From: Candidatus Pacearchaeota archaeon | GTDB lineage: Archaea; Nanobdellota; Nanobdellia; Pacearchaeales; GW2011-AR1 | Direction of reading: 5' to 3' | Length of the DNA stretch: 64,000 nucleotides | NCBI GenBank assembly: GCA_026414385.1 | Contig: JAOAJC010000001.1 | Span: forward strand, 2,384-66,383 | Shown: positions 1 through 64,000 of the stretch, one piece after another | How the letters are laid out: each line of letters begins with the position of its first letter | Position numbering within the stretch: position 1 is the stretch's first letter | Program-made: the position numbers and the translations under genes | Notes under the pieces: model-generated | The model's database searches: none | What the model was told of the DNA's origin: nothing | What the model saw: only the letters and a program-made list of their open reading frames with translations

Positions 1-962
1 TTTTTGCAAATTTTAAAAATCTTTGCAACCTCAAAAAGAGAACCATTTTGATTTGGTTTGATTATCATTGCATTAATTGATTTCATTTTAATTGCTTTTT
101 TTAATCTTCGGATATTGGTTGTTGTTAAATCGTCTCCGATAATAAGATGTTTTTTTACTATTTTAGAAAATCCTAAAAAATCCTCTTCATTTAATGGGTC
201 TTCAAGATAAAATAGGTCATAATCATTAATTAATGAATTCATATAATGAATTTGTGCTTCCCTATCTAATTGTTTATCTTTGTAATTATAAATTCCATTC
301 TTGAAGAAAGAAGATGATGCTACATCTATACCTATTCTTGTGTTTGTTAGATTGGAAAGAATTTCTAAAATTTCTTCATCATTTAGCGAACATTGTAAAG
401 CGCCTTCATCATTAACTTGTTTTGTATTCAATATTAATTTTAATGTTTTATAATTATCTTGCATTGATTTAACATTATCTTTGAAAGATTTTTCATTTGG
501 AATTAATAGGAATTCTTGGAAAACCGGATGTTTCTTGAATTTGGCTGAATGCAATCCGCCACCAATTGCATTGCCGACAGGAATTGGAAACTTTTTTGCG
601 TTAGGATTAATAACTTGCCATAATTCTTTTTTATTTTCTTTTGCAAGCGCCTTTAATATTGCAGATTCCAATGCGAAAAGAGCATTTGCTCCAAATTGTT
701 TTGCATCTTTTAAATTAAATTTTTTTTTGATAAGAGATTCAATTTTAGACAAATCATTAAATGAATTTATTTCAAATGGAATTTTTAATTTGTTTATTAC
801 ATTAACATTCCAATCTAAAGAAAAATTATATGATGGCGTTTCATGCTTGCCTTTTGATTTTCCTGAAGGAGATGATGCTTTTTGGTTATTAACAGAAACT
901 TCTATTGTTGGTTCGTTTCTTGAATCTTTTATTATTCTTGCCCTAACCTCTTTTATAATCAT
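1..962 (-). CDS. eno: Enolase (phosphopyruvate hydratase), truncated by the window edge (N-terminal ~320 aa present)
   Basis: Hand translation of the minus strand from ATG at 962 gives MIIKEVRARIIKDSRNEPTIEVSV...SPSGKSKGKHE, then NAIGGGLHSAKFKKHPVFQEFLLIP, IGIDVASS, YLEDPL, IIGDDLTTTN and IKPNQNGS. These are the classic enolase motifs in the correct order. The plus-strand ORF 481..999 in the track is its antisense shadow. Position next to rpoK matches the conserved archaeal rpoN-rpoK-eno-rps2 cluster. Confidence 0.85.
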   Translation of the reverse strand, partial: MIIKEVRARIIKDSRNEPTIEVSVNNQKASSPSGKSKGKHETPSYNFSLDWNVNVINKLKIPFEINSFNDLSKIESLIKKKFNLKDAKQFGANALFALESAILKALAKENKKELWQVINPNAKKFPIPVGNAIGGGLHSAKFKKHPVFQEFLLIPNEKSFKDNVKSMQDNYKTLKLILNTKQVNDEGALQCSLNDEEILEILSNLTNTRIGIDVASSSFFKNGIYNYKDKQLDREAQIHYMNSLINDYDLFYLEDPLNEEDFLGFSKIVKKHLIIGDDLTTTNIRRLKKAIKMKSINAMIIKPNQNGSLFEVAKIFKICK

Positions 963-1056
963 AAAAAAAATAAGAAAACAGAGTTTTTATAATATTTGAT
1001 TTAACCAATATATCAAAATGATTAATTTTTTAATTTAATTGGTAGAAAAATTGTGA

Positions 1057-1446
1057 TTATTCTTCTGTTGAAGAAGTTCCATTTGTGCTAATAGGTTCAT
1101 CAACATAATCCTCTATTTCGTCACCCTCAATTAAACCAAGTTCGTGCGCATCTTCTGTAAGTTCTTTTTCAACTTCTTGTTCTTTTGCAATAAGTTCTTC
1201 ATCAGAAATCTTTTCTTCTTTTACTGATAACTTTGTTTTTCTCTTTTGTGGCATTGGTCTTGTTACTGAAATTGGCAAGACATTAAGCTCAAGCTCTTTT
1301 TCAGCTATTTTAATAGGGTCAAAGTTCATTGTTTTTAATTCTTCTTCTTTGAACTTATAAAGAAATGGAGCATCCATTGCTATTTGTAGTGCTCTTGCGC
1401 CTATAATCCTTGCAATCTCATAGCGAGTAAATTTTTCGTTCTCCAT
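1057..1446 (-). CDS. rpoK: DNA-directed RNA polymerase subunit Rpo6/RpoK (omega-like) with an acidic C-terminal extension
   Basis: N-terminus TRYEIARIIGARALQIAMDAPFL is the Rpo6/RPB6 signature. Sits between eno and the exosome genes. Confidence 0.8.
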   Translation of the reverse strand: MENEKFTRYEIARIIGARALQIAMDAPFLYKFKEEELKTMNFDPIKIAEKELELNVLPISVTRPMPQKRKTKLSVKEEKISDEELIAKEQEVEKELTEDAHELGLIEGDEIEDYVDEPISTNGTSSTEE

Positions 1447-1457
1447 AGCGATATTGT

Positions 1458-2267
1458 TTAAAGAAACTTTTTAAGTTTTTCGTTCATTTCGTCAAATTTT
1501 TTTGATAGGATGTTTGTTATTTTTGAAATTTCTTCTTTTGAAAAGGATAATTCCCCTGTTTTTTGACATGAATTTACCATATATTGATTATTCCAATATG
1601 AGACTCCAAAAGTTATTCTAGCGTCGCATGCTTCCTCTTCTTCTCTTGTTGGATCCATGATAATTGAATTTCCTAATTTGTAAAAAGTAAAAGAAAAAGG
1701 ATATGTTTTTGAGAGTGGGAGTTTTTTTGTTGGTTTTTTCTCATAATCAATCATTCCTTTTTCGTCAAGAACTGGAATCATCGTGTTTTTTAGTGCGATG
1801 ATTGCCCCTATTGTAGATGCATCGATTAAATTACCATCGTCATTTATTGGATAGATGTCTATAAAAACCGTCCATACTTTTCCTTCTTCTATAAACAATT
1901 TTTCTAATTCTATCATACTTGAACCTCTTATTGCCCTATCAACTAATCTTGGAAGTTCAATCGCATAAAATCCTGGCGGGCCCATTTCAAATCTTGGAGA
2001 AGCAAGAGGAAGCAAATCACATGAAACTGATAAATTTCCTTTGTCTGGCGAATCTGGGTAAGGCTCGCCTGGAGCTAATTTAACTCCGACGATAACATCT
2101 GTTTTTCCAAGCCTTACTCTTGTAGAACCTTCTGCTTTATTTGAAACACCTATTTCTATTGAAATATCTCTGAATTCAAGAAGATTGCGTCCGTCAAATC
2201 TTTTTCCTTCTGCAAACATTTTTTTAAGAGTTTCTTTTGTTAGATTAGAGGTTTCCATTGATATCAT
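1458..2267 (-). CDS. rrp42: Exosome complex component Rrp42 (RNase PH-like, non-catalytic)
   Basis: 269 aa RNase PH-fold protein directly downstream of rrp41 with 4-nt overlap. Canonical archaeal rrp4-rrp41-rrp42 order. Confidence 0.8.
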   Translation of the reverse strand: MISMETSNLTKETLKKMFAEGKRFDGRNLLEFRDISIEIGVSNKAEGSTRVRLGKTDVIVGVKLAPGEPYPDSPDKGNLSVSCDLLPLASPRFEMGPPGFYAIELPRLVDRAIRGSSMIELEKLFIEEGKVWTVFIDIYPINDDGNLIDASTIGAIIALKNTMIPVLDEKGMIDYEKKPTKKLPLSKTYPFSFTFYKLGNSIIMDPTREEEEACDARITFGVSYWNNQYMVNSCQKTGELSFSKEEISKITNILSKKFDEMNEKLKKFL

Positions 2268-2965
2268 TTTATAATCTCCTTAAGCGCTTTTTTTTGCGCT
2301 TCATAAATTTCTTTGCAAGCGTTATCAGATAAAGAAATTAAGTCATTAATTAATTCTGGTTGAACTTTGCCATCAAATTGTAATAGAGTAAACTCGTCTG
2401 TATTTGCTATTCTTGCTATTGCAAAATCAGTAGAACCCTCTCCCTCTTCAAAATCTTCTTCTTCCTTTGTTAAATCAACGACAAGATTTTTATCCAATTT
2501 TCCAACTGCGACAGAACAAACTAAATTTTTCATCGGTATGCCTGCATGAGCAAGAGCCATTGAAGCAGCATTAATTCCTGCTGTTCTTGTTCCTGCATCT
2601 GCCTGGATTATGTAAATCTGAACATCAATTACAGTATTAGGAAAGCTTTTTAAGTCCACTACTGGAGAAAGAGCCCATTCGGTAACTTTTGAAATTTCTT
2701 GGCTTCTTCGTGACGGGCCAGGTTTTTTTCTGTCATGGACAGAGAAAGGCAATAAGTCATAATTTACACGAAGAATGCATTTAGTAGGATCTTCCATGTG
2801 CTTTGGGTGTAATAATCTTGGCCCATAAACAGCTGCAATTGCGACAGTATCTCCAAAAGCAAACATTGCAGAACCATCTGCATTTGGAATTACTCCAACT
2901 TTAGCAACTATCTTTCTTAATTCAGTTGGTTTTCTGCCATCTTTTCTCTTAAATTCTTTTGCCAT
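2264..2965 (-). CDS. rrp41: Exosome complex exonuclease Rrp41 (RNase PH)
   Basis: MAKEFKRKDGRKPTELRKI...AAVYGPR and GTRTAGINAASMALAHAGIPM are typical RNase PH/Rrp41 motifs. Confidence 0.85.
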   Translation of the reverse strand: MAKEFKRKDGRKPTELRKIVAKVGVIPNADGSAMFAFGDTVAIAAVYGPRLLHPKHMEDPTKCILRVNYDLLPFSVHDRKKPGPSRRSQEISKVTEWALSPVVDLKSFPNTVIDVQIYIIQADAGTRTAGINAASMALAHAGIPMKNLVCSVAVGKLDKNLVVDLTKEEEDFEEGEGSTDFAIARIANTDEFTLLQFDGKVQPELINDLISLSDNACKEIYEAQKKALKEIIK

Positions 2966-2966
2966 A

Positions 2967-3701
2967 TTATTTATAGTTTCTAAACCATTCCTCCATTTTT
3001 TCTGTTAGGCCCTCTATATGAACTTTTTCAACAACAAATTCTATTGCTTTTCTTGCTTTGATTTGATTATCGACTGAATCTGCTTTTATCCATATCCACC
3101 CATTCTGTCCAACAGTAATATTAGAAGAAGTATTTTCTTTTATTAAATTAATCATGCTCCCTTCTTTCCCGATTATTCTTGGGACGCGATTAGGATTTGT
3201 GTGAAAAACAAAACCCCCTTCTAATTTGCCAAGCCCTTTTCCCTTTAGAGTCAAATCTATCCCTTTTGATTTTACACCCCAGATTTTTGCAGCGACAATA
3301 TCGCCTATTGCAATAAACTGATCCATTTCTGCTTTTGAGACGAATTTAGGTGATTCTTCTATCGGCAAAAACGCTTGTGAGGCAGAACCAATATCAATAA
3401 TCCATCCGTGGAATGTAATGTCTGTAACTCTTCCTAAAACAACATTGCCTCTTCTTGGAATAAATGCGCCCGTGAGGGCTATAACTTTTATAACTCTGCC
3501 ACTTTCTTCTGCTAAACCAAACCGATTAGCGACTATATCATTCCCTTCTCTTCTTGTCCCGTCACCTGGAAGATAATCTTCTCCGCTAACTATTATCTCT
3601 CCTGGTATTACGGGTTTTCTTTTTGCGTGTTCGTATTCTTCGGAAGAAATTTCTTGTTCAGTTATTTCTTCATTAATTTTATTTTCTTTAACTTTCTTCA
3701 T
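2967..3701 (-). CDS. rrp4: Exosome RNA-binding subunit Rrp4 (S1 + KH domains)
   Basis: S1/KH-like sequence (VIPGEIIVSGEDYLPG...KIWGVKSKGIDLTLKG...KH-like tail). Start refined to the internal ATG at 3701 (MKKVKENK), which removes an implausible Cys/Phe-rich leader. Confidence 0.8.
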   Translation of the reverse strand: MKKVKENKINEEITEQEISSEEYEHAKRKPVIPGEIIVSGEDYLPGDGTRREGNDIVANRFGLAEESGRVIKVIALTGAFIPRRGNVVLGRVTDITFHGWIIDIGSASQAFLPIEESPKFVSKAEMDQFIAIGDIVAAKIWGVKSKGIDLTLKGKGLGKLEGGFVFHTNPNRVPRIIGKEGSMINLIKENTSSNITVGQNGWIWIKADSVDNQIKARKAIEFVVEKVHIEGLTEKMEEWFRNYK

Positions 3702-3888
3702 ATAATAACTTAGACAAAAGAATAATATAATTTTCTTTTTGTCTACCTTTTTCCTTTTACACAAAGTTAATAAATTGAAGATTTAAAAATGTTTCTATTA
3801 TGTTTAGGAAAAAGGAAAAACATTATTGATAGAAAGAATCTTATCAAAAATTTAGCAAATAAATAATAAAGTTTGAATCAAAAAAAGA

Positions 3889-4566
3889 TTATTTTTTTTC
3901 TGGAAGTTCTTCACTTTGTACTGCACCATGGGTTATGTTATTTAGTTTCGTATAAAAATCCATTTGCATGCCGGATGGAATATTAAGAATTACTGACAAA
4001 GAGCCATTTGGAAGCCAGTCCTCGCTTTCTTTAAAATCTTTTAAGATACCATAAACTTGTCCGGTGTATTGTGGCGGGATAGTAAGTTTAATTCTTTTTG
4101 TTTCTATCCTTATAGGTAAGATTGTTTGTATCTTTGTTATTAAATCTTGCATTTGTTGTTCTGCTGGCCTTGAATCAAAATTAAAATGAACTTCTTCTGC
4201 GGCCCTTCTTATTCTTTCTTCTGTATAAGGTCTGCCATTCTGATCAACTGCGTTCTTAACGACAAGATTAATTACTTGTTTTATTTTTGATTCTTTTTCA
4301 GCATCTCGAAATTCTTGGGTTTTTTGAACTTCTCCAGAAACAATAATTTTTTTTGCAATTTCATATAAATCTGTTGTTCCAAATGCCTCTTTTAAATCAG
4401 AAGAAGGGGCGACGTTTCCTTTTTTTATATCTGTATAAACTTGTGGTGAGTCAAGAGCAGAAATTATATCTCCTTTTCCAGATTTAACTTTAAGAGCTTC
4501 GTCTAAATCGACTCTTATCTCATAGGTTTTTCCTTTTATTTTTAATCTTGCCATAACTTTTGCCAT
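3889..4566 (-). CDS. sdo1: Ribosome maturation protein SDO1/SBDS homolog
   Basis: 225 aa with an SBDS-like N-terminal domain (KGKTYEIRVDLDEALKVKSGKGDI). Conserved neighbour of psmA and the exosome genes in archaea. Confidence 0.75.
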   Translation of the reverse strand: MAKVMARLKIKGKTYEIRVDLDEALKVKSGKGDIISALDSPQVYTDIKKGNVAPSSDLKEAFGTTDLYEIAKKIIVSGEVQKTQEFRDAEKESKIKQVINLVVKNAVDQNGRPYTEERIRRAAEEVHFNFDSRPAEQQMQDLITKIQTILPIRIETKRIKLTIPPQYTGQVYGILKDFKESEDWLPNGSLSVILNIPSGMQMDFYTKLNNITHGAVQSEELPEKK

Positions 4567-4668
4567 GATAAAAAAGAAAAGAAAGAGTTAATAAAGTTTG
4601 TTATAAATTAAATAACATAAAGCTTAAATAGAGTATTAAAAAATAAATATTATTGAGGTTATTCTAAA

Positions 4669-5394
4669 ATGGACATACCTACTGAGATGCAGCATCAAGC
4701 AATGGGATATGACAGAGCTGCAACTATGTTCTCTCCAGAGGGACATTTATTACAAGTAGAATATGCTGAAAAAACCGTAAGGTTGGGAAGTGCAAGTATT
4801 GGCATGGTTTGTTCTGATGGTGTAGTTATTATTGCGGATAGAAGAATAAGAGATAAATTGATTTCTCCCGAATCTGCAAATAAAATTTTTGAGATTGACG
4901 AACATATTGTAGCAAGCGCTGCAGGGATATTAGCTGACGCAAGAATATTAATTGAGAATGCGCAAGTGTTGGCGCAGCAAAACAGAGTTAGTTATGGAAG
5001 CCCTATTGAACCAATAGCAGTAATAAGAATGATTGCAGACAAGAAACAAATGTTTACTCAATATGGCGGGGCTAGGCCATTTGGAGTAGCGATATTATTG
5101 GGCGGAGTAAGTAAGGGAAAAGCTTATTTATATACAAGCGACGTTACTGGAAATTTTTTTGCTTATAGAGCTAATGCTATTGGAGAACATGATGAAAAGA
5201 TAAGAGAAATATTGAGGAGCGATTTTAAAGATAATATGACGATAGAGGAAGGAATTAGATTCGCATTAAAAATTTATAAAGAAATTCTTGACAAAAACTT
5301 TGACATAGAGAGATTTGACGTTGGATATGTAAAAATAAAAGAAGAAAAGCTTGTTAGATTGCACGGAGATTCTCTTAAAAAATTTTTGAAATAA
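4669..5394 (+). CDS. psmA: Proteasome alpha subunit
   Basis: GYDRAATMFSPEGHLLQVEYAEKTV is the proteasome alpha signature. 241 aa. Confidence 0.9.
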   Translation: MDIPTEMQHQAMGYDRAATMFSPEGHLLQVEYAEKTVRLGSASIGMVCSDGVVIIADRRIRDKLISPESANKIFEIDEHIVASAAGILADARILIENAQVLAQQNRVSYGSPIEPIAVIRMIADKKQMFTQYGGARPFGVAILLGGVSKGKAYLYTSDVTGNFFAYRANAIGEHDEKIREILRSDFKDNMTIEEGIRFALKIYKEILDKNFDIERFDVGYVKIKEEKLVRLHGDSLKKFLK

Positions 5395-5401
5395 AAAGTA
5401 A

Positions 5402-5809
5402 TTAAGGCAAATTAAAGATTTTTCTAAATATAATAGAGCTAAATAGGGAAGCAAAGATATAATACCATAACCAAGTTGTGGCGATTGTTGTTGCAACCAT
5501 CATATCTTTCATAAAATTAAAAAGAAAAAGTAAAGGGATGAGAGTTATAAGCATTGGTTTAAGAGAATGTCTCATTGTCTCACCCATGTGGGAAAACATC
5601 TCTTTTTGAAGCTCCATAAGTTTTTGAGGATTGTCTTTATGATTTTTCATTTCTTCCTGCAATTTTTTCTGTTTTTCTTTTATTTCACGCATTTTTTCTT
5701 TGTCAAGAACAAAATAATTTATAATAGAAATAAAAAAAGATATGAAAATAGCTAATACTATTATTGTTAGTCTGGGATATGAGGTAATTAAAGGAGTGAT
5801 TTCAACCAT
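5402..5809 (-). CDS. DUF106 family membrane protein (archaeal Oxa1/YidC/EMC3-like insertase candidate)
   Basis: TM1, a charged coiled-coil hairpin (KEKMREIKEKQKKLQEEMKNHKDNPQKLMELQKEM), KPMLITLIPLLFLF and further TM helices match the DUF106/PF01956 architecture. Located directly downstream of secY, as in many archaea. Confidence 0.55.
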   Translation of the reverse strand: MVEITPLITSYPRLTIIVLAIFISFFISIINYFVLDKEKMREIKEKQKKLQEEMKNHKDNPQKLMELQKEMFSHMGETMRHSLKPMLITLIPLLFLFNFMKDMMVATTIATTWLWYYIFASLFSSIIFRKIFNLP

Positions 5810-5848
5810 GGGAAAAAATAGATTTTTCGATATTTAAATTAAATGATT

Positions 5849-7237
5849 TTAAACAGTCATCTTTTTTATCATTGGATGCATGTCCATTGCGTGTTGATGT
5901 GCGATGTTTTGATAAAGCTGATAGATAATAGTTATTGAAAGCAAAATTGCCGTTCCAGAAGTTAGTGCACCAAGAGAATCTGTTATTGCTGCCAGTGTTC
6001 CAATTGCTATTCCACCCATAACTGTTAGAGGCATTATGTATCTTGATAAAATTGCTTCTAAAACCCTCTCGTCTTTTCTAAATCCTGGAATCTGTAATCC
6101 GGAAGCTAGAATTTTTTTTGCCTGAGATTGTGCGTCCATACCAGAAGTTTTAACCCAAAAAATAGCAAAGATTACTGAAAAGCAAACAAAGAAAATTAAA
6201 TGTGTTAAAGCTTGAAAAACATGAACAACCTGTAAGTTCCCACGAATTATTGCTTCAAGAAGATTAGAGTGTCCGAGCCAAAATGCAAATCCTGCTATTG
6301 GTTGTCCTTGGGAGAAAGTCCCTAAAAAAGTTGGATGGCCAAGCCATCTTTCCATAAGCGAGGCAAATAATTGAATGTTTGCTACAAGTGCTGCTGCTAA
6401 AATAACTGGAATGTTAGAAGTATAGAAAAATGCAAGAGGCCATTTCATAGAATACCCTCTTAATCTTTCATATGCGAGAGGAATCTCAACTTTTAGACTT
6501 TGAGCCCAAACAACTGCAAGAAAAATTAAAATTGTAACTGCTATGGCTGAAATTGCTGATAGTGCTTCTTTTGGAGCACCGCCTATGACTGCTTGAATTA
6601 TTACAAAAAGCTTTCCTGCACAAGGAGTATTCGCAAAATCAACAAAGCAATTTTCTCCGCTTGCTCCTATAAATTGAAATAAACTATTAAAAATACGCCA
6701 AGCAACTCCTGCGACTATAAAAATAGAAACTCCTGAACCAAAACCCCATTTTGTAGTAACCTCATCCATTAACATTATTGCTAATCCGCCTAGAATTAAT
6801 TGGAAGATTACTATTCCGGCGTATCCGGGAACTGCTTGGAGCCCACCCATTAAAACATAAACACACGCTTCAAAAACGATGAAAAATAAAACTCCTATTT
6901 TTTGTATTCCTTGGAAAAATCTTCTTCCATCCTCAGTATTTGTGTCTATATTTATTATACCTGAACCTACAAGTAATTGCAATATGATTGAAGCCATAAC
7001 AATTGGACCAATACCCAAAGAAATTATTGAACCAAAGTCGGTTCCTAAGATAATTGCAAGATATTCAAATCTTTCAAGAGAGTTTTGGGCAAGTCCAAAA
7101 AGTGATATGTTTGCTAATATAAAGAAAGCTACTAAAATAATAAGAGTCCATTTTAGTTTTACATTAAAACTTAATCTTTTTTCAAGAGGTTTTTTAACTT
7201 CTGGAAGAAATTTGAATAAATTTATGAGAGATTGCAT
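5849..7237 (-). CDS. secY: Preprotein translocase subunit SecY
   Basis: 462 aa polytopic membrane protein at the end of the spc-like r-protein cluster. SecY-like TM2/plug and GGxAxxxMxE-type segments. Confidence 0.9.
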
Positions 7238-7662
7238 TTTCCACCAGCCTTTTCTATTTTTTCCTTTGCGGATTTAGAAAAAGAAGATGCAGTTATTATT
7301 AATTTTTCTGTTATATCTCCATCCCCTAAAATTTTGTAACCTTTTAGGTTAATCTCATAACCATCTTTTGTTTTTTTGTATTTATCTAAGCTTGCATTAA
7401 TTTGGGACAAATTTATTATGTTGAGTTTTGGCTTAACGCGTCCTCTTCGTAAAGCTTTGTCTTTCCCAAAATATTCTGCGCCATAAAGTTTCATTACAAG
7501 GGTTTTTTTCTGTCCAGAGCGTTTTCCTGTTCCAGACATCCCTACTCCACCTTTGTTACCTAAACCCCTTGTTCTTTTTCTATGTCCTCTTCTATGAGTT
7601 TGACTTCCGCGATATCTTGTGCTTTTTTTTCGTTTTTTTATTTTCATTGTCAAATTTAACAA
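7222..7662 (-). CDS. rpl15: 50S ribosomal protein uL15
   Basis: [35 protein letters not shown] is the uL15 signature. Confidence 0.9.
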
Positions 7663-7678
7663 TTTTATTGATTAAATA

Positions 7679-8008
7679 TTATAACATCCTCCTAATTAAA
7701 TCTTCTATTTCTTTATTTTCTCCAAGAACACCTTTTGGATAGTGTAATTTTGAATTTATTCCACCTCTTGGTGGATGAAGATTTAAAACAATGGATTTTC
7801 CTTTTTTCTTATTAATCTCGTCAATAAGTTTGGGGCTAATTTCTCCATAAGAAACAAAATTCCTTATTTTATTTAAAAGTTTAAGATTTTCTTTGTTTTT
7901 TTCCATTAAAATGAGAGAGTATTTCTTCCTAAGATGAAGTCTAAATAGTGTTTCTTTTATTGAAGATGGTATTTCTACAAGTCCGGATATTCTAATAACT
8001 GCGATCAT
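7679..8008 (-). CDS. rpl30: 50S ribosomal protein uL30
   Basis: MIAVIRISGLVEIPSSIKETLFRLHL is uL30-like. Correct position in the cluster. Confidence 0.85.
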   Translation of the reverse strand: MIAVIRISGLVEIPSSIKETLFRLHLRKKYSLILMEKNKENLKLLNKIRNFVSYGEISPKLIDEINKKKGKSIVLNLHPPRGGINSKLHYPKGVLGENKEIEDLIRRML

Positions 8009-8805
8009 AGTTTCATTTTGTTTGTTTTATTTAGAGCATCAATGCAAGCTTTGGCTAAATTAAATGTAGTTCGTGTTTGTCCTCTCGCGACTCCATAGAT
8101 ATCTTTTATTCCGGCAAGCCTTAATATTTTTTTACATTCATCTCCAACAACTAAACCGGTGCCTCTTGGTGCGGGGATTAATTTTATCCTTACACTCCCG
8201 CATTTGCCGTGAACAACAAAAGGAACTGTGTGCGGAACAGAACCTGGAGCTTCTTTTGATTCAAAACCCCTCACAACTTTAATTATACTAAGTTTGGCAT
8301 TTCTTATTGCTTTTTCTCTTGCGGGTAGAGTTTCTTTTGCTTTTCCCATACCTATACCAACATGTCCGTTTTTATCTCCGACAACAGCCATACATGAAAA
8401 TGATGGAACATTTCCTTCCATTGTTTTTTTCTGAGTTTGGCGCCAAGCTCTTCTTTTTCCGCCACCAAATTTCCCTTTTGCCTGCCCAATAAGAAGCAAG
8501 TCTGATTCTAAATTGAGAAGAGAATCTACTATTTCTGGTTCAAGAATTTTTTTGTGTTTTTCTAAAATTTCATCAATATCTTTTATTTTTCCTTCTTTAA
8601 CGAGCTTTCCTAAGGAAGTTTTTGGAACCCAAGAAGCAAGTTTATCTTTTGTTTCCTCTAATTTTTTTGTTATTTCTTCTTTAATTTCAATTGGAATTTC
8701 TTCCTTGTTTTCTAATTCTGCTATTTCTTTTTCTATTCTTGCGATTTCTTCAGGCGTTGCATCATATGTTACTTTTGGTTTTGTTGGTATATCTTTTTCT
8801 GCCAT
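8005..8805 (-). CDS. rps5: 30S ribosomal protein uS5 with a charged N-terminal extension
   Basis: GGGKRRAWRQ...VVGDKNGHVGIGMGKAKE...LIPAPRGTGLVVGDE is the uS5 core. About 60 extra K/E-rich residues at the N-terminus. Confidence 0.9.
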   Translation of the reverse strand: MAEKDIPTKPKVTYDATPEEIARIEKEIAELENKEEIPIEIKEEITKKLEETKDKLASWVPKTSLGKLVKEGKIKDIDEILEKHKKILEPEIVDSLLNLESDLLLIGQAKGKFGGGKRRAWRQTQKKTMEGNVPSFSCMAVVGDKNGHVGIGMGKAKETLPAREKAIRNAKLSIIKVVRGFESKEAPGSVPHTVPFVVHGKCGSVRIKLIPAPRGTGLVVGDECKKILRLAGIKDIYGVARGQTRTTFNLAKACIDALNKTNKMKL

Positions 8806-8806
8806 T

Positions 8807-9277
8807 TTATTCTCCTATAATTTTATCAAAAATTTTGGAAATTTTTTCTTTTTTTATCATTTCCATTGGAGGCAAACAATCCGGATTGTGAGGAATTTTA
8901 AGCCCGGAATCAATTGCTCCTTTTAGAGCTGCAAATAATCTTGATTTTTGAATATTGCGATTCATCCCTATATCTAAGATTGCTGATGTGATATTTTGCT
9001 TTTGTGCCATTTTCCCAACTAAAAATCCAGTTAGGTAAGCTGCGGATAGACTCTTTAAACTTCCTGATAGTTCTCGGGGCCAACCTTTTTCGAGAAGAAC
9101 TTTTGAGGTTAAACCAACAATAATTTTATCTTGTGCTATTTCTGACACGACTATTTGTGCGATTATGTAGCGATTTGTTTTTCTTATTACTAATCTTGGT
9201 TTTTGAGATTTCAGAAGGACCAATCTATTCCTGTAATCGGTTTTTGCTTCTCTTCTTCTGCGTTTAATTGTTTTCAT
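8807..9277 (-). CDS. rpl18: 50S ribosomal protein uL18
   Basis: RRRREAKTDYRNRLVLLKSQKPRLVIRKTNRYIIAQIV is the uL18 signature. Confidence 0.9.
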   Translation of the reverse strand: MKTIKRRRREAKTDYRNRLVLLKSQKPRLVIRKTNRYIIAQIVVSEIAQDKIIVGLTSKVLLEKGWPRELSGSLKSLSAAYLTGFLVGKMAQKQNITSAILDIGMNRNIQKSRLFAALKGAIDSGLKIPHNPDCLPPMEMIKKEKISKIFDKIIGE

Positions 9278-9292
9278 TTTCTGTCTCCTGTT

Positions 9293-9700
9293 TTATTGAT
9301 TAAATAATTTAATTCTTTCTTTTAAGTGAGCTTTATCTTTAAATAAAGAAGCTCTTATTTCTTTCCTTAATTTATAATATTGCTCTTTAGTTATTTTGCC
9401 TTGTTTTTTTAATTGTTTTATATATGAACGCAGATTCCTTACCATCAAAACATATTTTCTTTTTTTGTTTTTTGGAGATTTTCTGATGCTCCCTTTTCTC
9501 CTTCTTGTTTTTCTTTTGACAATTTTCTTCCTGCCTTTTATCTCTCTTATTAAAATTGCCCCGTCATTTAATAAATCCAATATATCTTGACGAGTAAGCG
9601 CTTCTTTTATATCTGCTAATCTCTCTTTATTAAATAAAATCCTGTCTTTTCCAACTTTGAGGACTTTTGCTGCGAATATTTTTTTCTTTTTAAGATTCAT
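9293..9700 (-). CDS. rpl19e: 50S ribosomal protein eL19
   Basis: MNLKKKKIFAAKVLKVGKDRILF is the eL19 N-terminus. Confidence 0.85.
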   Translation of the reverse strand: MNLKKKKIFAAKVLKVGKDRILFNKERLADIKEALTRQDILDLLNDGAILIREIKGRKKIVKRKTRRRKGSIRKSPKNKKRKYVLMVRNLRSYIKQLKKQGKITKEQYYKLRKEIRASLFKDKAHLKERIKLFNQ

Positions 9701-10059
9701 TTTCTACCTCGCGAATTTAGATTTAAAACTTTAATTTTAAGTTCGTCAGCTTTTTTTATTAATTCTAATTTTTTCTTTGCTCCGACTCTTGCCAATATTG
9801 CGATATTATCTTTTGTAAGAGATTCTAATTCTTTTTGATTATGAACTAATTTGGGAATTAATCCGTGTATCCTTCCAGATTCTTTTTTTGGAGTTTTATA
9901 TCCGACAGAAGGCATAGGAGAATATGAAAATCTCTTTAATCTAATTTTACTAGACTTGCCTCTCGGGCGTCTCCATTTTCGCAAGCTTTTCTTTTTCTTT
10001 CCGAGCCGAAGATATCTTACAGATTCTTGCCTAACAAAAGTTGGTTTTTTCTTTTTCAT
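9697..10059 (-). CDS. rpl32e: 50S ribosomal protein eL32
   Basis: KKWRRPRGKSSKIRLK...VGYKTPKKESG is eL32-like. Confidence 0.85.
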   Translation of the reverse strand: MKKKKPTFVRQESVRYLRLGKKKKSLRKWRRPRGKSSKIRLKRFSYSPMPSVGYKTPKKESGRIHGLIPKLVHNQKELESLTKDNIAILARVGAKKKLELIKKADELKIKVLNLNSRGRK

Positions 10060-10598
10060 TTTTTAACTCCTGGTTTTTCAACTATAAAAATGCCGTCTTG
10101 AAAAATCCTTCTATCACGATTCCTAATTTTGGTTGCTCTCTCAAAATTTGCGGCTGTTTGTCCTGCTGCGTCTTTATCATGAGATGAAATTGTGATTTTT
10201 TGTCCTTTTATTTCAACATCCACATTTGGAAGAATCTCTGCGTATCTTGGAGTTTTCTCACCAAGAAAGTTATTTATTATTAGTTTATTTCCCTCTATCT
10301 TTAAAGTCATTGGAAAATGAACAAAAACAGCTTCTAATTTATATACATATTTTTCGGTTAAACCTTCAAAGAGATTTTTTATATGTGCAATAAATGATTT
10401 TATTTTTTTATAATCATTTTTATTTCCTTTTTTACAAAAAAGGATAATCTTATTATCTTTGATTGTTAAATTTATGTTTAATAAAGGCAATTTTTTTTCT
10501 AAAACGACAGAACCTTTTTTACATTTGATAGTTTTGTCAATGATTTCACACTCTATTCCCGATGGAATTTCAAGTTCTTCAACATATTGTTTTTTCAT
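10056..10598 (-). CDS. rpl6: 50S ribosomal protein uL6
   Basis: uL6 two-domain sequence. Start refined to the internal Met (MKKQYVEELEIPSGIE) so the gene abuts rather than overlaps rps8. Confidence 0.85.
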   Translation of the reverse strand: MKKQYVEELEIPSGIECEIIDKTIKCKKGSVVLEKKLPLLNINLTIKDNKIILFCKKGNKNDYKKIKSFIAHIKNLFEGLTEKYVYKLEAVFVHFPMTLKIEGNKLIINNFLGEKTPRYAEILPNVDVEIKGQKITISSHDKDAAGQTAANFERATKIRNRDRRIFQDGIFIVEKPGVKK

Positions 10599-10599
10599 T

Positions 10600-10974
10600 T
10601 TAATAGAAATATGCCAATAGGCACCCCCCGATATTTTTTTCAAAACAAGTAGTATGTGACATTAATCCTTTTGGAGTTGAAATTATAATTGTCCCTATAT
10701 CTTTTGCAGGAAGATATCTTTTAACATATTTTTCAATTTCGTCAACTCGAACAACAAACCTTGGTTTTATTGCCTTACAAAAGTTTAACTTGCCTATTTC
10801 AATCTTTAAGATATTATCTTTGACTTCATAATTAGTGATATATCCTTTCATTTTTGCCATTGCTAAAATTGAGAGCAATAGCTTTGAATATCGCTTTATT
10901 TCCAAATATTTCTTTCCCGCCCTATTGGCATTCATTATGTTATTCAATGCGTCTGAAACTACATCTTGTGACAT
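10600..10974 (-). CDS. rps8: 30S ribosomal protein uS8
   Basis: MSQDVVSDALNNIMNANRAGKKYLEI is the uS8 N-terminus. Start refined to the Met at MSQD, which ends the overlap with rps14. Confidence 0.9.
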   Translation of the reverse strand: MSQDVVSDALNNIMNANRAGKKYLEIKRYSKLLLSILAMAKMKGYITNYEVKDNILKIEIGKLNFCKAIKPRFVVRVDEIEKYVKRYLPAKDIGTIIISTPKGLMSHTTCFEKNIGGCLLAYFY

Positions 10975-10976
10975 GG

Positions 10977-11207
10977 TTAGTCGTATTTTTTGAAGCCAAT
11001 TTCTTCCGCTATTTCGCGAAAGCATTGTCTACATAAATTTAGATTATATTGTGATAAGTGGGCGCCGAATCTTCCACAACGTTCGCATTTTTTTCTGGCT
11101 AAACCAGTTGTTCTTTCTTTTGGCTTATTATGTCTTAAAAATTTCTGCATTTTTTCAGGTTTTTCTTTTAATTGTTTTAAAATTTTATTCCAATCGCTTG
11201 CTGTCAT
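10977..11207 (-). CDS. rps14: 30S ribosomal protein uS14 (zinc-binding type)
   Basis: CERCGRFGAHLSQYNLNLCRQCFRE is the uS14 Zn-ribbon. Confidence 0.9.
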   Translation of the reverse strand: MTASDWNKILKQLKEKPEKMQKFLRHNKPKERTTGLARKKCERCGRFGAHLSQYNLNLCRQCFREIAEEIGFKKYD

Positions 11208-11208
11208 T

Positions 11209-11712
11209 TTAAATAAATTTTGTTTTAAAAACCTCCTTCATATAATTGATAATTTCGTCTTTTGAGACAAATTGTTTTTTTGGAATTTTTCCCTTTTTTA
11301 TTTTTTTTCTCTTTACTCTTAAACCAGGTCTAGCAAAAACAACCGTAACATTAAAACCGCGAATACCGATATCTCGTTGGTATTCTATTCCTGGAATTTC
11401 TATATACTCTTTTATACCGAAAGAAAAATGGTTTTCCGAAACTTGTTTTTTCTTTAGTGTATTGTTTATTGAAGCTAACAATTTTTTTAGCAATTCTATT
11501 GCTTCTTTACCTCTTAATGTAACTCTTGTTCCTACTTCTAAACCCGGACGAACGTCAAATTCTGGAATTCTTTTTGTTGAGATAATTTTTTGTGCTTTTT
11601 TCCCCGAAATAAATTCTAAAAGCTTTTTTTCTTTTTCTAAATCTTGCGAAACAGCACCACCGCTAAGAACAACCTTCTCTATAGCAATAGTTCTCATTAT
11701 ATTTTCACTCAT
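11209..11712 (-). CDS. rpl5: 50S ribosomal protein uL5
   Basis: IAIEKVVLSGGA...RGFNVTVVF is uL5-like. Confidence 0.9.
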   Translation of the reverse strand: MSENIMRTIAIEKVVLSGGAVSQDLEKEKKLLEFISGKKAQKIISTKRIPEFDVRPGLEVGTRVTLRGKEAIELLKKLLASINNTLKKKQVSENHFSFGIKEYIEIPGIEYQRDIGIRGFNVTVVFARPGLRVKRKKIKKGKIPKKQFVSKDEIINYMKEVFKTKFI

Positions 11713-12326
11713 AGTGCAATTACCTCGCTTTCCGGGATTATCGTAGAAATATCATTAATTTTTATTTTTATTTTTTTATCATCAATTGATTCGACTTTTG
11801 CTTTATTTCCAGCGTATTTTCCCTTGAATATGAATACTTCTGAATTTTTTGCAAGAGGAACATGGGATTTTATTTTTCCATTAAAATCAATGTAAAGAGA
11901 GTCACCTATTGGAATTTGTTGGGAAGTTAATATATTTGAACCATCATGAAGGTGATATTGAACTTTCCCTTTCTTTTGCAATGTTTTACCAACAACTTTA
12001 CATAATTTCATTTTTTCATTTGTTTCTTCAAAATGAAATTTTTTTGTTGGTAATATTGTTAAACGATAGGTTTTATCTGCTTCAAGAATATTAAATAATT
12101 TAATTGCCTCATTAAAATGAGATGCTTTTTTTCCATTGATTTTTAATAAACCAGAGTTAATCATTTTTTTGACTTCTTTTGTTGTTTTTGCCAACTTTAA
12201 AATGTCTCTTATTGCTATTACGAGGGGAACTGAGTTTTCAATATCTGACGAAGCTCTTGCTAAATATTTAGTTCCTTTTTTTGGAATTGGAAGTTTTGTC
12301 GGACTTGCTTTTCTTGTTAAGTGCAT
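11709..12326 (-). CDS. rps4e: 30S ribosomal protein eS4
   Basis: MHLTRKASPTKLPIPKKGTKYLAR is the eS4 N-terminus. Start refined to that Met. Confidence 0.85.
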   Translation of the reverse strand: MHLTRKASPTKLPIPKKGTKYLARASSDIENSVPLVIAIRDILKLAKTTKEVKKMINSGLLKINGKKASHFNEAIKLFNILEADKTYRLTILPTKKFHFEETNEKMKLCKVVGKTLQKKGKVQYHLHDGSNILTSQQIPIGDSLYIDFNGKIKSHVPLAKNSEVFIFKGKYAGNKAKVESIDDKKIKIKINDISTIIPESEVIAL

Positions 12327-12327
12327 T

Positions 12328-12738
12328 TTATGTTTTGAGTTGAGAAGTTTTAGAAGAAGTCTTTCTTTGCAAAATTGCAAGCCTTTTTTTGTCGTCTAAA
12401 TTTAGGGCTTGTATTTGCAATACAGACGGATGGAAATAGACGTTCACTTTTGTTCCGTCTTTCTTTGTCCTCTGTATATTTTCGAGAGAGATGCGATTAT
12501 GCTTTAAATCCACAAAGGATACTTTGGCTTTCTTTTTCTTAAAAGAGCCACGCATAACAAGCACCTCATCCCCTTTTCGAAGGGGAAGACTTCTCTTGCC
12601 ATACTTCTCTCTCAAAGATTTTGATAAATTAGCACTTAAAAACTTATGCTTTTTATGAAGCGGGGCGTTTGCTAAATATTTTCGTTGTTTTCTTGGTTGT
12701 TTGCTACAAACCCATGATAGAGAGAATTCTTTCTTCAT
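12328..12738 (-). CDS. rpl24: 50S ribosomal protein uL24
   Basis: SKQPRKQRKYLANAPLHKKHK...GDEVLVMRGSFKKKKAKV is uL24 (KOW). Confidence 0.85.
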   Translation of the reverse strand: MKKEFSLSWVCSKQPRKQRKYLANAPLHKKHKFLSANLSKSLREKYGKRSLPLRKGDEVLVMRGSFKKKKAKVSFVDLKHNRISLENIQRTKKDGTKVNVYFHPSVLQIQALNLDDKKRLAILQRKTSSKTSQLKT

Positions 12739-12775
12739 TTTTTTAGTTTTAAAGATTTATTTAAAATTTTTCTCA

Positions 12776-13177
12776 TTATAGAACATATTGAGCGATTTTT
12801 GCAACTTGCGACCATCGCTCTTGAACCTCCCTTGCAACTGGACCTTTAATTTGAGTGCCTTTTGGATTTCCTTTCTCGTCTTTTAATAACGCAACTGCAT
12901 TATCTTCAAAACAAACTCGTTCCCCGGTTAATCTCCTGTATGGTTTTTTAACTCTGATTATGACAGCATCAAAAACTTGTCCTTTCATGTCTGGCTTTCC
13001 TTCTCTCACAGATACTTTAACCCAGTCAGAGATTTTTGCAAAATTTTGTCTACCTTTCGTTGATTTCCCGCCTTTTATACTCACTATTTTTACAATTCTT
13101 GCTCCGCTATTATCAGAAGCTAAAACTTTGCTCCCTATGTTTAATCCGCGTGTTGCCTTTGCTGTTAGTGCTTTCAT
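12776..13177 (-). CDS. rpl14: 50S ribosomal protein uL14
   Basis: LASDNSGARIVKIVSIKGG is the uL14 signature. Confidence 0.9.
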   Translation of the reverse strand: MKALTAKATRGLNIGSKVLASDNSGARIVKIVSIKGGKSTKGRQNFAKISDWVKVSVREGKPDMKGQVFDAVIIRVKKPYRRLTGERVCFEDNAVALLKDEKGNPKGTQIKGPVAREVQERWSQVAKIAQYVL

Positions 13178-13488
13178 TTTTCCGCTCCTTTTATAACCTT
13201 TCCGATTACTATAAAATGAACTAATTTACTTATTGGACGGCACTCTGCAACTTTTATTAAATCTCCAATAGCGACATCGATGTTGGAAGGTAATCTTGCG
13301 TGAAGCCGTGTTTTTTTCTTGTAAAATCTTTCATATTTTGGAACATAAACTGTTCTTTCAAATTCTATCACGACTCTTGATGGAAATTTCTTTACAACTT
13401 TTCCTTCAAATACCCTACCATGAGTTAAGATCGGAGTTCCATCTATCATTTTTAATTCTACTTCTTTTTGCTCATTTTTCTTTGTCAT
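13174..13488 (-). CDS. rps17: 30S ribosomal protein uS17
   Basis: GKVVKKFPSRVVIEFERTVYVPKYERF is uS17-like. Confidence 0.85.
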   Translation of the reverse strand: MTKKNEQKEVELKMIDGTPILTHGRVFEGKVVKKFPSRVVIEFERTVYVPKYERFYKKKTRLHARLPSNIDVAIGDLIKVAECRPISKLVHFIVIGKVIKGAEK

Positions 13489-13494
13489 TTTTCT

Positions 13495-13791
13495 TTAATC
13501 GATTATTGAATCTTCTGGAAAACCAAGCTTTACCAAGATTGGCTTAACTTGTTTTTGATGATTGCCTTGCAGTTCTATGACATTGTCTTTGACTGTCCCG
13601 CCACATGCAAGTTTCTCTTTCAGGTGTTTTGCTGTTCCTTTGATATCAAAGCTTTTGTTAAACCCTGATATAAGGGTTATGATTTTTCCATATCTTCTGG
13701 AAACTGTTGAGACAGTTATCTTTTGCTTGGATTTATCTATCTCTTTGAAGATATCTTGCGTTGGTAACCCGAATGTGTCTTCTATGTTCAT
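13495..13791 (-). CDS. eif1: Translation initiation factor SUI1 (aSUI1/eIF1 family)
   Basis: ITVSTVSRRYGKIITLISGF...KLACGGTV is the SUI1 fold signature. Usual location between rpl29 and rps17. Confidence 0.8.
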   Translation of the reverse strand: MNIEDTFGLPTQDIFKEIDKSKQKITVSTVSRRYGKIITLISGFNKSFDIKGTAKHLKEKLACGGTVKDNVIELQGNHQKQVKPILVKLGFPEDSIID

Positions 13792-13793
13792 AT

Positions 13794-13997
13794 TTATTTT
13801 GTCTTTTCATTAACTCCTTTTTTGGAATTAATGAACGTAAGTATGCGCGAAATTGCCTTTTTAATTTCTTTGGTTTTCGCGTTTTGTTTTTGCGAAGTTA
13901 TATTTGCTTTTATTAATTCGATTTTTAAATCTTTTAGTTTTGACTCTAGTTCTTTTTTATCCATTTTTGCAATCTCTTTGAATTTTAAAATTGCCAT
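13794..13997 (-). CDS. rpl29: 50S ribosomal protein uL29
   Basis: 67 aa helical protein (ELESKLKDLKIELIKAN) between rps3 and sui1. Confidence 0.8.
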   Translation of the reverse strand: MAILKFKEIAKMDKKELESKLKDLKIELIKANITSQKQNAKTKEIKKAISRILTFINSKKGVNEKTK

Positions 13998-14683
13998 TAT
14001 TTTTTAATCTCCTTTTTTTCTTTTTTTCTTGATTTTTTTTGCGGTTTTTCTTCTGCTTTTTCCGACGAGAGAATAATTTGTTTTTTTAATTCGTCGGTTA
14101 TAGTAATTTTGTCGTGAATTGGTGCTTCTGGCGGCAAAATTGAAACTTTAATTCCTACCACACCAGGAATTGTTATTGCTTGTGATATTGCCCTATCTAC
14201 AACCTGCGCAGGATTTCCTGTTTTTTTCAAATAACCTTGCGCAAATCTCCATGAGCGCGCTCTCTCACTAGGTAATTTCCCGGAGAGAACAATTTCTGCT
14301 CCTAAAGCCCCTGCATCCATTATTTGCGTCAACATCTTATATGCAATTATTTTAAATTTCAAAGCACCCTGTCTCTCTAATAAGATTGCTATTTCGTCTG
14401 CAACAAGCTTTGCATCTAAATATGGATTCTTAATCTCTCTTATTTCAATATGAGGATTTTCAAGATGAAAGTTTTTCTTTAGAATCTTTGTCAAATCTTC
14501 TATTTTTTCACCCCTCTTTCCGATAATGAGTCCTGGTTTTGGTGTAGAGATTATTATTTTTTCTCCAACTGGAGTGTATTCTATGGAAACGTTACTGATT
14601 TTACCCTTACCCATAGAAGATTTTATATATTCTTTAACGCCTAATTCTTCTTTCTTAAAATTAACAAATTTTTTTTCTTCCAT
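13997..14683 (-). CDS. rps3: 30S ribosomal protein uS3
   Basis: KH-domain region IISTPKPGLIIGKRGEKIEDL plus a C-terminal lysine-rich tail. Confidence 0.9.
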   Translation of the reverse strand: MEEKKFVNFKKEELGVKEYIKSSMGKGKISNVSIEYTPVGEKIIISTPKPGLIIGKRGEKIEDLTKILKKNFHLENPHIEIREIKNPYLDAKLVADEIAILLERQGALKFKIIAYKMLTQIMDAGALGAEIVLSGKLPSERARSWRFAQGYLKKTGNPAQVVDRAISQAITIPGVVGIKVSILPPEAPIHDKITITDELKKQIILSSEKAEEKPQKKSRKKEKKEIKK

Positions 14684-15213
14684 TATTTATTTTCTCCAAA
14701 ATTTTTATTTTCTGTTGAATTTTCAATTAATTTCGCTTTAATTAAAATGTTTGCTCGTTTAAACCTTCTTCCTCCGCGTTTAGGTGGGCGAGAAGCACGA
14801 TTCGCAGACGCAAAATAAATTTTAGTTTTATCCAAATCCATTCCAGAAGATAGTGCGTTTCCCTTCAATCCTTTTAGAACAGAAATTACTAATTTTGAGG
14901 CATTGATTGGATATCTTCCGGACATCATTCCTTTTCTGTGAGGTATTTCTCCCTTAAAAGGAATTGGTTTTTTTAATTTTATAACTTCTTCCAAATCTTG
15001 AATTGCGGAATCAATTGTTTTGTTTTTAATAAATCTTGAAATATACATTAAGTGTTTTTTTGATGCGTGAAGATTTAATCCTCTTGCTATGACTTCTGTT
15101 TTTGTTGGTTTTTTGTCTTCATTTTTTTTCTCTGTTTTTAATTCTTGTTTTTTCTCTTCTTGCTTTGTTTCTTTGTTTTCTTCAATTTTTGTTTTTTTAT
15201 CTTTTTCTGTCAT
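14683..15213 (-). CDS. rpl22: 50S ribosomal protein uL22 with a K/E-rich N-terminal extension
   Basis: ARGLNLHASKKHLMYISRFIKNKTIDSAIQDLEEV is the uL22 core. Confidence 0.85.
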   Translation of the reverse strand: MTEKDKKTKIEENKETKQEEKKQELKTEKKNEDKKPTKTEVIARGLNLHASKKHLMYISRFIKNKTIDSAIQDLEEVIKLKKPIPFKGEIPHRKGMMSGRYPINASKLVISVLKGLKGNALSSGMDLDKTKIYFASANRASRPPKRGGRRFKRANILIKAKLIENSTENKNFGENK

Positions 15214-15214
15214 T

Positions 15215-15622
15215 TTATTTCTTCTGCGCAGAAGCCGAGCTCTTTGTAGCTCCTATGCCCGGCGCCCCGTGCTGAACTTTAGCTCGCGTTAGTGCAAACT
15301 CCCCTAATCTATGTCCAATCATCTTATGAGATATTATAACATCTACAAATTGTTTTCCATTATGAACTGCAATTTGCATACCCACCATATGAGGAACTAT
15401 AACAATATCCCTTAAATGAGTCCTAATTTTTTTCTTTTGGGATATACTTTCATTGCATCTTTTAACAAACTTCTCTATTTTTTGAAAATTTCTTAAAACT
15501 GTTCTTCTTGAACGAGAAGGTAGGTATTTGGCACACTCTCTTATATCAAGAGCTTTAAGCTCATCAAGAAGCTTTCCGCGATATAATATTTCTTTTGATT
15601 TTACGACAGATTCCTCTACCAT
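15215..15622 (-). CDS. rps19: 30S ribosomal protein uS19
   Basis: HLRDIVIVPHMVGMQIAVHNGKQF is the uS19 signature. Confidence 0.9.
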   Translation of the reverse strand: MVEESVVKSKEILYRGKLLDELKALDIRECAKYLPSRSRRTVLRNFQKIEKFVKRCNESISQKKKIRTHLRDIVIVPHMVGMQIAVHNGKQFVDVIISHKMIGHRLGEFALTRAKVQHGAPGIGATKSSASAQKK

Positions 15623-15715
15623 TTTATTTGTTATATACCTCCTTAAAATTCTGAATTATTGTTTTTTTGTTTAATCCATAATTAATTATTTTTGTGTGTA
15701 TTTCTTTGAATTCCA

Positions 15716-16414
15716 TTATTTCCTCCTTCCTGTGCGTCTTGGCCTTAGATGCCCGACTTTTGCGCCTGCAGGAGCATTTCTCTTTGCAATTTTTGATTTA
15801 ATTCTTTTTCCTCTGCCAGAACCAAATGGATGGTCTACAATATTCATCTTTACTGCAGATGTTCTTGGCCAGAGTTTGTTTCTTGTTTTCATTTTATAAA
15901 ATTTCCTTCCTGCTGTCATAAATGGCTTTAAAACTCTGCCACCACCAGCGATTATTCCAAGGGTTGCTCTACAATTCCCGTCAAATATTACTTCTTTTTT
16001 GTTTGGCATAATTAACGAAACTTTATTGTTCTCAAGTTTTTTTGAAACAATTGCGAAAGAACCGCTTGTCCTTATAATTTTTCCTCCATCTCCAGGATTT
16101 CTTTCAATATTATAAACATTTGAACTGACTGGGATGTTTTTTAACATTAAAATATTTCCATCTTTTATTTCATTTCCACCAACCATTATTTTTTGTCCTT
16201 CAAAAGCGTTGTTAAAAGCAGGAATGAAGAAAATTTCTTTTCCTAACTTTGCTTTTATTAAAGGCGCTGAATGCGCTGCAGAGTGAATTATTTTTTGTAT
16301 TTCTGCTTCGCCTTCACCTTGGGGATATTGAATTTTATAAATAAAGGATTTTTTCTTTGCCTGATAGGTTAGGCTTCCATGTCCTCTCGCTTGTGAGATT
16401 ATTCTTTTTCCCAT
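15716..16414 (-). CDS. rpl2: 50S ribosomal protein uL2
   Basis: IVDHPFGSGRGKRIKSKIAKRNAPAGAKVG is the uL2 C-terminal signature. Confidence 0.9.
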   Translation of the reverse strand: MGKRIISQARGHGSLTYQAKKKSFIYKIQYPQGEGEAEIQKIIHSAAHSAPLIKAKLGKEIFFIPAFNNAFEGQKIMVGGNEIKDGNILMLKNIPVSSNVYNIERNPGDGGKIIRTSGSFAIVSKKLENNKVSLIMPNKKEVIFDGNCRATLGIIAGGGRVLKPFMTAGRKFYKMKTRNKLWPRTSAVKMNIVDHPFGSGRGKRIKSKIAKRNAPAGAKVGHLRPRRTGRRK

Positions 16415-16418
16415 TTTA

Positions 16419-16661
16419 TTATATCATCCCAAGTTTAGTTGCTACATCAATTGCTGGATTCTCCTTTTTTAATTTGACATAGACAAATTTTTTGTTTTGC
16501 CTGATAAGAGTTCTTATTTTTTCTACTTTTATTGCGAACAATTTTTCTATTTCTTTTTTAATTTCTGTTTTTGTTAGGTTTCTATCTGTTTCGAACAAAA
16601 GCGTATTTTCTAAATCAATTAATTTTACTGCTTTTTCTGTTGTTATTGGCTTAAGCAACAT
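16419..16661 (-). CDS. rpl23: 50S ribosomal protein uL23
   Basis: KPITTEKAVKLIDLENTLLFETD is uL23-like. Confidence 0.85.
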   Translation of the reverse strand: MLLKPITTEKAVKLIDLENTLLFETDRNLTKTEIKKEIEKLFAIKVEKIRTLIRQNKKFVYVKLKKENPAIDVATKLGMI

Positions 16662-17430
16662 TTTTATTTTCCTCCAAATCTTTTATTGCTTTTTTAGTAT
16701 AGATTGTTAATCTTCCTAAAGGGTATAAATCCGAAATTGATAATTCGTTTGATTTAACAATATCAATTCCTTTAAATTTAGCATGTTCATCTTTCCCTAT
16801 TACTATTAAAAGTCCGGCATTTGATTTGTATTTTCTTCCTCTTGCTTTGCCTTTTCCTGCTCTAACTTTTTTGTTTTTCATTGCTATTGAAAATGCACTT
16901 CCAAAAATCTTTTCTAATGAAGCAATCAAATCTTTTGTTTTTGAAGGTAGTTCCTCTATAACATAAGGAGGATTAATTTCTTTTAGAGAAGAATATCTTG
17001 ATAGGATAATTTGTTTGTTTGCCGTTGATGCAATTGCAGAAGCAATTGCCAATTTAATTTCGTTTTTGTTTATCTTTTTTAATTTTTTTATTAATTTGGG
17101 AGGGTGGGCTCTTCTTCCACCACGAACAGAGGAAACCTCTGCAGCAATCCAATAAAATTGGTTTCCGCGCCTCCACATTTTTTTTCTTGGGACTCTGGAA
17201 ATGCCTTTTCCATAAGAACCTTTCCATTTGTGCCTTCTTTTTGAGATTGTGCCGGAGGCAGAGTGCCTTTTCCCTGCTTCTGCAAAAGGAGCATATGGTT
17301 GAATTTCCTTTGTTGCTTCAAATAACTTTGCGCAAATATCTTCTCTTATTTTTGATGAAAATATTTCTGGAAGAGAAATTTCTTCTTTTTTAGTTCCGGC
17401 TGAGGAATATAAAGTAGTTTTTATTGTCAT
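16651..17430 (-). CDS. rpl4: 50S ribosomal protein uL4
   Basis: 259 aa, conserved position between rpl3 and rpl23. uL4-like GRRAHPPK motif. Confidence 0.85.
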   Translation of the reverse strand: MTIKTTLYSSAGTKKEEISLPEIFSSKIREDICAKLFEATKEIQPYAPFAEAGKRHSASGTISKRRHKWKGSYGKGISRVPRKKMWRRGNQFYWIAAEVSSVRGGRRAHPPKLIKKLKKINKNEIKLAIASAIASTANKQIILSRYSSLKEINPPYVIEELPSKTKDLIASLEKIFGSAFSIAMKNKKVRAGKGKARGRKYKSNAGLLIVIGKDEHAKFKGIDIVKSNELSISDLYPLGRLTIYTKKAIKDLEENKNVA

Positions 17431-18374
17431 GTTAGTGATATAAATTCATATTTTAGTTTTGATTGAGATTTTGTTTTTCTAAAAGAAGGAGTTAATAAAA
17501 TTGCTCTTTTTTGCGGGCCTTGAACAGAACCTTTTAGAATAAGGTAATTTGATTTAATTTTTCCAAAATGTGGGAAGCCTTCGTTAGGATTAATGTTTTT
17601 TTCTGTAATTGAGCCAAATGAAATAACTTTTGAATTATATTGAACTCTTGTAAAAAATCCTAATTGTCCTGCTTGAGCAACTCTAAAAGAAGTGTGGGCA
17701 GGATGCCATGGGCCTAATGTTCCGGGGCGCCTAACTCCTTTTTCAGTTTTATGTGATTTTTTTCCTATACCGAATCTCGCTATTGGACCAGAAGTTCCCT
17801 TCCCTTTTGTAATGCCCCTTAAATCTAAAAGAGGGAATTTAAGAAAATCTTTTAATGTTATTTCTTTTCCAATTAAAGATTTAGCAAATTCTATTTTGTT
17901 TTTTGCTTCAATCGCTACTTCAACTAAATCAGGAGTTTTTTTAATTGATGTTTGCGAAGGAATGGAATAGACAATTAACCTTATATCATCATACTCTTTC
18001 GGAATTTCTTCATCAAATTTTTTAAGAGTTTTAGGAACATTAAGTTTTCTTTTTAATTCCTTGTCATTTGAAACAATAATGTCTTTTGTAACAATACCTT
18101 TATTATAAAATCTTATTGAGAAAACTTTCATATTTGGTGCTTCAAGAATTGTAACCGGAACATAAATTTTCTTATTTTGAGTTAGAGATTTTTCAGTCAT
18201 ATCCTTAACCAGAGCAGATGACATTCCTACCTTGTATGCAATAAATCCAAGTAAAGAATCAGTTTTTCCATCACCCTTAACTATTTTCCAATTTACTCTC
18301 GGGATAAGCTTATTAGTCCTCTTTCTAGGCCAAAACTGCAAACTTCCGTGCCTTGGACTTCGTTTTGTCGGCAT
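17427..18374 (-). CDS. rpl3: 50S ribosomal protein uL3
   Basis: MPTKRSPRHGSLQFWPRKR...ARFGIGKKSHKTEKGVRRPGTLGPWHP is archaeal uL3. Confidence 0.9.
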   Translation of the reverse strand: MPTKRSPRHGSLQFWPRKRTNKLIPRVNWKIVKGDGKTDSLLGFIAYKVGMSSALVKDMTEKSLTQNKKIYVPVTILEAPNMKVFSIRFYNKGIVTKDIIVSNDKELKRKLNVPKTLKKFDEEIPKEYDDIRLIVYSIPSQTSIKKTPDLVEVAIEAKNKIEFAKSLIGKEITLKDFLKFPLLDLRGITKGKGTSGPIARFGIGKKSHKTEKGVRRPGTLGPWHPAHTSFRVAQAGQLGFFTRVQYNSKVISFGSITEKNINPNEGFPHFGKIKSNYLILKGSVQGPQKRAILLTPSFRKTKSQSKLKYEFISLT

Positions 18375-18498
18375 TTTTATTAGTTATTAATTTTGTTTGA
18401 TAAGTGCAACTCAGACTTAGTTTAAACAACAGAAGCGTTATCAACGCATGTTGTTTTAGTTCTTTTGATTCTACACCAATATTTGATAAAAATAAGGG

Positions 18499-18506
18499 TT
18501 TATAAA
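18499..18506 (-). promoter_or_regulatory. Candidate BRE/TATA box (TTTATAAA) for the rpl3 to secY operon, about 125 nt upstream of the rpl3 start codon
   Basis: AAGGGTTTATAAATTTG in the 286-nt gap upstream of rpl3. This is the only strong archaeal TATA-like element in the gap. Confidence 0.3.
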
Positions 18507-18660
18507 TTTGATGGGGCGCGATTAAAAGCCAAAATTTATTGAGATTACCTAAAATCATACTCTCGAGATATTAGATATAATTGACTCGAGAAAAAGCCCT
18601 TATGAGGGGAGAAAAGAGAGTTAAATTATATTCAGATATCGGATAACTAAATAAGAGGGG

Positions 18661-19407
18661 TTATTCCTCTTGTTCTATTCTTGGGGCTAAAACAAAAGAT
18701 AAAAGAACATCGCCTGTTGAGAAGTTTATCCTCATCGGGTGATTGTCAGAGAAATTTATTGCTACTCTTGAAGATATTTTTGCCCCTTTTATGAATTTGT
18801 TTAGATATTCAAGAGAAAATCTTGCCATGCTGTTATCTGAATGAATTTCAACTTCGTCTGATGAGAATTCTATTTTTGCAGAGTTTAAACCCTTTGCTTC
18901 AATTACGAAAGAGGTTGGATTTGCCATAAATGTGCAAGCATCCGACACAATTGAACAATCCTCAATTGCTTCTACAAAAGACATTGAGTCCATTTTTATT
19001 ACAGATTTAAATTCCCATTGAGGCATCTCTTTTTCTTCACCCTCTATGTCTATCAATGCCAGATTGAATTCTCTTCTTATTTTGTCTTGGATACCTAATT
19101 TTAGAAGATTATCTTCACGAGATATTGTTAGAGAAGAACCTTGCAAACATCTTCGCAAGACGTTTTTTAAGTTTTCAAGATTAATGCCAAGAGTTTCGTC
19201 TTTTTCGACTTCAAATTGAGAAAAAAGAGAAGAAGGCATCTTAAAATAAACCATTGCTACATTAGCAGGATCTATTGCAGTTATGCTCATTCCGTCTTTT
19301 TTTATTTTTAACCTAACTTCTGTAACTAATTCTGAAATTATTGAAATAATGTCTGATAATAATCTTGGACTATCTAATTTTAATAACATAATTTTGGATA
19401 ACAACAA
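18661..19407 (-). CDS. pcna: DNA polymerase sliding clamp PCNA
   Basis: 248 aa. N-terminal MLLSKIM...VTEVRLKIKKDGMSITAIDPANVAMV and two-domain layout are typical PCNA. Confidence 0.85.
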   Translation of the reverse strand: MLLSKIMLLKLDSPRLLSDIISIISELVTEVRLKIKKDGMSITAIDPANVAMVYFKMPSSLFSQFEVEKDETLGINLENLKNVLRRCLQGSSLTISREDNLLKLGIQDKIRREFNLALIDIEGEEKEMPQWEFKSVIKMDSMSFVEAIEDCSIVSDACTFMANPTSFVIEAKGLNSAKIEFSSDEVEIHSDNSMARFSLEYLNKFIKGAKISSRVAINFSDNHPMRINFSTGDVLLSFVLAPRIEQEE

Positions 19408-19476
19408 CGACTTTTAAGGTTTGTTGTGATAAAATAGAATAGATAGATTATAAAAGAGAATTATTGTTAATAAAAG

Positions 19477-19490
19477 TGTGAATTTTCACA
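19477..19490. promoter_or_regulatory. Inverted repeat TGTGAA-tt-TTCACA in the divergent pcna/priS promoter region
   Basis: Perfect 6-bp arms with a 2-nt spacer in the 170-nt intergenic region between two divergent replication genes. Confidence 0.3.
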
Positions 19491-19576
19491 ACAAAAATAT
19501 CTAAATTAGAACAGAGTGAAATTTATTATTCTCAAAAAACAATAATTATTATAAGACGGCTAATTAATAAAATGAA

Positions 19577-21112
19577 ATGGGAAAAGAAGAGAGAATAAAG
19601 GCGATAACGCAATTGTATTATTCAAATCCAAAGGTTCTTGAAGCAATGATGATGTTTTCGATTGATAGGGAAGTTATTCCAAGATATTTTGAAATTTTTG
19701 GGAAAAGGCCTGACAAGATTCAATACCCTTCTGACATTCTTGGAATGGTGAAAAAAGGAGCAACCTCTTTTCATGTATCAGAAGAGTTGTGGAATGATGT
19801 TATGGCTTTAAGTTCTGATTTGAAAACGGAAGAGTTAAATGAGTTGAGAAAAGGATGGGATTTATTAATTGATGTAGATTCGCCTTTTCTTGATTTGTCA
19901 AAAATTGCAACAAAGTTATTATTAAATGCTTTAAAAGAACACGGAATTAAAAATTATGGATTAAAATTTTCTGGAAACAAAGGATTCCATATTATTGTTT
20001 CTAACAAGGCTTTTCCAAAAATTTATGATGGGAAGGAAACGAGAAAAATGTTTCCTGACTGGGCAAGAGCTATCTGTGAATATTTAACAAACTACATAAG
20101 AAAGGATTATTATTTGGAGGCAGGCAAAATATTAACAAACAGCGAAATAGAAAAAAACACTGGATTAAAGGAAGAGCCAAACATTATATGTAAAAAGTGT
20201 GGGAAAAAAGCGCGTGTTGGAGATTTGATTAATTTTAAATGTCCGGTGTGTAACATGGAAATATCAAGAAAAGATGTTAAGATAACAAAGAGAAAATTAA
20301 GATGTTTAAACGAAAAATGTGCAGGTTTTTTTGAAATCATAAATGAAAAAAAATATTATTATTGCGAGTATTGTAAAGAGAGGGATAATGAAAAAATGAA
20401 ATTAAATTCTGAAAAAAATCCTGAAAATTTTGAAGAATTAAGAGGAGTTAATGTTGAGAAGATTGCCAAATTAGATTTAGTGCTTGTTTCTCCAAGACAT
20501 TTATTTAGAATGCCATATTCTTTACATGAAAAGACGGCGCTTGCGAGCATTACAATAAAAGAGGAAGATATTGATAAGTTTATGCCGAGAGATGCAAATC
20601 CGTTAAGTGTGAAAATAATAGAGTTTATGCCAAACAATGAAGAAAATGAAGCAAAATATCTTTTGAGCAATGCAATAGAGTGGAAAAAAACGCAAGAAGA
20701 GACAAATGAAAATAGTTGGAAAAAAATTGATGAAAATGAATTTAGAGAGGTTGATTTTAGAAAAATAAAAGAAGAAATGTTTCCAGAATCTATAAAAAAA
20801 TTATTAAGAGGACTAAAAGACGGGAGAAAACGAGGGTTATTTGTATTAATTACTTTTTTGAGGGCGTTGAATTTTCCTGCAGATTATATAAATAAAAGAA
20901 TAAGAGAATGGAATAAATTGAATGACCCACCATTAAAAGAAGGGTATATTAAAGCACAAATTGATTGGCATCTAAAACAAAAGAAGAAAATATTACCACC
21001 CAATTATTCAAATGATGCATTTTATAAAGACATAGGATTAATTAATGAGATTCCTAAATTAAAAAACCCTCTTTCTGAGATTGCAAGAAAATTAAAGGAG
21101 AATAAAAAATAA
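19577..21112 (+). CDS. priS: DNA primase small (catalytic) subunit PriS with tandem Zn-ribbons and a C-terminal PriCT/PriL-CTD-like helical domain (possible fused primase)
   Basis: AEP catalytic motifs (DLLIDVDSPF, KFSGNKGFHIIV), eight Cys in two CxxC...CxxC ribbons, and a C-terminus GRKRGLFVLITFLRALNFPADYINKRIREWNKLNDPPLKEGYI matching the PriCT-1-type pattern. Confidence 0.75.
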   Translation: MGKEERIKAITQLYYSNPKVLEAMMMFSIDREVIPRYFEIFGKRPDKIQYPSDILGMVKKGATSFHVSEELWNDVMALSSDLKTEELNELRKGWDLLIDVDSPFLDLSKIATKLLLNALKEHGIKNYGLKFSGNKGFHIIVSNKAFPKIYDGKETRKMFPDWARAICEYLTNYIRKDYYLEAGKILTNSEIEKNTGLKEEPNIICKKCGKKARVGDLINFKCPVCNMEISRKDVKITKRKLRCLNEKCAGFFEIINEKKYYYCEYCKERDNEKMKLNSEKNPENFEELRGVNVEKIAKLDLVLVSPRHLFRMPYSLHEKTALASITIKEEDIDKFMPRDANPLSVKIIEFMPNNEENEAKYLLSNAIEWKKTQEETNENSWKKIDENEFREVDFRKIKEEMFPESIKKLLRGLKDGRKRGLFVLITFLRALNFPADYINKRIREWNKLNDPPLKEGYIKAQIDWHLKQKKKILPPNYSNDAFYKDIGLINEIPKLKNPLSEIARKLKENKK

Positions 21113-21184
21113 TAAAAAGATTTGGTTAATTTATTAAATTAAAATGATAGGGAATGTTTTTAAAGATGTAAGCTATATAATTTT

Positions 21185-23011
21185 ATGCGTAAAAGAGGAT
21201 ATGTTATCAGCATAATAATTGTTTTTGCAATATTAATGGCAAACTTTTCAATTGCTGCAACTAATGAGAGTGAGGTAGTTAGTGTTGATAAGGCTTATAA
21301 ATGCCTAAATGAGCAAATTAAAAAAGTTGGTTCAAATATCGGATTCCAAGACGCGATTTTTGCACAGCTTGCAATTGGTTCAGTAAAAGAAACAAGAGAA
21401 AAAATTGAGAGCGAAAAAAGTTCTACTGAAAATTGTTGGCCAAAAGCAGGATGTAAGATAAAAGAAACAGCACAGGTAATGTTGGCTTATGATAGGGTAG
21501 GAAAGAGCACTTCTGAAATAAGAAAATGGCTAATGTCAAAAAATGCGAGCGCAAGTGAGTTAATATGGTTTTTAGAAATTGATATAACAAACAAAGAAGT
21601 TTCAACATGTAGTTTGAAATACGATGGAGTTCAATATAGCATAAAAGTAAATGAGGAACAAAAAATATCTGGGAATGCTGGAAATTGTTTTGTAATTGCG
21701 AATAATGGTTATATGTTAAGAGTTAGCAATAATTGTATTGGAAAAGAGTTTGAAATATCTTGCGACAAAGATTTTGTAACAGCTATGATTTATCAATCAA
21801 GTACTGGAAAAACATTATTTATTCCGCCAAAAGCGACAGGCGCATCTGGTGGCGGGACAACAAAAGAAAAAGCTATTTCGCAATGTTTTAAGACAACAGG
21901 AGCAGGGTGCGATTATGAAGGGACATTATGGGCAGTCCTTGCTCTTGAAAAATTGGGCGAGGAGACAGATGCATTTTTACCATACCTTTATGCATTTGCT
22001 GATTCTAATAAAAGATATTTTCCATCTGCATTTTTGTACATGATTACAAGTGGTGAGGACCAATATGATTCTATAATTTCTTTGCAAAAACAAGGAAAAT
22101 ATTGGGAAATTGCGGGAAGTCCTTATAATAAATATTATGATAGCGCACTGGCGTTAATGGCATTAAGCAAAACGACATCGCAAGAGGCAGAAAACGCAAA
22201 AGCAAATTTATTAACAATACAAACTCCTGATGGGTGTTGGAATAATAACAATATAAGAGATAGCGGATTTATATTATATGCAGGGTTTACGAAGAGTGTT
22301 GGGAGAGAGGGTGGAGGAGAGGTTCCAAAATGCACTGCACCATTTTCATGTACAGGTTTATTTGATTGTGAAAAAGCTGGTGGGACAAGACAATATAATT
22401 ATGATTGTTCATCAGAGGGGGCTACAAAGATATGCTGTTCAATAAGTGTTGTTGAAGAAACTTGTAGTAAAAAGGGAGGGGTGTTATGTGGTGCAAATGA
22501 ACAATGCACTGGTAGAACAGAACCGTCAAAAGATGGAAGTTGTTGTATGAGTGGTTTTTGTGAAGAAATCCCGGTTGTAGAGGACTTGTGTAGTAAAGCG
22601 GGAGGGACGTGTAAATTTGTGTGTGAGGAAGGGGAAGAAAAAAGTAGCGAAACATGCGCAAACACAGAAGAAGTTTGTTGTGTTAAAAAAGGAACAAGCA
22701 TTTGGTTTTGGATTGTATTACTAATAATATTAATTGCACTAACAATAGTCGGGATTGTTTATAGAAATCAGCTAAGATTATTTTGGTTTAAAATTTGGCC
22801 AAAAATAAAAGAGAAATTCATGGGAAAGAAAGTTGAGAGTAAAGCTATGCCTACAACGCAACCAACAACAAAAGCCCCTATTATGACGCCACAAAGAATG
22901 ATGCCAAGGCCAGCTTATCCAATATCGCAAAGAAGTCCGGGAATAGCAAAATCTTCAAAGGAAAAAGAAATAGAAGAAACATTAAGAAAACTAAAAGAGA
23001 TGGGAAAATAA
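21185..23011 (+). CDS. Secreted membrane-anchored surface protein with a toroid-like domain and three Cys-rich modules
   Basis: N-terminal signal/TM. The N-terminal alpha-repeat domain has a QW-like motif (LLTIQTPDGCWNNN). Three tandem Cys-rich modules (C..GG..C......CC) precede a single TM (IWFWIVLLIILIALTIVGIVY) and a basic/Pro-rich cytoplasmic tail. Confidence 0.6.
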   Translation: MRKRGYVISIIIVFAILMANFSIAATNESEVVSVDKAYKCLNEQIKKVGSNIGFQDAIFAQLAIGSVKETREKIESEKSSTENCWPKAGCKIKETAQVMLAYDRVGKSTSEIRKWLMSKNASASELIWFLEIDITNKEVSTCSLKYDGVQYSIKVNEEQKISGNAGNCFVIANNGYMLRVSNNCIGKEFEISCDKDFVTAMIYQSSTGKTLFIPPKATGASGGGTTKEKAISQCFKTTGAGCDYEGTLWAVLALEKLGEETDAFLPYLYAFADSNKRYFPSAFLYMITSGEDQYDSIISLQKQGKYWEIAGSPYNKYYDSALALMALSKTTSQEAENAKANLLTIQTPDGCWNNNNIRDSGFILYAGFTKSVGREGGGEVPKCTAPFSCTGLFDCEKAGGTRQYNYDCSSEGATKICCSISVVEETCSKKGGVLCGANEQCTGRTEPSKDGSCCMSGFCEEIPVVEDLCSKAGGTCKFVCEEGEEKSSETCANTEEVCCVKKGTSIWFWIVLLIILIALTIVGIVYRNQLRLFWFKIWPKIKEKFMGKKVESKAMPTTQPTTKAPIMTPQRMMPRPAYPISQRSPGIAKSSKEKEIEETLRKLKEMGK

Positions 23012-23063
23012 ATTGAGAGAACATAAAAGATAATAATAAAAAGGTTAAAAATTAATTAATTTT

Positions 23064-23996
23064 ATGAAAAAGATTGTGCTTTTAGTATTTTTTGTTTTTC
23101 TATCTAGCAGTGTGTTCGCCATAAGCGTTGATATAAAAAATAATTATTTACCAAGGCAAACAGTTATAGCGAAGATATCTGGTGAGGTTTTAGATATTTT
23201 AACAAAAGATAATATTCAATTCAGGAGAGGACATGTTGCGATTCCATTAGAACATGATTTAAAAAAAATAGGGGAAGAGTATTATATTTGGTTTATAACT
23301 CCATTTTTAGAGAACAACTATACGATTATAATAAAAAATATTGCTACAACTGTTGGCGGTTTTGTGAAAAGAATAGATTATGAAAAAAATTTCTCTGTGA
23401 TTGGAAATGCGAGCTATTCAATAAAGCCAGGTTTTGTTTATGCGACAAAAGATTTTGAAATAGCAGTGTTATTATATGAAGATGAAAGAAAGCAAATAAA
23501 AGTTAATTTTTTAGATGAACAGGAGATTGTTTTAAAGCCAGGAAATAATTTATTAAAATTTTCAATAGGAAGCATAAATGAGAGTGGATTTTATAACTTG
23601 ACAATAGGAGAGTATAATGTTCCAGCATACATAATTCCAAACAAGACATTTTATAAAAAGATAAATGAAACAAATGTTACGGCAAAAAACATCATTATTG
23701 AATATGAAATTAAAAATAAGACAAAAATAAACGAGACAAAAAAATTTGAAGTGTATTGTTATGAATATCCTGGGAAAATATGTGGAAATGAAGAAATTTG
23801 TGATGGTGAGACAAGAGAAACAATTGACGGATTTTGTTGTATTGGAACATGTAAGGGAAAAGAAAAGCAAAGTTCTGCATTATGGGGGTATTTATTAATT
23901 ATTGTTGTGGTTGCAATTTTAGGATATATTGGATGGAAATATTATAAAACAAAAGAAGAAAGAAAAAATATATTGCAAAAAAATGTGGCAAAATAA
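23064..23996 (+). CDS. Secreted surface protein with a Cys-rich juxtamembrane module and C-terminal TM anchor
   Basis: Signal peptide MKKIVLLVFFVFLSSSVFA. Module CYEYPGKICGNEEICDGETRETIDGFCCIGTCKG aligns with the modules of the upstream gene, then a TM and a KKTKEERKN tail. Confidence 0.55.
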   Translation: MKKIVLLVFFVFLSSSVFAISVDIKNNYLPRQTVIAKISGEVLDILTKDNIQFRRGHVAIPLEHDLKKIGEEYYIWFITPFLENNYTIIIKNIATTVGGFVKRIDYEKNFSVIGNASYSIKPGFVYATKDFEIAVLLYEDERKQIKVNFLDEQEIVLKPGNNLLKFSIGSINESGFYNLTIGEYNVPAYIIPNKTFYKKINETNVTAKNIIIEYEIKNKTKINETKKFEVYCYEYPGKICGNEEICDGETRETIDGFCCIGTCKGKEKQSSALWGYLLIIVVVAILGYIGWKYYKTKEERKNILQKNVAK

Positions 23997-24000
23997 AGAA

Positions 24001-24519
24001 TTAATCTTTTTTTGTTTTTGATTTTTTTTCAGGTTGTTGATTTTTGGCTTCGTTTTTTTGAGTTTCTTTGTTAATTTCTTCTTCAAGAGAAGGTTTTTTA
24101 AACAAATGAGGAGCATATTTTTTAAGCTCATTTAGAGCGATGTTTCTCTCGACAATTATTTTTTTTGTTATTGCGTCATAATCATGAAGTCTTGCGATAA
24201 GTTTATTTCCCAACTCGTTTAATTCTGCATTAGAAAGTTCGATTTTTTCTGGGGATATTAGTTCGACATTTGCAGGCATGTATGCAAACAATATTCCAAA
24301 AAAAGAAGACAAGGAGTCAAGCTCGAGAGAAACTTCTGCAAAAGAAGTAAACAAATCTTTCTTGTTTTCAATCTCTTTTGCTTCGTGTATTTTTTGACTT
24401 ATGATTTTAACTCCTTTTTCTTTGCTTAATCTTTCTATTAGTTGTTCAAGCGCGGTTTTTATGTAATCTTTAGGTCTTCCTAATATTTCAAGAACAATAT
24501 CAACTTGAAGGTTTTTCAT
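24001..24519 (-). CDS. Hypothetical protein with an acidic/lysine-rich tail
   Basis: 172 aa ORF in a clean gap. No recognisable motif. Confidence 0.4.
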   Translation of the reverse strand: MKNLQVDIVLEILGRPKDYIKTALEQLIERLSKEKGVKIISQKIHEAKEIENKKDLFTSFAEVSLELDSLSSFFGILFAYMPANVELISPEKIELSNAELNELGNKLIARLHDYDAITKKIIVERNIALNELKKYAPHLFKKPSLEEEINKETQKNEAKNQQPEKKSKTKKD

Positions 24520-24544
24520 AAATATATGCTATTAAAGTTGGCTT

Positions 24545-25225
24545 TTAAATCCTTCTCAAAATGAGATAAATAAGAATTAAAACAAAAATAATCAAAAATG
24601 CGTAAAAAAAATAAAACCACAATTTTAGTTTGTGGGTTGTTTGAGTATTTGTTTTTTTATTGAGATGGATTTTTTCGTTGCTTTTCGGTTGTTCTTCGTC
24701 TATTTTTTTTGGCATCTCTTCTTTTAGTGGAACGAAATCAGAAATAGAAGTTGTTAATTTTGGTGATTCGGATTTGGAAAAAGAATCTAATGATTGAGTT
24801 GGGGAGGAATTTGTTGTTTTTGATTCTTGTTTTTTTTCATTTGGTAAAATTGTTATCGGATTGCAAACTTCTGAAAAAGAGGAAGAGTTTGTTTTTCTTA
24901 ATCTCGCACAAATATTTGTTGCTCCGACATAATATGATTTAATCTTAAACTCTTTTGTTTTTGGAAAAACTTCTTTTAGATAATAGAATGGGTTGTTCCA
25001 TTTACCATCATAATAGATTTCGGAAAATTCTTTTGAATCATCATTTATAAATATTTTAACATCATAATTATTTGTTATAGAGGAAGATGTTGAAATAGAA
25101 ACAGAAAAGCTTTCATTAACGATTGATGATGATGGAGATATAAATTGAAATTCTAATGAAGATGATAGATTAATGGAAATTATCAAAATAATTAAATAAA
25201 GAACATTAATAACCATAGCTTTCAT
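24545..25225 (-). CDS. Ser/Thr-rich secreted protein with N-terminal signal and C-terminal TM anchor
   Basis: Start refined to MKAMVINVLYLIILIISINL (signal). Ser-rich ectodomain and a C-terminal TM LWFYFFYAFLIIFVLILIYLIL. Immediately downstream of the nuclease gene on the same strand. Confidence 0.45.
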   Translation of the reverse strand: MKAMVINVLYLIILIISINLSSSLEFQFISPSSSIVNESFSVSISTSSSITNNYDVKIFINDDSKEFSEIYYDGKWNNPFYYLKEVFPKTKEFKIKSYYVGATNICARLRKTNSSSFSEVCNPITILPNEKKQESKTTNSSPTQSLDSFSKSESPKLTTSISDFVPLKEEMPKKIDEEQPKSNEKIHLNKKTNTQTTHKLKLWFYFFYAFLIIFVLILIYLILRRI

Positions 25226-25952
25226 AGTGAGCAATTCCTCCGTTGTTATCAAATAGATATAAGCTATCCCTATCATTATTCCATATGTCAGTTTTTGAAT
25301 TCCAAAAAATATCTGTTGAATTATCTTTACCTATATTAGAATGGAGAGTAATTTTTGAAAAACTAATGTTTTTGAATGAATAGATCTTTCTACTCTCGTC
25401 CTTTATTGTAAAGCCAGTCATTGAAATGTTGCAATTGTTTATTATTATTATTTTTTCTTCTTTCGGGTTTATGTCTGTGCTAAAACAATTATAATAAATA
25501 GAAGGTTTCCATATTCCCAAATGATTTTTAATTGCGTTTTTTTCTGCATTTGAAAATAATTTTAGCTCTGATTCTTGAACAAGAAATTTTGATGCAAGGC
25601 CAAGTTCAACAATCCTTAAATTTAAGTATTCGGGAACATAAATTCTTGCAAGATATCTGTTATATTTATCTATGTCAATTATTTCTATATTGACTGACTT
25701 ATTTTCATAAGATTTAAGAAAACCTATTGCTAAATTTGATATTTGTAGATTTTTTTCTGGGGAGTTGATATTAATGAGACGGATTGTTCTATTATCTTCT
25801 AAAATTAGAGTATCGCCATCAATAACTCTTGAAATTACCACACTTTCTATTTTTTTATTTTTTTCGGAAATTAGAAGTGAAGAAAGGTGAAAAAGTGCAA
25901 AAACAAATAAAGTTATAAAAAATGCTAATAAAAAAGCGTATTTTTTATTCAT
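25206..25952 (-). CDS. Membrane-anchored extracellular thermonuclease (staphylococcal nuclease fold) fused to a lamin-tail domain (LTD)
   Basis: N-terminal TM anchor. SNase motifs VIDGDTLILEDNRTIRLININSPE, DKYNRYLARIY and KNHLGIWKP. C-terminal region ...IINNCNISMTGFTIKD...IWNNDRDSLYLFDNNGGIAHYESYGY fits the LTD pattern (W-N-N-x-G-D...L.D..G..VD...Y). Confidence 0.7.
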   Translation of the reverse strand: MNKKYAFLLAFFITLFVFALFHLSSLLISEKNKKIESVVISRVIDGDTLILEDNRTIRLININSPEKNLQISNLAIGFLKSYENKSVNIEIIDIDKYNRYLARIYVPEYLNLRIVELGLASKFLVQESELKLFSNAEKNAIKNHLGIWKPSIYYNCFSTDINPKEEKIIIINNCNISMTGFTIKDESRKIYSFKNISFSKITLHSNIGKDNSTDIFWNSKTDIWNNDRDSLYLFDNNGGIAHYESYGY

Positions 25953-25958
25953 TGTAAA

Positions 25959-26426
25959 TCAAATTATTTCTATCTTGCATTTTAAGGATGAGATAAATTT
26001 TTTAAGATTATTATTATCTAAAACGATTGTTTCTGTGTTTATGTTTGGATGAAATCCAATCAAATCTGACTCAATAACTTCTTTGTCAATGAAAAGCGTT
26101 ACGGAAGAAGAATAAATCATACCAAACAAAGAAACAGAACCAGGTGTTAAATTTATTTGTTGTTTTAATTCTTCTGGAGAAGCGAATTGTAGTTTTTTGC
26201 TGGCTATTCTTTTTTTTAAGGATTTTATATCTAATCTTTTTTTCCCAGGCATGCAAACTAAATAAAATTTACCTTTATCGTCTTTTAAAAAAAGGCTTTT
26301 TGTTCTCAATCCCGGAATGTTTTTTATTATCTTTGATGACTCTTCTACTGAAAAAACTGGTGGATGTGAGTATAATTCATATTTTATATCATATTTGGTT
26401 AGGTAATTTTTTAGATTCTCGTCCAT
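25959..26426 (-). CDS. YbaK/ProX-type aminoacyl-tRNA deacylase (trans-editing domain)
   Basis: 155 aa. KYELYSHPPVFSVEES...GSVSLFG matches the YbaK/ProX editing-domain family. Confidence 0.6.
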   Translation of the reverse strand: MDENLKNYLTKYDIKYELYSHPPVFSVEESSKIIKNIPGLRTKSLFLKDDKGKFYLVCMPGKKRLDIKSLKKRIASKKLQFASPEELKQQINLTPGSVSLFGMIYSSSVTLFIDKEVIESDLIGFHPNINTETIVLDNNNLKKFISSLKCKIEII

Positions 26427-26516
26427 TAGATAACTGAAAAAATAGGGTTAATATAATTTTAGATTTTAATTTGTGGATAAAGCAAATTTAATAAACTCAA
26501 GAAAACAGATAGAGGT

Positions 26517-27449
26517 ATGGTAAAAGAATATGATTTTATTATCATTGGAGCAGGGGTTGCGGGTTTGTCTGCTGCGATGTATGCTGGTAGATTAGGACTC
26601 AAAACATTATGTCTTGGTGCAAGTTCTGTTGAAGAGAAAGCAATTGGCGGCATAATAACAACAACAGATGATATTGAAAATTTTCCAGGATACATAAAAA
26701 TTTCAGGAGTGGAATTAGCTGAGAAAATAGAAAAACACGCCAGAGAATACAATGTTGAAATAAAAGAAGAAAGAGTTGAAAAAATTGTAAAAAAAGAAAA
26801 AAAATTTATTATAAAAACTAAAAAAAATGATTATGTTGCGAAAACAATATTAATCGCGACAGGAACTGAGAGAAGAAAATTAGAAGCAAAAAATGCTGAT
26901 AAATTTGAGAGAAAAGGTGTTGTATATTGTGCATTGTGTGACGCAGGATTATTTAAAGATAAAATCGTGGCAATTGTTGGTGGTTCAAATGCTGCTGCCA
27001 AAGATGCGTTGCTCTTGGCAAATAAAGCAAAAAAAGTTTATATTATTTACAGAAAAGAAAAATTGAGGGCAGAGGAAGATTATAGGAAAAAAGTAGAGGC
27101 AAATCAAAAGATAGAGATAATAAACAATGCAACGATTTTAGAGATTAGTGGAAAAGAAAAAGTTGAAGAGCTTGTTTTAGATAGGGAATATAAAGGAAGC
27201 AATAAATTAAAAGTTGATGGGGTTTTTGTTGCAATTGGGGGGAATGCAGCTTCTGAAATTGCGATTGAGTTGGGATTAGAATTAAATGAGAAAAATGAGA
27301 TAATAACAAACAAAAATTGTGAGACAAACATTGGTGGAGTTTATGCAGCAGGAGATGTAACTGATAGGGAATGGAAACAAGCGATAACTGCTGTTGCAGA
27401 GGGATGTATCGCGGCTTATTCTGCATTTAGATATTTAAGTAAAAGATAG
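26517..27449 (+). CDS. trxB: Thioredoxin-disulfide reductase
   Basis: FAD motif DFIIIGAGVAGLSAAMYAGR, redox-active CALCDAG, and NADPH motif GGSNAAAKDALLLA. Confidence 0.85.
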   Translation: MVKEYDFIIIGAGVAGLSAAMYAGRLGLKTLCLGASSVEEKAIGGIITTTDDIENFPGYIKISGVELAEKIEKHAREYNVEIKEERVEKIVKKEKKFIIKTKKNDYVAKTILIATGTERRKLEAKNADKFERKGVVYCALCDAGLFKDKIVAIVGGSNAAAKDALLLANKAKKVYIIYRKEKLRAEEDYRKKVEANQKIEIINNATILEISGKEKVEELVLDREYKGSNKLKVDGVFVAIGGNAASEIAIELGLELNEKNEIITNKNCETNIGGVYAAGDVTDREWKQAITAVAEGCIAAYSAFRYLSKR

Positions 27450-27525
27450 AACATTAATAGAGTATGATTTAATTGAGATTTTCTAACTTAATAAGGTTTT
27501 TAAAGTTCATATAAGTAATAAAATA

Positions 27526-27981
27526 ATGAAAAGAATTGCTAAAAGAGGGTTGTCGCCAATTATTGCGACAACATTGTTAATCTCGCTTGTGGTTATATTA
27601 TCAACAGTAATATTCATATGGGCGAGATCTTATTTTGGAGAGCAAATAACAAAGTTTGGTGGGCCTATTGAAGATTCGTGTAAAAATGTTGATTTCAGCG
27701 TAAGTTTTTCTGGGGGGATTTTAAGCATTGCAAATAATGGAAATGTTCCGATTTATGGAGTTAAGATATATGAAGAAGGAACTTTTGGAACAAATGATTT
27801 GGGAGATATAACAACCAAGGTTATTTTTCCTGGAAAAACAGGAGAGATGAGAGCAAATATGATTAATAATAACAATGTTAATAAAATTGTCGTTGTTCCA
27901 ATTTTGTTAGGAGTTATTGAAGAAAAAGAAGAGACAAAAGCATTTGCTTGTGATATTAATTATGGCAAAAACATAGGATAG
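27526..27981 (+). CDS. Archaeal type IV pilin (PF07790-like N-terminus, class III signal peptide)
   Basis: MKRIAKRGLSPIIATTLLISLVVILSTVIFIW matches the [KR]G-x-SP[IV][IV]AT-x-L[LI] archaeal pilin N-terminus. Confidence 0.75.
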   Translation: MKRIAKRGLSPIIATTLLISLVVILSTVIFIWARSYFGEQITKFGGPIEDSCKNVDFSVSFSGGILSIANNGNVPIYGVKIYEEGTFGTNDLGDITTKVIFPGKTGEMRANMINNNNVNKIVVVPILLGVIEEKEETKAFACDINYGKNIG

Positions 27982-27985
27982 AACA

Positions 27986-28525
27986 ATGGACAAAAAAAGA
28001 GGCATGTCGCCTATTGTTGCCACGGTTTTGATTGTTATGTTAACTATTGCAGGTGTTGCAGCAATTGCGAGCTTTGTTATTCCATTTATTAAAAAAAATT
28101 TGGAAAGTGGAAGTGAGTGTAAAGATTATGAAGATTATTTTGTTTTTGACGAGAGTTATAGATATAATTGCTATACTGGTAGCGGAAACAACACGGTTTA
28201 TGGATTTTCTGTAAAAGCGAAAGCTGATACAAAATCTTATCAAAATTTGAAAGGTTTTGTTATTGTGTTAAGAGCAAATGACGGAACATCAAAGAGCTAT
28301 GAAATAGTAAATGGTAGTCAGGCAGGGGAGATAAAAACCTGTGGAAAAACAAAAGTTGAATTGCCATATTCTGGTGGAATAAAAACATATGGATTTCGGA
28401 AAGAAAACATAGTTTCTGCAATAATCCAAACAAAACTTAAATCAGGAAAAATCTGTAAAGAAGCAGATAAAATAGATTTTTATAGGTGCGAATATTCAAT
28501 TGGAGAGACGCTGAAAACATGCTAG
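27986..28525 (+). CDS. Archaeal type IV pilin (PF07790-like N-terminus)
   Basis: MDKKRGMSPIVATVLIVMLTIAGVAAIASFVIPFI is the same class III signal motif. Confidence 0.75.
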   Translation: MDKKRGMSPIVATVLIVMLTIAGVAAIASFVIPFIKKNLESGSECKDYEDYFVFDESYRYNCYTGSGNNTVYGFSVKAKADTKSYQNLKGFVIVLRANDGTSKSYEIVNGSQAGEIKTCGKTKVELPYSGGIKTYGFRKENIVSAIIQTKLKSGKICKEADKIDFYRCEYSIGETLKTC

Positions 28526-29046
28526 TAAAAAAAGGACAGGTTTGGCTTGAAACGGTTTTATACACTTTAATAGGGCTTGTATTAATTGGAATGGTTCTTG
28601 CGTTTGTTATGCCAAAAATTAATGAGGTAAGAGATAGGGCGCTTGTTGAGCAAGCAATATCAACATTTAGTTTGTTGGACGAGAAAATAAATGAAGTTTT
28701 ACAAAAAGGAGCGGGAAATACGAGGAAAATTGATTTTATAATGAAAAAAGGCGAACTCTATTTTAATATGAGTAATGATGAAATTGTTTTTGTGATAAAA
28801 GAATTATCAAAACCATATTCAGAACCTGGAATAGAAATAGAACGAGGAAATATGAAAATATTGAGTTTGCAAAAAGCAAAAACAAATGAAGTGTATTTAA
28901 AATTGAAATATGACTCAAATCTAACATATTCTGGCAGCGATAACTTAAAAAAATTGACTTCTGCATCAACTCCTTATAAGATTTTTATTGAAAATAAAGG
29001 TGTTGTTGGGGAAAGAGAGTGGATAAACATAGAAGAGGTTTCTTAA
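28519..29046 (+). CDS. Pilin-like protein with class III signal and Glu at +5
   Basis: Start refined to the overlapping ATG (ATGCTAG) giving MLVKKGQVWLETVLYTLIGLVLIGMVLAFV. KKG then QVWLE places a Glu five residues after the predicted cleavage site. Confidence 0.55.
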   Translation: MLVKKGQVWLETVLYTLIGLVLIGMVLAFVMPKINEVRDRALVEQAISTFSLLDEKINEVLQKGAGNTRKIDFIMKKGELYFNMSNDEIVFVIKELSKPYSEPGIEIERGNMKILSLQKAKTNEVYLKLKYDSNLTYSGSDNLKKLTSASTPYKIFIENKGVVGEREWINIEEVS

Positions 29047-29101
29047 TAAAAAAAGATAGGTTTAAATAAATCTTTTCTCTGATTAGTAGTAATAAAAAAA
29101 G

Positions 29102-30625
29102 ATGGTTCAAAAGATAAATTTAAATCCTGCAATTCCAAAGCTTCAAAAATTTGAAGATAAAAAAAAGATAGATGTTAGATATGCCCTTATTTCCCCATAT
29201 GCATTCGCGCATATCTATTGGAGAGAGGACATAGGCGAGGTAGTTTATGAGATTGAAGAACCGGTATTAAATGAAAAGGAAAGAGCTTCTCTTGAAAAAT
29301 TAGAAAATGCAATGCTTGAACTGATAAACATAAATGTGGCTGTTGAAAAAACATTGGAAGCGACAACAGAATATATTGATAAAACAGCAAAATTACTTAT
29401 TGCAGAACTTAATTTAAATATTAGTGATGAAACTTACGAAAAATTGTTTTATTATTTGTTTAGAAACTTTATAGGGCTAAATGAGATTGAACCATTATTG
29501 AGAGATTATTATATTGAAGATATTGAGTGTAACGGGGTGAATACCCCGGTTTATGTCGTGCATAGGGTTTTTAGAAATTTAAGAACAAATTTGACTTTTA
29601 AAGACATGGATAAAGCAGCGAGCTTTGTAGAGAAGCTTGCGCAGAGATGCGGAAGATATATTTCTTATGCACAACCATTGCTCGATGGAACATTGCCTGA
29701 TGGTTCAAGAGTAAATGCAACATATACAAAAGAGATAACTTCAAAAGGGCCAACATTTACAATAAGAAAATTTACGAAAATACCTTGGACTCCAACGCAA
29801 TTAATAGCATTTAATACGATGAGTGCTGAAATGGCTGCGTATTTTTGGATTCTTATCCAATATAAATCGAGTATTGTTGTTGCGGGAGGAACTGGTTCGG
29901 GAAAAACTACTTTCTTAAATGCGATGGCTTTTTTTATTCCGCCAGAGGCAAGAGTAGTCAGCATAGAAGATACGAGAGAAATAAACTTACCAAGAGAAAA
30001 TTGGTTACCTTCTGTTGCGAGGCCATCAATTGGGGTTGGAAAGGTTGGCGAAATTGATTTGTTTGAATTATTAAAAAGTTCATTTAGACAAAATCCAGAT
30101 TATATTATTGTGGGAGAAGTGAGGGGGAAAGAAGCATTTGTGCTTTTTCAAGGAATGGCTTCTGGACATGCTTCTTTGAGTACAATGCACGCAGATTCTG
30201 TTGAAACAATGGTTAGAAGATTAGAAACTCCGCCAATAGAACTCTCTCCAACATTAGTAAATACACTTGATTGTGTTGCTGTTGCTGCGAAAGCATTGAT
30301 AGGGCAGCAAGAGTCAAGAAAAATAAGAGAAGTTTCTGAAATTGTTGAAGTTAATAAAGATGGCAGTGTTATAATAAATACCCCTTTAATTTGGGATCCG
30401 AAAACAGACAAATTTCTTTTTAGAAAAGAGAGCAAAGTATTTGAAAAAATAGCAGGAAGATTTGGAATGACTATTGATAATTTGTACAAAGAATTCACGA
30501 TAAGAACAAAATTACTTTACGAATTAGCAAGAAGAAAAGTGTTTGGATTTGAAGAGATACAAAGAATAATAAACGATTATTATAAAAATCCTGCAGAAGT
30601 GTTAAGTAGATATGGAATAGGTTAA
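29102..30625 (+). CDS. Type IV pilus/secretion assembly ATPase (FlaI/TadA/PilB family)
   Basis: Walker A VAGGTGSGKTTFLNAM, Asp box, Walker B DYIIVGEVRGKEA, and His box GHASLSTMHADS. Confidence 0.85.
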   Translation: MVQKINLNPAIPKLQKFEDKKKIDVRYALISPYAFAHIYWREDIGEVVYEIEEPVLNEKERASLEKLENAMLELININVAVEKTLEATTEYIDKTAKLLIAELNLNISDETYEKLFYYLFRNFIGLNEIEPLLRDYYIEDIECNGVNTPVYVVHRVFRNLRTNLTFKDMDKAASFVEKLAQRCGRYISYAQPLLDGTLPDGSRVNATYTKEITSKGPTFTIRKFTKIPWTPTQLIAFNTMSAEMAAYFWILIQYKSSIVVAGGTGSGKTTFLNAMAFFIPPEARVVSIEDTREINLPRENWLPSVARPSIGVGKVGEIDLFELLKSSFRQNPDYIIVGEVRGKEAFVLFQGMASGHASLSTMHADSVETMVRRLETPPIELSPTLVNTLDCVAVAAKALIGQQESRKIREVSEIVEVNKDGSVIINTPLIWDPKTDKFLFRKESKVFEKIAGRFGMTIDNLYKEFTIRTKLLYELARRKVFGFEEIQRIINDYYKNPAEVLSRYGIG

Positions 30626-30687
30626 AATGTGAAAATTTCTTAAGCCATATTGATTAAATTTAATAAGATTGAAAAATAAATATAATT

Positions 30688-30849
30688 ATGAAAAAAGAGG
30701 ACATTAATTTAATTGCCAGAGTATTGACGGACATGAAAGATTCTTTAACTGAAATTGAAAATGCGTTGAAAAATAAAGACATTGGAAAATTAAATGAAGC
30801 AAAATCAAAGATTTTGAGGTTGCAAATAGAGATAGATAAAAGAATATGA
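30688..30849 (+). CDS. Small coiled-coil ORF (53 aa) between the ATPase and the membrane platform gene
   Basis: MKKEDINLIARVLTDMKDSLTEIENALKNKDIGKLNEAKSKILRLQIEIDKRI, with a stop codon overlapping the next ATG (ATGA). Below the ORF-track size cutoff. Confidence 0.3.
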   Translation: MKKEDINLIARVLTDMKDSLTEIENALKNKDIGKLNEAKSKILRLQIEIDKRI

Positions 30850-32138
30850 TAACCCAAATAGAACAACTAAAAAAGAACATAGATGGTGAAATAAAGATAT
30901 TAGGAGAGATTTCTAATTTATTTGTTAGGTTTGAAAATAGCACTGGAGAAGAAAGAAGAATAATTCTTAGTACAATTGATTCACTATCTAAAAATATGAA
31001 GATGATAAACCGAGCGATTCCAAAAATTCTTGAGAGTATTGTCATTGAGGAAAGAAAAGAAAAGAAAGAAGACAAACTTGAGAGAATAGAAGAAGGAATT
31101 GCGGAGGGGGTTGTTTTGAAACTAGAGGACAAGGAAAAATTCTTAACAGAATTAAACATAAATGAAGAGTTTATTAAAAAATTAAAGAAAAAGAAAAGTG
31201 AGGGTGAAGAAAAATATGAAGAATTCAAAAAAGCAAGAGGTTATTTGAAACTTGCAAATAGGTTTTTTTTAGAAAGTTCTATTAGTATGGTAAAGAAAGG
31301 ATATTTCAGTGATTTATACAATGATTTAAAAAAATCAAATTTAAACATTCTTCTTGAAGGATATGTTGCGATGATGCTTTTAACAAGCGTTATTGCGTTT
31401 TGTTTGGGGGTTTTTTTGTTTGTTTTTTTTATGTTATTTGATATTAGTTTTTCGATGCCTTTAATAAGTGCCTATAAAGGCGGGTTTTTTCCGAGATTTT
31501 CAAAAATAATATGGCTACCTTTAATTATGCCATTGATAACTTTTATAGCACTCTATATTTACCCATCAACAGAGGCAAAATCAATTGAAAAAAATATAAA
31601 CGAAGAATTACCATTTGCTGTGGTGCATATGAGTTCTATATCAGGTTCTGGGATAGCGCCTGTGGAAATTTTCAAAATTATTGGGAATAGCAAAGATTAC
31701 CCATATCTAAAAAGAGAGTTAAGAAAAGTGTTAAACCAAATCAACATATATGGATATGATTTAGTTAGCGCATTAAATAATGTCTCAAAAAGTACACCAA
31801 GTGCAAAATTAAGTGCCTTGATGGCTGGATTATCAACTACAATAAATACTGGTGGAAATTTGAGCGATTTTTTTCAGAAAAGAGCTGATTCATTGCTATT
31901 AGAGTACAAGTTAGATAAGGAAAAATTCATAAAAGTTGCAGAGACATTTATGGACATTTACATAAGCGTCGTAATTGCTGCACCAATGATAATTATGTTG
32001 TTGTTAATAATGATATCAATATCGGGATTACAAACAGGATTCTCGCCATATCAATTAACATTCATCACAATAGCAGGAGTAGCTTTTGTTAATATTATAT
32101 TTTTAGCATTTTTACAAACAAAGAAAGGAATTGCATAA
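30846..32138 (+). CDS. Pilus assembly membrane protein, FlaJ/TadC-like, N-terminal half (T2SS-F domain)
   Basis: Cytoplasmic coiled-coil N-terminus, then TM helices and a T2SSF-like domain (ELPFAVVHMSSISGSGIAPVEIFKIIG...LSALMAGLSTTINTGGNLSDFF). Confidence 0.7.
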   Translation: MITQIEQLKKNIDGEIKILGEISNLFVRFENSTGEERRIILSTIDSLSKNMKMINRAIPKILESIVIEERKEKKEDKLERIEEGIAEGVVLKLEDKEKFLTELNINEEFIKKLKKKKSEGEEKYEEFKKARGYLKLANRFFLESSISMVKKGYFSDLYNDLKKSNLNILLEGYVAMMLLTSVIAFCLGVFLFVFFMLFDISFSMPLISAYKGGFFPRFSKIIWLPLIMPLITFIALYIYPSTEAKSIEKNINEELPFAVVHMSSISGSGIAPVEIFKIIGNSKDYPYLKRELRKVLNQINIYGYDLVSALNNVSKSTPSAKLSALMAGLSTTINTGGNLSDFFQKRADSLLLEYKLDKEKFIKVAETFMDIYISVVIAAPMIIMLLLIMISISGLQTGFSPYQLTFITIAGVAFVNIIFLAFLQTKKGIA

Positions 32139-32986
32139 TGAAAATAAATAGAACAAAATTGCTTGGAATTATAGCAGGAATAATTGTGATAGTTGTTGAT
32201 TTAATATTTTTCTTTGGTGAAAAAGCATTTATGTTTATCATCGGCATAGCAATTGTTGTAGCATTAACACCTTTTATAATTGAAATAGTAAGGGAGGGAA
32301 AAAGGGCAGAGGATATCGAAGAGAAATTTCTTGAATTTTCAAGAAATCTTGCAGAAAGCGTAATGACTGGAACTCCGATAAGTAAAAGTATTGTGAATAT
32401 ATCAAAAAAGAATTATGGTGCTTTGACTCCCCACGTGCAGAAATTATCAAATCAAATTCAATTAGGAATACCATTAAGTAAGGCATTGCAAATATTTGCA
32501 AATGATATTGATAATGTTGTTATAACTAGAGCAATAGCACTAATAAGTGAGGCTGAAAAAGCTGGTGGAGAAATTGATTATATTCTCGATTCTGTTGCTA
32601 AATCAATTGCAGAAACAGAAAAACTAAAAAAAGAAAGAAAATCTGCAATATTTAATCTTGTAATGCAAGGATATATTATATTCTTTATATTTATAGGAAT
32701 AATGCTCGTAATGGAGTTTAAAATATTGCCACTTGCGACAGGAATTGGTGGGGGGGGCATTTCTGGAGTAGAAATTGGTGGAATGATACCTGTTGGAGGA
32801 CAAACAATGAATCCTGAAGAGATATCAAATTTATTCTTATACTTGCTTTTAACACAAGGATTTTTTGCAGGATTGACTATTGGAAAATTGAGCGAGGGTT
32901 CTATAAAAGCTGGGATTAAACACTCGTTTATACTTGTTATTGCAGCATTTTTAATATCAACGGGAGTAAGAGCTTTGTTTGTTTAA
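32138..32986 (+). CDS. Pilus assembly membrane protein, FlaJ/TadC-like, C-terminal half (second T2SS-F domain)
   Basis: TAATG overlap with the upstream half. TM, then T2SSF-like IEEKFLEFSRNLAESVMTGTPISKSI...LISEAEKAGGEIDYILDSVA, then TMs. Confidence 0.65.
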   Translation: MKINRTKLLGIIAGIIVIVVDLIFFFGEKAFMFIIGIAIVVALTPFIIEIVREGKRAEDIEEKFLEFSRNLAESVMTGTPISKSIVNISKKNYGALTPHVQKLSNQIQLGIPLSKALQIFANDIDNVVITRAIALISEAEKAGGEIDYILDSVAKSIAETEKLKKERKSAIFNLVMQGYIIFFIFIGIMLVMEFKILPLATGIGGGGISGVEIGGMIPVGGQTMNPEEISNLFLYLLLTQGFFAGLTIGKLSEGSIKAGIKHSFILVIAAFLISTGVRALFV

Positions 32987-33046
32987 AAACATAATTGAAC
33001 TTTGTTATAAAGCAAATTTAATAAACTAAAAAAAATTAAGAAAGAT

Positions 33047-33745
33047 ATGAAAAAGAGAGGGGCGAGCAATATAGAGTTTATACTTGCATTTGTATTGTTT
33101 GTCGGATTTGTAGCAACGATTTTTTATTTTTTTAATCCTATTAGAAATGTTAATTATATGGAATCATCTTTAAACTATGTTATTGGAGCGATAGAGAAAA
33201 ATGTAACTAGTGAGATTGATGAAGTTGGGATATTAATTAAAGGTTCAAGTTCGGGGGGCAATATTGCAAAGGTTAAGATAAAAGACATTTCAAATGATAA
33301 AAAAGTTGATGCAAGAGATTATTATGGATTTCGATTTGATGCAAAAAGAAATGGTGAAGAAGTTTATATTGATTTAAAAAATAGAGGAACAAATAACAAT
33401 TTTATAATATTTAGGTTTAATGAGGAATTTAATGAGGAAACAATTTCTAGTGGCCAAGAAAGAGAATATACAATATCAACAAAAGATTCAAGAAAAATTG
33501 TTTCTGAAAAAAAAATAAAGCAATTAAGCGAGAGATACGCAAATAATTATTTAAAATTGAAAGAAGAACTAAAAATTCCTGCGAACATTGATTTTTCATT
33601 TTCGTTAGAATTGCAAGACAGAAAAATAGAAGTAACAAAAGATATTCCTGCAAGAGCAGAAGTATTTGCAAAGGGAAAATTAATTGAAGTATTAAAAGAA
33701 AATGAGGTGACTGAAACCGGATATTTAACAATAAGAATATGGTAA
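33047..33745 (+). CDS. Pilin-like/minor pilin protein (class III signal, Glu+5)
   Basis: MKKRGASNIEFILAFVLFVGFVATIFYFF. If cleaved after RG, Glu is at +5. Confidence 0.5.
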   Translation: MKKRGASNIEFILAFVLFVGFVATIFYFFNPIRNVNYMESSLNYVIGAIEKNVTSEIDEVGILIKGSSSGGNIAKVKIKDISNDKKVDARDYYGFRFDAKRNGEEVYIDLKNRGTNNNFIIFRFNEEFNEETISSGQEREYTISTKDSRKIVSEKKIKQLSERYANNYLKLKEELKIPANIDFSFSLELQDRKIEVTKDIPARAEVFAKGKLIEVLKENEVTETGYLTIRIW

Positions 33746-34167
33746 ATAAAAAAGGAATAGTTAGAATAATTGAAGCCAGTGTTGCAATATTAATTATATT
33801 GTCTGTAGTATTAGTGGTTTCTGAAAGAAAAAAATTGCAAATTGAGAGCGATTTAAGTGAGAGAATAACTCCATTGTTAGAAGAAATAGCAAAAAATGGG
33901 AGTATGAGAGAAGCGATAATAAGAGATAATGAAACGAATAATGATGCTGAAAATCTTGTTATGGATTTTTTGAAACAAAGAATAAAAGAGACATTTATAG
34001 GTTATAATGTAACAATATGTAACTATACTCTTGTTTGTGGATTAAGAACATATCCAACAGAAGCAAAAGGCAACATTTATTCTGGAGAGAGAGTGATTAG
34101 CACAACATTAGAAAATAGACAGTTCAATCCAAAAAAAATAAAGATTTTCTTATGGATTAAAAGATAA
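33739..34167 (+). CDS. Pilin-like protein (class III signal)
   Basis: MVNKKGIVRIIEASVAILIILSVVLVV. Confidence 0.45.
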   Translation: MVNKKGIVRIIEASVAILIILSVVLVVSERKKLQIESDLSERITPLLEEIAKNGSMREAIIRDNETNNDAENLVMDFLKQRIKETFIGYNVTICNYTLVCGLRTYPTEAKGNIYSGERVISTTLENRQFNPKKIKIFLWIKR

Positions 34168-34299
34168 AACTGGTTTGCAATAGATTAAATTAAAAAATTT
34201 TGCATAAAATAGAATAACTTAAATCTTATGTTTGGGCGCGCATTTGTATAGATTAAGGAGTACAGGTAATTTTATAAACTCCATTTCTTTAAAAAAGAT

Positions 34300-35907
34300 A
34301 TGAAAAGAGAGGTTTTTTTTATCGGATTTGTAATATTTATAATAACGTTTGCAAGCGCTATTTGCAATGATGAGAATCAGGTTATTTTAAGATTATACAG
34401 AGAGAATAACTCTCATGCGGCAATATGGTCAAATACAACTTATAGCGAAAAAGTGTGTTTTAATGATATTTTTGGACTAAATTATTCAGGAACAAATCCA
34501 CACGATTGTAATAGTGATAATAGTAATGTTGTTTTAAAGCTAAATCAAGAGTTTAATGCGCATGCTGCACTGCCAACTCTTCCAGATAGTGTTGTTGGAT
34601 TCCCAATAAAAGTTTGTTATAAGGGAGTAAAAAAATGTGAATTGTTTGATAATGATAATTGCAGAGCAAATCAGAAAGCAATTCTTTATTTTAATAGCGT
34701 GATTAACTCTCATCTTTCAAAAAATTATGGAGGGGATTTTACAAAAACATTGTGTTGTTATAGATATGATGCGATAATTCATCCGGAATGGTGTTTTGCA
34801 AATAACATTAGCAGTTGTGATAGATATAATAGTCAAACTAATTGCACTCAAGATTTATGTAATGCCTCATTAGTAGATCCAAATTGTCCTCTCGGAGCAA
34901 CTTGTAATTGTGCTTGGGAAAATAATCAATGCAAATTAAAAGTAATAACCACTCCTCCAGCCCCGCCATTTTGTTCTACTATAAATTCATGTGGAGATTA
35001 TAAAGAACAAAGTAAATGTTCTGAAGATATGTGTAACGTTTCTGGGACAGGATATAAGTGTGAGTGGAATATCGCAGATGGAAAGTGTGAGAAAGTTCAA
35101 ATCCCTGGATGGTGTTCTGTAATTAGTAGTTGTAGTAATTATACAACGCAAGCAAATTGTAGCGCGAATCCTTGTTTGGAGGGAAAAGCATGTTATTGGA
35201 ATAATAGTGTTTGTAAAGATTATAAAGCAGATGATAAATGTAGAATAAATAATATAACGAAATGTGCAAATTATGTGGACAAAGATCCGTGTAATGATGA
35301 TGCTTGTAATGTATCTATAATTGGTTGTTCTCCTAATCAGTTATGTTGGTGTGCTTGGGAAAATAATAAGTGTGAGAAAAGAGAAAAAGATAGAGAAGAA
35401 AAAAGAGATTTTTGCGATTATATAGATTCTTGTAGTGATTATGATACTTCAAATAAGTGCGAAAATGATAATTGTGGAATTGCAGATTATGATGAGAATT
35501 GTCCTATTGGTAGAGATTGTTCGTGTAAGTGGATAAGTAATGTTGGTTGTGGAGTATCATTTGAGAGTGGGGGAGGGAGTGGTGGCAGGATGCCTCCTGG
35601 TTCAGGTGGGTGGGGCAATCCAGGTTGCAAATATAATTGTACAATTAATACAAAACAAGGAGAGTGTAAAGAAGGATTTATGGATGTGATAGTAAATGCA
35701 GAAACTAGGATAATACAAGGATGTACAGGAGCAACAGGAAGTCCACTAGATTGTCAAACTAAAACAATAAAGGGAGTTCCGTGTGCATTAGCAGAAACAG
35801 AATTGCCTTTTTTTGAATTTTGGCAAATCCTCATTTCTATTGTGGGGATTGTATTTGTCTATTTGTTTTTATTAAAAAATTGGGAAAAAATAAAAAAGCA
35901 TATATAA
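34300..35907 (+). CDS. Secreted Cys-rich repeat protein (five ~40-aa C-x-x-Y/x-x-x-x-C-x-x-D-x-C-N-x-S...C-x-W-x-N-x-x-C modules) with C-terminal TM anchor
   Basis: Signal peptide. Repeats CDRYNSQTNCTQDLCNAS...CNCAWENNQCKLK, CGDYKEQSKCSEDMCNVS...CEWNIADGKCEKV, CSNYTTQANCSANPC...CYWNNSVCKDY, CANYVDKDPCNDDACNVS...CWCAWENNKCEKR, CSDYDTSNKCENDNCG...CSCKWISNVGCG. Many N-x-S/T sequons. Gly-rich linker and TM at the end. Confidence 0.6.
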   Translation: MKREVFFIGFVIFIITFASAICNDENQVILRLYRENNSHAAIWSNTTYSEKVCFNDIFGLNYSGTNPHDCNSDNSNVVLKLNQEFNAHAALPTLPDSVVGFPIKVCYKGVKKCELFDNDNCRANQKAILYFNSVINSHLSKNYGGDFTKTLCCYRYDAIIHPEWCFANNISSCDRYNSQTNCTQDLCNASLVDPNCPLGATCNCAWENNQCKLKVITTPPAPPFCSTINSCGDYKEQSKCSEDMCNVSGTGYKCEWNIADGKCEKVQIPGWCSVISSCSNYTTQANCSANPCLEGKACYWNNSVCKDYKADDKCRINNITKCANYVDKDPCNDDACNVSIIGCSPNQLCWCAWENNKCEKREKDREEKRDFCDYIDSCSDYDTSNKCENDNCGIADYDENCPIGRDCSCKWISNVGCGVSFESGGGSGGRMPPGSGGWGNPGCKYNCTINTKQGECKEGFMDVIVNAETRIIQGCTGATGSPLDCQTKTIKGVPCALAETELPFFEFWQILISIVGIVFVYLFLLKNWEKIKKHI

Positions 35908-35949
35908 AGGAATCAGTAATTTTTTAAACATAATTTTATTAATAAAATA

Positions 35950-38649
35950 ATGAATAAAAAAAGAGTGAGCGTTGTTTTTTGTTTTATATTCTTATTAGTT
36001 ATTATTAGTTTTGTTTCTGCATCTTTTAGTTTTAAAAATGAAAATTTGCAAAGAACATATGTTGGTGGAGAGATGATTAAGGGATTTATAAACATAAGTT
36101 TCTCAAATGAGAATGCACATAGTTTATTAACTAGTAATTTTAATGGAACAATAACATTAATTGAATTATTGAAAAAAAATAACTTTATCGAAAATAATGA
36201 TTACATATGTTCTAGAAAAAAATGCGAAATTGATTATAAAGCAGACGAAGAAATAAACAGTTTAAATTTAAATGATGATGATAGTAAAATAATTGGCTTT
36301 AAATTAACTGGAAATAATGTAGAAATAAGTTCGTTAAAATTATCTTTGGCAACAAATGCAGATGCTTCGTGCGAGAGAGAAATTTTGATAGATGTTCTTG
36401 ATAGAAACGAGAGTTTTATACAGAGCACAAAAAAAACAAAGGATATTTGTGAAGAAGAGTATTTTGGTTGTTTTGACGAAAACGAAGATACAAGTTATGT
36501 AATTATATCAGAATCAGGATATTGTGAAAAGATTGAATTGCCGCCAGCACCTGCATATATGATAGGAGCAAAAGTAAAAAATGGAACAGCGACAGCAAAA
36601 TTAACAATGAAATTATATGATGGTTCATGGAATGAGTTGGGTGAATGTGAATTACCAAAAAACTCACAAAATATTGAAAAACTGACATGCCAAGTTAATT
36701 ATTCAAATAAAGAAAAGAAAGAATTTATGATTTGCATTTCTTCTTCATCAGAAGACGCAGAATATCAGATAAGGAGTGAAGAATCTAGAGAAACATGCGG
36801 AACGGATAATATGGGTAGCTCTTATAATATTGATTTTGAGATATTTGCAAAAAAAGTTAAATTTGCTCCGATAGGGATATTATCAATAAATGAGACGACT
36901 TTTTCAGAACAAAATGATGGAAATAACTTAAATGATTATATAGATAGTTATATAGAAGAAAAATATGAAAGAAATTGTTCAAATGGGTGCATAATTCCGT
37001 TTAGGATTTATGGGAATAGTCAGACAATTACAAAAGAAAGTGCAACATTAAAATATAGAGAAGGTAGTGGTAGAGTGTTGCGTACGACAGGTGCTATTTA
37101 TTCTATTGAAAAAGAAGATGCAAAAATAACTACAAAAAGAGCATTAAACATAAATATTGAAAAGGCAGGTTTTTTCATACCTCTCTTATCAACAGCAAAA
37201 CAATTATTAATTTATTTGGACAATAAGATGATATTGCCAAAAGCTATTCCGATAAATGTTACAAAAGGATTTGATTTTGATATTTCACCAAAAGAAGTTA
37301 GCATTGGTATAGTAACTTATTTTAATATAATAACAACTGAGAATATAACTTCGTCCAAGTGGAATTTTGGAGATGGAACAATTGAAACATTTGATGGAAA
37401 AGGAGCCGTACATAAATATGTTGGATTACCAATTGGAACAAATGAGTATAGTGTTGAAGTAATCGTAACAAGAAAAGATGGAGTAATATCAAAAAAAATA
37501 TTTAAAATAGGGATTGAGCCATTGTCAGAAAGCGCAAAAACCTTGCTTAATATATCAAATTCAAAAATAACAAAATTAAACTCAAAAATAAACTCTTATC
37601 CTGAGTGGATTGGAGATTTAATAAAAACAAAATTGAATTTTGATAATATGAATTCTGTTATTACGAAAGGAAAAATTGCTATTTTGAATGCTTCAACTAA
37701 TGATGATTATATGGCAATAATAAATCAAATGTTAGGATTAGAAATTCCCGATGAAATAATTTCAAAAGAGATTGGAAAGGATATTAATCCTGTTGTTGGA
37801 TTTGAAAAAATAGAAACGTCTGCCATTGAACAGATATCAAATAAAAAGGTAAGCTCAGATAAAAAAGCAGAACTAAAAGAAGCGATTATTAAATGGATGG
37901 CGAGAAATGCAAACATGAAATTAGAGTATGAAAAGATATTTCAGATAGATGAAAATGGGGAAAAAATTTTACTTAGTAAATTGGTGATAGATGTTAATCC
38001 AAAAGAAAAAGCTTATTTGATAATAAATTATCCACTCAACAGCATAAAATTCAATGGAAATTATTCTGAAAGTGCAATTGGTTCTTTTAGTTATATCCCT
38101 ATAAAAGAACCAAAAATAATAGAATTTGCAATTATGGATAATGTTAATGTTGGGGATTTAGGTATTTATCTATCGCCAACAATTGATAAAGTTTATGTAC
38201 AAGCAGAAGTTGTTAAGGAAGAATTTAATTGGAGTAGATTTATAACGTGGATGATTGTTTTGTTCGTAATTGCTTTTATAATATACATTGTAATGCAAGA
38301 ATGGTACAAAAGATATTACGAAAAATCATTATTTAAAAATAAAGATGACTTGTATAATTTAATTAATTTTATTTATAATGCAAAAAAAGCAGGAATGAAA
38401 GATGAAGAATTAAGAAATAAGTTGAGTGATGCAAAATGGAAAGGCGAACAAATAACATATGCTCTAAGAAAAGCAGAAGGAAAAAGAACTGGGATGTGGG
38501 AAATACCAATATTTAAATATTGGGAACAAATGGAAATAAAAGCAGAGATTGCAAAAAGAGTGGGTGAGCAAAAAACAAGCGCGCAACAACAGTCAAATTC
38601 AAAAATGCATAATATAAAAACTGGGACACAACAAAGTTTATTAAAATAA
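35950..38649 (+). CDS. Large secreted surface protein with a PKD domain and C-terminal TM anchor
   Basis: Signal peptide. PKD motif WNFGDGTIETFDGKGAVHKYVGLPIGTNEYSVEVIVTRKDG. TM FITWMIVLFVIAFIIYIVMQEWY. 899 aa. Confidence 0.6.
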   Translation: MNKKRVSVVFCFIFLLVIISFVSASFSFKNENLQRTYVGGEMIKGFINISFSNENAHSLLTSNFNGTITLIELLKKNNFIENNDYICSRKKCEIDYKADEEINSLNLNDDDSKIIGFKLTGNNVEISSLKLSLATNADASCEREILIDVLDRNESFIQSTKKTKDICEEEYFGCFDENEDTSYVIISESGYCEKIELPPAPAYMIGAKVKNGTATAKLTMKLYDGSWNELGECELPKNSQNIEKLTCQVNYSNKEKKEFMICISSSSEDAEYQIRSEESRETCGTDNMGSSYNIDFEIFAKKVKFAPIGILSINETTFSEQNDGNNLNDYIDSYIEEKYERNCSNGCIIPFRIYGNSQTITKESATLKYREGSGRVLRTTGAIYSIEKEDAKITTKRALNINIEKAGFFIPLLSTAKQLLIYLDNKMILPKAIPINVTKGFDFDISPKEVSIGIVTYFNIITTENITSSKWNFGDGTIETFDGKGAVHKYVGLPIGTNEYSVEVIVTRKDGVISKKIFKIGIEPLSESAKTLLNISNSKITKLNSKINSYPEWIGDLIKTKLNFDNMNSVITKGKIAILNASTNDDYMAIINQMLGLEIPDEIISKEIGKDINPVVGFEKIETSAIEQISNKKVSSDKKAELKEAIIKWMARNANMKLEYEKIFQIDENGEKILLSKLVIDVNPKEKAYLIINYPLNSIKFNGNYSESAIGSFSYIPIKEPKIIEFAIMDNVNVGDLGIYLSPTIDKVYVQAEVVKEEFNWSRFITWMIVLFVIAFIIYIVMQEWYKRYYEKSLFKNKDDLYNLINFIYNAKKAGMKDEELRNKLSDAKWKGEQITYALRKAEGKRTGMWEIPIFKYWEQMEIKAEIAKRVGEQKTSAQQQSNSKMHNIKTGTQQSLLK

Positions 38650-38668
38650 ATAGAATCATTTTAGAAAA

Positions 38669-39307
38669 ATGTTAAAGATATTAAAAAGTTTTGCGAAGAG
38701 AATTCTGAAAAGCATTTTTAAAAAAAGAGATGAAATAAAAATTGGATTTTATGGGCCACCAAATGCTGGTAAGACATCTATTGCAAACAAAATATGTAAA
38801 GATTGGACTGGAGAGGAAATAGGGAAAGTTAGTAAAATACCTCATGAGACAAGAAAAGTGCAATTCAAAGAGAAAGTTGAAATTGAACACAAAGGGAAAA
38901 AACTAACATTTAAAATAGCAGATACTCCAGGAATTGCCACAAGAATTGATTATGAAGATTTTTTAAAACATGGGTTAAATAAAGGGATTGCAAAAAAAAG
39001 AGCAAAAGAAGCTACGCAGGGAGTTATAGAATCAATAAAATGGCTTGATGATATGGATGCTGTTATTGCTGTTTTAGACGCAAGTGAGAATCCATATTCG
39101 CAAGTAAATGTTACAATATTAGGAAACATTGCTGCGAGAAACATTCCTGTTCTTGTTGTAGCAAATAAGATTGATTTAAAAAAAGCAGACATTAATCAAA
39201 TAAAAGCAGCTTTTCCAGATTATGAAGTTATTGGAATAAGCGCAAAAGAGGGAACAAATTTTGACGAATTTTATGAATCGTTATTTAAATTAGCAAAGCA
39301 GATTTAA
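38669..39307 (+). CDS. Small GTP-binding protein (P-loop GTPase)
   Basis: G1 GPPNAGKTS, G3 DTPG, G4 ANKID, G5 SAK. Confidence 0.75.
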   Translation: MLKILKSFAKRILKSIFKKRDEIKIGFYGPPNAGKTSIANKICKDWTGEEIGKVSKIPHETRKVQFKEKVEIEHKGKKLTFKIADTPGIATRIDYEDFLKHGLNKGIAKKRAKEATQGVIESIKWLDDMDAVIAVLDASENPYSQVNVTILGNIAARNIPVLVVANKIDLKKADINQIKAAFPDYEVIGISAKEGTNFDEFYESLFKLAKQI

Positions 39308-39313
39308 GATAAA

Positions 39314-39706
39314 ATGGTAAAAGAAAAAAAAATAAAAGGATTGAGTTTGCAACTAATTCCATTTTCAGAGCTAAGCGGGCTTGGAATATCAGAAAGAGTA
39401 AAAAAAGTGTTGTCTTTGGTATTAGATAATAAAATAGCCATAATCCAGGGGAGATTAAGGGCTGAAGAAGAAGCAAGATTAATTGAGGATACAATGGTTT
39501 TAGTGGATAGAGTAAAAAATTTTAAAGGTATAGAGTTGGCTGTGATTGAACCTGACTTAAAAGATGCTGGAATTTTTATGAAAGCTAAGCAGGCAATTGC
39601 AAATTCTCTAACTGGCAATAACAACGCCCTAACAGTCGTCGGTCCAGCTTCAATAATAAAAGAAATAAAAAGAAATCCAAAGAAGATTGAACTGATGCTA
39701 AAATAA
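39314..39706 (+). CDS. Archaeal conserved protein, DUF2073-like
   Basis: 130 aa. It is the conserved downstream partner of this GTPase in archaeal genomes (recalled from memory, not searched). Confidence 0.4.
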   Translation: MVKEKKIKGLSLQLIPFSELSGLGISERVKKVLSLVLDNKIAIIQGRLRAEEEARLIEDTMVLVDRVKNFKGIELAVIEPDLKDAGIFMKAKQAIANSLTGNNNALTVVGPASIIKEIKRNPKKIELMLK

Positions 39707-39727
39707 ATAAAACTTTATTAATCCATA

Positions 39728-40123
39728 TTGCTGATTTTTTGTATGCCATATAGGTGCGTACATTGTTCGGTAGTTTATGAAGATAGTGCAGAAGAACTAA
39801 TGCGTGGTTGCTCTAATTGTAAAAGCAAGTTCTTTTTTTATATAAAACCAGAGAAATTAAAGGAAATTGCAGAAAATGAGAGAGAAGAGAATTTTACAAA
39901 AGAAGAAAAAGAAAAAATGGAAAAAGATATAAGAGAGATTGTTGGGATAACTAATGAAGAAAAGCCAGTATTTTTAGATTTTGAAAGTATAAAAGTAATA
40001 AGACATGGAAAATATCTTATTGACTTACCAAAATTATTTGATTTAAAAAAACCAAGAGTTTATAGTTTAGAAGATGGAAAGTATATTATTGATTTAAACG
40101 TTCTAATGAAACCATCAAAATAA
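39728..40123 (+). CDS. Zn-ribbon-containing protein (DUF2072-like)
   Basis: CVHCSVVYED...CSNCKSKFFF ribbon at the N-terminus followed by an acidic coiled region. Third member of the conserved triad. Confidence 0.4.
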   Translation: MLIFCMPYRCVHCSVVYEDSAEELMRGCSNCKSKFFFYIKPEKLKEIAENEREENFTKEEKEKMEKDIREIVGITNEEKPVFLDFESIKVIRHGKYLIDLPKLFDLKKPRVYSLEDGKYIIDLNVLMKPSK

Positions 40124-40162
40124 AAAGACAAGAGTTAAAAACATATTTTTATTAGGAATTGT

Positions 40163-41428
40163 ATGAGTTTAAAAAAATTTCTTGACAAATTGAATTTTTT
40201 ACCATCAAATGAGGAATTAAAAAAAATACGGGAAGAAACAAAAAAAGTTGTGGAAATATTGAAAAAAAATGCGACTATGCAAAAAATTGATGTTGAGATT
40301 TTTGTAGGCGGAAGTTTAAAAAAGGGAACGATTATGAGAAATGACGAATATGACATTGATATTTTTGCAAGATTTTCAACAAAATATGAGGAAAAGATAA
40401 TTTCAGATTTATTGGAAAAAATTTTAGACGAAATTGGAAAAAAAGAAAAAATACATGGCAGTAGAGATTATTTTAGAATAAAAAAAGAAAATATAGTTTT
40501 TGAGATTATCCCTGTAATAAAAATAAAAAAACCAAATGAAGCGAAGAATGTGATGGATTTAAGCTATTTTCACGTAAATTATGTGAAAAAAAGAGCAAAA
40601 AACAAAAAAATATTAAGAGAGATCGTATTAGCAAAAAAGTTTTGCAAAGCCAATAGAATTTATGGTGCAGAAAGTTATGTGCAAGGATTTTCTGGATATG
40701 CGTTAGAGTGTTTAATAATTTATTATAGGACATTTGAAAAAATGTTAAGAGAAATCGCAAAAGCAAAAGATAAAATAATTATTGATATTGAGAAAAAATA
40801 CAAAAATAAAGATGAGGTAGCGATTCGTATGAATGCTAGCAAGATAAAAAGTCCAATTGTTCTTGTTGATCCAACTTACAAGGAAAGAAATGTAACTGCA
40901 TCTTTAAGTTGGGAGACATTTAATAAATTTAAAAAAATTGCAAAAAAATTCCTAAAGAAGCCGACAAAAAAATTCTTTGAATTTGAGGAGTTAGATGAAA
41001 ATAAGATGAAGAATGAAGCAAAAGAGCAAAAAGCAGAATTCATAAAAATTATATTAAAAACAGATAGACAAGAAGGCGATATTGCTGGAACGAAAATGAA
41101 AAAATTTGCGAATTTTCTTGAAAGAGAGGTTAGTAAATATTTCAAAATAATAAGGAGTGAATTTGACTATAATGGCGGAAAAGAAGGAAGTTTATATTTA
41201 ATCGGTAAAACGAAAAACGAGATTTTAAGAAAGGGTCCGCCATTGAAAATGAAGGAAAATGCGGAGGTTTTCAAAAAGATAAATAAAGAGGTAATAATAA
41301 AAAAAGGCGTTCTTTATGCAAAAATAAAAATTAATTTTTCTTTAGAAGAGTTTATAGAAAAATTTTATAAAGAGAGGGAGAAGCAAGCAAGAGAGATGGG
41401 AATAATAGAGCTAATAATAAAGAGATAG
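40163..41428 (+). CDS. cca: CCA-adding enzyme (archaeal class I tRNA nucleotidyltransferase)
   Basis: GGSLKKGTIMRNDEYDIDIF (GS...D.D nucleotidyltransferase motif) and RIYGAESYVQGFSGYALECLIIYYRTF typical of archaeal CCA enzymes. Confidence 0.8.
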   Translation: MSLKKFLDKLNFLPSNEELKKIREETKKVVEILKKNATMQKIDVEIFVGGSLKKGTIMRNDEYDIDIFARFSTKYEEKIISDLLEKILDEIGKKEKIHGSRDYFRIKKENIVFEIIPVIKIKKPNEAKNVMDLSYFHVNYVKKRAKNKKILREIVLAKKFCKANRIYGAESYVQGFSGYALECLIIYYRTFEKMLREIAKAKDKIIIDIEKKYKNKDEVAIRMNASKIKSPIVLVDPTYKERNVTASLSWETFNKFKKIAKKFLKKPTKKFFEFEELDENKMKNEAKEQKAEFIKIILKTDRQEGDIAGTKMKKFANFLEREVSKYFKIIRSEFDYNGGKEGSLYLIGKTKNEILRKGPPLKMKENAEVFKKINKEVIIKKGVLYAKIKINFSLEEFIEKFYKEREKQAREMGIIELIIKR

Positions 41429-41439
41429 AAGATGAAAAA

Positions 41440-42222
41440 TTAGTCATCTAATTTAATAGACCTTTCAATTATGTTTGAGAGGGAATTTGTAAAAAATTGT
41501 GAATCTAACCAAATCCCAATCTCATCCTCTATTGTTTCAGGAGTTATCATAAAAAGAAGTTCTTTTTTGTCCGCAATAAAAACTCTTGTTGGAGTATCAA
41601 AAACTTTTGCTTTTAGTTTGTATTTATTATTTATTTTTTTTATTTTTTCTGCGTCGCCTGATAAAATCAATTTAATTTTTATGTTTGATTTGTTTAATTT
41701 TTCTATAGACGGCATTAAAACACGAATTTTATCTTCAAAATCATCAATAGAGGTGCAGATAAGAACCTCTTTTGTGGCATTATTGAGTAATTCTCTTATT
41801 CTTGATAGAATGTTTGCTCTTCCTTTAATGGAACCTATTATCTCATGGGCTTTTATTGGAGAAATTCCTGCATTATGCAATTCCTCGAGCTCTTTGTATT
41901 CTTGTGTTGATTTTAAATTTGAGAGAGATTTAACTTTTTCTTGTGCATCTTGTAAGGTATTTGCTTTTATTTTTTCAATTACTTCGGTTGGTTTTACGGC
42001 AATATATTTAACAGGTTTTCCTATTTTAACTATCGCAAAACCTGATTTTTCTAAAGATTCAAGAACGTCATAAGTCCTGGATCTTGGAACGCCAGATAAA
42101 TCTGCAATCTCCCCGGCAGAAGCTATACCTTTTGATAATAGAGCAAGCCATACTTTAGTTTCGTAAATATTTAATCCAAAAAATTCTTTTATTCTCTTTA
42201 CTAATTCAGGTTTTAGTATCAT
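41440..42222 (-). CDS. TrmB-family transcriptional regulator
   Basis: N-terminal wHTH YETKVWLALLSKGIASAGEIADLSGVPRSRTYDVLESLEKSGF plus a TrmB-like C-terminal domain. Confidence 0.75.
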   Translation of the reverse strand: MILKPELVKRIKEFFGLNIYETKVWLALLSKGIASAGEIADLSGVPRSRTYDVLESLEKSGFAIVKIGKPVKYIAVKPTEVIEKIKANTLQDAQEKVKSLSNLKSTQEYKELEELHNAGISPIKAHEIIGSIKGRANILSRIRELLNNATKEVLICTSIDDFEDKIRVLMPSIEKLNKSNIKIKLILSGDAEKIKKINNKYKLKAKVFDTPTRVFIADKKELLFMITPETIEDEIGIWLDSQFFTNSLSNIIERSIKLDD

Positions 42223-42276
42223 ATAGAGACAACAAATAAAGGATATTTAAAGGTTTCTATTGTATTTATTTAATAG

Positions 42277-43170
42277 TTACAACAAAAATAAATATTTAAG
42301 GATGTAGACAAGGCTTAATGCGATAAAACAACCAGCTGATATAAACGGCATAGCAGGGTAAAACTTACCTTTTTTTGAAAAGATGAATAAAATAAACAAT
42401 GAGAGTGTTGCTCCAATTATAGTTATTAATGATGGGACAAAACCAAATGTTCTAAGAATGACGCCTGCAAATATTATTGGAAAAACGACATCGCCTCCGC
42501 CGAGGATTGCAAGATTCAATTTTATTTTCTTTTCTTTTATGTTATTCTTTTTCATTTTAACGATTATTGCTTTTTCCTTTGCACCGATATAAGGAACAAA
42601 GAAGCCGGAAAACATTTTTAATTTTTGGATTTGATATTTTGCCATTCTTTGCATAAAGCCAGAGTGCCAAACTGCATAAATATCATAAATTGAAAGTATT
42701 AGAAAAAGAAGAATAATCGTAAAAACATTTAATAGAGGAACAAATATTGCTGCAATCCCAGGATAGATTAATAATTCCGTGAAATTGTGTATCAGAATAT
42801 TTTGCCTAAATATTTTTAGTATTGCAAGAATTATTGCAATCAATAGTGCGATAATAGAAGAATTTGGCAAACCAAAAAGAACAGAATTTATTGTAATTGC
42901 GATTGCAATTGTAATAACAAACATAAACCATAACTTAAGTAAGAACTCTATATTAAATCGCATAATTATGAGCATTATAAAAACTGCAAAAATAATCGCT
43001 ATAATAATTGAGACAAAACTAATTTCGGGCGAAATATTTTTTGGAGGAGCCATCCCGTATGGGAGCGCATCGTTATTAATAGAATATGAATAAACAACTG
43101 CAATTCCAATTAATTGGGTTATTAAAAACATAAAAAGTAAAATTGCAACGATTTTAATAGAGTGTTTCAT
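42277..43170 (-). CDS. Presenilin/signal-peptide-peptidase-like intramembrane aspartyl protease (A22 family)
   Basis: Polytopic membrane protein with intramembrane YD (LILSIYDIYAVW), GxGD (LAILGGGDVVFPIIFAG) and PAL-like (KFYPAMPF) motifs in the canonical order and spacing. Confidence 0.6.
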   Translation of the reverse strand: MKHSIKIVAILLFMFLITQLIGIAVVYSYSINNDALPYGMAPPKNISPEISFVSIIIAIIFAVFIMLIIMRFNIEFLLKLWFMFVITIAIAITINSVLFGLPNSSIIALLIAIILAILKIFRQNILIHNFTELLIYPGIAAIFVPLLNVFTIILLFLILSIYDIYAVWHSGFMQRMAKYQIQKLKMFSGFFVPYIGAKEKAIIVKMKKNNIKEKKIKLNLAILGGGDVVFPIIFAGVILRTFGFVPSLITIIGATLSLFILFIFSKKGKFYPAMPFISAGCFIALSLVYILKYLFLL

Positions 43171-43211
43171 AAGTATAATTGATTTTTTGCGTTTATAATA
43201 TTTATCCTCGT

Positions 43212-45092
43212 TTATTTTAATCGAATTGTTTCTAAATTTTTAGGAACATTTGTTTCTATTTTATAGGTTTTGTAAATGGAAGATGCTAAATCCAAACATC
43301 TCGAAGCTTCGCCGTGATTGATGATAATTTTCTTTGGCTTTGGAACAATTCTATTAATATATTGTAATAGTTCGTTTCTTCCGGAGTGAGATGATAAACC
43401 AGCTAACTCTTCAACTTGCATTTTAACATTTATTTTTTCGTTAGATATCATTACTTCTTTTGCCCCATCTTGAACTATTTTTCCCAAAGAACCAGCTGCT
43501 TGATAACATCCAAAAACAATTAAATTATTTGGATTATCTGCAAGATTTTTGAAATATTCAACAGATGCTCCGCCAACTAACATTCCAGAAGTTGCTATAA
43601 TAATGCAAGGCCCGCCTTCAAGAACTTGCTTTCTCTCTTGGGGAGAACCAACTCTTTTAAGAATATCTGATAAAAAAGGATTAACATCTTGAAAAATTTG
43701 ATTTCTTACGGAACTGCTTAGAAAATCTGGATAGGCGGTATGAATTGCATTAATATCCCATACCATACCATCAAGATAAACTGGAACATTCGGTAGCTCG
43801 CCAGAAGCAATTGCTTCAACAACACGGAGAGTTGTTTCTTGCGCGTGTCCTAACCCTAATTCTGGTAAGAGAATTTTTCCTTTCCTCTCTATTGTTTTTT
43901 TTGCGAGTTCAATAAATTTTTTTTCAGCTTCCTGTCTTGGTGGAAGAATGTTTTCTTTTCCACCATAGGTTGATTCAATAATTAACGTTTCAACTCTTGG
44001 AAAGTGATTAATCGCAGGATCTAATAACCTTGTTTTTGAATATTTCATGTCTCCGGTATAAACAAGATTATGCAAACCATTACCAATATTGATATGAACT
44101 TCTGAAGAGCCTAGAACATGTCCTGCATTATAAAAAGTTATTCTTATATCGGGAGTTATGTCATGAACTTCATTATATTCAAGACAAATAGAGTGTCTTA
44201 CCATTTCTGTTATGTCCTCTGTTTTGTATAGGGGGGAAGCTGCTTGCTTATATGCCACTCCAATGAAATCAAGAGCGAGAAGAGCTGCAATATCTCTTGT
44301 TGGAGCAGTCATATAAACAGGGCCTTTATAACCTAGTTTGTAAAGATAAGGTATCAGAGCACTATGATCTAAATGTGCATGAGATAAGATTATTGCGTCT
44401 ATAGAGTTTAAATCCCCGATTTCTGGAACATTTAGATATGGAAATTTTTCAGAACCTTCATCTATTGCAGGATTAATACCACAATCAAGAAGGATTTTTG
44501 ATTTCGGTGTTTGAAGAAGAAAACAAGAACGCCCGACTTGCCTACCACCGCCAAGACAAGTAATTCTTACCCAAATATCCATCTTTTCGGAAGTCCATTC
44601 TGAATAAATCTTTTTTCCGATTTCATTTAAAAATTTTCTTCTGTAAGTGTTGTTTGCATATAAAACAGAACGAATTTTTTCAGTTATTTTAGACGGAATT
44701 GCTGAGCTTCTTTGAACAACAGGTGCCCACATTGTTGATTTTTTAATATCATTTAAAACAGAACCTTGTTTTCCGATTACTAGGCCAGGTTTTTTTGCTT
44801 CTATAATCACAACGCTTCTTTGAACATCAAAAATAATATTCGTAATACCTGCCTCTTCCGGAACAAGAGCACGAATTGTTTTTTCAGTGTCGCTCTCGGA
44901 AGCTAAAATTGATTTGTCTGCCCTTAGCTCAACTCTTTTTTTAATCTTATCAACTATCTCTTTTATTTTTGAATCTCCTGTTTTGAAAAATTCTTTGTTT
45001 TCTGTATAAAGAACTATATTTGCTCCTTCGAACATCGCATCAGTTATTAATTTTGGCAATTCTTCTTTTATATTCTTTAAAATGTCCGCCAT
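43212..45092 (-). CDS. fttA: aCPSF1/FttA beta-CASP ribonuclease (N-terminal KH domains plus metallo-beta-lactamase and beta-CASP)
   Basis: 626 aa. KH region, HxHxDH motif ILSHAHLDHSALIPYL, and the conserved C-terminal HGE motif. Confidence 0.85.
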   Translation of the reverse strand: MADILKNIKEELPKLITDAMFEGANIVLYTENKEFFKTGDSKIKEIVDKIKKRVELRADKSILASESDTEKTIRALVPEEAGITNIIFDVQRSVVIIEAKKPGLVIGKQGSVLNDIKKSTMWAPVVQRSSAIPSKITEKIRSVLYANNTYRRKFLNEIGKKIYSEWTSEKMDIWVRITCLGGGRQVGRSCFLLQTPKSKILLDCGINPAIDEGSEKFPYLNVPEIGDLNSIDAIILSHAHLDHSALIPYLYKLGYKGPVYMTAPTRDIAALLALDFIGVAYKQAASPLYKTEDITEMVRHSICLEYNEVHDITPDIRITFYNAGHVLGSSEVHINIGNGLHNLVYTGDMKYSKTRLLDPAINHFPRVETLIIESTYGGKENILPPRQEAEKKFIELAKKTIERKGKILLPELGLGHAQETTLRVVEAIASGELPNVPVYLDGMVWDINAIHTAYPDFLSSSVRNQIFQDVNPFLSDILKRVGSPQERKQVLEGGPCIIIATSGMLVGGASVEYFKNLADNPNNLIVFGCYQAAGSLGKIVQDGAKEVMISNEKINVKMQVEELAGLSSHSGRNELLQYINRIVPKPKKIIINHGEASRCLDLASSIYKTYKIETNVPKNLETIRLK

Positions 45093-45120
45093 TTTGTTTT
45101 TATTTTAGAACTTTTTTAGT

Positions 45121-45774
45121 TTACTTGTATTCTGCTATAATTTCTTCTGAAACAACATGTTTTATCCCTTCTTTTGAAATTGTAAAGATATCTATCCCGT
45201 TACCAGAACCAATATCTCTTTGAGTAGAAGATTTAAGACACTCTTTTGCGAGCTCAACCCCCTCTTTTAGAGTGATGTCTTTTCTATATTGCCTTTCTAA
45301 TAGTCCAAGAATATACGGCATTCCTGAAGAAAAATTTGCATCATAATCTTTTACTTCTATTACGGAGCCAGAAGGTTCTATTGTATAAAGTTCTGTTGTT
45401 CCATCCTCATTAACTCCCCCTATGAGTAATCCCACAACACTGGGTATCATTGCGGGTGTTCTTATGTTCCTAAAAATCATTAAGGCAACTAAGTTTGCTG
45501 CTTCTTTTACAGTTGGGCGAGATTTTGTTTTTAATTCTTTTAATCTTAATTCTGCTGCAATTATTTTATGAGTTAGTTGTGCATCAGAAACAACTCCTGT
45601 CCAAGATGAAAGAATGTAATCGTTTATAGGAATTACTTTTTGTTCTGTTTTACTCATAACTATATTTCCTGCGGTAACTCTTCTATCTCCACCCATTACT
45701 ATGCCGTCTTTACAAACAATTCCAACTAAGGAAGTGTTAGATTTTAAGATATTGTTTTGAATTTCTGCGTTCAT
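45121..45774 (-). CDS. psmB: Proteasome beta subunit (with propeptide)
   Basis: ...NTSLVGIVCKDGIVMGGDRRVTAGN... with a Thr after the propeptide. Start refined to MNAEIQ. Confidence 0.85.
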   Translation of the reverse strand: MNAEIQNNILKSNTSLVGIVCKDGIVMGGDRRVTAGNIVMSKTEQKVIPINDYILSSWTGVVSDAQLTHKIIAAELRLKELKTKSRPTVKEAANLVALMIFRNIRTPAMIPSVVGLLIGGVNEDGTTELYTIEPSGSVIEVKDYDANFSSGMPYILGLLERQYRKDITLKEGVELAKECLKSSTQRDIGSGNGIDIFTISKEGIKHVVSEEIIAEYK

Positions 45775-45833
45775 TTTTATGAGAATAATCAAAAGATATA
45801 AAGACGCGGGGTATTTAAGTTTTATGATTTTTC

Positions 45834-47903
45834 TCAAAAAGACAGAATTCGGCCAACATCGACTTTTGAGATATCATTTTCTTTTTTAAGTCTAATAACA
45901 TTATCAACGAATCCTTCTATTTTTTGTTCGTGACTTACAATGATTAATTGGGTAAGTTTTAATTCTTCAAAAACGTCACGCATTTTTTCTAATTGCGCCT
46001 CTGAGAAACCATCTGTCGGTTCATCAAGTATGACGATGTCTTTTGTTTTAATATTGCTAAGAATGGAATTTATTGTTTGATTAAGTGCTAACCTATATGC
46101 TAACGCAACTGCTGTTCTTTCCCCGCCGGAAAGAAAAGAATATTCCATTTCATTTTCACCCTGGATTATGAGTGGCGTAAAATTCTCGTCTAATTGCACT
46201 TCAAAAGAATCTTGTGGCATAAGCATATGAAACCATTTTCCAAATAATTTTGAGAATTCCAACCTTAGTTTTATCAAAATATTTCTTTCAGTAAAATCAA
46301 TTAAGTTTATAAATTGAGAGGAGAGCCAATCTGTCAATTCTAAAAGTGCGAGAAGCTTCTTCTTTGACTCCTCTTTCTTTTTTATTTCTTCCGCCAGTGA
46401 AGAGATTTGTTTTTTTGTCAATTCAATCTCTTTTTTTAACTCTGCTAGCGAAATTTCCGAAATTTTTTCGATATTAAATGCATTCTTTAATTCGTCTTGT
46501 TTAGATTTTAGAAGATTTATGAATTTTGACAATTTAGAAGCTTCTTGTTTAAGATTTTCTATATGGTTAGATAATAAAATAATATCCTTCTCTAAAGTTT
46601 CTGTTAACTTTTTTATTTCTTCCATTCTTGTAATTGATCTTTGAATAATTATCATTTTTGTTTTTAAATTCTCGAGGTTTAACTTTTCTTCTTCGAGATT
46701 TGATAGAGTGTCTTTTTCTTTTTCCAACAAAAGTTTTATATTGGATTGTTCGTCTCTTAAAGAGTTTAATTTTTTTGTTATTGAAGATATCTCTTGTTCG
46801 GTTTTATTCAGAATATTATGTTTGTGAGTTTCTGAAACATCTTGAAGACAAGTCGGACAAAATTTCAGATTGAGGATCCTCTCTTTTTCAGAAACAAAAG
46901 AAAGCTTATTTGAGTTTAATGAATTAATTGTTGTTGATATCTCAATTAATTTTGAATTTAGTTTTTCAACTTCGCTTTTCTTAGAAAGAATTTCGTTTTT
47001 TATATTTATTAATTTTTGTTCGTCAAAATTTTCTTTTGCTTCTACAACATTTTTATTTAAATTATTAAATTCTTTTTGTAATGACAGAAGATGTTCTCTT
47101 TTTGAACTTATCATAATTTTTGTTTTCTCTATTTCTTTTTCTAACATTTCTTTTTCTTTTATTTTTTTCTCCAATTCAAAAACTTCTGTCTCTATATTTT
47201 TTCTTTTTTCTTTGTTTAGAGAAACCTCTTTTTCTTTATCAATAATTTTTTGTTCCATTGAAATTAGTGATTCGTTTATTGATTTTAGTCTTTCTTTATC
47301 AGAATCAAGAGTTTTTATTTCGCCTTGAAGAAGTTTTGCTTCTTCTTTCATTTTATTCAAAAAAATAGTTAAGTTATCTCGTATTTTTTTATATTTATCT
47401 ATGCCAAAAGTATGCCTCAAAACATTTAACCTTGTTTCCGCATCTTCTGTAATAATTTGCTTCATCTGTTCTTGCGGAGTATAAACTGTAAATCTATAAA
47501 GAATGTTGTTCTTTTTTATAAATTCTGATGGGTAGTGTAAAATAGACAAAACTTTTGATTTTAATTCTGTAACTGACAATTCTTCTTTCTGTCCGTTGAT
47601 AGTAATTGCTGAATAATCATTAATTACGGAATTTCCTTCTCTTTTTAATCTTCTCTCGATTATAATGTCATTATTATCTATATTAAATTCCAATAAAACT
47701 TCTCCGAAATTTGAATTATTTCTTAAAAGAAAAGAACCTTTTTGTCCAGGTTGTAATCCAAAAAGAGCATATTCTAATGCGAACAATATTGAAGATTTTC
47801 CAGAACCTATATCTCCGGAAAGAAGAGTAGAACCTGTTGGAAATTCTATCTCTTGATTTTCGTAACTCCTTATATTAATTAGTTTAATTCTTTTTATTAT
47901 CAT
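45834..47903 (-). CDS. rad50: Rad50 ATPase (short coiled-coil version with CxxC zinc hook)
   Basis: Walker A GDIGSGKSS, zinc hook CPTCLQ, signature LSGGERTAVALAYRLAL, and Walker B VILDEPTDG. 689 aa. Confidence 0.85.
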   Translation of the reverse strand: MIIKRIKLINIRSYENQEIEFPTGSTLLSGDIGSGKSSILFALEYALFGLQPGQKGSFLLRNNSNFGEVLLEFNIDNNDIIIERRLKREGNSVINDYSAITINGQKEELSVTELKSKVLSILHYPSEFIKKNNILYRFTVYTPQEQMKQIITEDAETRLNVLRHTFGIDKYKKIRDNLTIFLNKMKEEAKLLQGEIKTLDSDKERLKSINESLISMEQKIIDKEKEVSLNKEKRKNIETEVFELEKKIKEKEMLEKEIEKTKIMISSKREHLLSLQKEFNNLNKNVVEAKENFDEQKLINIKNEILSKKSEVEKLNSKLIEISTTINSLNSNKLSFVSEKERILNLKFCPTCLQDVSETHKHNILNKTEQEISSITKKLNSLRDEQSNIKLLLEKEKDTLSNLEEEKLNLENLKTKMIIIQRSITRMEEIKKLTETLEKDIILLSNHIENLKQEASKLSKFINLLKSKQDELKNAFNIEKISEISLAELKKEIELTKKQISSLAEEIKKKEESKKKLLALLELTDWLSSQFINLIDFTERNILIKLRLEFSKLFGKWFHMLMPQDSFEVQLDENFTPLIIQGENEMEYSFLSGGERTAVALAYRLALNQTINSILSNIKTKDIVILDEPTDGFSEAQLEKMRDVFEELKLTQLIIVSHEQKIEGFVDNVIRLKKENDISKVDVGRILSF

Positions 47904-49042
47904 AGTCCGATTATTTTTTTGATTTCTGAGATTAATCTTTCTTCAAATATCAAAGATTTTTCATCATCAAGCTTTTCCATTTGTAAAGTTTTTAATAATG
48001 TTGGAATGAGAAAGTTGTATTTATTTGGGTTTTTTTCCTCAAATTTCTTAATTATTGCTAACTCCATATTAGAAGAATCTGTTATATCTATCTTAATTTC
48101 TGGTTCTGGCAAATGCAATTTTGAGGTGGATTTTAGAAAAGAGTATGCTTGTTGTTTTTTTACATAATCCTCTATTTTTTGGAAATCTATATCAGTACTT
48201 TTCCCTTTTTCAAGAACACCATATAGTTTTAGAATTACAATTTTGTTTTTAAGATTCTCTTTCTCTAAATTTTTTATTATCTCTTCTGTTGCGGTTAGTG
48301 CGTTTTTGATTTCAATGTTAAAAGTTATTACATCGTGTAATTTTATCTCTTCTCTCTTAATCTGCCAAAAATTTACAATACAAAAAGAACCTGCGCCGAG
48401 TTCTTCTAATTCTGAGATGTTGTTCGGAAAGATTGGACCAGAATAAACGAATTTTCCTTTTTGATATTTAATATGGAGGTGGGAGAGAGCAACGTAATCT
48501 ACTTTTGGAAGAGCATCTTGATTAACTGCTTCAATTGGCAGAGAAGAAACAGCATCCTTAATCGAAGTATGCAAGAGGAGAATTTTAAATAAAGGAGAAT
48601 CTTGTAATGAAATTCTTGAGAGTTCTTCAACCTCTAAAGAAGATTTTTTTCCAGGGTAACCGTAAATTGCGATGTTTTTATAGATCGTTGGTTCTAAAAC
48701 TATTTTATTATTTTTTTCTTCAAAAACAGCTACATTTTTGCAAAAACCTGCTTTTTCTAAAACATCAAGAAAAGTTTTGCCAGATACAGAATAATCATGA
48801 CTTCCTGCTATAAGAAAAACAGGTATATTTGCTTCTTTTAGTTTTTTAAATTCGTGAAAAGTATCTTTTAAAATATCTATTGGAGGGTATGCAGAATCAA
48901 ATAAGTCGCCAGATATGAGGATAAAATCCACTTTTTCACGAATGCACTTGTCTATTGCGTATTGAAAACTTTTAAGATTTAGTTCTTTTAATTCTGGTTG
49001 TCTCCATGAACCTAAATGACAATCACCCAAATGTGCAAATTT
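47900..49042 (-). CDS. mre11: Mre11 nuclease
   Basis: MKFAHLGDCHLG...ILISGDLFD are the phosphoesterase motifs. Overlaps the rad50 start. Confidence 0.85.
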   Translation of the reverse strand, partial: KFAHLGDCHLGSWRQPELKELNLKSFQYAIDKCIREKVDFILISGDLFDSAYPPIDILKDTFHEFKKLKEANIPVFLIAGSHDYSVSGKTFLDVLEKAGFCKNVAVFEEKNNKIVLEPTIYKNIAIYGYPGKKSSLEVEELSRISLQDSPLFKILLLHTSIKDAVSSLPIEAVNQDALPKVDYVALSHLHIKYQKGKFVYSGPIFPNNISELEELGAGSFCIVNFWQIKREEIKLHDVITFNIEIKNALTATEEIIKNLEKENLKNKIVILKLYGVLEKGKSTDIDFQKIEDYVKKQQAYSFLKSTSKLHLPEPEIKIDITDSSNMELAIIKKFEEKNPNKYNFLIPTLLKTLQMEKLDDEKSLIFEERLISEIKKIIGL

Positions 49043-49087
49043 CATAAAAACCAAAGCAAAACAAAATTATTTATAGATTATTGTAAT

Positions 49088-49558
49088 TTATTTACACTCA
49101 ATTGGTTGTGAAATTATTGCTTTTTCACATACTATTGCTTTATTATTAATAACATCAATTGGCACGATTTCTAAATTATATGAACCCGGGGGGAAATTTC
49201 TTGTAGGAATTTTAAATGGGCGCGAATATGTATTACCTGGACTTAATCCTACAGAACTACCTTCATAGAAATATTGGTTTGCCTCATTTAAAGTTGTTTT
49301 TGATGTTGAATTTCCGATTCTTATATATGCTCCTTTTACTTTAAACAATCCCTTATTTGTCAAAGATAAATGCAATATCCCTTTTTGGATGTCACATACA
49401 TAATTGTTAAGAATTAAATTTATTTCTTCTTGGCAAGAGGGTTGTGATTTTGGGAGATAAACTTTTATGTATGCATAAACCATAACAGACATTACAACAG
49501 CGATTACAATTAATAATACATAACTTATCATTTCGCTGATTGCTTTTTTGTTTTGCAT
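49088..49558 (-). CDS. Pilin-like protein (class III signal-like N-terminus)
   Basis: MQNKKAISEMISYVLLIVIAVVMSVMVYAYI. Confidence 0.4.
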   Translation of the reverse strand: MQNKKAISEMISYVLLIVIAVVMSVMVYAYIKVYLPKSQPSCQEEINLILNNYVCDIQKGILHLSLTNKGLFKVKGAYIRIGNSTSKTTLNEANQYFYEGSSVGLSPGNTYSRPFKIPTRNFPPGSYNLEIVPIDVINNKAIVCEKAIISQPIECK

Positions 49559-49559
49559 T

Positions 49560-50087
49560 TTATTTGATTGCTACAATCTCCTCTTCCCTTACTTTCTTTT
49601 TTAAAATAACATAAAAATTCTGCCCTTCAGTGATATTAAAATCAAAAGAAATATCATCAGAAAGTTTTACTTTTATTTTTTTATCTTGTTGAGGAATTTG
49701 GACTTGTGTTCTGCTGTATTTTTTTGTTGATGTTGAGATAGTGCTACCAGGAATTCCAACGCTACCGGTTTCTGTTGCGGTATAATTAATAAGATATAAA
49801 TTATTTATATCTCCATAAACAACAATAAAATCTGCTTCAGGATTTAATGTCGAGTAATTTGATAGAAGTTGAGTGATGCGAGTATCTATTTCTTGTTTAT
49901 TATTAGCATTGAATATTCCATTATCTATAACTTGGTTGGATTCTATTTTTATTTCTTCTGATAAATCATAGATTGCAGTTTCTGGAATTTTTTCAGTTGT
50001 TTTTTCGATATAAACTGCACTAATAGTTATAATAATAAGCGAGATTATTATTGCAGCCATAAGAAAAAATTGTCCTCTTTTATCCAT
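49560..50087 (-). CDS. Archaeal pilin-like protein (KRGQ class III signal)
   Basis: MDKRGQFFLMAAIIISLIIITISAVYI. Confidence 0.55.
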   Translation of the reverse strand: MDKRGQFFLMAAIIISLIIITISAVYIEKTTEKIPETAIYDLSEEIKIESNQVIDNGIFNANNKQEIDTRITQLLSNYSTLNPEADFIVVYGDINNLYLINYTATETGSVGIPGSTISTSTKKYSRTQVQIPQQDKKIKVKLSDDISFDFNITEGQNFYVILKKKVREEEIVAIK

Positions 50088-50111
50088 AAATAAATAATAT
50101 AAGATGGGTTT

Positions 50112-50570
50112 TTATTTATTTTGATTTGTAATTTCTTCTGGCGTGGCTTCATAATCGTTTTTATGAATAGCGGATTTAGAAAGAATTGTCCTTCCATGAT
50201 AAATTATGAGTAAATCTTCGTTTTCTGATGTCGGAGTTTGAAGAATTTCTATTAGTTGATAGATTCTTGAACGATTGACAAAATATCTACCTTTTGCAGT
50301 TTTATTGCGAAGACAATATTCGAGTGTTGGTAGTTCTCTGTCTCCTAAATGTTCCCACAAATTTAGGGTTGTCTCGTTACCAGAACTTAAATCTCTTATT
50401 GATAGATTATCATCAATATCAAAATTATTGAATAGCGGTTCTTTGATTATTTCATAATTAAAATAAAAAATTTTGCCGTTGATTTCTTTTAGATGGGCGA
50501 AACGCCTACCTTCAAGCGATTTTTTTCTTGCAATATAATCTTGAACTGAATCTCTATCTCGTTTTATCAT
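50112..50570 (-). CDS. Hypothetical protein
   Basis: 152 aa ORF with no recognisable motif. Co-directional with the pilin pair. Confidence 0.35.
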   Translation of the reverse strand: MIKRDRDSVQDYIARKKSLEGRRFAHLKEINGKIFYFNYEIIKEPLFNNFDIDDNLSIRDLSSGNETTLNLWEHLGDRELPTLEYCLRNKTAKGRYFVNRSRIYQLIEILQTPTSENEDLLIIYHGRTILSKSAIHKNDYEATPEEITNQNK

Positions 50571-50574
50571 TAAA

Positions 50575-50845
50575 GGTGTAGGCAGGGAGTTTGCTCAAAA
50601 AACCCATTGCAGAACCCTCTTGCCTTTCTCAGTTTTGCAACCCTGAAAGCATCTTGTTTCCTGATTAGGGCTGCTCCGATCAAGGCCTGACCCGATTCAC
50701 AGGAGCAAGATCGAACAGGACAAAACATCAACGTCCGGCAAAAGACTGCAAAGAGTCTTTCTCACTCGCTCCTTTAAGCTTGCCATGAAGCCCGCTTGCA
50801 TGACGGCGCAGGGCTAGCGCGCCAGCTTGCCTACATCATAAAGAA
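50575..50845 (-). ncRNA. ffs: Probable signal recognition particle RNA (7S/SRP RNA)
   Basis: A ~270-nt GC-rich island in an AT-rich genome with no ORF. The minus-strand reading contains GGUCAGG-CC-uugauc-GG-AGCAGCC (forward coordinates 50668..50693). This is the conserved SRP RNA helix-8 pattern (GGUCAGG...AGCAGCC flanking a short stem-loop). Confidence 0.5.
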
Positions 50846-50917
50846 TAAATAATCCTTTATAAACATAATGAAAATGTTCTTTAAAATTTAATAAATTTTT
50901 AATTAAATAGTTGAAAG

Positions 50918-51106
50918 TTATAAAATCTGTTCTTTTATGTGTTTGACATCTTCGTCAATATAAGATTGTTTTCTTGGCTCGTAATCATCATATTCGTTAA
51001 ATTCATTATATGCGAAGTTATTTTTTCTTGAGAGCAAGATTAAAAACATAAGAAGAACTAAAAGCAATATTGAATTTGAAAAAAACATAAATATTAATAA
51101 CTCCAT
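50918..51106 (-). CDS. Small hypothetical membrane protein (62 aa)
   Basis: Single TM (LLLVLLMFLILL) followed by an acidic tail. Confidence 0.25.
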   Translation of the reverse strand: MELLIFMFFSNSILLLVLLMFLILLSRKNNFAYNEFNEYDDYEPRKQSYIDEDVKHIKEQIL

Positions 51107-51145
51107 TTTTAAACGAGACGTAAAGAATATTTAAAGATTTATTTT

Positions 51146-52819
51146 TTACATTCTATTAATTACTGAAATTCCTAATAGAGACAGTGCGTTCTTTAAAACT
51201 TGTGAGAAAGCATCAACGAGGGCAAGACGGAATGACTCATTATCTGAGCCTATAACTTTATTTGAGTGATAAAATTCGTTAAAGGTTTGTGCAAGGTGCA
51301 AAGCATAGTTTGCAATTAAATTCGGAGAAAACGAATTAAAAGAATCTTTTATTATCGAGGGAAAAAGATTCATTTGAAGAAGAAGATTTTTTTCTAAATC
51401 GTTTATTTCGCCAATTTTGAATTGATTAAGTTTTGACTTTGATTTTTTTAGAATGTTTCTTGCCCTTGCATAAGTGTATAAAAGATAAGGGCCAGTGCTT
51501 CCCTCAAATGATAGAAATTTTTCTATATCAAAAACAATATCATTTTGTCTATAATTTTTAAGATCCCCATAGATAATTGCAGAAAGAGCTATTTTTTCTG
51601 CCCTGTCATTTAAATCTTTTTTCGCAATATTTTTTTCCCGTTTTTCAATTTCTTTTTTTGCTAAAGCAATCGTTTCGTTTAAAATATCCTCCATGAAAAT
51701 AGTTTTGCCTTGTCGTGTTGAGAGTTTTTTTCCGTCTTTATCAAGATAAAGTCCGTGAGAGAGATGAATACAATTTTTTGCCCAATCAAAACCTAAAAGC
51801 TCAAGAATCTTAAATAATTGCCTAAAATGAAGATTTTGTTCAGAACCAACTTCATAAATCATTTTATCAAATTTATATTTTTTGTATCTATCAATAGCGG
51901 CAGCTATATCTCTTGTAATGTATGGTTTTGTCCCATCCGATTTTTTGATTATTACGTTTGGAAGAGAGTATTTTTCAAGTTCTATAACTAAAGCCCCTTG
52001 GCTTTTTTTGAGAAGTTTTTGTTTTTGCATTAATGTAATTACATTGTTTGCTTTTTTCCCGTATAGTGATTCTCCAGAAATTTCATCAAAATTTATATTA
52101 AGCATAGAATAAATTTTATTAAAATCTTTAATACTAAGAGCGCGGAATAATTTCCAAAGTTTTATGGCTTCTTTATTGCCTCTTTCAAGTTTTTTAAACC
52201 ATTTTCTTGATTCGTCTTCCAACTCTGGAAGATTGTTTATTTTAACATAAATCTCAAAAAGATGCTTTATTGGTTCTTTTTTTAATTTTTGATAATTTCC
52301 AAATTTTTTATAAGCCACAATAAGCTTTCCAAATTGTGTGCCAAAATCTCCGAGATAGTTTATTTTAATTGTTTTGAAACCCAAAGTTGAACAAATGTTA
52401 GCAATTGAATTACCTATGATTGTTGAACGTAAATGCCCTATTCCGAAAGGTTTTGCGATATTTGGAGAAGACATATCGATTAGAATTGTTTTTCCTTTAC
52501 CGATATCCGAACAGCCAAATTTATTTTTTTCTTTTTGGATTCTTTTTATAACATTTTCTGCCAAAATATTTCTGTTTAAAAAAATATTAAGATATCCATT
52601 GATTGGTTCAATTTTTTCAAATTCAAGGACATTTTTAAGTTTAGATGCAATCTCTTTTGCGATAATGTCTGGATTTTTCTTTTGAATTTTAGATAAGAAA
52701 AAGCAAGGAAAAGCAAAATCCCCTAATTTTGAATCTTTTGGGATTTCCAATAAATTAATTATTTCTTCTTTTTTTAAATTTAAAAAATGGTTTAATATTT
52801 CTGCTATTAACTCTTTCAT
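51146..52819 (-). CDS. argS: Arginine--tRNA ligase
   Basis: HIGH-region equivalent PNIAKPFGIGHLRSTIIGN and C-terminal DALR/anticodon-binding domain (ANYALHLAQTFNEFY). Confidence 0.85.
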   Translation of the reverse strand: MKELIAEILNHFLNLKKEEIINLLEIPKDSKLGDFAFPCFFLSKIQKKNPDIIAKEIASKLKNVLEFEKIEPINGYLNIFLNRNILAENVIKRIQKEKNKFGCSDIGKGKTILIDMSSPNIAKPFGIGHLRSTIIGNSIANICSTLGFKTIKINYLGDFGTQFGKLIVAYKKFGNYQKLKKEPIKHLFEIYVKINNLPELEDESRKWFKKLERGNKEAIKLWKLFRALSIKDFNKIYSMLNINFDEISGESLYGKKANNVITLMQKQKLLKKSQGALVIELEKYSLPNVIIKKSDGTKPYITRDIAAAIDRYKKYKFDKMIYEVGSEQNLHFRQLFKILELLGFDWAKNCIHLSHGLYLDKDGKKLSTRQGKTIFMEDILNETIALAKKEIEKREKNIAKKDLNDRAEKIALSAIIYGDLKNYRQNDIVFDIEKFLSFEGSTGPYLLYTYARARNILKKSKSKLNQFKIGEINDLEKNLLLQMNLFPSIIKDSFNSFSPNLIANYALHLAQTFNEFYHSNKVIGSDNESFRLALVDAFSQVLKNALSLLGISVINRM

Positions 52820-52882
52820 ATAAAATAAAATCATAGATAATTAATAAATCTATCTTTATAAGATTATTAATTTATTATTAAA

Positions 52883-53176
52883 CTATCTTAATTTTGTACC
52901 GCACTCTGTGCAAAATCTCTCTTTTTCACTTATTTCTTTTTGGCATGTCGGGCAATTTGTGAGAGGAACTATCATTTTTCCGCCACAATCTGGACAGAAT
53001 TTATCTTCGGGATTTCCAATCTTTGTGCATTTCTCGCATTTTGGTGGGAGCTTTTTCCTTTCAATAATTGTTTTATAACCCGGCTTACCACCGGATACAA
53101 CTTTTGAAAAAGCATCTTCTATTGCGAGAGCATCTTTTCCGCTTTGAAATTTTCTTAAATCTAAATTACTTCCCAT
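52883..53176 (-). CDS. Double zinc-ribbon protein
   Basis: CEKC...CPDCGGK and CPTC...CTECGTK, i.e. four CxxC pairs in 97 aa. Confidence 0.45.
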   Translation of the reverse strand: MGSNLDLRKFQSGKDALAIEDAFSKVVSGGKPGYKTIIERKKLPPKCEKCTKIGNPEDKFCPDCGGKMIVPLTNCPTCQKEISEKERFCTECGTKLR

Positions 53177-53320
53177 TTTTCCTCTTTTGATTTAGAATTT
53201 TATATCTTATGATATATAAATATTTTGATGGTAAAAAAATTTATGTTAGTTATCTTTGATTCACTCTTGTCTTAAAGCTTCTCGCTTACGCTGCGAGCTT
53301 TAATCCTGCGGTGAACAAAG

Positions 53321-53394
53321 AGCCTCTGAGGAGATTTGAACTCCCGACCCCGAGTTTACGAAACTCGTGCTCTAACCAGCTGAGCTACAGAGGC
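53321..53394 (-). tRNA. tRNA-Thr (anticodon CGU)
   Basis: Minus strand reads GCCUCUG UAGCUCAGCUGGUUAGAGCA CGAGU UUCGUAA ACUCG GGGUC GGGAGUUCAAAUCUCCU CAGAGGC U. It has a 7-bp acceptor stem, D-arm, CGU anticodon, T-arm GGGAG/UUCAAAU/CUCCU. No encoded CCA. Confidence 0.85.
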
Positions 53395-53407
53395 ATAATA
53401 TTATTTT

Positions 53408-55615
53408 GTGAAAATTACTTATAAATATGTTTATAAATTAGATTTCGTTGATTATCTAATGAAAAAAAAGGGGTTTGTGTTTTTGATTGGGATTTATGTG
53501 TTAATTTTTAGTATGGTTATATCTAGCGCAACGATTACATTTAATAATGTTTACCTAAATGATACGGATAATTTTTATTCAAACTATAGTGGGAATAATA
53601 TAATTAATGTTAGAGTAAATGTTACAAATACTTCAAGAATAGTTTCTTTTTTTGCGAATTTTTCAAATCTAACAACCTCTTGTGGTGCTGGTGGGATTGT
53701 TAATTTTAGTTATCTAGGGGATAATATATGGAATGCTTCGTGTAATGTTGGCAACCAGGCAGCGATTTCTAATTTTGTTGGTGGGCCGATAATTGTTGTC
53801 GCAATTAATCAAACAGGAAGCGTAACAACAGATAATTCATTGAGAGTTGTTTTGTACAATTTTAGCGTTCCAGTAATGCCGCAAGGATGTCAGAGATTTG
53901 GTCCATTAACAACAAATTTTACTAGTGTTTTGGATTTTGCAAGAGTAAATTTTGTAATCCATGTACAAAATAATTTTACATGCATGATACAGCAAATGGG
54001 GGTTTCTGGGCCACCAACTCTTTCAGCAAGTTATATTGATGTAATGATAATGAATATGACTTCTGTTAATCTTTCTGATAGAGAACAAGCACAAAAATTA
54101 TCAAATCTTCCTTCATATTTAAGATTAAATCTAAGCCAGCCAAAAGCTTTTCCAAACATAGTAAGAATATTTGTTAATGCATCTGCTTTTGCAGCGCTTG
54201 ACACAAATACTTCAATAAAATTGTTAAATCTTCCTTTTATTACAAAGCCAAATGTTAGCGCGGATAATCCTGACGAGATATTAAATATATTATGGGAGTC
54301 AAATGGATATGACAACGGTTTTCAAGTAATCACTGGAAACCTTACTATTAATGTTTTGGGATTTAGCGAATATAATGCTACAGACATAATTGCTCCGACA
54401 ATAAACATAATTTCCCCCAAATATGGAAATTATTATGCAGTTGGAACAAACAATTTTATTATTAACATATCATTGAATGGGACAGGAACAGAGATAAGCA
54501 AATTTATATTAAATATCACAAATTCAACAGGACAAGTTAATTACACAATATATAACTCAAGTATTAATAGTGCTAATTGCAAAAACATCAGTTTAGGAGG
54601 AGAATTTTATTATTGTGAATTAAATATAACATTGGCAGATGGAATTTATACAATAAATGCAACTGCTTATGATTATGGGGTGGAAAGTCCTGGAAATTAT
54701 TATTCTATTTCACAAGAATTAATAGTGGATACATCATATCCAAAAATAACATTGATAAGTCCAAATGATGATGCTAAATGGGGGAGTTCAAATAGTGTAA
54801 AATTCAAATTTAATGTTAGTGATATAAAGATAGCGAATTGCACATTGTATATTACCGGAGATGCGACAAAAGAAAAAACAGATGATTCTATTGATGTTAA
54901 TGATGGTGAAATAATAATAACACAATCTTTAGAGAATGGAAATTATGAGTGGTATATAAAATGCACTGACTATGTTGGAAAGACCAATTCAAGCGCGACA
55001 AGAGATTTAAAAGTAGATTATATGGATGAAGAAGATGATAGGGAGAGCGACTCGGTTGATACTTCTTCATTTTGGACAAATACATACTCTCCAACTGATG
55101 AGGCATTTCGGGTAGGATATACAAAAGAGCTTGAAAAAGGAGAGAGAGTGAGAATAAAAATTGGAAGTGAGACACATTATGTTGGAGTGATAAAAGTAAG
55201 TTCAAATAAAGTTATTATAAATGTAAGTTCAACACCTCAACAAGCAGAGTTGAGCATAGGGGAAGAAAAGAAATTTGAGGTAACGAATGACAATTATTAT
55301 GATATAAGTGTGAGATTAAACAACATTATCAATAAGACAAAGGCGAATTTGACAGTATTATATCTGCATGAAACAATTATAAAAAACATAACTCAAACAG
55401 AAACTAACAAAACAACAAACATAACAAAAATTAACGAGACAATAAAAACCGAAGAAAAAATAGAGAAAACAAAAATCTCGATGAAAACAAAAATAATTTT
55501 GACAATAATTTTAATTATAATAATTGGAGCAGTTATATTTTATTATAGGGAAGAGATTTCAGAATGGGTAAGAAAAAGAAAAATAAAAATTAAAAATAAC
55601 CTACATAAGCATTAG
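53408..55615 (+). CDS. Large secreted, sequon-rich surface protein with C-terminal TM anchor (S-layer/adhesin candidate)
   Basis: Signal/TM FVFLIGIYVLIFSMVISSA. Very many N-x-S/T sequons. C-terminal TM KTKIILTIILIIIIGAVIFYY and a basic tail. Probable true start at MKKKGFV (53459). Confidence 0.55.
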   Translation: MKITYKYVYKLDFVDYLMKKKGFVFLIGIYVLIFSMVISSATITFNNVYLNDTDNFYSNYSGNNIINVRVNVTNTSRIVSFFANFSNLTTSCGAGGIVNFSYLGDNIWNASCNVGNQAAISNFVGGPIIVVAINQTGSVTTDNSLRVVLYNFSVPVMPQGCQRFGPLTTNFTSVLDFARVNFVIHVQNNFTCMIQQMGVSGPPTLSASYIDVMIMNMTSVNLSDREQAQKLSNLPSYLRLNLSQPKAFPNIVRIFVNASAFAALDTNTSIKLLNLPFITKPNVSADNPDEILNILWESNGYDNGFQVITGNLTINVLGFSEYNATDIIAPTINIISPKYGNYYAVGTNNFIINISLNGTGTEISKFILNITNSTGQVNYTIYNSSINSANCKNISLGGEFYYCELNITLADGIYTINATAYDYGVESPGNYYSISQELIVDTSYPKITLISPNDDAKWGSSNSVKFKFNVSDIKIANCTLYITGDATKEKTDDSIDVNDGEIIITQSLENGNYEWYIKCTDYVGKTNSSATRDLKVDYMDEEDDRESDSVDTSSFWTNTYSPTDEAFRVGYTKELEKGERVRIKIGSETHYVGVIKVSSNKVIINVSSTPQQAELSIGEEKKFEVTNDNYYDISVRLNNIINKTKANLTVLYLHETIIKNITQTETNKTTNITKINETIKTEEKIEKTKISMKTKIILTIILIIIIGAVIFYYREEISEWVRKRKIKIKNNLHKH

Positions 55616-55636
55616 TTGTTTAATTACAAATAGGTA

Positions 55637-56347
55637 GTGATTTTACGAAGAAAAGAATATATATCAAAGAATTGTGTAAAGAGTATGATAAAAAGCATTA
55701 AAAAACTAATTCTTGGTGAAAAGAATAATAAATATATTTTTAACAAAAACGAGAAACCGGATGCAATTATTCTTGCGGCAGGAATGCTTGGAAGAAAAAA
55801 TTTGTATCCGAAAGCGCTTATAGAATATGGTGGAAAACCAATAATTGAACATCAAATTAATTGGTTAAAACCATTTGTTAATAAAATAATAATCGCGTGT
55901 CATAAAAAAGAGTGCGAACAAATATCAAATATCGTGGGACATTATGAAGGAATTGAATTTTCTACAGAAACCAGATTATTAGGAACAGCTGGCGCGACGA
56001 AAAAAGCCGCTGAAAAATCAAAAGCAGATTCAGTTATTATCGTAAATGTTGATGACATAACTGACATTGATTTGAATGCATTAATAAATTTCGGAACAGA
56101 TACTATATGCGTATCAAATCCGCGCGTCAATTTTGGAATTATTGAGACAGAAGGATTTGATATAAAACAATTTAGGGAAAAACCTATTTTGAAAAACATA
56201 TGGGCGAGCTGCGGTGTTTATTATTTGAGTAAAAAGACAATTAGCAAAATGCCTGATTATGGCACATTAGAACAAGATGTTTGGCCTTATATTAATATAA
56301 GGGCGTTTAAACATTTTGGGACATGGAAGACATTTAATAGAAACTAA
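55637..56347 (+). CDS. Sugar-phosphate nucleotidyltransferase (NTP-transferase family)
   Basis: AIILAAGMLGRK...PKALIEYGGKPIIEHQINWL...LLGTAGA...VNVDDITDID are nucleotidyltransferase motifs. Confidence 0.6.
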   Translation: MILRRKEYISKNCVKSMIKSIKKLILGEKNNKYIFNKNEKPDAIILAAGMLGRKNLYPKALIEYGGKPIIEHQINWLKPFVNKIIIACHKKECEQISNIVGHYEGIEFSTETRLLGTAGATKKAAEKSKADSVIIVNVDDITDIDLNALINFGTDTICVSNPRVNFGIIETEGFDIKQFREKPILKNIWASCGVYYLSKKTISKMPDYGTLEQDVWPYINIRAFKHFGTWKTFNRN

Positions 56348-56453
56348 TAATTATTTTTATTAAAATATTATATTTGTTAAGGTTAAATATTAGATAAAGC
56401 GAAGATGTGCGGTTTATAACAGATTTCTTTAAAAATTAAGAATATATAGAAAT

Positions 56454-56687
56454 TTGATGAAAAATTTGTTAGAAGATATTTTATTTTTGCAAGTCTTTAG
56501 TTATAAGAATCATAATAGAGTTCATCCTTTTTATAAATTAGTGATTTTTTCTTTGTTTTTATTAATATTTGGATTGATTTTTTGGGTTCCTTTTATAATG
56601 TTTTTTTGTCTCTTGATGTTCGCTATAATTTTGATTTTTATTTATTTTTGGAAGAATCCTCTTGAAATTTGTGGGATAAAAATTTAA
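56454..56687 (+). CDS. Small hypothetical membrane protein
   Basis: Two predicted TM helices, 77 aa. Confidence 0.25.
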   Translation: MMKNLLEDILFLQVFSYKNHNRVHPFYKLVIFSLFLLIFGLIFWVPFIMFFCLLMFAIILIFIYFWKNPLEICGIKI

Positions 56688-56688
56688 A

Positions 56689-57027
56689 ATGAAAAATTTG
56701 GAACAATTGTCTGATTTTGATTTGGGTGGCTATAAATTTTGGTATATATTAGAGGAATTAAGAAAAGACTATAGCAGATTTGTGCATGATGATTTTCCAG
56801 ATGAAGTAATTGCAGGGGCGATTCAAGGGATTAAGAATATAAGAGAGGTTTCTAAACAAGTAAGAAGTTTAGAACAAAATTCAAGAGAAGAAGCAGAAAG
56901 ATTTAAACAACAAATTTTATTAGAACATTGTGGATATATTTATTTGATACATCTTATAATAGGAAGGGAAAGAGATTTTAAATTTTCTGAGATATATAAT
57001 TCTATTAAAAATAAAGATATTAATTAG
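56689..57027 (+). CDS. Hypothetical protein
   Basis: 112 aa ORF, no motif recognised. Confidence 0.3.
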   Translation: MKNLEQLSDFDLGGYKFWYILEELRKDYSRFVHDDFPDEVIAGAIQGIKNIREVSKQVRSLEQNSREEAERFKQQILLEHCGYIYLIHLIIGRERDFKFSEIYNSIKNKDIN

Positions 57028-57086
57028 AGAGAGTGCGCTAAAAAGTTTGAGCAAAAAGAAAAAAAGAAAAATAAAAATTATGCAGA

Positions 57087-57206
57087 TTATTCTGAATCTG
57101 CTGATTCTGCAGTTAATTCAGTATTTTCTGTTTGAGTTTCTTCTGTCTTAACTGGAGAAACTTTTTCAGTTGTCTTTTCTGATTTTTTTGGCCTTCCTCT
57201 TGGCAT
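57087..57206 (-). CDS. Tiny ORF (39 aa) with an N-terminal AT-hook-like motif
   Basis: MPRGRPKKSEKTTEKVSPVKTEETQTENTELTAESADSE, found by hand translation. RGRP core then an acidic tail. Confidence 0.25.
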   Translation of the reverse strand: MPRGRPKKSEKTTEKVSPVKTEETQTENTELTAESADSE

Positions 57207-57686
57207 ATTATTAACCTCCTCTAATAAAAAAATTAAATTAAAAGAGTATTTAATTATTGAGAAAGGCTTTTAAACTATCTAAGTAGTGCCATAATAGTGA
57301 TAAATTTATTTAAATTTTTATTAATCCGAACTTTAATTATATGCTGAAACTTTTTATTTTTGATTAAAACTTACTGCATTTGATAATAAGTTCGTGTTAA
57401 TTAAAAGATTAATTTTAAAAAGGCTCAGAAATTTAAGGTAAGATGTCATATGTTATGCCTGGAATGTTTCCAGTTGGGCAGATATGGAGTGTTTCAAAAT
57501 TGTACCTAAGATGGGCATCTTATTTAGCCAGTGCTGTCAAAAATAAGATAATTAAGAATATTGTTAATAAAGAGATTATTTTTAATGTTTTAAATTAGTC
57601 AAAAACCAGAGTTTTTTTTGATTTTTTAGCTGTTTTTGGCTTCGTTTAATGTATCTTGTGCGAACAATAGGCACAAGATTAAGGGT

Positions 57687-57908
57687 TTAAGGCGCAAATG
57701 CTCTATAACCCGGGGAATTATCGAAATCTTGATACAATTTTACAAATTCTTGACGCATTTTTGAGATTATTTGCTCTCTTGACTCTTTTGAATTATCAAA
57801 TCCTGCAAGCGATAGTAAAATGGCTTGTGCAAATAATGTTGCTATAAATAACCCGTTTCCCTTTTCAACATATTCTTCTTCTTCTGTTTTTTGTTCTAGA
57901 TTTTCCAT
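57687..57908 (-). CDS. Hypothetical small protein
   Basis: 73 aa ORF with a hydrophobic core segment. Confidence 0.3.
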   Translation of the reverse strand: MENLEQKTEEEEYVEKGNGLFIATLFAQAILLSLAGFDNSKESREQIISKMRQEFVKLYQDFDNSPGYRAFAP

Positions 57909-58002
57909 GATTTTTTGATGCTTTCTTAGTATTTATAGTTTGCTATTTTATAAAAATCATTAGCTATAAGTTTTTGGAAATAATTGAAAGTTTTCGCTAT
58001 TT

Positions 58003-58146
58003 TTATAGATAGATATTAATTATTTGTAAAATTCCGTAAATTATTAAGTAAAATCCTAGTATCCATCTAACTAATCTTGGAAATAAGAGGACTAAGATTC
58101 CCAATAATATTGCGAGAATTGCAATAATTGTTAAGGATATTGCCAT
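58003..58146 (-). CDS. Tiny hydrophobic membrane protein (47 aa)
   Basis: Hand translation gives MAISLTIIAILAILLGILVLLFPRLVRWILGFYLIIYGILQIINIYL. Confidence 0.3.
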   Translation of the reverse strand: MAISLTIIAILAILLGILVLLFPRLVRWILGFYLIIYGILQIINIYL

Positions 58147-58173
58147 TTTGAAATTACCTCCTTTCAATTGTTA

Positions 58174-58422
58174 TTAATCTTGTAAGAGTTTTGAGGTGAA
58201 AAAGATAAAAATCACTCCAAAAATAGTTATTGAAATTGCAGTATATGTTTCGGTAAGATAGTGCTCTGGGTGAATGTTTATTAGTTTTAGTGTTAAATCT
58301 TGAAATAAGTTAAAAATTGCATTGCGCCAGGCCCAGGCAATAGTGAAACCGACAGCTGCGACTATTGCAAGCCGAATTTGTCGTTTAAATTCTAATTTGA
58401 AAGTTCTTTTTACATTAAACAT
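58174..58422 (-). CDS. Small membrane protein (82 aa)
   Basis: Two TM segments (LAIVAAVGFTIAWAW; AISITIFGVIFIFF). Confidence 0.35.
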   Translation of the reverse strand: MFNVKRTFKLEFKRQIRLAIVAAVGFTIAWAWRNAIFNLFQDLTLKLINIHPEHYLTETYTAISITIFGVIFIFFTSKLLQD

Positions 58423-58502
58423 GGTTTTCCCTAAATAAAAGACTGGAAAACAAAACCAGTTCTTTTATAATAAAACAAATAAAAAATCAAAAGTTTTTAA
58501 GT

Positions 58503-58679
58503 TTATTTCCTCTTTTTGACTGGGGCTTGATAGTTTCTAACAAGCTTACCGATACCTATAACTAATACTGCCAATGGGATAAGCCATTTTGAGAGTGCGT
58601 CTAACTGAGAGACTCCAAGCAAAGGCAGGACAAGTAAGACACCGATAAGAGTTACAAGCCATGCTGTTAATTTGGCCAT
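58503..58679 (-). CDS. Tiny hydrophobic membrane protein (58 aa)
   Basis: Hand translation gives MAKLTAWLVTLIGVLLVLPLLGVSQLDALSKWLIPLAVLVIGIGKLVRNYQAPVKKRK. Confidence 0.3.
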   Translation of the reverse strand: MAKLTAWLVTLIGVLLVLPLLGVSQLDALSKWLIPLAVLVIGIGKLVRNYQAPVKKRK

Positions 58680-58835
58680 TTTTACCTCCTTTTTAATTTA
58701 GTTTGTGATTTTATTAAAAATTATAGGAATTTGGAGTTTATAAGCTTTTCTTTTTTTATTTTTGGTTAAATTTAATGGCCGGGTGCGTTCGGCGCTTCGC
58801 GCCTCACATATTATTGAGGTTGTATTTTTTTAATT

Positions 58836-58925
58836 ATTCCACTTTTTTGGAATTTTGATAAGATTTTTTTTAAAATTCCATTATTTATGTGTAATAATTA
58901 ATATGGAATTTTTTAAAAATTCCAT
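58836..58925. promoter_or_regulatory. Cluster of TGGAAT/ATTCCA dyad elements (three inverted-repeat sites, one a perfect 23-nt palindrome)
   Basis: ATTCCA-cttttt-TGGAAT (58836..58853). TGGAATTTT-N15-AAAATTCCA (58848..58880). ATGGAATTTTT-T-AAAAATTCCAT (58903..58925, perfect). Confidence 0.4.
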
Positions 58926-59038
58926 ATGCAATAAAGGGGTGCTAAAAGTTGTTGTTTTTTATTAAAAATTTAAGCAAAAATTGTTAAAATATTGGCATTT
59001 TTTGTAAAAATTTTATATTTTTTAAGTGTTTTTTGGTG

Positions 59039-59056
59039 TTTAAACAGCTGTTTAAA
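59039..59056. promoter_or_regulatory. 18-bp perfect palindrome TTTAAACAGCTGTTTAAA flanked by TGGTGTTTAAA direct repeats
   Basis: Direct repeats at 59034..59044 and 59068..59078. Lies in a 510-nt intergenic region upstream of the wHTH gene at 59194. Confidence 0.4.
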
Positions 59057-59193
59057 ATTTAAATAATGGTGTTTAAAGTTTATTTTTTGGGTTTTTGCTT
59101 GTTTGTTTTTTGTTTGTTGTGTAACTTTTAAGTTGTGGTTTTTAAGGCTTAAAAAAACGAAATATTTATAAATTAGAGTTTTTTGAATATATT

Positions 59194-59859
59194 ATGTTTG
59201 ATTGGATATTTGGAAAGAGGTGGAAGAGGGTTGAGGAAGAAACAAAAAAAGGATTTAATGCAGTGAGAGAAGATATTGAAGCAATAGGAAAGTGGATAAA
59301 ACATCTTGATGGGGAAGATAAACAGCTGTTTATGATTATTTCTGAATTAAAAAATGAAATAAACGCGTTAAAAAGCGAATTATTAGAGTTAAAGAATGGA
59401 TTAGAGGTTGCTGAAGAAAGTCAAAAAATTGTGCCAAAATTTAAAAAATTGCCAGTTGTTGGTAAACAAACAGGTGTTGAGGTTGTTCAAAAAGTTGTTC
59501 AAACACCTGTTCAAACAGGCAATTTTTATGATATTTTTAAAAGTTTGAGTGCTAATGAGAGATTAATTGTTTTTACATTAATGAATAGTGAGCTAAAATT
59601 AAGTTATGAGGATTTGGCTTTGCTGTTAGGGAAAGAGAGAGCAACTATAAGAGGGCAGATAAATGCAATAAAACAGAAAAGTGAGGGTTTAATTGAGGAG
59701 ATAATTGAAAAAAATGGGAAAAAAAGAGTGTTTATTCCAGATGAAATAAAGGTAAAATTAGCAAAATATGCAAAAGTGAGAGTTAAGAGTGAGAAAAAAA
59801 TGTTAGAAAATGAGAATTTCAGTGAAAAAAGTGAAGGAGAGCAAAAAAATGAGAGTTAG
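59194..59859 (+). CDS. Coiled-coil plus C-terminal winged-helix (MarR-like) protein
   Basis: N-terminal heptad-rich region (ELKNEINALKSELLELKNGLE), Q/V/T-rich linker, and wHTH ERLIVFTLMNSELKLSYEDLALLLGKERATIRGQINAIKQKSEGLIEEI. Confidence 0.5.
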   Translation: MFDWIFGKRWKRVEEETKKGFNAVREDIEAIGKWIKHLDGEDKQLFMIISELKNEINALKSELLELKNGLEVAEESQKIVPKFKKLPVVGKQTGVEVVQKVVQTPVQTGNFYDIFKSLSANERLIVFTLMNSELKLSYEDLALLLGKERATIRGQINAIKQKSEGLIEEIIEKNGKKRVFIPDEIKVKLAKYAKVRVKSEKKMLENENFSEKSEGEQKNES

Positions 59860-60012
59860 AAATCTATATTAATTTGGCCTGTAAATTTTGGAGGTGAGAG
59901 TAAAAATTAAAACGAACCTAAAAAACAACGAGAATGGGGGAAGAAAAAAAAGAAACAACAAAAGATTAAAAGTTGTTGGAAAAAAACAAGAGTTTATCGG
60001 TTAAACGAAAAT

Positions 60013-60642
60013 TTATAACTCTCTGAGAGATAAAATAGTTTGTAAAGAGGCGATTTTTTTAAGTTCGGGGGAGATTGAGAGAACAATTTTTTTGTTGTTG
60101 TGTTTGGTTTTTATGACAGGAATCCCTTTTTTAATAAGTTTTAAGACATAATCTCTTATTGAACTTTCAGTTAAGGAGAGTTTTTTTGAGATAAGAGAGT
60201 AATCGACTATAAAACCCTCTTCTTCGAGTTGATAGATTGTTGAGAAAACTAACATTTCTTGATTTGTTAGGTGCTTAAAAGTAGAACGAATGTCTTTTTT
60301 TATAGAGTCAAGAGAGTTTAGGATCTGTGAAAGATGTTCTATTTTTGATATTTTATCAATGTGTTGGATTGTCTGTCTGTTTGTCTGTCTGTCTGTTGGA
60401 ACCCCATTATTTCCTGTGGAAACTTCATTATAATTGGTTATTGGGCTGTATAAATGAGATTTATTTGTTGGATTTGATAAAATAGTGGTATTTTGCGGTA
60501 GGGATTTATTTATTTGTTGGTTGTCTGTTGGTTTGTCTGTTTGTTGGATTGAGTTTAAAGTTCGTTTAATTTCATTTATTTGTTCTTTTATTTCTTGAAT
60601 CTCTATTTTTACTTTTGCAAATGCTTCTTTTATAGGATCCAT
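60013..60642 (-). CDS. Paralogous coiled-coil plus C-terminal winged-helix protein with a Q/T/N-rich linker
   Basis: MDPIKEAFAKVKIEIQEIKEQINEIKRTL. Linker PTDRQTNRQT / QTDKPTDNQQ encoded by (TGTC/TGTT)n repeats. wHTH NQEMLVFSTIYQLEEEGFIVDYSLISKKLSLTESSIRDYVLKLIKKG. Confidence 0.5.
   Translation of the reverse strand: MDPIKEAFAKVKIEIQEIKEQINEIKRTLNSIQQTDKPTDNQQINKSLPQNTTILSNPTNKSHLYSPITNYNEVSTGNNGVPTDRQTNRQTIQHIDKISKIEHLSQILNSLDSIKKDIRSTFKHLTNQEMLVFSTIYQLEEEGFIVDYSLISKKLSLTESSIRDYVLKLIKKGIPVIKTKHNNKKIVLSISPELKKIASLQTILSLREL
60371..60396. repeat. Tetranucleotide (GTCT/GTTT)n microsatellite inside the coding region (second copy 60515..60550)
   Basis: gtctgtctgtttgtctgtctgtctgtt, and further on ttgtctgttggtttgtctgtttgttgg. 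Confidence 0.6.
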
Positions 60643-60704
60643 AAATAAATTAGATTAAAAAGAATTAATAAGTATTGTTGTGAATTAGAATAATTAAAAA
60701 TGAA

Positions 60705-61028
60705 TTAGGGGGAATCTCTGAAGAGATTTGGGAGAGAGGAGTTTGTATTTGAGAGATTTTGTTGGTGTTTTTTATATACTTCATAAGTTTTATTAGAGAG
60801 GCGCCAGCGCTGCCTTTTTATATAATTGTTACCCTTTGGGTTCTTATTTATTTCAACAACAAGAGATTTAGATTTTAATTCAAGAAGTAAAGATTTTGTA
60901 AATTCTTCATCTCGGGCAATTTCTCGGCTGATATCTGAAGTGAATTTGGATTCTGGGGATATGGAAAAAAGATAGTGAAGGATTTGTTCTGCTATTTTAT
61001 CTTTTTTTTCTTTTGATAGTTTTGGCAT
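60705..61028 (-). CDS. Small putative DNA-binding (wHTH-like) protein
   Basis: Start refined to MPKLSKEKKDKIAEQILHYLFSISPE...SREIARDEEFTKSLLLELKSKSLV, resembling a MarR/PadR-type HTH. Confidence 0.35.
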   Translation of the reverse strand: MPKLSKEKKDKIAEQILHYLFSISPESKFTSDISREIARDEEFTKSLLLELKSKSLVVEINKNPKGNNYIKRQRWRLSNKTYEVYKKHQQNLSNTNSSLPNLFRDSP

Positions 61029-61206
61029 GATAACAAAAACTAAATAAATTATATAAATATTTAGTATTTTTGAATTAAAAGAAAAAAATAACAAAAAAGT
61101 AGAGTAAAAATAGATAATAAAATTTATAAATTTATAGAAAGAGTTTTATTTGGCCTGTATGCTCTCTGTTTTGTAGTTGGAATAATAAAATTTAGATTAG
61201 GTAAAA

Positions 61207-63804
61207 ATGAGTTTTATAAAATACATAGAAAAGAACAAAGCTGAAGAGATAGAAAATATATTAAATCCAATTGTTAGAGAGTGGTTTTTTTCGAAGTTTA
61301 AAGAGTTTTCATTGACACAACTTTATGGGGTAAAAAACATAAATGATAGAAAAAACATTCTTGTGTGCGCACCTACAGGAGGGACAAAAACATTAACTGC
61401 TTTTTTACCAATTATTAATTATTTAGTGGAATTGGCTTTAAAAAAAGAGTTGGAAAATAAGGTTTATGCTGTTTATTGTTCGCCATTAAAAGCGTTGACA
61501 AATGATATTTATATAAATTTAATAAAGCCGCTTGAAGAGATTGGAGAGATAGCAAAGAAAAAAGGAAAAGAAATGCAGGAAATAAGAGTGGGTTTAAGGA
61601 CCGGAGATAGTGAACAAAAAGAGAGACAGAAAATGACAAAAAAAAGTCCCCATATTCTTGTTACTACGCCTGAAAGTTTTGCTATAGTTATGACATCAAA
61701 AAAATTTATTGAGAATTTAAGAGGGGTAGAATATGTTATTGTTGATGAGATACACGCACTAACTAATAAAAGAGGAGTTTATTTGTCTTTAACTTTGGAG
61801 AGATTGAGTGATATAAGCATAATCGAGCCTGTAAGAATTGGATTAAGCGCGACTATTGCACCGCTTGAGGAAATTGCTCGTTTTTTAGTTGGGGTTGGTA
61901 GAGAGTGCCTTATTGCAGATGTAAAATTAATGAAAAAAGTTGAGATTGGATTAAATTTTCCAGGGGGGAACATAATTGAAGCTGAGAGCATAGAAAATCA
62001 GAGGGAACTTTATTATATTCTTGATGAGTTAATATGGAAGCATAAGACTACATTAATATTTACCAATACAAGAGCTGCAACAGAAAGAATTATTCATTAT
62101 CTTGATTTGCATTTTCCTGGGAAATATGTAGGATTAATAGGTGCGCATCATTCTTCAATGAGCAAAGAAAAAAGATTTGAGATTGAAGAGAAACTAAGAA
62201 AAGGGGAGTTAAAGGTAGTGGTAAGTTCAACTTCTTTAGAATTGGGAATTGATATAGGAAGTATTGATTTAGTAATTATGTTGAGAAGTCCAAAGAGCGT
62301 TTCAAGAGCGTTACAAAGAATAGGAAGGGCGGGACATAAGTTACACGAAAACCCGAAAGGAGAGTTTTTAGTGTTGGATAGAGATGATTTAATTGAGTGC
62401 GGGGTAATGAGAAAAGGAATGATAGAGGGGAAGATTGATTTAGCAGAAATTCCAAAAAATTGTTTGGATGTTTTGAGTCAACAAATTTATGGTATGGCTA
62501 TAACAAGAGTGTGGAATGTTGATGAGTTATTAAAACTCATAAGGAGAAGTTATTGCTATGAGAATTTGACAAAAGAGGACTTTTATTCTGTTATTAGTTA
62601 TCTTGCAGGAGATTATGCATTAGAACACAGAAATGTTTATGCAAAAATTTGGTATGATGCTGAAAAAAAGCTTATAGGAAAAAGAGGAAAGATGGCAAGA
62701 GTAATTTATTTGACAAATTTAGGAACGATTCCAGGAGAGGAAAGTGCGAGTGTCATAATCGGTACAGGAGAGAGAAAAGGAAGCGTTGTAGGGAAGATTG
62801 ACGAATCATTTTTGGAGAAAATGAAAAGAGGAGATGTTTTTGTTTTGGGAGGGAATAAATATCAGTTTTTATATGCGAGGGGGTTAAAAGCGTTTGTTTC
62901 TGCAGATGTTTCAAAAAATCCTACTATTCCTTCTTGGTTTTCTGAGATATTACCTTTGAATTTTGAGTTAGCGAAAGAGATAGGAAGGTTTAGAAAATTG
63001 GTGAAGGAGAGGTTGCAAGAGAAAGAGAGGTGTATTGAGTGGATAATGAGTTATTTATATTGCAAGAGAGAGATTGCAAATGAGATTTATGATTATTTTT
63101 GGCAACAAGATAAATTTTCTGAGATCCCTGATGAAAAAACATTAGTTGTGGAGAAATATAAGGAAAATAAAGAGTATTTAATGTTTCATAGTTTGTATGG
63201 TAGAAGAGTAAATGATGTATTAGCAAGAGCTTATGCCTATGCTGCTGCAAGATTAAAGCATAGAGATGTAGAAATAGGTGTTGGCGATAATGGGTTTTAT
63301 ATTGCTGGTGAAAGTTTGGATGAAAATAAAATAATAAATTGGGTAAAATCAAAAGATTTGGAAAAAATAGTAAAAGAAGCTATTGAAAAGACAGAAATTT
63401 TAAGAAGAAGATTTAGGCATTGTGCTGCAAGAGCTTTAATGATATTGAGAAATTATAAAGGGAGGGAGAAAAGTGTTGGAAAACAGCAAGTGCATAGTGA
63501 GTTTTTGTTTGTTGCTGTAAAAAAATTAAGTGATGATTTTCCAATATTAAGGGAGGCAAGAAGAGAGGTAATAGAGGATTTAATGGACATAAAAAATGCA
63601 AAAAAAGTATTAGAATGGATTGAGAGAGGTGAAATAAAGATAAAAATAAAAAAATTACCTTTGGTTTCGCCGTTTGGTTTAAATTTGAGTTTGCAGGGAA
63701 AGAGTGATTTAATTAAAATGGAAGATAGAGTGAGTTTTTTAAAAAGAATGTATGAGATACATATGAGAACAATAAATAATAAAGAGGAATTTAAAATTAT
63801 ATAA
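61207..63804 (+). CDS. lhr: Lhr-like ATP-dependent helicase (superfamily 2, COG1201-type with C-terminal DEAD/H-associated domain)
   Basis: Motif I CAPTGGTKT, motif II VIVDEIH, motif III SAT, motif VI QRIGRAGH. A ~350-aa C-terminal extension typical of Lhr-core proteins. Confidence 0.75.
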   Translation: MSFIKYIEKNKAEEIENILNPIVREWFFSKFKEFSLTQLYGVKNINDRKNILVCAPTGGTKTLTAFLPIINYLVELALKKELENKVYAVYCSPLKALTNDIYINLIKPLEEIGEIAKKKGKEMQEIRVGLRTGDSEQKERQKMTKKSPHILVTTPESFAIVMTSKKFIENLRGVEYVIVDEIHALTNKRGVYLSLTLERLSDISIIEPVRIGLSATIAPLEEIARFLVGVGRECLIADVKLMKKVEIGLNFPGGNIIEAESIENQRELYYILDELIWKHKTTLIFTNTRAATERIIHYLDLHFPGKYVGLIGAHHSSMSKEKRFEIEEKLRKGELKVVVSSTSLELGIDIGSIDLVIMLRSPKSVSRALQRIGRAGHKLHENPKGEFLVLDRDDLIECGVMRKGMIEGKIDLAEIPKNCLDVLSQQIYGMAITRVWNVDELLKLIRRSYCYENLTKEDFYSVISYLAGDYALEHRNVYAKIWYDAEKKLIGKRGKMARVIYLTNLGTIPGEESASVIIGTGERKGSVVGKIDESFLEKMKRGDVFVLGGNKYQFLYARGLKAFVSADVSKNPTIPSWFSEILPLNFELAKEIGRFRKLVKERLQEKERCIEWIMSYLYCKREIANEIYDYFWQQDKFSEIPDEKTLVVEKYKENKEYLMFHSLYGRRVNDVLARAYAYAAARLKHRDVEIGVGDNGFYIAGESLDENKIINWVKSKDLEKIVKEAIEKTEILRRRFRHCAARALMILRNYKGREKSVGKQQVHSEFLFVAVKKLSDDFPILREARREVIEDLMDIKNAKKVLEWIERGEIKIKIKKLPLVSPFGLNLSLQGKSDLIKMEDRVSFLKRMYEIHMRTINNKEEFKII

Positions 63805-63858
63805 TTTATATTTTTGAGAACAATAGATTTTATTAAGAGGATTAATAAATAAGAAAAG

Positions 63859-64000
63859 ATGAGTGTTGATAGAAATTTGGTTGGGAGAAGAGAGTATGTT
63901 TCTCCTATTTATACAGCTAATGTGAGTAATGGGGGAGGTTTAGATGAGAGAGATGATTTTGAAAATTGGTTAAGAGACGAAAAAAATAGTTTAGGAAAAA
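63859..64000 (+). CDS. Start of an uncharacterised ORF (partial at the window edge)
   Basis: ATG at 63859 (MSVDRNLVGRREYVSPIYTANVSNGGG...) running off the end of the window. Confidence 0.3.
   Translation, partial: MSVDRNLVGRREYVSPIYTANVSNGGGLDERDDFENWLRDEKNSLGK

Follow-up and report, generated by a model that had tools for sequence, protein, structure and literature searches.

A Pacearchaeota triad of GTPase, DUF2073 and Zn-ribbon genes as a probable orthologue of the archaeal OapABC/ArvABC/DipABC module

A three-protein GTPase module of archaea has been named OapABC (Wolters et al., FEMS Microbiol Lett 2019), ArvABC (Mills 2024, PMC10927574) and DipABC (He et al., May 2026 preprint, PMC13228585); it is one of the archaea-specific gene clusters with the widest conservation and has been claimed both as the archaeal counterpart of Min and as a pre-eukaryotic vesiculating GTPase. 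In Haloferax, the module is needed for extracellular vesicles, which carry RNA (Mills et al., PNAS 2024, PMC10927574). Regarding H. volcanii, deletion of arvA results in 2.9-fold fewer vesicles and its overexpression in 3.5-fold more, ArvA itself being enriched in the vesicles, while deletion of arvB results in 3.1-fold fewer vesicles and deletion of arvC in 1.65-fold more (PMC10927574). As DipABC, the module was described as a Min-like oscillator placing the FtsZ ring, in a single un-reviewed preprint (He et al., bioRxiv May 2026, PMC13228585) that reports pole-to-pole oscillation, minicells upon deletion and GTP-dependent liposome binding, as well as the stimulation of hydrolysis and release by DipB.

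The steps of the mechanism were shown for the proteins of Haloferax volcanii and Archaeoglobus fulgidus, from which they would extend by orthology to Pacearchaeota. Loaded with GTP, ArvA/DipA would put its N-terminal amphipathic helix into the membrane, where it would recruit as cargo the Zn-ribbon protein ArvC/DipC, an inhibitor of FtsZ1 polymerisation; the SepF-like dimer ArvB/DipB would then boost GTP hydrolysis and strip ArvA off the membrane, so that the proteins would cycle on and off the membrane and hold the FtsZ ring away from wrong places. As such, the module is proposed to be a non-homologous functional analogue of the bacterial MinD/MinE/MinC, where A would correspond to MinD, which has an amphipathic helix and binds the membrane depending on the nucleotide, B to MinE, a small dimeric activator stimulating hydrolysis and release, and C to MinC, the cargo that inhibits FtsZ. 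The two systems are unrelated in sequence and fold, ArvA being a TRAFAC GTPase and MinD a ParA/MinD-type (SIMIBI-class) ATPase, and the helix is C-terminal in MinD but N-terminal in ArvA.

The triad considered here lies in a 64-kb stretch of Pacearchaeota DNA (the window, i.e. the whole stretch that was analysed), where three co-directional ORFs occupy the + strand, namely arvA/dipA/oapA (38669..39307; 212 aa, a single-domain and predicted membrane-binding GTPase), arvB/dipB/oapB (39314..39706; 130 aa, the DUF2073 protein) and arvC/dipC/oapC (39743..40123; 126 aa, the Zn-ribbon protein). The intergenic gaps, 6 nt between arvA and arvB and 36 nt between arvB and arvC, agree with the tight spacing pointed out in a preliminary description of this DNA. 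The composition proposed there is confirmed by motifs as well as by a Pfam scan, in which the product of arvA matches PF01926 MMR_HSR1 (E 4.8e-16; also TIGR00231 small_GTP), that of arvB PF09846 (formerly DUF2073, now 'OapB'; E 2.1e-14) and that of arvC PF09845 (formerly DUF2072, now 'OapC'; E about 1e-18). With all three matches above gathering cut-offs and in adjacent genes, the locus is a Dip system as defined for MacSyFinder (PF01926 for dipA, PF09846 for dipB and PF09845 for dipC, with at least two present and at most one intervening gene; He et al. 2026, PMC13228585). DipABC/ArvABC/OapABC of H. volcanii and A. fulgidus exhibits the same three Pfam families in the same gene order. The triad is a known archaeal module, no longer dark matter, and the window adds no new system; where the preliminary description had seen no assigned function, vesicle formation (PMC10927574) and divisome positioning (PMC13228585) have been attributed to the module and both DUFs have been renamed in Pfam. 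It appears reasonably probable that the Pacearchaeota triad is the orthologue of the archaeal OapABC, alias ArvABC and DipABC, and constitutes a membrane-cycling three-protein GTPase switch.

The occurrence of the triad is far beyond chance, since the homologues of each protein number in the hundreds to thousands and the gene order is found in 80/80 independent loci; three word-indexed protein searches matched close Pacearchaeota relatives only. These 80 DPANN loci were recruited with ArvB sequences sharing GLTIIGPA and are biased to Woesearchaeota-type DPANN, with no Euryarchaeota among them. The arvA gene lies directly upstream (-1) of the DUF2073 gene in all 80, and arvC lies at +1 to +3 downstream of arvB in 73/80; it is displaced by one or two genes in 7/80 and was not detected in 7/80, and no other neighbour family exceeds 17/80. 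The order A-B-C is also kept in the three distinct Pacearchaeota relatives (3/3). For Euryarchaeota, synteny rests here on published counts, according to which, across 1,666 genomes, ArvB is encoded directly 3' of ArvA in 93% and ArvC within two genes in 78% (PMC10927574). The neighbourhood analysis called for in the preliminary description thus finds the triad syntenic in other archaea, in line with the conservation across Euryarchaeota and DPANN that had been proposed there. Within DPANN, Dip was reported from Nanohaloarchaeota only in a set of 766 genomes (PMC13228585); in the genome table that Mills et al. give as a supplement, assumed here to be a census of ArvA, the name Pacearchaeales occurs 163 times, and one distant ArvB representative belongs to a Micrarchaeota archaeon (cluster look-up). 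ArvA identity amounts to 75-80% across Pacearchaeota and about 60-65% to Woesearchaeota ArvA. A tblastn search of plasmids with ArvA gave no match, and a reading as a defence system was rejected, PADLOC yielding weak P-loop matches only (LeoA/LeoBC).

ArvA is 100% identical to the NCBI entry 'Era-like GTP-binding protein [Candidatus Pacearchaeota archaeon]' and its size falls within the about 200-250 aa expected of ArvA/DipA single-domain GTPases (HVO_3014 is a 642-nt gene). It exhibits the motifs G1 GPPNAGKT (residues 29-36), G3 DTPG (85-88), G4 NKID (166-169) and G5 SAK (191-193), the Walker A and Walker B motifs being the same as in H. volcanii DipA (GPPNAGKT at 31-38 and DTPG at 87-90; PMC13228585), with a spacing of 56 residues in both. 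An N-terminal amphipathic helix is likewise common to both. In ArvA, this predicted membrane-targeting helix spans residues 1-18 (MLKILKSFAKRILKSIFK; 38669..38722, + strand), followed by a basic KKR patch, and has the top hydrophobic moment of the whole protein (muH 0.67). The helix is kept in 190 homologues, with a mean maximum muH of 0.78 in the 121 Pacearchaeota-type and 0.63 in the 69 Woesearchaeota-type sequences, against 0.25 for the protein body, and its equivalent in A. fulgidus DipA is required for GTP-dependent liposome binding (PMC13228585).

Besides the helix, comparison with TrmE-Era-EngA-type GTPases reveals a K+-binding signature, formed by the P-loop GPPNAGKT together with Asn40 at Lys35+5 (38753..38788, + strand). 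Across 40 ArvA sequences, neither N32 nor N40 varies, and 194/194 sequences have G1 as GPPN[AGSV]GK[TS] and G3 as DTPG[IL]. DTPG is followed in ArvA by an isoleucine (I89), where the catalytic Gln would stand, and ArvA therefore has no catalytic Gln. In N32, N40 and I89, ArvA thus displays the sequence signature of the cation (K+)-dependent HAS-GTPases, that is the P-loop Asn of GxxNxGK[ST], a second Asn at Lys+5 and a hydrophobic residue replacing the catalytic Gln (PMC3466195). These enzymes of the TrmE-Era-EngA-YihA-Septin superfamily, namely MnmE, EngA/Der, Era, FeoB and YqeH, are its best sequence relatives, and the nearest solved structures found with the ArvA profile in the PDB are Der, TrmE and Era. 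ArvA differs from them as a single G domain devoid of KH, TrmE or membrane-transporter domains, with a predicted membrane-targeting N-helix and the partners ArvB and ArvC; the NCBIfam equivalog scores are all far below cut-offs. With no catalytic Gln and both K+-binding Asn residues, ArvA probably relies on K+, dimerisation or a partner to activate hydrolysis, like MnmE/EngA/FeoB, rather than on an arginine finger of the Arf-GAP type.

In the Arf-like explanation of Mills et al. (2024), ArvA would drive RNA-carrying vesicles to bud off the cell membrane, ArvB serving as GEF and ArvC as GAP, a process that could enable exchange with the host in DPANN; for the triad, this appears unlikely without being far-fetched. 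The vesicle phenotypes of arvA, arvB and arvC in H. volcanii (PMC10927574) argue for it, as does the N-terminal amphipathic helix of ArvA, which resembles that of the small GTPases Arf1/Sar1, where GTP binding and membrane association are coupled to helix exposure; besides, a solved 'Arf GTPase' (8oul) matches residues 7-49 of the ArvA profile (E 6.7e-6). Arf/Sar proteins, however, exhibit WDxGGQ with the catalytic Gln at the position of the DTPG[IL] of ArvA, and the match of ArvA to PF00025 is partial (residues 126-174, E 5.4e-6) as opposed to full-length for MMR_HSR1, which together with Der, TrmE and Era is the best relative in Pfam and the PDB. Neither partner resembles its supposed eukaryotic counterpart, ArvB being neither a Sec7 nor a longin/roadblock GEF. 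ArvC shows CxxC-x14-CxxC and, after the last Cys, K-S-K-F-F with no Arg, whereas ArfGAP (PF01412) has CxxC-x16-CxxC-x4-R; it has no PF01412 match at E <= 10 and no fold match, from a poor model. ArvB and ArvC were moreover not found in the H. volcanii vesicles (PMC10927574), and vesicle counts could be confounded by the minicells and debris shed by dip/arv mutants and overexpressers (PMC13228585). The Arf-like explanation is nonetheless compatible with a membrane and division switch, and the effect on vesicle output is most simply explained as another read-out of that same switch.

Regarding the partners, ArvB has the length of the H. volcanii B protein (130 aa) and its predicted model adopts an alternating beta-alpha fold, which is weakly SepF/Alba-like: Pop6, Alba and IF3-C folds are as similar to it as SepF, the FtsZ membrane anchor, so that either likeness is equally weak. 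Profile comparison revealed no sequence similarity between ArvB and SepF, and ArvB has no N-terminal membrane-targeting helix. A basic and partly hydrophobic stretch at about residues 80-100 is taken here, with no alignment of the two, as the counterpart of the DipB loop reported as membrane-binding (PMC13228585). Searches of solved structures with the ArvB and ArvC sequence profiles gave no relatives. The start of arvC is most likely the ATG at 39743 (126 aa) and not the TTG at 39728, since the first residue covered by the Pfam match is number 7 of the TTG ORF and an NCBI protein of identical sequence measures 126 aa. As in DipC, ArvC combines a Zn ribbon with a conserved C-terminal domain; its N-terminus displays a four-Cys zinc ribbon (C5-x2-C8 ... 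C23-x2-C26), as the preliminary description had proposed, but the acidic helix that it had taken for a tail (about residues 36-70) is actually a linker leading to the C-terminal domain, which contains an internal GKY[LI]IDL duplication. The fold search with its predicted structure, of poor quality, returned no matches. Its length lies within the 131.5 +/- 19.6 aa of DipC outside haloarchaea (PMC13228585), whereas the H. volcanii C protein reaches 330 aa, the short linker being replaced by a long disordered region.

At the level of transcription, a TATA-box-like TTTATTAA at 38637..38644 (+ strand), 32 nt upstream of the arvA ATG and inside the 3' end of the preceding gene, which encodes a surface protein, is a putative arvA-arvB promoter, and the same element at 39714..39721 (+ strand), 29 nt upstream of the arvC ATG, a putative arvC promoter. 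Both recur at the same distances in the Pacearchaeota loci L081, L084 and L087, and TTTAWWAA starting at -38..-26 precedes 8/70 genes of the window versus 1.2 expected; at the corresponding positions of Woesearchaeota-type loci, the TATA-like motif was not found. No promoter motif was found for arvB, which starts 6 nt 3' of arvA, and arvA and arvB are therefore probably co-transcribed and translationally coupled. In Pacearchaeota, transcription thus appears to involve two leaderless units, arvA-arvB and arvC, unlike in H. volcanii, for which a single operon is reported; in L084, arvB and arvC are separated by a 233-aa gene of opposite orientation.

The position of the triad next to the gene for the CCA-adding enzyme, which appears to have a promoter-like element of its own, had suggested a link to RNA or translation in the preliminary description. 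Accordingly, ArvA could be an Era/EngA-like assembly or tRNA-related GTPase with two nucleic-acid-binding partners, tied to the CCA-adding enzyme, a reading we regard as very improbable. Several features are consistent with it, namely that the nearest relatives of ArvA are the ribosome-assembly and tRNA-modification GTPases Der, TrmE and Era, that the ArvB model is as near to Pop6/Alba/IF3-C as to SepF, that the ArvC ribbon weakly matches the RNA polymerase subunit Rpo12 (E 0.024), that RtcB adjoins the triad in 17/80 loci, and that DipB binds DNA in vitro (PMC13228585) and RNA occurs in Haloferax vesicles (PMC10927574). ArvA, however, has no KH or other RNA-binding domain and instead carries the predicted membrane-targeting helix, its equivalog scores argue against such an assignment, and the phenotypes described for Haloferax mutants concern division, vesicles and motility, no defect in translation being reported (PMC10927574, PMC13228585). 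The CCA-enzyme gene is found within 8 kb of the triad in none of the 80 Woesearchaeota-type loci; it stands 3' of the triad only in collinear Pacearchaeota relatives, and even there two genes intervene in L087. As the adjacency is not conserved and the gene appears to have its own promoter-like element, the RNA/translation link is left without support.

The original Oap reading, in which the three proteins would act at or near oriC/orc1, is hardly credible for this locus. It stems from H. volcanii, where the operon adjoins orc1 and oriC1, hence the Pfam names (PMC10927574, PMC13228585), and could also draw on the DNA binding of DipB (PMC13228585) and on a truncated MCM-like AAA gene, which in 8/80 DPANN loci is the second gene upstream. 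Mills et al. state, though, that no role in replication could be attributed in the mutant study of 2019 (PMC10927574), and the Pacearchaeota locus is not next to orc1: no orc1/cdc6-like gene is present among the ORF translations read by eye from 16 to 64 kb of the window, nor any ORF of the expected size from 1 to 16 kb, the Pfam scan having covered selected ORFs. Nothing Orc1-like is apparent either when the 20 neighbour families that recur most often in the 80 loci are read by eye, with five representatives checked in Pfam. An origin at the ORF-poor 56.3-59.2 kb was considered and rejected; this region is 19 kb away from the triad and contains nothing but small ORFs for membrane proteins and one short repeat cluster. 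Judging by homology, the Oap family name still applies to the triad, but neither origin adjacency nor CCA adjacency is part of the conserved unit.

Cells of Pacearchaeota are regarded as very small, and a pole-to-pole reaction-diffusion oscillator may for this reason be a misfit in them. The host considered here differs from H. volcanii as a small-genome DPANN archaeon; FtsZ-based division was found in 93.2% of tested DPANN genomes, and no ftsZ, sepF or tubulin signature was found in the 64-kb window. Besides, the opposite signs of the vesicle effects upon deletion of arvB and arvC are not obviously predicted by the Min-like model. It is conceivable, if distinctly unlikely, that in ultra-small DPANN cells the module would be, in place of a pole-to-pole oscillator, a K+-/dimerisation-activated membrane-remodelling switch, split into arvAB and arvC and serving budding, vesicle release or membrane dynamics at host contact. 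The Pacearchaeota triad has a conserved position directly 3' of a locus for type IV pili and of genes encoding giant surface proteins, which, if such a remodelling switch were true, would reflect a cell-surface or contact programme, and its HAS, K+-dependent GTPase chemistry would be unlike both the Arf-GAP/GEF model and the MinD analogy.

Returning to the membrane-cycling switch as the preferred reading, the K+-dependent, glutamine-less signature of ArvA provides a guide for biochemical tests of how ArvB/DipB activates hydrolysis. As for the organism, the module is kept, and strongly conserved, in the reduced genomes of Pacearchaeota.

The three co-directional ORFs of the preliminary description are present exactly where it placed them, on the forward strand of the window (GC content ~30%), and Pfam assigns each of them to a family, namely PF01926 MMR_HSR1 for the GTPase gene arvA (38669-39307; 212 aa; E 4.8e-16), PF09846 for arvB (39314-39706; 130 aa; E 2.1e-14) and PF09845 for the Zn-ribbon gene arvC (39743-40123; E about 1e-18). 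The intergenic gaps are 6 nt (arvA-arvB) and 36 nt (arvB-arvC). The arvC start is most likely the ATG at 39743, giving 126 aa, and not a TTG upstream, because this is where the PF09845 match starts and because the identical protein at NCBI has 126 aa. All database proteins 100% identical to the three products come from Candidatus Pacearchaeota archaeon (DPANN), with the annotations 'Era-like GTP-binding protein' (ArvA), 'DUF2073 domain-containing protein' (ArvB) and 'Zn-ribbon domain-containing protein' (ArvC). In Pfam, the former DUF2073 (PF09846) and DUF2072 (PF09845) are now called 'Origin-associated protein OapB' and 'OapC', respectively.

The triad had been regarded as 'dark matter' with no assigned function, a view refuted by a full-text search of the literature, where these genes appear under three successive names. 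In Haloferax volcanii, HVO_3014/3013/3012 were named oapABC because they adjoin orc1/oriC1 (Wolters et al., 2019); according to Mills et al. (PMC10927574), no function could be assigned from the mutants of that study. Renamed arvABC (Mills et al., 2024; PMC10927574), they were connected to extracellular vesicles, which are enriched for the GTPase ArvA and whose yield fell 2.9-fold on arvA deletion, rose 3.5-fold on its overexpression, fell 3.1-fold on arvB deletion and rose 1.65-fold on arvC deletion. The same study counted 1,666 ArvA homologues across 14 archaeal phyla, 7 of them DPANN, 93% of them with ArvB directly downstream and 78% with ArvC no more than two genes away; Pacearchaeales is named 163 times in its supplementary genome table, presumed to list the ArvA-encoding genomes. 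A May 2026 preprint (PMC13228585) renamed the genes dipABC and reported that DipA, DipB and DipC all oscillate from pole to pole, that dip deletions yield minicells and misplaced FtsZ/SepF rings, that liposome binding by Archaeoglobus fulgidus DipA requires GTP and goes through the N-terminal helix, that dimeric DipB promotes hydrolysis and removes DipA from the membrane, and that the cargo-like DipC inhibits FtsZ1. A Dip system is defined there operationally as PF01926 + PF09846 + PF09845 with at most one intervening gene (PMC13228585), which is the arrangement found in the window; as a finding, the window triad is already known.

Likeness to the Dip/Arv proteins extends to size and motifs. 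The GTPase has 212 aa vs. a HVO_3014 gene of 642 nt, ArvB has 130 aa in both organisms, and ArvC, at 126 aa, compares with 131.5 +/- 19.6 aa for non-haloarchaeal DipC. ArvA carries G1 GPPNAGKT (29-36), G3 DTPG (85-88), G4 NKID and G5 SAK, and the G1-G3 spacing is identical to that of H. volcanii DipA, where GPPNAGKT lies at 31-38 and DTPG at 87-90 (PMC13228585). The protein is at its most amphipathic in residues 1-18 (muH 0.67), and 190 ArvA homologues keep an equivalent N-terminal amphipathic helix with a basic patch behind it.

By sequence, ArvA groups with the TRAFAC GTPases of the Era/EngA/MnmE type and not with Arf. The ArvA profile matches Der (1e-10), TrmE (3e-8) and Era (9e-6), while an Arf-type assignment was rejected, as MMR_HSR1 matches the full length in Pfam and Arf only residues 126-174; one Arf chain is also matched by the profile, but across no more than the N-terminal helix and P-loop. 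Ile or Leu comes directly after the G3 DTPG in 194/194 sequences, and ArvA therefore has no catalytic glutamine. N32 and N40 are invariant (GxxNxGK[ST], then Asn five residues past the Lys), and two such asparagines define the K+-activated members of the superfamily (PMC3466195). We infer that the trigger of hydrolysis would be K+, dimerisation or a partner, and not an arginine finger of the Arf-GAP kind. The K+/HAS signature (HAS being the K+-activated, glutamine-less class) found no mention in the accessible text of PMC10927574 or PMC13228585, and the word 'potassium' does not occur in the main text of the latter.

ArvC opens with a zinc ribbon whose four Cys are invariant, continues with an acidic helical linker and ends in a conserved domain containing a GKY[LI]IDL duplication; in haloarchaea the linker, short in the window, grows into a long disordered region. 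No ArfGAP signature was found in ArvC, and its predicted structure, a poor model, gave no fold match. Some ArvB/DipB proteins bear a polybasic C-terminal tail (e.g. ...KKRRKK), seen in 25/73 full-length cluster representatives of the ArvB homologues P0361-P0510; a crude tally of basic residues over the final 12 positions, which also includes the conserved C-terminal helix, flagged 57/80 Woesearchaeota-type loci. Pacearchaeota ArvB, the window's included, have instead a basic N-terminal extension (MVKEKKIKG...). Either element may provide additional membrane or DNA binding.

Synteny was assessed in one genome per species, scanned with the ArvB motif GLTIIGPA; 80 of the 282 confirmed loci were kept, mostly Woesearchaeota/Nanoarchaeota with ArvB ~45% identical to that of the window, and their neighbour genes were searched with purpose-built HMMs. 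ArvA lies directly upstream of ArvB on the same strand in 80/80 loci, whereas ArvC is the next gene after ArvB in 66/80, lies one or two genes further on in 7/80 and was not detected in 7/80. Three of these last seven have <2 kb of sequence remaining 3' of ArvB, and in one (L036) a first pass did find an ArvC match. The neighbourhood claimed as conserved does hold among these DPANN loci (ArvA 80/80, ArvC 73/80), so the three genes are syntenic in these other archaea as well. When all neighbours were clustered, no other family exceeded 17/80 loci; RtcB led with 17, ahead of an XPD-like helicase with 16. Nucleic-acid-related neighbours are variable but recurrent in Woesearchaeota-type genomes (e.g. 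loci L075, L028 and L001), and a truncated 390-aa MCM-like AAA protein is encoded two genes upstream in 8/80 loci.

An RNA or translation link, proposed from the adjacent CCA enzyme, is unsupported. Three distinct Pacearchaeota relatives are collinear with the window (pilus genes, surface protein of ~890-940 aa, ArvA, ArvB, ArvC, CCA, TrmB, presenilin-like protease, aCPSF1, proteasome, Rad50, Mre11), with an opposite-strand gene between ArvB and ArvC in one relative and two genes separating ArvC from CCA in another. Within 8 kb, the CCA enzyme, aCPSF1 and presenilin-like protease occur in 0/80 other loci and TrmB in 2/80; the closeness of CCA reflects collinearity within the lineage rather than linkage. 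The stretch directly upstream of arvA (27526-38649, +; same strand) begins with a type IV pilus-like locus, made up of pilin-like genes, a FlaI/VirB11-type ATPase (29102-30625) and two membrane proteins of the FlaJ/T2SSF-like kind (30846-32986). After it come genes for a Cys-rich repeat protein of 535 aa without Pfam match (34300-35907) and for a surface protein of 899 aa, weakly matched by PKD (35950-38649). This gene order is kept in Pacearchaeota relatives, and 12/80 Woesearchaeota-type loci also have pilus-locus homologues upstream in the same orientation.

Origin adjacency likewise falls outside the conserved unit in DPANN, since no orc1/cdc6-like gene was found in the window (translations read over 16-64 kb, no ORF of the expected size in 1-16 kb, Pfam scan of selected ORFs) and none is apparent among the recurrent neighbours of the 80 loci. 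Cumulative GC skew reaches its minimum at ~16-18 kb (region about 16000-21200), a signal confounded by gene-strand bias; there, a ribosomal-protein operon on the minus strand gives way to PCNA (18661-19407, -) and a primase-like gene (19577-21112, +; PF01896). Elsewhere, a 514-bp intergenic region between divergent genes (58680-59193) contains AAAATTCCAT/ATGGAATTTT four times in 80 bp (58847-58925), with three of the four exact copies in the window falling within this region, and also a GC-rich, partly self-complementary stretch (58778-58807; putative hairpin) in AT-rich surroundings. It gave no Rfam match at gathering threshold; possible readings are a regulatory site, a small RNA and an origin-like element. 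Next to it is a convergent pair (59194-59859, +; 60013-60642, -; 153-bp gap) encoding 221 and 209 aa, each by eye with a coiled-coil N-terminal and an HTH-like C-terminal half, for which Pfam returned nothing or a sub-threshold DnaD_N match only. The SRP RNA (50578-50834, -) scores 71.4 bits with the Rfam family 'Bacteria_large_SRP' despite the archaeal host, one lower-scoring overlapping match of the same clan having been dropped by clan competition.

Regarding expression, TTTATTAA is found upstream of two of the three genes, at 32 nt from the arvA ATG and at 29 nt from that of arvC; three further Pacearchaeota loci have it at matching distances, and arvB is preceded by no similar motif. TTTAWWAA with its start at -38 to -26 stands before 8/70 window genes vs. 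1.2 expected, which fits TATA boxes of leaderless mRNAs. In Pacearchaeota, arvA-arvB and arvC are probably separate transcription units, because the putative TATA motif precedes arvA and arvC and has no counterpart before arvB; this agrees with arvC being the separable gene in other genomes. In Woesearchaeota-type loci, the motif was not observed at those positions.

Taken together, the best-supported reading is that of a membrane-cycling GTPase switch orthologous to DipABC/ArvABC, which would most likely act in divisome positioning, with vesicle formation as a compatible or rival read-out. What remains of interest is the role of such a triad in DPANN cells of very small size, together with the K+/HAS chemistry of its GTPase.

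What the first reader, a model, noticed from the sequence alone, without database searches (positions are those of the whole stretch)
50575..50845. GC-rich island likely encoding SRP RNA
GC jumps to ~55% over ~270 nt with no ORF. The minus strand contains GGUCAGG-CC-UUGAUC-GG-AGCAGCC, which reproduces both conserved strands of the SRP RNA helix-8 internal loop. The apical loop is 6 nt instead of the usual GNRA tetraloop. If this is SRP RNA, the hexaloop would be unusual at the SRP54-binding site. Exact 5' and 3' ends are uncertain.
Basis: partly seen in the sequence, partly recalled or inferred. Interest (0 to 1): 0.5.

Follow-up and report, generated by a model that had tools for sequence, protein, structure and literature searches.

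The report
Archaeal SRP RNA lacking helix 6
The GC-rich island is the gene for the signal recognition particle RNA of a small-genome (DPANN-type) archaeon; it is a stripped-down version that lacks one standard arm (helix 6) and carries a conserved six-base loop where nearly all known SRP RNAs have a four-base GNRA loop.

Summary
The observation and the interpretation both hold. Window 50575-50837 (minus strand) is an SRP RNA gene of about 260 nt. It is 52% GC in a 30% GC archaeal genome. It passes Rfam's gathering score only for the bacterial large SRP model (71.4 bits against 60). Its best bit score is to Archaea_SRP (88 bits, below the 96.5 cutoff), because the roughly 40-nt helix 6 is missing.

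I recovered more than 130 homologues from Woesearchaeota, Pacearchaeota and Nanoarchaeota MAGs and from metagenomes. Twelve full-length sequences give 48 of 87 base pairs with compensatory changes. Helix 5 runs straight into helix 8. The Alu domain, the 5e motif and both SRP54-binding loops are intact.

The apical loop is real and clade-wide. A loop-agnostic scan gave YUGAYY in 120 of 120 hits (UUGAUC in 106), never GNRA and never closed by a Watson-Crick pair. URRC and URRU loops are already known in bacteria. A 2010 review reports helix 6, a GRRA loop and SRP19 in every archaeal group then known.

The likely mechanism is a two-component SRP (SRP54 plus RNA). Loss of SRP19 is inferred, not shown. 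Most relatives fall below every Rfam SRP threshold. Verdict: a known RNA class, and an apparently undescribed archaeal variant of moderate interest.

The parts
50575..50837 (-). SRP RNA gene (7S-like, about 260 nt). The likely transcript runs from about 50834-50837 to about 50573-50577.
   Evidence: Rfam Archaea_SRP matches 50837..50575 at 88 bits. Bacteria_large_SRP matches 50834..50578 at 71.4 bits, above its gathering score of 60. Eleven relatives of 260-267 nt align end to end.
50856..50863 (-). Putative archaeal TATA box, TTTATAAA, starting 29 nt upstream of the G of GUAGGC.
   Evidence: Read directly from the sequence. Relatives carry TTAAATA, TTATATA or TTAAAAA at the same distance upstream of GUAGAC (alignment). 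Promoter function is inferred.
50776..50835 (-). Alu (small) domain. It comprises the helix 1 5' strand (50829-50835), helix 2 (50824-50828 / 50776-50780), helix 3 (50818-50823 / 50805-50810) and helix 4 (50798-50800 / 50781-50783). Loop 3 to loop 4 tertiary pairs join AGCCC (50811-50815) to GGGCU (50789-50793).
   Evidence: In one search, helix 2 has 4 of 5 covarying pairs, helix 3 has 3 of 6, and the loop-loop pairs have 2 of 5, with 100% of cells paired.
50577..50583 (-). Helix 1 3' strand (GCCUACA), which pairs with the 5' end.
   Evidence: 7 pairs, 97.6% of cells paired, 2 pairs with compensatory changes.
50707..50772 (-). Helix 5, 5' strand.
   Evidence: There is extensive covariation; for example, alignment columns 98-105/218-226 have 7 of 8 pairs covarying.
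50586..50655 (-). Helix 5, 3' strand.
50718..50721 (-). 5e motif, 5' strand (GUCC).
   Evidence: Four base pairs are interrupted by a 3-nt loop and include two symmetric G-C pairs, which is the definition in PMC2905702. The pairs at columns 121-205, 122-204, 123-200 and 124-199 are invariant or covary.
50637..50643 (-). 5e motif, 3' strand (GG-GUU-GC, with the 3-nt loop).
50656..50706 (-). Helix 8 (S domain), joined directly to helix 5 with no helix 6 and no three-way junction.
   Evidence: The Archaea_SRP alignment deletes the 40-nt helix 6 block, shown as [40]->[0]. The continuous helix at columns 123-142/179-200 has 13 of 18 covarying pairs.
50686..50689 (-). Symmetric loop, 5' strand (CAGG), part of the SRP54 M-domain binding site.
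   Evidence: Invariant in all 12 aligned sequences. Matches the consensus of both Rfam models.
50672..50675 (-). Symmetric loop, 3' strand (AGCA).
   Evidence: Invariant. Matches the Rfam consensus.
50694..50699 (-). Asymmetric loop, 5' strand (UGAAUC).
   Evidence: GAA is conserved.
50664..50667 (-). Asymmetric loop, 3' strand (UAAU).
   Evidence: UAA is invariant.
50678..50683 (-). Apical hexaloop UUGAUC, closed by CC/GG (50684-50685 / 50676-50677). It replaces the GNRA tetraloop.
   Evidence: The loop is identical in 17 genome hits. It accounts for 106 of 120 hits in the loop-agnostic metagenome scan, and the other 14 are also YUGAYY.

Best explanation
This is the functional SRP RNA gene of an AT-rich DPANN archaeon of the Woesearchaeota/Pacearchaeota/'Nanoarchaeota' type.

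The gene has its own TATA-box promoter. The RNA of about 260 nt folds into a single long rod. The 5' and 3' ends pair as helix 1. An Alu domain follows, made of helices 2-4 locked by loop-loop pairs. A long helix 5 carries the 5e hinge motif. The S domain consists of helix 8 alone.

The invariant symmetric (CAGG/AGCA) and asymmetric (UGAAUC/UAAU) loops of helix 8 bind the M domain of SRP54. Helix 6, the SRP19-binding arm found in all archaeal SRP RNAs described up to 2010, is absent. The architecture is therefore that of the Bacillus-type large bacterial SRP RNA, although the sequence is closer to the archaeal model.

The GNRA tetraloop is replaced by a clade-invariant YUGAYY hexaloop: a URRY-type core flanked by a pyrimidine-pyrimidine mismatch. 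I infer three further points. The particle is a two-component SRP (SRP54 plus RNA) without SRP19. The hexaloop takes over the GNRA role of contacting FtsY during early SRP-receptor assembly. With no helix 6 to clamp, the loop was free to change.

What is shown: identity as SRP RNA, the fold, the absence of helix 6, and conservation of the loop. What is inferred: SRP54 binding, the FtsY contact, loss of SRP19, and the exact transcript ends.
For: Rfam. Hits span the full length of both SRP models. No other RNA family competes.

Context. The surrounding genes are archaeal: FttA/aCPSF1, proteasome alpha and beta, Rad50/Mre11, exosome Rrp4/41/42, SBDS, PCNA and SecY.

Homologues. The exact helix 8 motif occurs in 14 Woesearchaeota, Pacearchaeota and Nanoarchaeota MAGs.

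Structure. Twelve full-length sequences sharing 64-73% identity with the window support the fold. 94.6% of cells are paired and 48 of 87 pairs show double changes. None of 500 shuffles reaches this, and slid controls give at most 20 pairs. RNAalifold finds 43 of 81 pairs compensatory.

Helix 6. The helix 6 block is deleted in the model alignment. It is present in Methanomassiliicoccales controls of about 310 nt scoring 146-158 bits. It is also deleted in Nanohaloarchaea L110 and L095 and in archaeon L001.

Constraint. Four close relatives have no substitution in the 29-nt helix 8 core, and most of their stem changes keep the pairing.

Synteny. The order Zn-ribbon protein, ArgRS, SRP RNA, pilin-like genes, Mre11 is conserved.

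Literature. URRC and URRU loops function in bacterial SRP RNAs (PMC4091067). SRP19 is dispensable in Haloferax (PMC2905702). Closed nanohaloarchaeal genomes list Ffh, FtsY and the SRP RNA but no SRP19 (PMC10266531).
Against: The Archaea_SRP score is below Rfam's gathering threshold (88 against 96.5).

Loss of SRP19 is untested at genome scale. The local search covers only the window and the SRP-RNA neighbourhoods of relatives. The supplement search is inconclusive because FtsY is also missing from those tables.

Only 64 kb of this genome is visible, so a second, canonical SRP RNA elsewhere cannot be formally excluded.

No expression data are available, and the transcript ends are predicted only from homology and the TATA position.

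Methanomassiliicoccales keep helix 6 yet carry a C(UGAC)G loop. The change of loop is therefore not strictly tied to the loss of helix 6.
Confidence: 0.9

Rival explanations
1. It is a canonical archaeal 7S SRP RNA that has helix 6, and the covariance-model alignment merely failed to place the helix.
For: Archaea_SRP gives the best bit score. As of 2010, all archaeal SRP RNAs were reported to have helix 6 (PMC2905702).
Against: The RNA is about 260 nt rather than about 310 nt. The 5' strand of helix 5 runs into helix 8 with no spare nucleotides. That junction helix is supported by 13 of 18 covarying pairs. Control archaea run through the same pipeline show helix 6 clearly.
Confidence: 0.02
2. 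It is a bacterial large (Bacillus-type) SRP RNA, either because the contig is bacterial or because the gene was acquired horizontally from bacteria.
For: Bacteria_large_SRP is the only Rfam family whose gathering score is passed. The architecture is identical to that family: an Alu domain and no helix 6.
Against: All informative neighbouring genes are archaeal. The archaeal model scores 17 bits higher despite the penalty for deleting helix 6. The apical stem has the archaeal-type GGCC/GGAG sequence, and the 5e motif is present. The gene sits in a conserved syntenic position across many DPANN contigs and has an archaeal TATA box upstream.
Confidence: 0.04
3. It is a decaying or non-functional SRP RNA relic, and the odd loop and missing helix reflect degeneration.
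For: The gene scores below the archaeal gathering threshold. The GNRA loop and the UGUNR motif are missing.
Against: Strong purifying selection is evident. The SRP54-binding loops are invariant, and the hexaloop is fixed in more than 120 divergent sequences. Compensatory changes are pervasive. Close relatives have no changes in the helix 8 core. SRP RNA is essential in all cells studied, which is established knowledge.
Confidence: 0.02

Closest known systems
Archaeal 7S SRP RNA (Rfam RF01857; for example Methanocaldococcus jannaschii, PDB 1LNG and 2V3C)
   Same: The host is archaeal. Helix 1 is formed by the 5' and 3' ends. The Alu helices 2-4 have loop-loop tertiary pairs. The 5e motif is present. 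Helix 8 has the same symmetric and asymmetric loops and the archaeal GGCC/GGAG apical stem. Of all Rfam models, this one gives the best bit score.
   Different: There is no helix 6, so the site for SRP19 and the partner for the helix 6-helix 8 'adenosine clamp' are both missing. A YUGAYY hexaloop replaces the GRRA tetraloop. The RNA is about 50 nt shorter. It scores below the family's gathering threshold. UGUNR is degenerate (CGUCA).
Bacterial large SRP RNA (Rfam RF01854; Bacillus subtilis scRNA type)
   Same: The overall architecture is the same: Alu domain, helix 5 and helix 8 without helix 6. The length is similar (the model has 256 positions). The gathering score is passed.
   Different: The host and the promoter are archaeal. 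The sequence is closer to the archaeal model. The apical loop is not GNRA. Bacterial partner proteins such as HBsu are not expected; that last point rests on my own knowledge.
Bacterial SRP RNAs with URRC or URRU apical loops (reported in PMC4091067).
   Same: The loop core is the same U-R-A-Y (UGAU, UGAC or UAAC) at the same position. Some bacteria carry the identical UUGAUC (L020, L043, L108) or UUGAUU (A. laidlawii L068).
   Different: Those are bacterial RNAs. Many have a Watson-Crick or G.U closing pair, as in C(UGAC)G. In the DPANN clade the flanking pair is always pyrimidine-pyrimidine.
Plastid SRP RNAs with enlarged atypical apical loops (PMC4091067)
   Same: The GNRA loop is replaced by a longer loop, while the SRP54-binding loops are kept.
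   Different: Plastid loops vary widely in length and sequence (1-11 nt), which suggests relaxed constraint. The DPANN hexaloop is almost invariant, which suggests a retained specific function.

Membership tests
SRP RNA clan (Rfam CL00003) | A significant full-length covariance-model match to an SRP RNA family | tested here: met
   RF01854 scores 71.4 bits against a gathering score of 60, covering model positions 1-256. RF01857 scores 88 bits with E = 3.3e-20, covering model positions 1-317.
SRP RNA clan (Rfam CL00003) | Helix 8 with the conserved symmetric (AGG/AGCA-type) and asymmetric loops that bind the SRP54/Ffh M domain | tested here: met
   GGGU-CAGG-CC...GG-AGCA-GCCC-UAA is invariant in 12 of 12 aligned homologues. 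Close relatives show no substitutions there. Binding of the protein itself is not testable here.
Archaea_SRP (RF01857) | A score at or above Rfam's gathering threshold of 96.5 bits | tested here: not met
   The score is 88 bits. Most relatives also fail at the gathering threshold.
Archaea_SRP (RF01857) | Helix 6 with a GNAR tetraloop, the SRP19-binding arm | tested here: not met
   The model's 40-nt helix 6 block is deleted. A covariation-supported continuous helix from helix 5 into helix 8 takes its place. Controls with helix 6 are detected normally.
Archaea_SRP (RF01857) | A GRRA (mostly GGAA) tetraloop on helix 8 (PMC2905702) | tested here: not met
   The loop is UUGAUC. It is YUGAYY in 120 of 120 clade members.
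Archaea_SRP (RF01857) | An Alu domain with helices 1-4 and a tertiary interaction between loop 3 and loop 4 | tested here: met
   In one search, helices 1-4 are 82-100% paired and covary. The loop-loop pairs are 100% paired, and 2 of 5 covary.
Archaea_SRP (RF01857) | [quoted passage not shown] | tested here: met
   GUCC (50718-50721) pairs with GG-GUU-GC (50637-50643). The pairs are invariant or covary. The definition is from PMC2905702.
Archaea_SRP (RF01857) | The UGUNR U-turn motif between helices 3 and 4 | tested here: not met
   The window has CGUCA and the relatives vary. The motif is also absent from several accepted archaeal groups (PMC2905702), so it is not strictly defining.
Archaea_SRP (RF01857) | An archaeal host genome | tested here: met
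   FttA, the proteasome, Rad50/Mre11, the exosome, PCNA and SBDS are present. Homologues lie in MAGs titled Woesearchaeota, Pacearchaeota or Nanoarchaeota. NCBI places Woesearchaeota in Archaea; Nanobdellati.
Archaeal SRP particle (SRP RNA + SRP54 + SRP19) | An SRP19 gene present in the genome | tested here: inconclusive
   No SRP19 was found in the window or in 1.67 Mb of related loci, using a PDB-verified query. That sample is a small, non-random part of each genome. The literature and supplement searches were inconclusive.
Bacteria_large_SRP (RF01854) | A score at or above the gathering threshold, with the architecture Alu domain + helix 5 + helix 8 and no helix 6 | tested here: met
   The score is 71.4 bits against a threshold of 60. 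The consensus structure line of the model shows a single unbranched S domain.
Bacteria_large_SRP (RF01854) | A bacterial host or bacterial descent | tested here: not met
   The gene context and promoter are archaeal, and the archaeal model gives the higher score.

The most novel reading that the evidence does not exclude
Woesearchaeota/Pacearchaeota-type DPANN archaea, and independently or jointly the Nanohaloarchaea, have reduced the archaeal SRP to a bacterial-like two-component particle. Helix 6 is deleted, SRP19 is lost, and the GNRA receptor-tethering loop is replaced by a fixed YUGAYY hexaloop. These would be the first archaea known to lack the SRP19/helix 6 module. They would be a natural experiment on whether that module, essential in eukaryotes, is dispensable. 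Current Rfam thresholds miss or mislabel most of these genes.
Probability: 0.5. Interest if true: 0.55.

Novelty: new variant of a known kind. Interest (0 to 1): 0.4.

Why it matters
SRP RNA is universal, and the archaeal particle is described in textbooks as 7S RNA plus SRP54 plus SRP19. A whole, widely distributed archaeal radiation has lost helix 6 and presumably SRP19, and has swapped the GNRA loop for a fixed hexaloop. That loop tethers the receptor in bacteria and is clamped to helix 6 in archaea and eukaryotes.

Three things follow. It gives natural support to the genetic finding that SRP19 is dispensable in archaea. It offers a minimal archaeal SRP for structural and kinetic work on how the RNA loop promotes SRP-FtsY assembly. 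It also exposes an annotation gap. Of the 11 full-length relatives scanned (15 relative loci in all) only one reached any Rfam gathering score, and that one, like the window itself, was called 'bacterial'. SRP RNA is therefore probably under-annotated in DPANN MAGs.

For this window alone, the practical result is a confident annotation of an essential ncRNA gene.

Tried and rejected
1. An exact-sequence lookup of the adjacent ArgRS, meant to find the source contig, found nothing on record.

2. The single-sequence MFE fold (z = -3.2) mis-pairs helix 8. I did not use it for the structure and relied on the comparative fold instead.

3. RNAalifold's nested solution for the Alu domain used the loop-loop pairs in place of helices 3 and 4. 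I replaced it with a curated structure containing a pseudoknot, which is 100% paired.

4. Literature searches for helix 6 or SRP19 loss in DPANN or nanoarchaea found no relevant statement. The held text of the Cavalier-Smith paper is truncated and could not be checked.

5. Supplement searches for the KEGG orthologs of SRP19, SRP54 and FtsY were inconclusive. SRP54 was found and SRP19 was not, but FtsY was also missing.

6. A local SRP19 HMM and phmmer search of the six-frame translations of the window and 239 loci was negative. It says little, because SRP19 need not be linked to the RNA gene.

7. I considered a database-wide SRP19 protein search and did not run it. The output carries no taxonomy, so it could neither prove absence nor tie hits to this clade.

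8. I considered RNase P or another structured RNA. No such Rfam hit appeared even at E = 10.

9. I considered a bacterial origin and a pseudogene. Both are rejected (see the rival explanations).

10. A repeat scan of the ORF-poor, AT-rich stretch at 57.0-59.2 kb showed only low-complexity matches.

Full report
OBSERVATION

The interval 50575-50845 is 50.9% GC, and the RNA proper (50575-50837) is 52.1% GC. The window as a whole is 30.4% GC (profile). The minus strand contains GGGUCAGG-CC-UUGAUC-GG-AGCAGCCC. The generic helix 8 signature GTCAGG-N10-AGCAGC occurs once in the window, where 0.02 matches are expected by chance. The only ORF listed inside the island is a 53-aa TTG-initiated ORF.

IDENTITY

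A scan of the whole window against Rfam 15 at gathering thresholds returned two hits. One is a tRNA-Thr. The other is a full-length match to Bacteria_large_SRP at 50834..50578 on the minus strand (71.4 bits, gathering score 60). A permissive scan of the region showed that Archaea_SRP scores higher: 88 bits, E = 3.3e-20, covering 50837..50575. That score is still below the family's own gathering score of 96.5. In the alignment, the model's 40-nt helix 6 block is deleted, shown as [40]->[0]. No other RNA family came close.

HOST

The neighbouring genes are archaeal:
- FttA/aCPSF1, proteasome alpha and beta, and Rad50/Mre11
- exosome Rrp4/41/42, and SBDS
- PCNA and a eukaryotic-type primase
- SecY with a DUF106/YidC-like protein at the end of a ribosomal-protein operon
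- OapB/OapC, and a TrmB regulator

No SRP54, FtsY or SRP19 gene was found among the ORFs scanned. The roughly 20 ORFs of the ribosomal-protein cluster (about 7.7-18.4 kb), and several other short ORFs, were not scanned against Pfam, although the six-frame search found no SRP19 anywhere in the window.

RELATIVES

The identical UCAGGCC-UUGAUC-GGAGCAGC motif was found in 14 MAGs. Most are titled Woesearchaeota, Pacearchaeota or Nanoarchaeota (12 of the 14), and their loci are 27-45% GC. The same motif also occurs in a few bacteria (Acholeplasmataceae, a Mollicutes MAG and a Phycisphaerales MAG).

Related loops turned up elsewhere. C(UGAC)G occurs in Methanomassiliicoccales/Thermoplasmata, Nanohalobium, Bacillota and Planctomycetota. 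U(UAAC)C and U(UAAC)U occur in Planctomycetota.

Of 15 Woesearchaeota, Pacearchaeota and Nanoarchaeota loci, only one reached any Rfam SRP gathering score, and that was again the bacterial model. Routine annotation would therefore miss or mislabel most of these genes.

STRUCTURE

Eleven full-length relatives of 260-267 nt share 64-73% identity with the window RNA and align to it end to end. RNAalifold predicts 81 pairs, of which 43 have compensatory double changes.

I curated the structure by restoring Alu helices 2-4 and writing the loop 3-loop 4 pairs as a pseudoknot. On alignment A1 this structure has 94.6% of cells paired and 48 of 87 pairs with changes on both sides. None of 500 shuffles reaches those values. 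Partner-slid controls give at most 51% paired and at most 20 such pairs.

The 5' strand of helix 5 runs directly into the 5' strand of helix 8. That continuous helix (columns 123-142 with 179-200) has 13 of 18 covarying pairs. There is neither sequence nor a junction available for a helix 6.

Four features of a canonical archaeal SRP RNA are retained:
- helix 1, formed by the paired 5' and 3' ends
- helices 2-4, with covarying loop-loop pairs AGCCC/GGGCU
- the 5e motif, GUCC with GG-GUU-GC
- both internal loops of helix 8, invariant in all 12 sequences

UGUNR is degenerate.

The same pipeline was run on control archaea. It shows a normal helix 6 in Methanomassiliicoccales/Thermoplasmata (about 310 nt, 146-158 bits). 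Helix 6 is deleted in two Nanohaloarchaea (L110 at 263 nt and L095 at 272 nt) and in an unclassified archaeon (L001 at 271 nt). Helix 6 loss is therefore not confined to one DPANN lineage.

THE LOOP

My first scan excluded loops that begin with G. I therefore ran a loop-agnostic metagenome scan anchored on the clade-specific junction between helix 5 and helix 8: GATC, then 15-17 nt, then GUCAGGCC, N6 and GGAGCAGCCNUAA.

| Loop | Hits |
|---|---|
| UUGAUC | 106 |
| UUGACC | 5 |
| UUGAUU | 5 |
| CUGAUC | 2 |
| UUGAAC | 1 |
| CUGACC | 1 |

None is GNRA. The two flanking positions are always pyrimidine-pyrimidine (U.C, U.U or C.C) and never a Watson-Crick or G.U pair. The loop is thus a conserved hexaloop with a URAY core. 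It is neither a sequencing oddity nor a private mutation.

Published work already notes that bacterial SRP RNAs have a widespread URRC alternative to GNRA, and URRU in more than 10 Bacteroidetes and Firmicutes (PMC4091067). For archaea, the 2010 survey reports only GRRA on helix 8. It reports a GNAR-capped helix 6 (AAAG in Thermoplasmatales) and SRP19 in every group, and states that SRP19 coexists with helix 6 (PMC2905702). A 2015 study still used the helix 6 GNAR loop as a minimal search feature (PMC4731332). I found no paper describing an archaeal SRP RNA without helix 6. The library is incomplete, so this is absence of evidence only.

GENE ANATOMY AND CONSTRAINT

A TTTATAAA box lies at 50863-50856, 29 nt upstream of the G of GUAGGC. 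Relatives have TTAAATA, TTATATA or TTAAAAA at the same distance. That fits an archaeal promoter with a start near 50834-50837.

The 3' strand of helix 1 ends at 50577 and is followed by a short U run.

The gene order is conserved in many relatives: Zn-ribbon protein, ArgRS, SRP RNA, two pilin-like genes, Mre11, Rad50. The closest contig, L219, is 90.8% identical over the RNA. The four closest relatives have no substitution in the 29-nt helix 8 core, and most of their stem substitutions preserve the pairing.

MECHANISM

The evidence shows a conserved, structurally constrained SRP RNA with a complete Alu domain, the hinge and the SRP54-binding site, but without the SRP19-binding arm or the GNRA loop.

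The rest is inferred from established SRP biology. The RNA scaffolds SRP54 through helix 8. The apical loop, which in bacteria transiently tethers FtsY during early complex formation (summarised in PMC4091067), is functionally replaced by the hexaloop. In canonical archaea and eukaryotes that loop is clamped to the helix 6 loop with the help of SRP19. Without helix 6, SRP19 has no binding site and has probably been lost, leaving a two-component, Bacillus-like particle.

Three observations are consistent with this:
- SRP19 is dispensable in Haloferax (PMC2905702).
- Closed nanohaloarchaeal genomes list Ffh, FtsY and the SRP RNA but no SRP19 (PMC10266531).
- A PDB-verified SRP19 query finds nothing in the window or in 1.67 Mb of related loci. 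This is a weak test.

The supplement search of a Woesearchaeota pangenome found SRP54 and no SRP19, but it also lacked FtsY, so it is inconclusive. Because Methanomassiliicoccales combine helix 6 with C(UGAC)G, the loop change and the loss of helix 6 are not strictly coupled.

RIVALS

Three alternatives were considered:
- A mis-aligned canonical RNA is excluded by the length and by the covarying junction helix.
- A bacterial origin is contradicted by the gene context, the promoter, the conserved synteny and the higher score of the archaeal model.
- A decaying relic is contradicted by the invariant binding loops, the fixed hexaloop and the pervasive compensatory changes.

A second, canonical copy elsewhere in the genome cannot be excluded from 64 kb.

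VERDICT

The feature is a member of a known RNA class. It represents an apparently undescribed archaeal variant that is helix-6-less and hexaloop-bearing. The variant is widespread in DPANN archaea and is poorly captured by current Rfam thresholds. Interest is moderate. The open point that would raise it is a genome-scale demonstration that SRP19 is absent.

Noticed in passing
window 50112-50570 (-): A 152-aa ORF starts 5 nt after the 3' end of the SRP RNA. It has no Pfam match. It has no homologue in any of the 239 related loci, including the closest relative L219, where the RNA-to-pilin spacer is only about 300 nt. It is either a lineage-specific orphan gene or not a gene.
   Followed up: partly
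window 49088-50087 (-); relatives L219, L183, L228, L061 and others: Two small genes with N-terminal hydrophobic segments, resembling pilins or archaeal class III signal-peptide proteins, have no Pfam match. They lie immediately downstream of the SRP RNA in 48-66 related contigs. The block Zn-ribbon protein, ArgRS, SRP RNA, pilin-like x2, Mre11, Rad50 is syntenic across the clade.
   Followed up: partly
loci L003, L005, L018, L034, L038, L044, L061, L074, L078, L088, L089, L091, L116: The SRP RNAs of these Woesearchaeota, Pacearchaeota and Nanoarchaeota MAGs fall below the gathering score of every Rfam SRP family. The only ones that pass (L070 and the window) are assigned to the bacterial large SRP family. 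This is an annotation gap for DPANN genomes.
   Followed up: yes
loci L002, L056, L081 (also L050, L052, L063, L092, L105): Methanomassiliicoccales and Thermoplasmata SRP RNAs keep helix 6 but have a C(UGAC)G apical loop on helix 8 instead of GRRA. URRC-type loops therefore also occur in canonical archaeal SRP RNAs, beyond the 2010 generalisation.
   Followed up: partly
loci L110, L095, L001: Nanohaloarchaeal SRP RNAs and one from an unclassified archaeon (263-272 nt) also lack helix 6. Their loops are C(UGGC)G or C(UGAC)G. Helix 6 loss therefore spans more than one DPANN lineage.
   Followed up: partly
loci L023, L026, L039, L046, L048, L064, L086, L090, L096, L098, L100, L104, L107, L117 (Planctomycetota); L068, L115, L020, L108 (Acholeplasma/Mollicutes): In these bacterial lineages the SRP RNA helix 8 loop is U(UAAC)C or U(UAAC)U (Planctomycetota), or U(UGAU)C, U(UGAU)U or U(UGAG)U (Acholeplasma/Mollicutes). 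The flanks are again pyrimidine-pyrimidine. The same loop solution as in DPANN archaea has thus arisen convergently.
   Followed up: no
window 53320-53394 (-): tRNA-Thr (anticodon CGU), 67.6 bits in Rfam and also called by ARAGORN.
   Followed up: yes
window 5402-7237 (-): SecY is followed directly by a 135-aa EMC3/TMCO1/YidC-like (DUF106) membrane insertase at the end of the ribosomal-protein operon. Both membrane-insertion partners of SRP are therefore encoded about 45 kb from the SRP RNA gene.
   Followed up: no
window 38669-40123 (+): A GTPase gene is followed by OapB and OapC ('origin-associated protein') genes. This cluster might mark a nearby replication origin. No Orc1/Cdc6 was seen in the ORFs scanned.
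   Followed up: no
window 57027-59194: An AT-rich stretch of about 2.2 kb contains only two short ORFs (73 and 82 aa). It includes a small palindromic element, TGGAATTTT...AAAATTCCA, repeated around 58848-58925. There was no Rfam hit. It remains unexplained.
   Followed up: partly
window 29102-32986 (+) and 33047-38649 (+): A type IV pilus or archaellum-like assembly ATPase (T2SSE) and two T2SSF platform genes are followed by several unannotated ORFs and an 899-aa protein with a weak PKD match. This is probably a DPANN surface-appendage locus.
   Followed up: no

What the first reader, a model, noticed from the sequence alone, without database searches (positions are those of the whole stretch)
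57210..59193. Non-coding-rich stretch with recurring TGGAA/TTCCA dyads and a perfect 18-bp palindrome
This compact genome otherwise has tiny intergenic gaps. Here about 2 kb carry only micro-ORFs. TGGAA/TTCCA half-sites recur as dyads, namely CTGGAA-tgt-TTCCAG at 57459..57473 and three dyads at 58836..58925, one a perfect 23-nt palindrome. TTTAAACAGCTGTTTAAA (59039..59056) is flanked by TGGTGTTTAAA direct repeats. TTCCA/TGGAA are also the half-sites of archaeal origin recognition boxes, although the spacing here differs. The region is either an operator array for the adjacent wHTH proteins or a replication-origin-like element.
Basis: seen in the sequence. Interest (0 to 1): 0.55.

Follow-up and report, generated by a model that had tools for sequence, protein, structure and literature searches.

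The report
Conserved operator array, not an origin
This stretch is not a replication origin: it holds several small membrane-protein genes and a 514-bp control region, whose palindrome is the core of a DNA motif array conserved in front of, and inside, one regulator gene in about 80 related DPANN archaeal species.

Summary
The window comes from a Pacearchaeota (DPANN) genome. The TGGAAT cluster is non-random: 5 half-sites in 90 bp, never reached in simulations. But the stretch is not non-coding-rich. 58003-58679 holds three conserved small membrane-protein genes. The true gaps are 57207-57442 and 58680-59193.

The TGGAAT dyads are lineage-specific (mean 0.31 half-sites in 83 homologous regions). 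The 18-bp palindrome is the core of a deeply conserved array of G[GC]TGTTT(AAACA) units. GGTGTTT occurs upstream in 81/82 species, about 150 nt before the ATG, with spacings of 10-12, 20-22 and 31-32 bp.

The same motif recurs inside the 59194 gene in two reading frames. Rare codons are fixed there (CAG 152/153, CTG 92/98). The third-base T is invariant where the amino acid varies. So the CDS is under nucleotide-level selection.

An unbiased metagenome scan found the 19-mer almost only beside this gene family. The protein has a well-modelled Lrs14/ArsR/MarR-like winged helix.

The canonical origin (ORB dyads with G-strings, an AT-rich DUE, orc1/cdc6) lies 6.3-9.6 kb downstream in relatives, beyond the window end.

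Best reading: a self-targeting (autoregulatory, possibly looping) operator array. The binder is inferred, not shown.

The parts
57087..57206 (-). 39-aa ORF with a weak AT-hook-like N-terminus. A counterpart is found only in the closest relative.
   Evidence: (AT_hook E=0.034, below cut-off).
57207..57442 (.). Non-coding gap conserved with the closest relatives. It contains the inverted repeat TTAATCCGAACTT / AAGTTCGTGTTAAT. Function unknown.
   Evidence: I8; 163 of 241 aligned columns identical to L001. No Rfam match and no significant fold.
57443..57598 (+). Possible 51-aa small gene. It holds the CTGGAATGTTTCCAG dyad (57459-57473) within codons P-G-M-F-P. The dyad is not conserved in L001.
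   Evidence: The ORF is kept in L001 (47 aa); substitutions by codon position are 11/8/16, so coding status is ambiguous.
57687..57908 (-). 73-aa ORF with no homologue in any fetched locus. Coding status unknown.
58003..58167 (-). DUF3096 small membrane-protein gene (54 aa).
   Evidence: Pfam PF11295, 29.6 bits vs cut-off 23.3. Found on the minus strand in 41 related loci.
58174..58422 (-). DUF5654 small membrane-protein gene (82 aa).
   Evidence: Pfam PF18898, 33.1 bits vs cut-off 23.8. Found in 42 related loci.
58503..58679 (-). 58-aa transmembrane protein gene with a GGAGG Shine-Dalgarno sequence.
   Evidence: called as a 58-aa gene in L001/L002; 27 loci.
58778..58831 (+). GC-rich hairpin element followed by a T-run. 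Core GGCGC-TTC-GCGCC lies at 58791-58803. It belongs to a multi-copy, co-oriented family found upstream of this gene cluster in relatives.
   Evidence: 88 copies in the loci, all in one orientation, all upstream; covariation at two outer pairs: 27 double-change cells vs 6.0 +/- 2.1 in shuffles.
58836..58927 (.). Lineage-specific cluster of five TGGAAT/ATTCCA half-sites forming three dyads, including the 27-nt near-palindrome 58901-58927.
   Evidence: Not conserved in relatives.
58936..58953 (+). GGGGTGCTAAAAGTTGTT, a block conserved with L001/L002 that reads as two degenerate array units.
59026..59078 (+). Core of the conserved array. Units are GGTGTTT (59035), GCTGTTT (59047) and GGTGTTT (59068), spaced 12 and 21 bp, plus a degenerate GTGTTTT at 59026. 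It includes the palindromes TGTTTAAACA (59037-59046) and TTTAAACAGCTGTTTAAA (59039-59056).
59158..59172 (+). BRE/TATA promoter CGAAATATTTATAAA. The TATA centre is about 26 nt before the ATG, which implies a leaderless mRNA.
   Evidence: TATA-like element at -36..-18 in 82/82 loci; no Shine-Dalgarno in any.
59194..59859 (+). Gene for the 221-aa conserved DPANN protein: N-terminal helical hairpin, disordered VQT-repeat linker, C-terminal winged helix.
59320..59331 (+). Intragenic perfect palindrome AAACAGCTGTTT, encoding K-Q-L-F (codon frame 0).
   Evidence: (D14).
59468..59517 (+). Intragenic motif copies in codon frame 1: AAACAGGTGTT (59468), AAACACCTGTT (59501), and TGTTCAAACA at 59496 and 59508, encoding the VQTPVQT repeats.

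Best explanation
The 2-kb stretch has two parts. One is a run of small membrane-protein genes on the minus strand. The other is a 514-bp divergent control region.

The functional core of the control region is not the TGGAA dyads. The array lies about 100-180 nt upstream of a leaderless, TATA-driven gene for a coiled-coil plus winged-helix protein. Copies of the same motif are embedded in that gene's coding sequence.

The most likely mechanism is that the gene's own product, as a dimer or higher oligomer, binds these sites cooperatively on one face of the helix and controls its own transcription. It may do so by bridging the upstream and intragenic sites into a loop around the promoter.

Shown: the conservation, phasing, gene specificity and nucleotide-level selection of the motif, and the winged-helix fold. 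Inferred: which protein binds, and whether the effect is activation, repression or looping.

The TGGAAT dyads are probably an extra protein-binding site acquired in this lineage. Their binder is unknown.
For: - Conservation upstream: GGTGTTT occurs in 81/82 upstream regions (8 in shuffles), TGTTTAAACA in 50/82, ACAGCTGTTT in 45/82 and ACAGGTGTTT in 28/82.
- Position and orientation: units peak at -180..-100 and are strongly co-oriented. The anchor lies a median of 151.5 nt before the ATG, and 152 nt in the window.
- Helical phasing: unit spacings peak at 10-12, 20-22, 31-32 and 42-44 bp.
- Gene specificity in the fetched loci: AAACASSTGTT gave 72 hits at -200..-100, 244 at +100..+400, and 0 in about 620 kb downstream. 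In the 64-kb window all 4 sites lie at 59042-59511.
- Gene specificity in an unbiased scan: of 130 sites of the 19-mer in metagenome contigs, 107 have the homologous gene a median of 157 nt downstream and 10 are cut by a contig end. Most of the 13 others are further copies near a family member or chance hits in unrelated high-GC DNA.
- Nucleotide-level selection in the CDS. Q44/Q81 use CAG in 152/153 cases against a 51% background. Q103/Q107 use CAA in 160/161. L45/L82 use CTG in 92/98 against 8%. Valine at those positions uses GTG in 56/56 against 25%. The third base is T in 389/405 codons at five positions where the amino acid varies.
- Two reading frames: the motif occurs in frame 0 (136 times) and frame 1 (108 times).
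- Stop-codon avoidance: the CDS uses TGTTCAAACA in 70/82 genes and never TGTTTAAACA, which would create an in-frame TAA.
- Protein: the AF2 model gives residues 111-193 as a winged helix at pLDDT 82-91. The best Foldseek hits are AbfR2/Lrs14-like, ArsR/SmtB and MarR. Weak sequence hits point the same way: Sta1 and Lrs14-like.
- Recognition helix: many residues of the predicted helix 149-162 are invariant across species (T151, R153, G154, Q155, N157, Q161, K162).
- Promoter: a TATA-like element at -36..-18 and no Shine-Dalgarno sequence in 82/82 loci.
Against: - No binding data exist, so the binder is inferred from co-occurrence only.
- Two other winged-helix genes (60013-60642 and 60705-61094) are just as conserved next door (82/82 and 79/82 loci). 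Either could be the binder.
- The array lies upstream of BRE/TATA rather than over it. That placement is atypical for a simple archaeal repressor.
- The window's own copy is reduced: 3 units against a median of about 5. It also lacks the TCGACGATA palindrome that precedes the array in about half of the species.
- The family HMM hits are far below curated cut-offs.
- The sequences compared are related by descent, so the P-values overstate independence.
Confidence: 0.58

Rival explanations
1. Replication-origin-like element. Orc1/Cdc6 binds the TGGAA/TTCCA dyads, and the AT-rich gap serves as an unwinding region.
For: - TTCCA/TGGAA are also the half-sites of this clade's own ORBs, whose consensus is TTTTCCA-NN-GGAAAT.
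- The locus is origin-proximal: orc1/cdc6 lies 6.3-9.6 kb away in relatives.
- The cluster of half-sites is statistically non-random.
Against: - No orc1/cdc6 is in the window.
- In relatives the orc1/cdc6 upstream region carries ATATAATATA-type AT-rich k-mers (30/36) and ORB-like dyads (29/36), seventeen of them with a G-rich flank. That region is elsewhere.
- The dyads here have spacings of 6, 11 and 15 nt instead of 2. They have no GGTGTGGG G-string and do not flank a DUE.
- They are absent from homologous regions of 80 species (mean 0.31 half-sites).
- There is no GC-skew sign change at 57-59 kb.
Confidence: 0.04
2. Origin-proximal centromere-like or chromosome-organising site. The coiled-coil/winged-helix protein polymerises on the phased repeats, as ParB does on parS inside spo0J, TubR on tubC, or ParR on parC. 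On this reading the element serves segregation or origin architecture rather than gene regulation.
For: - Direct repeats recur at the helical period.
- Sites lie inside the binder's own gene.
- The position is fixed at 6-9 kb from oriC in 36/40 loci.
- The motif occurs nowhere else in the roughly 1.2 Mb examined.
- The protein is very highly conserved: 55-78% identity, with 2497 database hits.
Against: - No ParA/ParM/TubZ-type NTPase is among the conserved neighbours. Those are winged-helix genes, Lhr, Metallophos and PRC.
- A single small cluster of 3-10 units is equally typical of an operator.
- No whole-genome distribution is available.
Confidence: 0.13
3. The array is bound by one of the two neighbouring winged-helix proteins (60013-60642 or 60705-61094), not by the 59194 product. 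It would then be an ordinary operator of a three-gene regulatory module.
For: Both neighbours are present in 82/82 and 79/82 loci in fixed positions. The 209-aa protein has the same coiled-coil plus HTH layout, with weak DnaD_N and HTH_36 hits.
Against: - The motif sits upstream of and inside the 59194 gene only. There are 0 anchor hits from +400 to +10 kb, which covers both neighbours and their promoters.
- Distant paralogues of the 59194 protein (34-41% identity) still carry arrays next to them.
Confidence: 0.15
4. The motif acts at the RNA level. Self-complementary AAACAGCUGUUU copies would pair within the mRNA, or with an RNA made from the upstream array, to control translation or stability.
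For: Every copy of the palindrome is complementary to every other copy. There is strong synonymous-site constraint in the CDS.
Against: - The upstream copies lie outside the predicted leaderless transcript.
- Spacings follow the 10.5-bp period of B-DNA.
- The central dinucleotide varies freely (GC, GG, CC) with no possibility of compensation.
Confidence: 0.07

Closest known systems
Lrs14 / AbfR / Sta1 family of archaeal winged-helix regulators. From my own knowledge, Lrs14 binds its own promoter.
   Same: The C-terminal domain is modelled as a winged helix. Its best structural match is AbfR2 (6cmv). Weak sequence matches go to Sta1 and to an Lrs14-like chain. The sites lie in front of its own gene.
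   Different: Scores are far below the family cut-off (17.5 vs 80 bits). This protein adds a roughly 77-residue N-terminal helical hairpin and a disordered repeat linker. It occurs in DPANN, not Sulfolobales. Its sites extend into the CDS.
Auxiliary intragenic operators with DNA looping, known from the literature: lac O2 inside lacZ and gal OI inside galE.
   Same: The same operator motif occurs both upstream of the promoter and inside the coding sequence, 280-470 bp apart. The protein has a putative oligomerisation domain.
   Different: This is an archaeal BRE/TATA promoter with a leaderless mRNA. It has several phased units rather than single operators. The intragenic sites lie in the regulator's own gene and shape its amino-acid sequence. 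Looping has not been tested.
Iteron-type centromeres and their adaptor proteins, known from the literature: ParR-parC, TubR-tubC, and ParB-parS with parS inside spo0J.
   Same: There are 10-12-bp phased direct repeats next to (and, as with parS, inside) the gene of a small DNA-binding protein, close to the replication origin.
   Different: No partner NTPase gene is in the conserved neighbourhood. The system is chromosomal and single-copy per locus. No evidence of spreading exists.
Archaeal Orc1/Cdc6 origins: ORB or mini-ORB dyads flanking an AT-rich unwinding region. [quoted passage not shown]
   Same: The TTCCA/TGGAA half-sites are shared with the clade's ORBs.
   Different: The spacing is wrong, there is no G-string, no flanked DUE, no adjacent orc1/cdc6, and no conservation. 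The canonical origin is found elsewhere in relatives.

Membership tests
Archaeal Orc1/Cdc6-dependent replication origin | Lies next to an orc1/cdc6 gene | tested here: not met
   tblastn with a clade Orc1 finds nothing in the 64-kb window. In 36/40 relatives orc1/cdc6 is 6.3-9.6 kb downstream of the 59194 homologue, which projects beyond the window end.
Archaeal Orc1/Cdc6-dependent replication origin | ORB elements: a short dyad with the clade's spacing plus a G-string | tested here: not met
   The clade ORB is TTTTCCA-NN-GGAAAT-N3-GGTGTGGG. The dyads here have spacers of 6, 11 and 15 nt and no G-string. The ORB pattern has no match in 58680-59193.
Archaeal Orc1/Cdc6-dependent replication origin | Inverted ORBs flanking an AT-rich unwinding element | tested here: not met
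   The ATATAATATA-type AT-rich k-mers seen in 30/36 orc1-upstream regions are absent here. The whole gap is uniformly AT-rich.
Archaeal Orc1/Cdc6-dependent replication origin | Strand-composition (GC-skew) switch at the site | tested here: inconclusive
   Skew stays positive from 53 to 64 kb. The cumulative minimum is near 16-17 kb, where the coding strand switches. Skew in a 64-kb window is confounded by gene orientation.
Lrs14/Sta1-type winged-helix regulators | Winged helix-turn-helix fold | tested here: met
   AF2 with 73 sequences models residues 111-193 as H-H-H plus a beta wing at pLDDT 82-91. The Foldseek top hit is AbfR2, followed by ArsR/SmtB and MarR.
Lrs14/Sta1-type winged-helix regulators | Passes the family's curated sequence model | tested here: not met
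   NCBIfam Sta1 scores 17.5 bits against a cut-off of 80. No Pfam family matches at E<=0.1.
Autoregulated operator with intragenic auxiliary sites (looping type) | The same motif upstream of the promoter and inside the transcribed region, both under selection | tested here: met
Autoregulated operator with intragenic auxiliary sites (looping type) | The regulator binds these sites and changes its own transcription | not testable with these tools
   Only co-occurrence of motif and gene family is available.
Iteron centromere / partition system | Phased direct repeats beside the adaptor gene | tested here: met
   Spacing peaks at 10-12, 20-22 and 31-32 bp. The median is about 5 units per region.
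Iteron centromere / partition system | Partner NTPase (ParA/ParM/TubZ) encoded alongside | tested here: not met
   The Pfam content of the neighbours in four relatives is DUF3096, DUF5654, Lhr helicase, Metallophos, PRC and Orc1/Cdc6. There is no partition NTPase.
Pfam DUF3096 and DUF5654 (the 'micro-ORFs') | Score above Pfam's gathering threshold | tested here: met
   DUF3096 scores 29.6 vs 23.3 bits; DUF5654 scores 33.1 vs 23.8 bits.

The most novel reading that the evidence does not exclude
The array and its protein form a DPANN-specific, origin-proximal chromosome-organising or centromere-like module. The coiled-coil/winged-helix protein would assemble on phased sites in and around its own gene, 6-9 kb from oriC. 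It would mark the origin region for segregation or replication control in these tiny-genome archaea, where no segregation system is known.
Probability: 0.12. Interest if true: 0.85.

Novelty: new variant of a known kind. Interest (0 to 1): 0.55.

Why it matters
Pacearchaeota and their relatives are uncultured, and almost nothing is known about their gene regulation. This locus pairs a specific DNA motif with a very conserved, unannotated DNA-binding protein. That pairing can be tested directly with recombinant protein and synthetic DNA.

The motif imposes fixed rare codons and shapes a conserved peptide repeat (VQTxVQT). It is therefore a clear case of a DNA signal constraining protein sequence across about 80 species.

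The comparison also locates the probable oriC of this clade (ORB-like dyads, some with a G-rich flank, and AT-rich sequence upstream of orc1/cdc6).

Tried and rejected
- Rfam found nothing in 57000-59300, either at gathering thresholds on the whole window or at E<=5 on that stretch.
- Single-sequence folds of the GC-rich element and of 57240-57445 were not better than shuffles.
- I looked for C/D-box and H/ACA signatures in the conserved non-coding blocks by eye and found no proper boxes.
- The window's own protein is not on record in the contig index, so context came from homologues.
- The first structure model, from 12 sequences, was too poor to use.
- RNAalifold on the GC element returned only its invariant 5-bp core.
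- A second hairpin (GCCTCA...TGAGGC) showed no covariation.
- A TGGAAT cluster at window 292-812 turned out to lie inside a coding region that runs off the window.
- The intergenic region upstream of the Lhr gene has no TGGAAT dyad.
- A full-text literature search for the motif strings returned only cloning primers.
- The two coiled-coil/HTH proteins are not detectably paralogous by BLASTP.
Full report
**Source and layout**

The 221-aa product of 59194-59859 is 100% identical to a hypothetical protein of a Candidatus Pacearchaeota MAG. The window is about 30% G+C.

The minus-strand 'micro-ORFs' are genes. 58003-58167 is a DUF3096 protein and 58174-58422 a DUF5654 protein; both score above Pfam's thresholds. 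Together with the 58-aa membrane protein at 58503-58679, they recur on the same strand and in the same relative position in 41, 42 and 27 related loci.

Three further ORFs are found only in the closest relative or nowhere, so their status is open. These are 57087-57206, 57443-57598 and 57687-57908.

The true non-coding stretches are 57207-57442 and the 514-bp gap 58680-59193. That gap lies between the divergent 58-aa gene and the 59194 gene.

**The observation**

TGGAAT is only mildly enriched in the window as a whole (87 vs 65). Five copies within 90 bp never arose in 300 window-scale or 5000 gap-scale simulations. Four of the six dyads with a gap of at most 30 nt are here.

The dyad at 57459 lies inside the possible 51-aa ORF and is not kept in the nearest relative.

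**Comparative evidence**

The 59194 protein has more than 2400 database relatives at 55-78% identity and no Pfam family. I fetched the locus from two close relatives, three distant ones, and 80 GTDB species representatives.

Gene order is strongly conserved:
- small membrane-protein genes on the minus strand;
- a long gap;
- the 59194 homologue;
- two winged-helix genes (present in 82/82 and 79/82 loci);
- then, in the loci whose genes were listed, an Lhr helicase, a Metallophos gene and a PRC-barrel gene;
- orc1/cdc6, 6.3-9.6 kb downstream in 36 of 40 loci with enough flank.

**The TGGAAT dyads are lineage-specific**

In the 78%-identical relatives only the last half-site is intact, and the 27-nt palindrome survives as an imperfect one. 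More distant relatives have none. The mean number of half-sites in 83 homologous regions is 0.31, against 5 here.

**The palindrome is the centre of a deeply conserved array**

- GGTGTTT occurs in 81/82 upstream regions (8 in shuffles), TGTTTAAACA in 50, ACAGCTGTTT in 45 and ACAGGTGTTT in 28.
- The consensus is ...GGTGTTTaaGGGTGTTTAAACAGCTGTTTaaa-N11-GGGTGTTTa... The anchor lies a median of 151.5 nt before the ATG, and 152 nt in the window.
- Units are co-oriented and peak at -180..-100.
- There are about five units per region at the median (3-7 in most), and three in the window.
- Successive units are 10-12, 20-22, 31-32 or 42-44 bp apart, which places them on one face of B-DNA.
- What is conserved is the direct-repeat and half-site structure, not the CAGCTG centre. 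That centre is CAGGTG in many species.

**The motif continues inside the gene**

AAACASSTGTT has 4 distinct sites in the 64-kb window (0.11 expected). One is upstream and three are in the CDS.

Across 82 loci it gives 72 hits at -200..-100 and 244 at +100..+400. There are none in about 620 kb downstream and roughly 0.02 per kb far upstream.

The intragenic copies encode DKQLF, KQ(L/V)FKK, GKQTAV and VQTxVQT, and they occur in two reading frames (136 and 108 occurrences).

Codon usage shows selection on the nucleotides:
- Q44 and Q81 use CAG in 152/153 cases, while Q103 and Q107 use CAA in 160/161. The background in these genes is 51% CAG.
- Leucine at positions 45 and 82 is CTG in 92/98 cases, against 8% background.
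- Valine at those positions is GTG in 56/56 cases, against 25% background.
- At five positions where the amino acid varies freely (A, P, G, D, S, V, T), the third base is T in 389/405 codons.

The CDS uses TGTTCAAACA (70/82 genes) and never TGTTTAAACA. The latter would create an in-frame TAA stop codon.

**Independent check of specificity**

A scan of metagenome contigs for the 19-mer GGTGTTTAAACAGCTGTTT gave 130 sites. Of these, 107 have the homologous gene a median of 157 nt downstream, and 10 are cut by a contig end. Most of the other 13 are extra copies near a family member, arrays next to 34-41%-identical paralogues, or chance hits in unrelated high-GC DNA.

**The protein**

With 73 sequences, AF2 gives an N-terminal helical hairpin (3-77), a disordered linker (78-110, the VQT repeats), and a winged helix (111-193) at pLDDT 82-91.

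The best structural matches are the Lrs14-like AbfR2, ArsR/SmtB and MarR repressors. Weak sequence hits to Sta1 and an Lrs14-like chain agree. Many residues of the predicted recognition helix are invariant.

All 82 loci have a TATA-like element at -36..-18 and no Shine-Dalgarno sequence. The mRNA is therefore probably leaderless, and the array lies outside it.

**The origin question**

The regions upstream of orc1/cdc6 in relatives look like a canonical origin. ATATAATATA-type AT-rich k-mers occur in 30/36 of them. ORB-like dyads occur in 29/36, and seventeen with a G-rich 3' flank give the consensus TTTTCCA-NN-GGAAAT-N3-GGTGTGGG. In the loci read in full, these dyads lie on either side of the AT-rich stretch.

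By synteny this region lies about 2 kb beyond the window's right end. The dyads in the finding share only the pentamer half-site with these ORBs.

**Mechanism**

- Shown: a gene-specific, helically phased motif array, under nucleotide-level selection, upstream of and inside a winged-helix gene.
- Inferred: the gene's product binds it cooperatively and regulates itself. It may loop the promoter between the upstream and intragenic sites, as in lac O2 and gal OI.
- Not excluded: binding by a neighbouring winged-helix protein, a centromere-like or origin-associated role, or an RNA-level role.
- The TGGAAT dyads are most simply a lineage-specific extra binding site of unknown partner.

**Also in the gap**

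A GC-rich hairpin lies at 58778-58831 (core GGCGC-TTC-GCGCC) and is followed by a T-run. It belongs to a family of 88 copies in the related loci. All copies are co-oriented and all lie upstream of the gene, with up to four per locus. In the copies inspected, the element abuts a minus-strand BRE/TATA-like sequence.

Two outer base pairs covary: 27 double-change cells against 6.0 +/- 2.1 in shuffles. Its function is unexplained.

Noticed in passing
window 58778-58831; 88 copies in L003-L085 (e.g. L033 6398, 7027, 8248, 8900): A multi-copy, sequence-conserved GC-rich hairpin: ...CGGGCGCGTTCGGCGCTTCGCGCCTCAC-N5-ATTGTGGCTATTTTTT. It is always in one orientation and always upstream of the regulator gene. 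In the copies inspected it abuts a minus-strand BRE/TATA-like sequence. Two outer base pairs covary. There is no Rfam match. It could be a small RNA, a terminator or insulator, or a cruciform.
   Followed up: partly
L006-L085, 28-31 nt upstream of the array anchor (e.g. L017, L015, L011): A second conserved palindrome, TATCGACGATAA, precedes the array in about 40 of 82 species. It is absent from the window and from its closest relatives L001/L002.
   Followed up: partly
L002 10096-10606; L012, L020, L039 and others, 700 bp upstream of orc1/cdc6: This is the probable oriC of the clade. ORB-like dyads (consensus TTTTCCA-NN-GGAAAT-N3-GGTGTGGG) occur in 29/36 regions and ATATAATATA-type AT-rich k-mers in 30/36. 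In the loci read in full the dyads lie on either side of the AT-rich stretch. The G-string shares the pentamer GGTGT with the array unit.
   Followed up: partly
window 59194-61094 and 61207-63804: A tightly conserved module: three winged-helix genes (221, 209 and about 107 aa) next to an Lhr-type helicase, all origin-proximal. The two neighbouring winged-helix genes are present in 79-82 of 82 species. The Lhr gene was seen in the loci whose genes were listed. The third gene probably starts at the ATG at 61028, not at the TTG at 61094.
   Followed up: partly
window 50578-50834 (minus strand): The SRP RNA of this archaeon scores best against Rfam's bacterial large SRP model (71.4 bits) rather than the archaeal model of the same clan.
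   Followed up: no
window 57653-57679; L001 about 4440-4470: A perfect 9-bp hairpin, ATCTTGTGC-N9-GCACAAGAT, lies between convergent small ORFs. The relative has a different hairpin (CTTTGC-N7-GCAAAG) at the same place, as expected for a terminator-like element.
   Followed up: no
window 57207-57442: A non-coding block about 68% identical to the nearest relative. It contains a conserved long-range inverted repeat, TTAATCCGAACTT ... AAGTTCG(T)GTTAAT. No Rfam match and no significant fold energy.
   Followed up: partly
L170, L190, L192 (metagenome contigs): Distant paralogues of the regulator (34-41% identity) also have GSTGTTTAAACA arrays beside them. In L192 and L170 the array is divergent from and close to the gene start; in L190 it lies about 1 kb away. 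So the motif-protein pairing extends beyond the orthologous group.
   Followed up: partly
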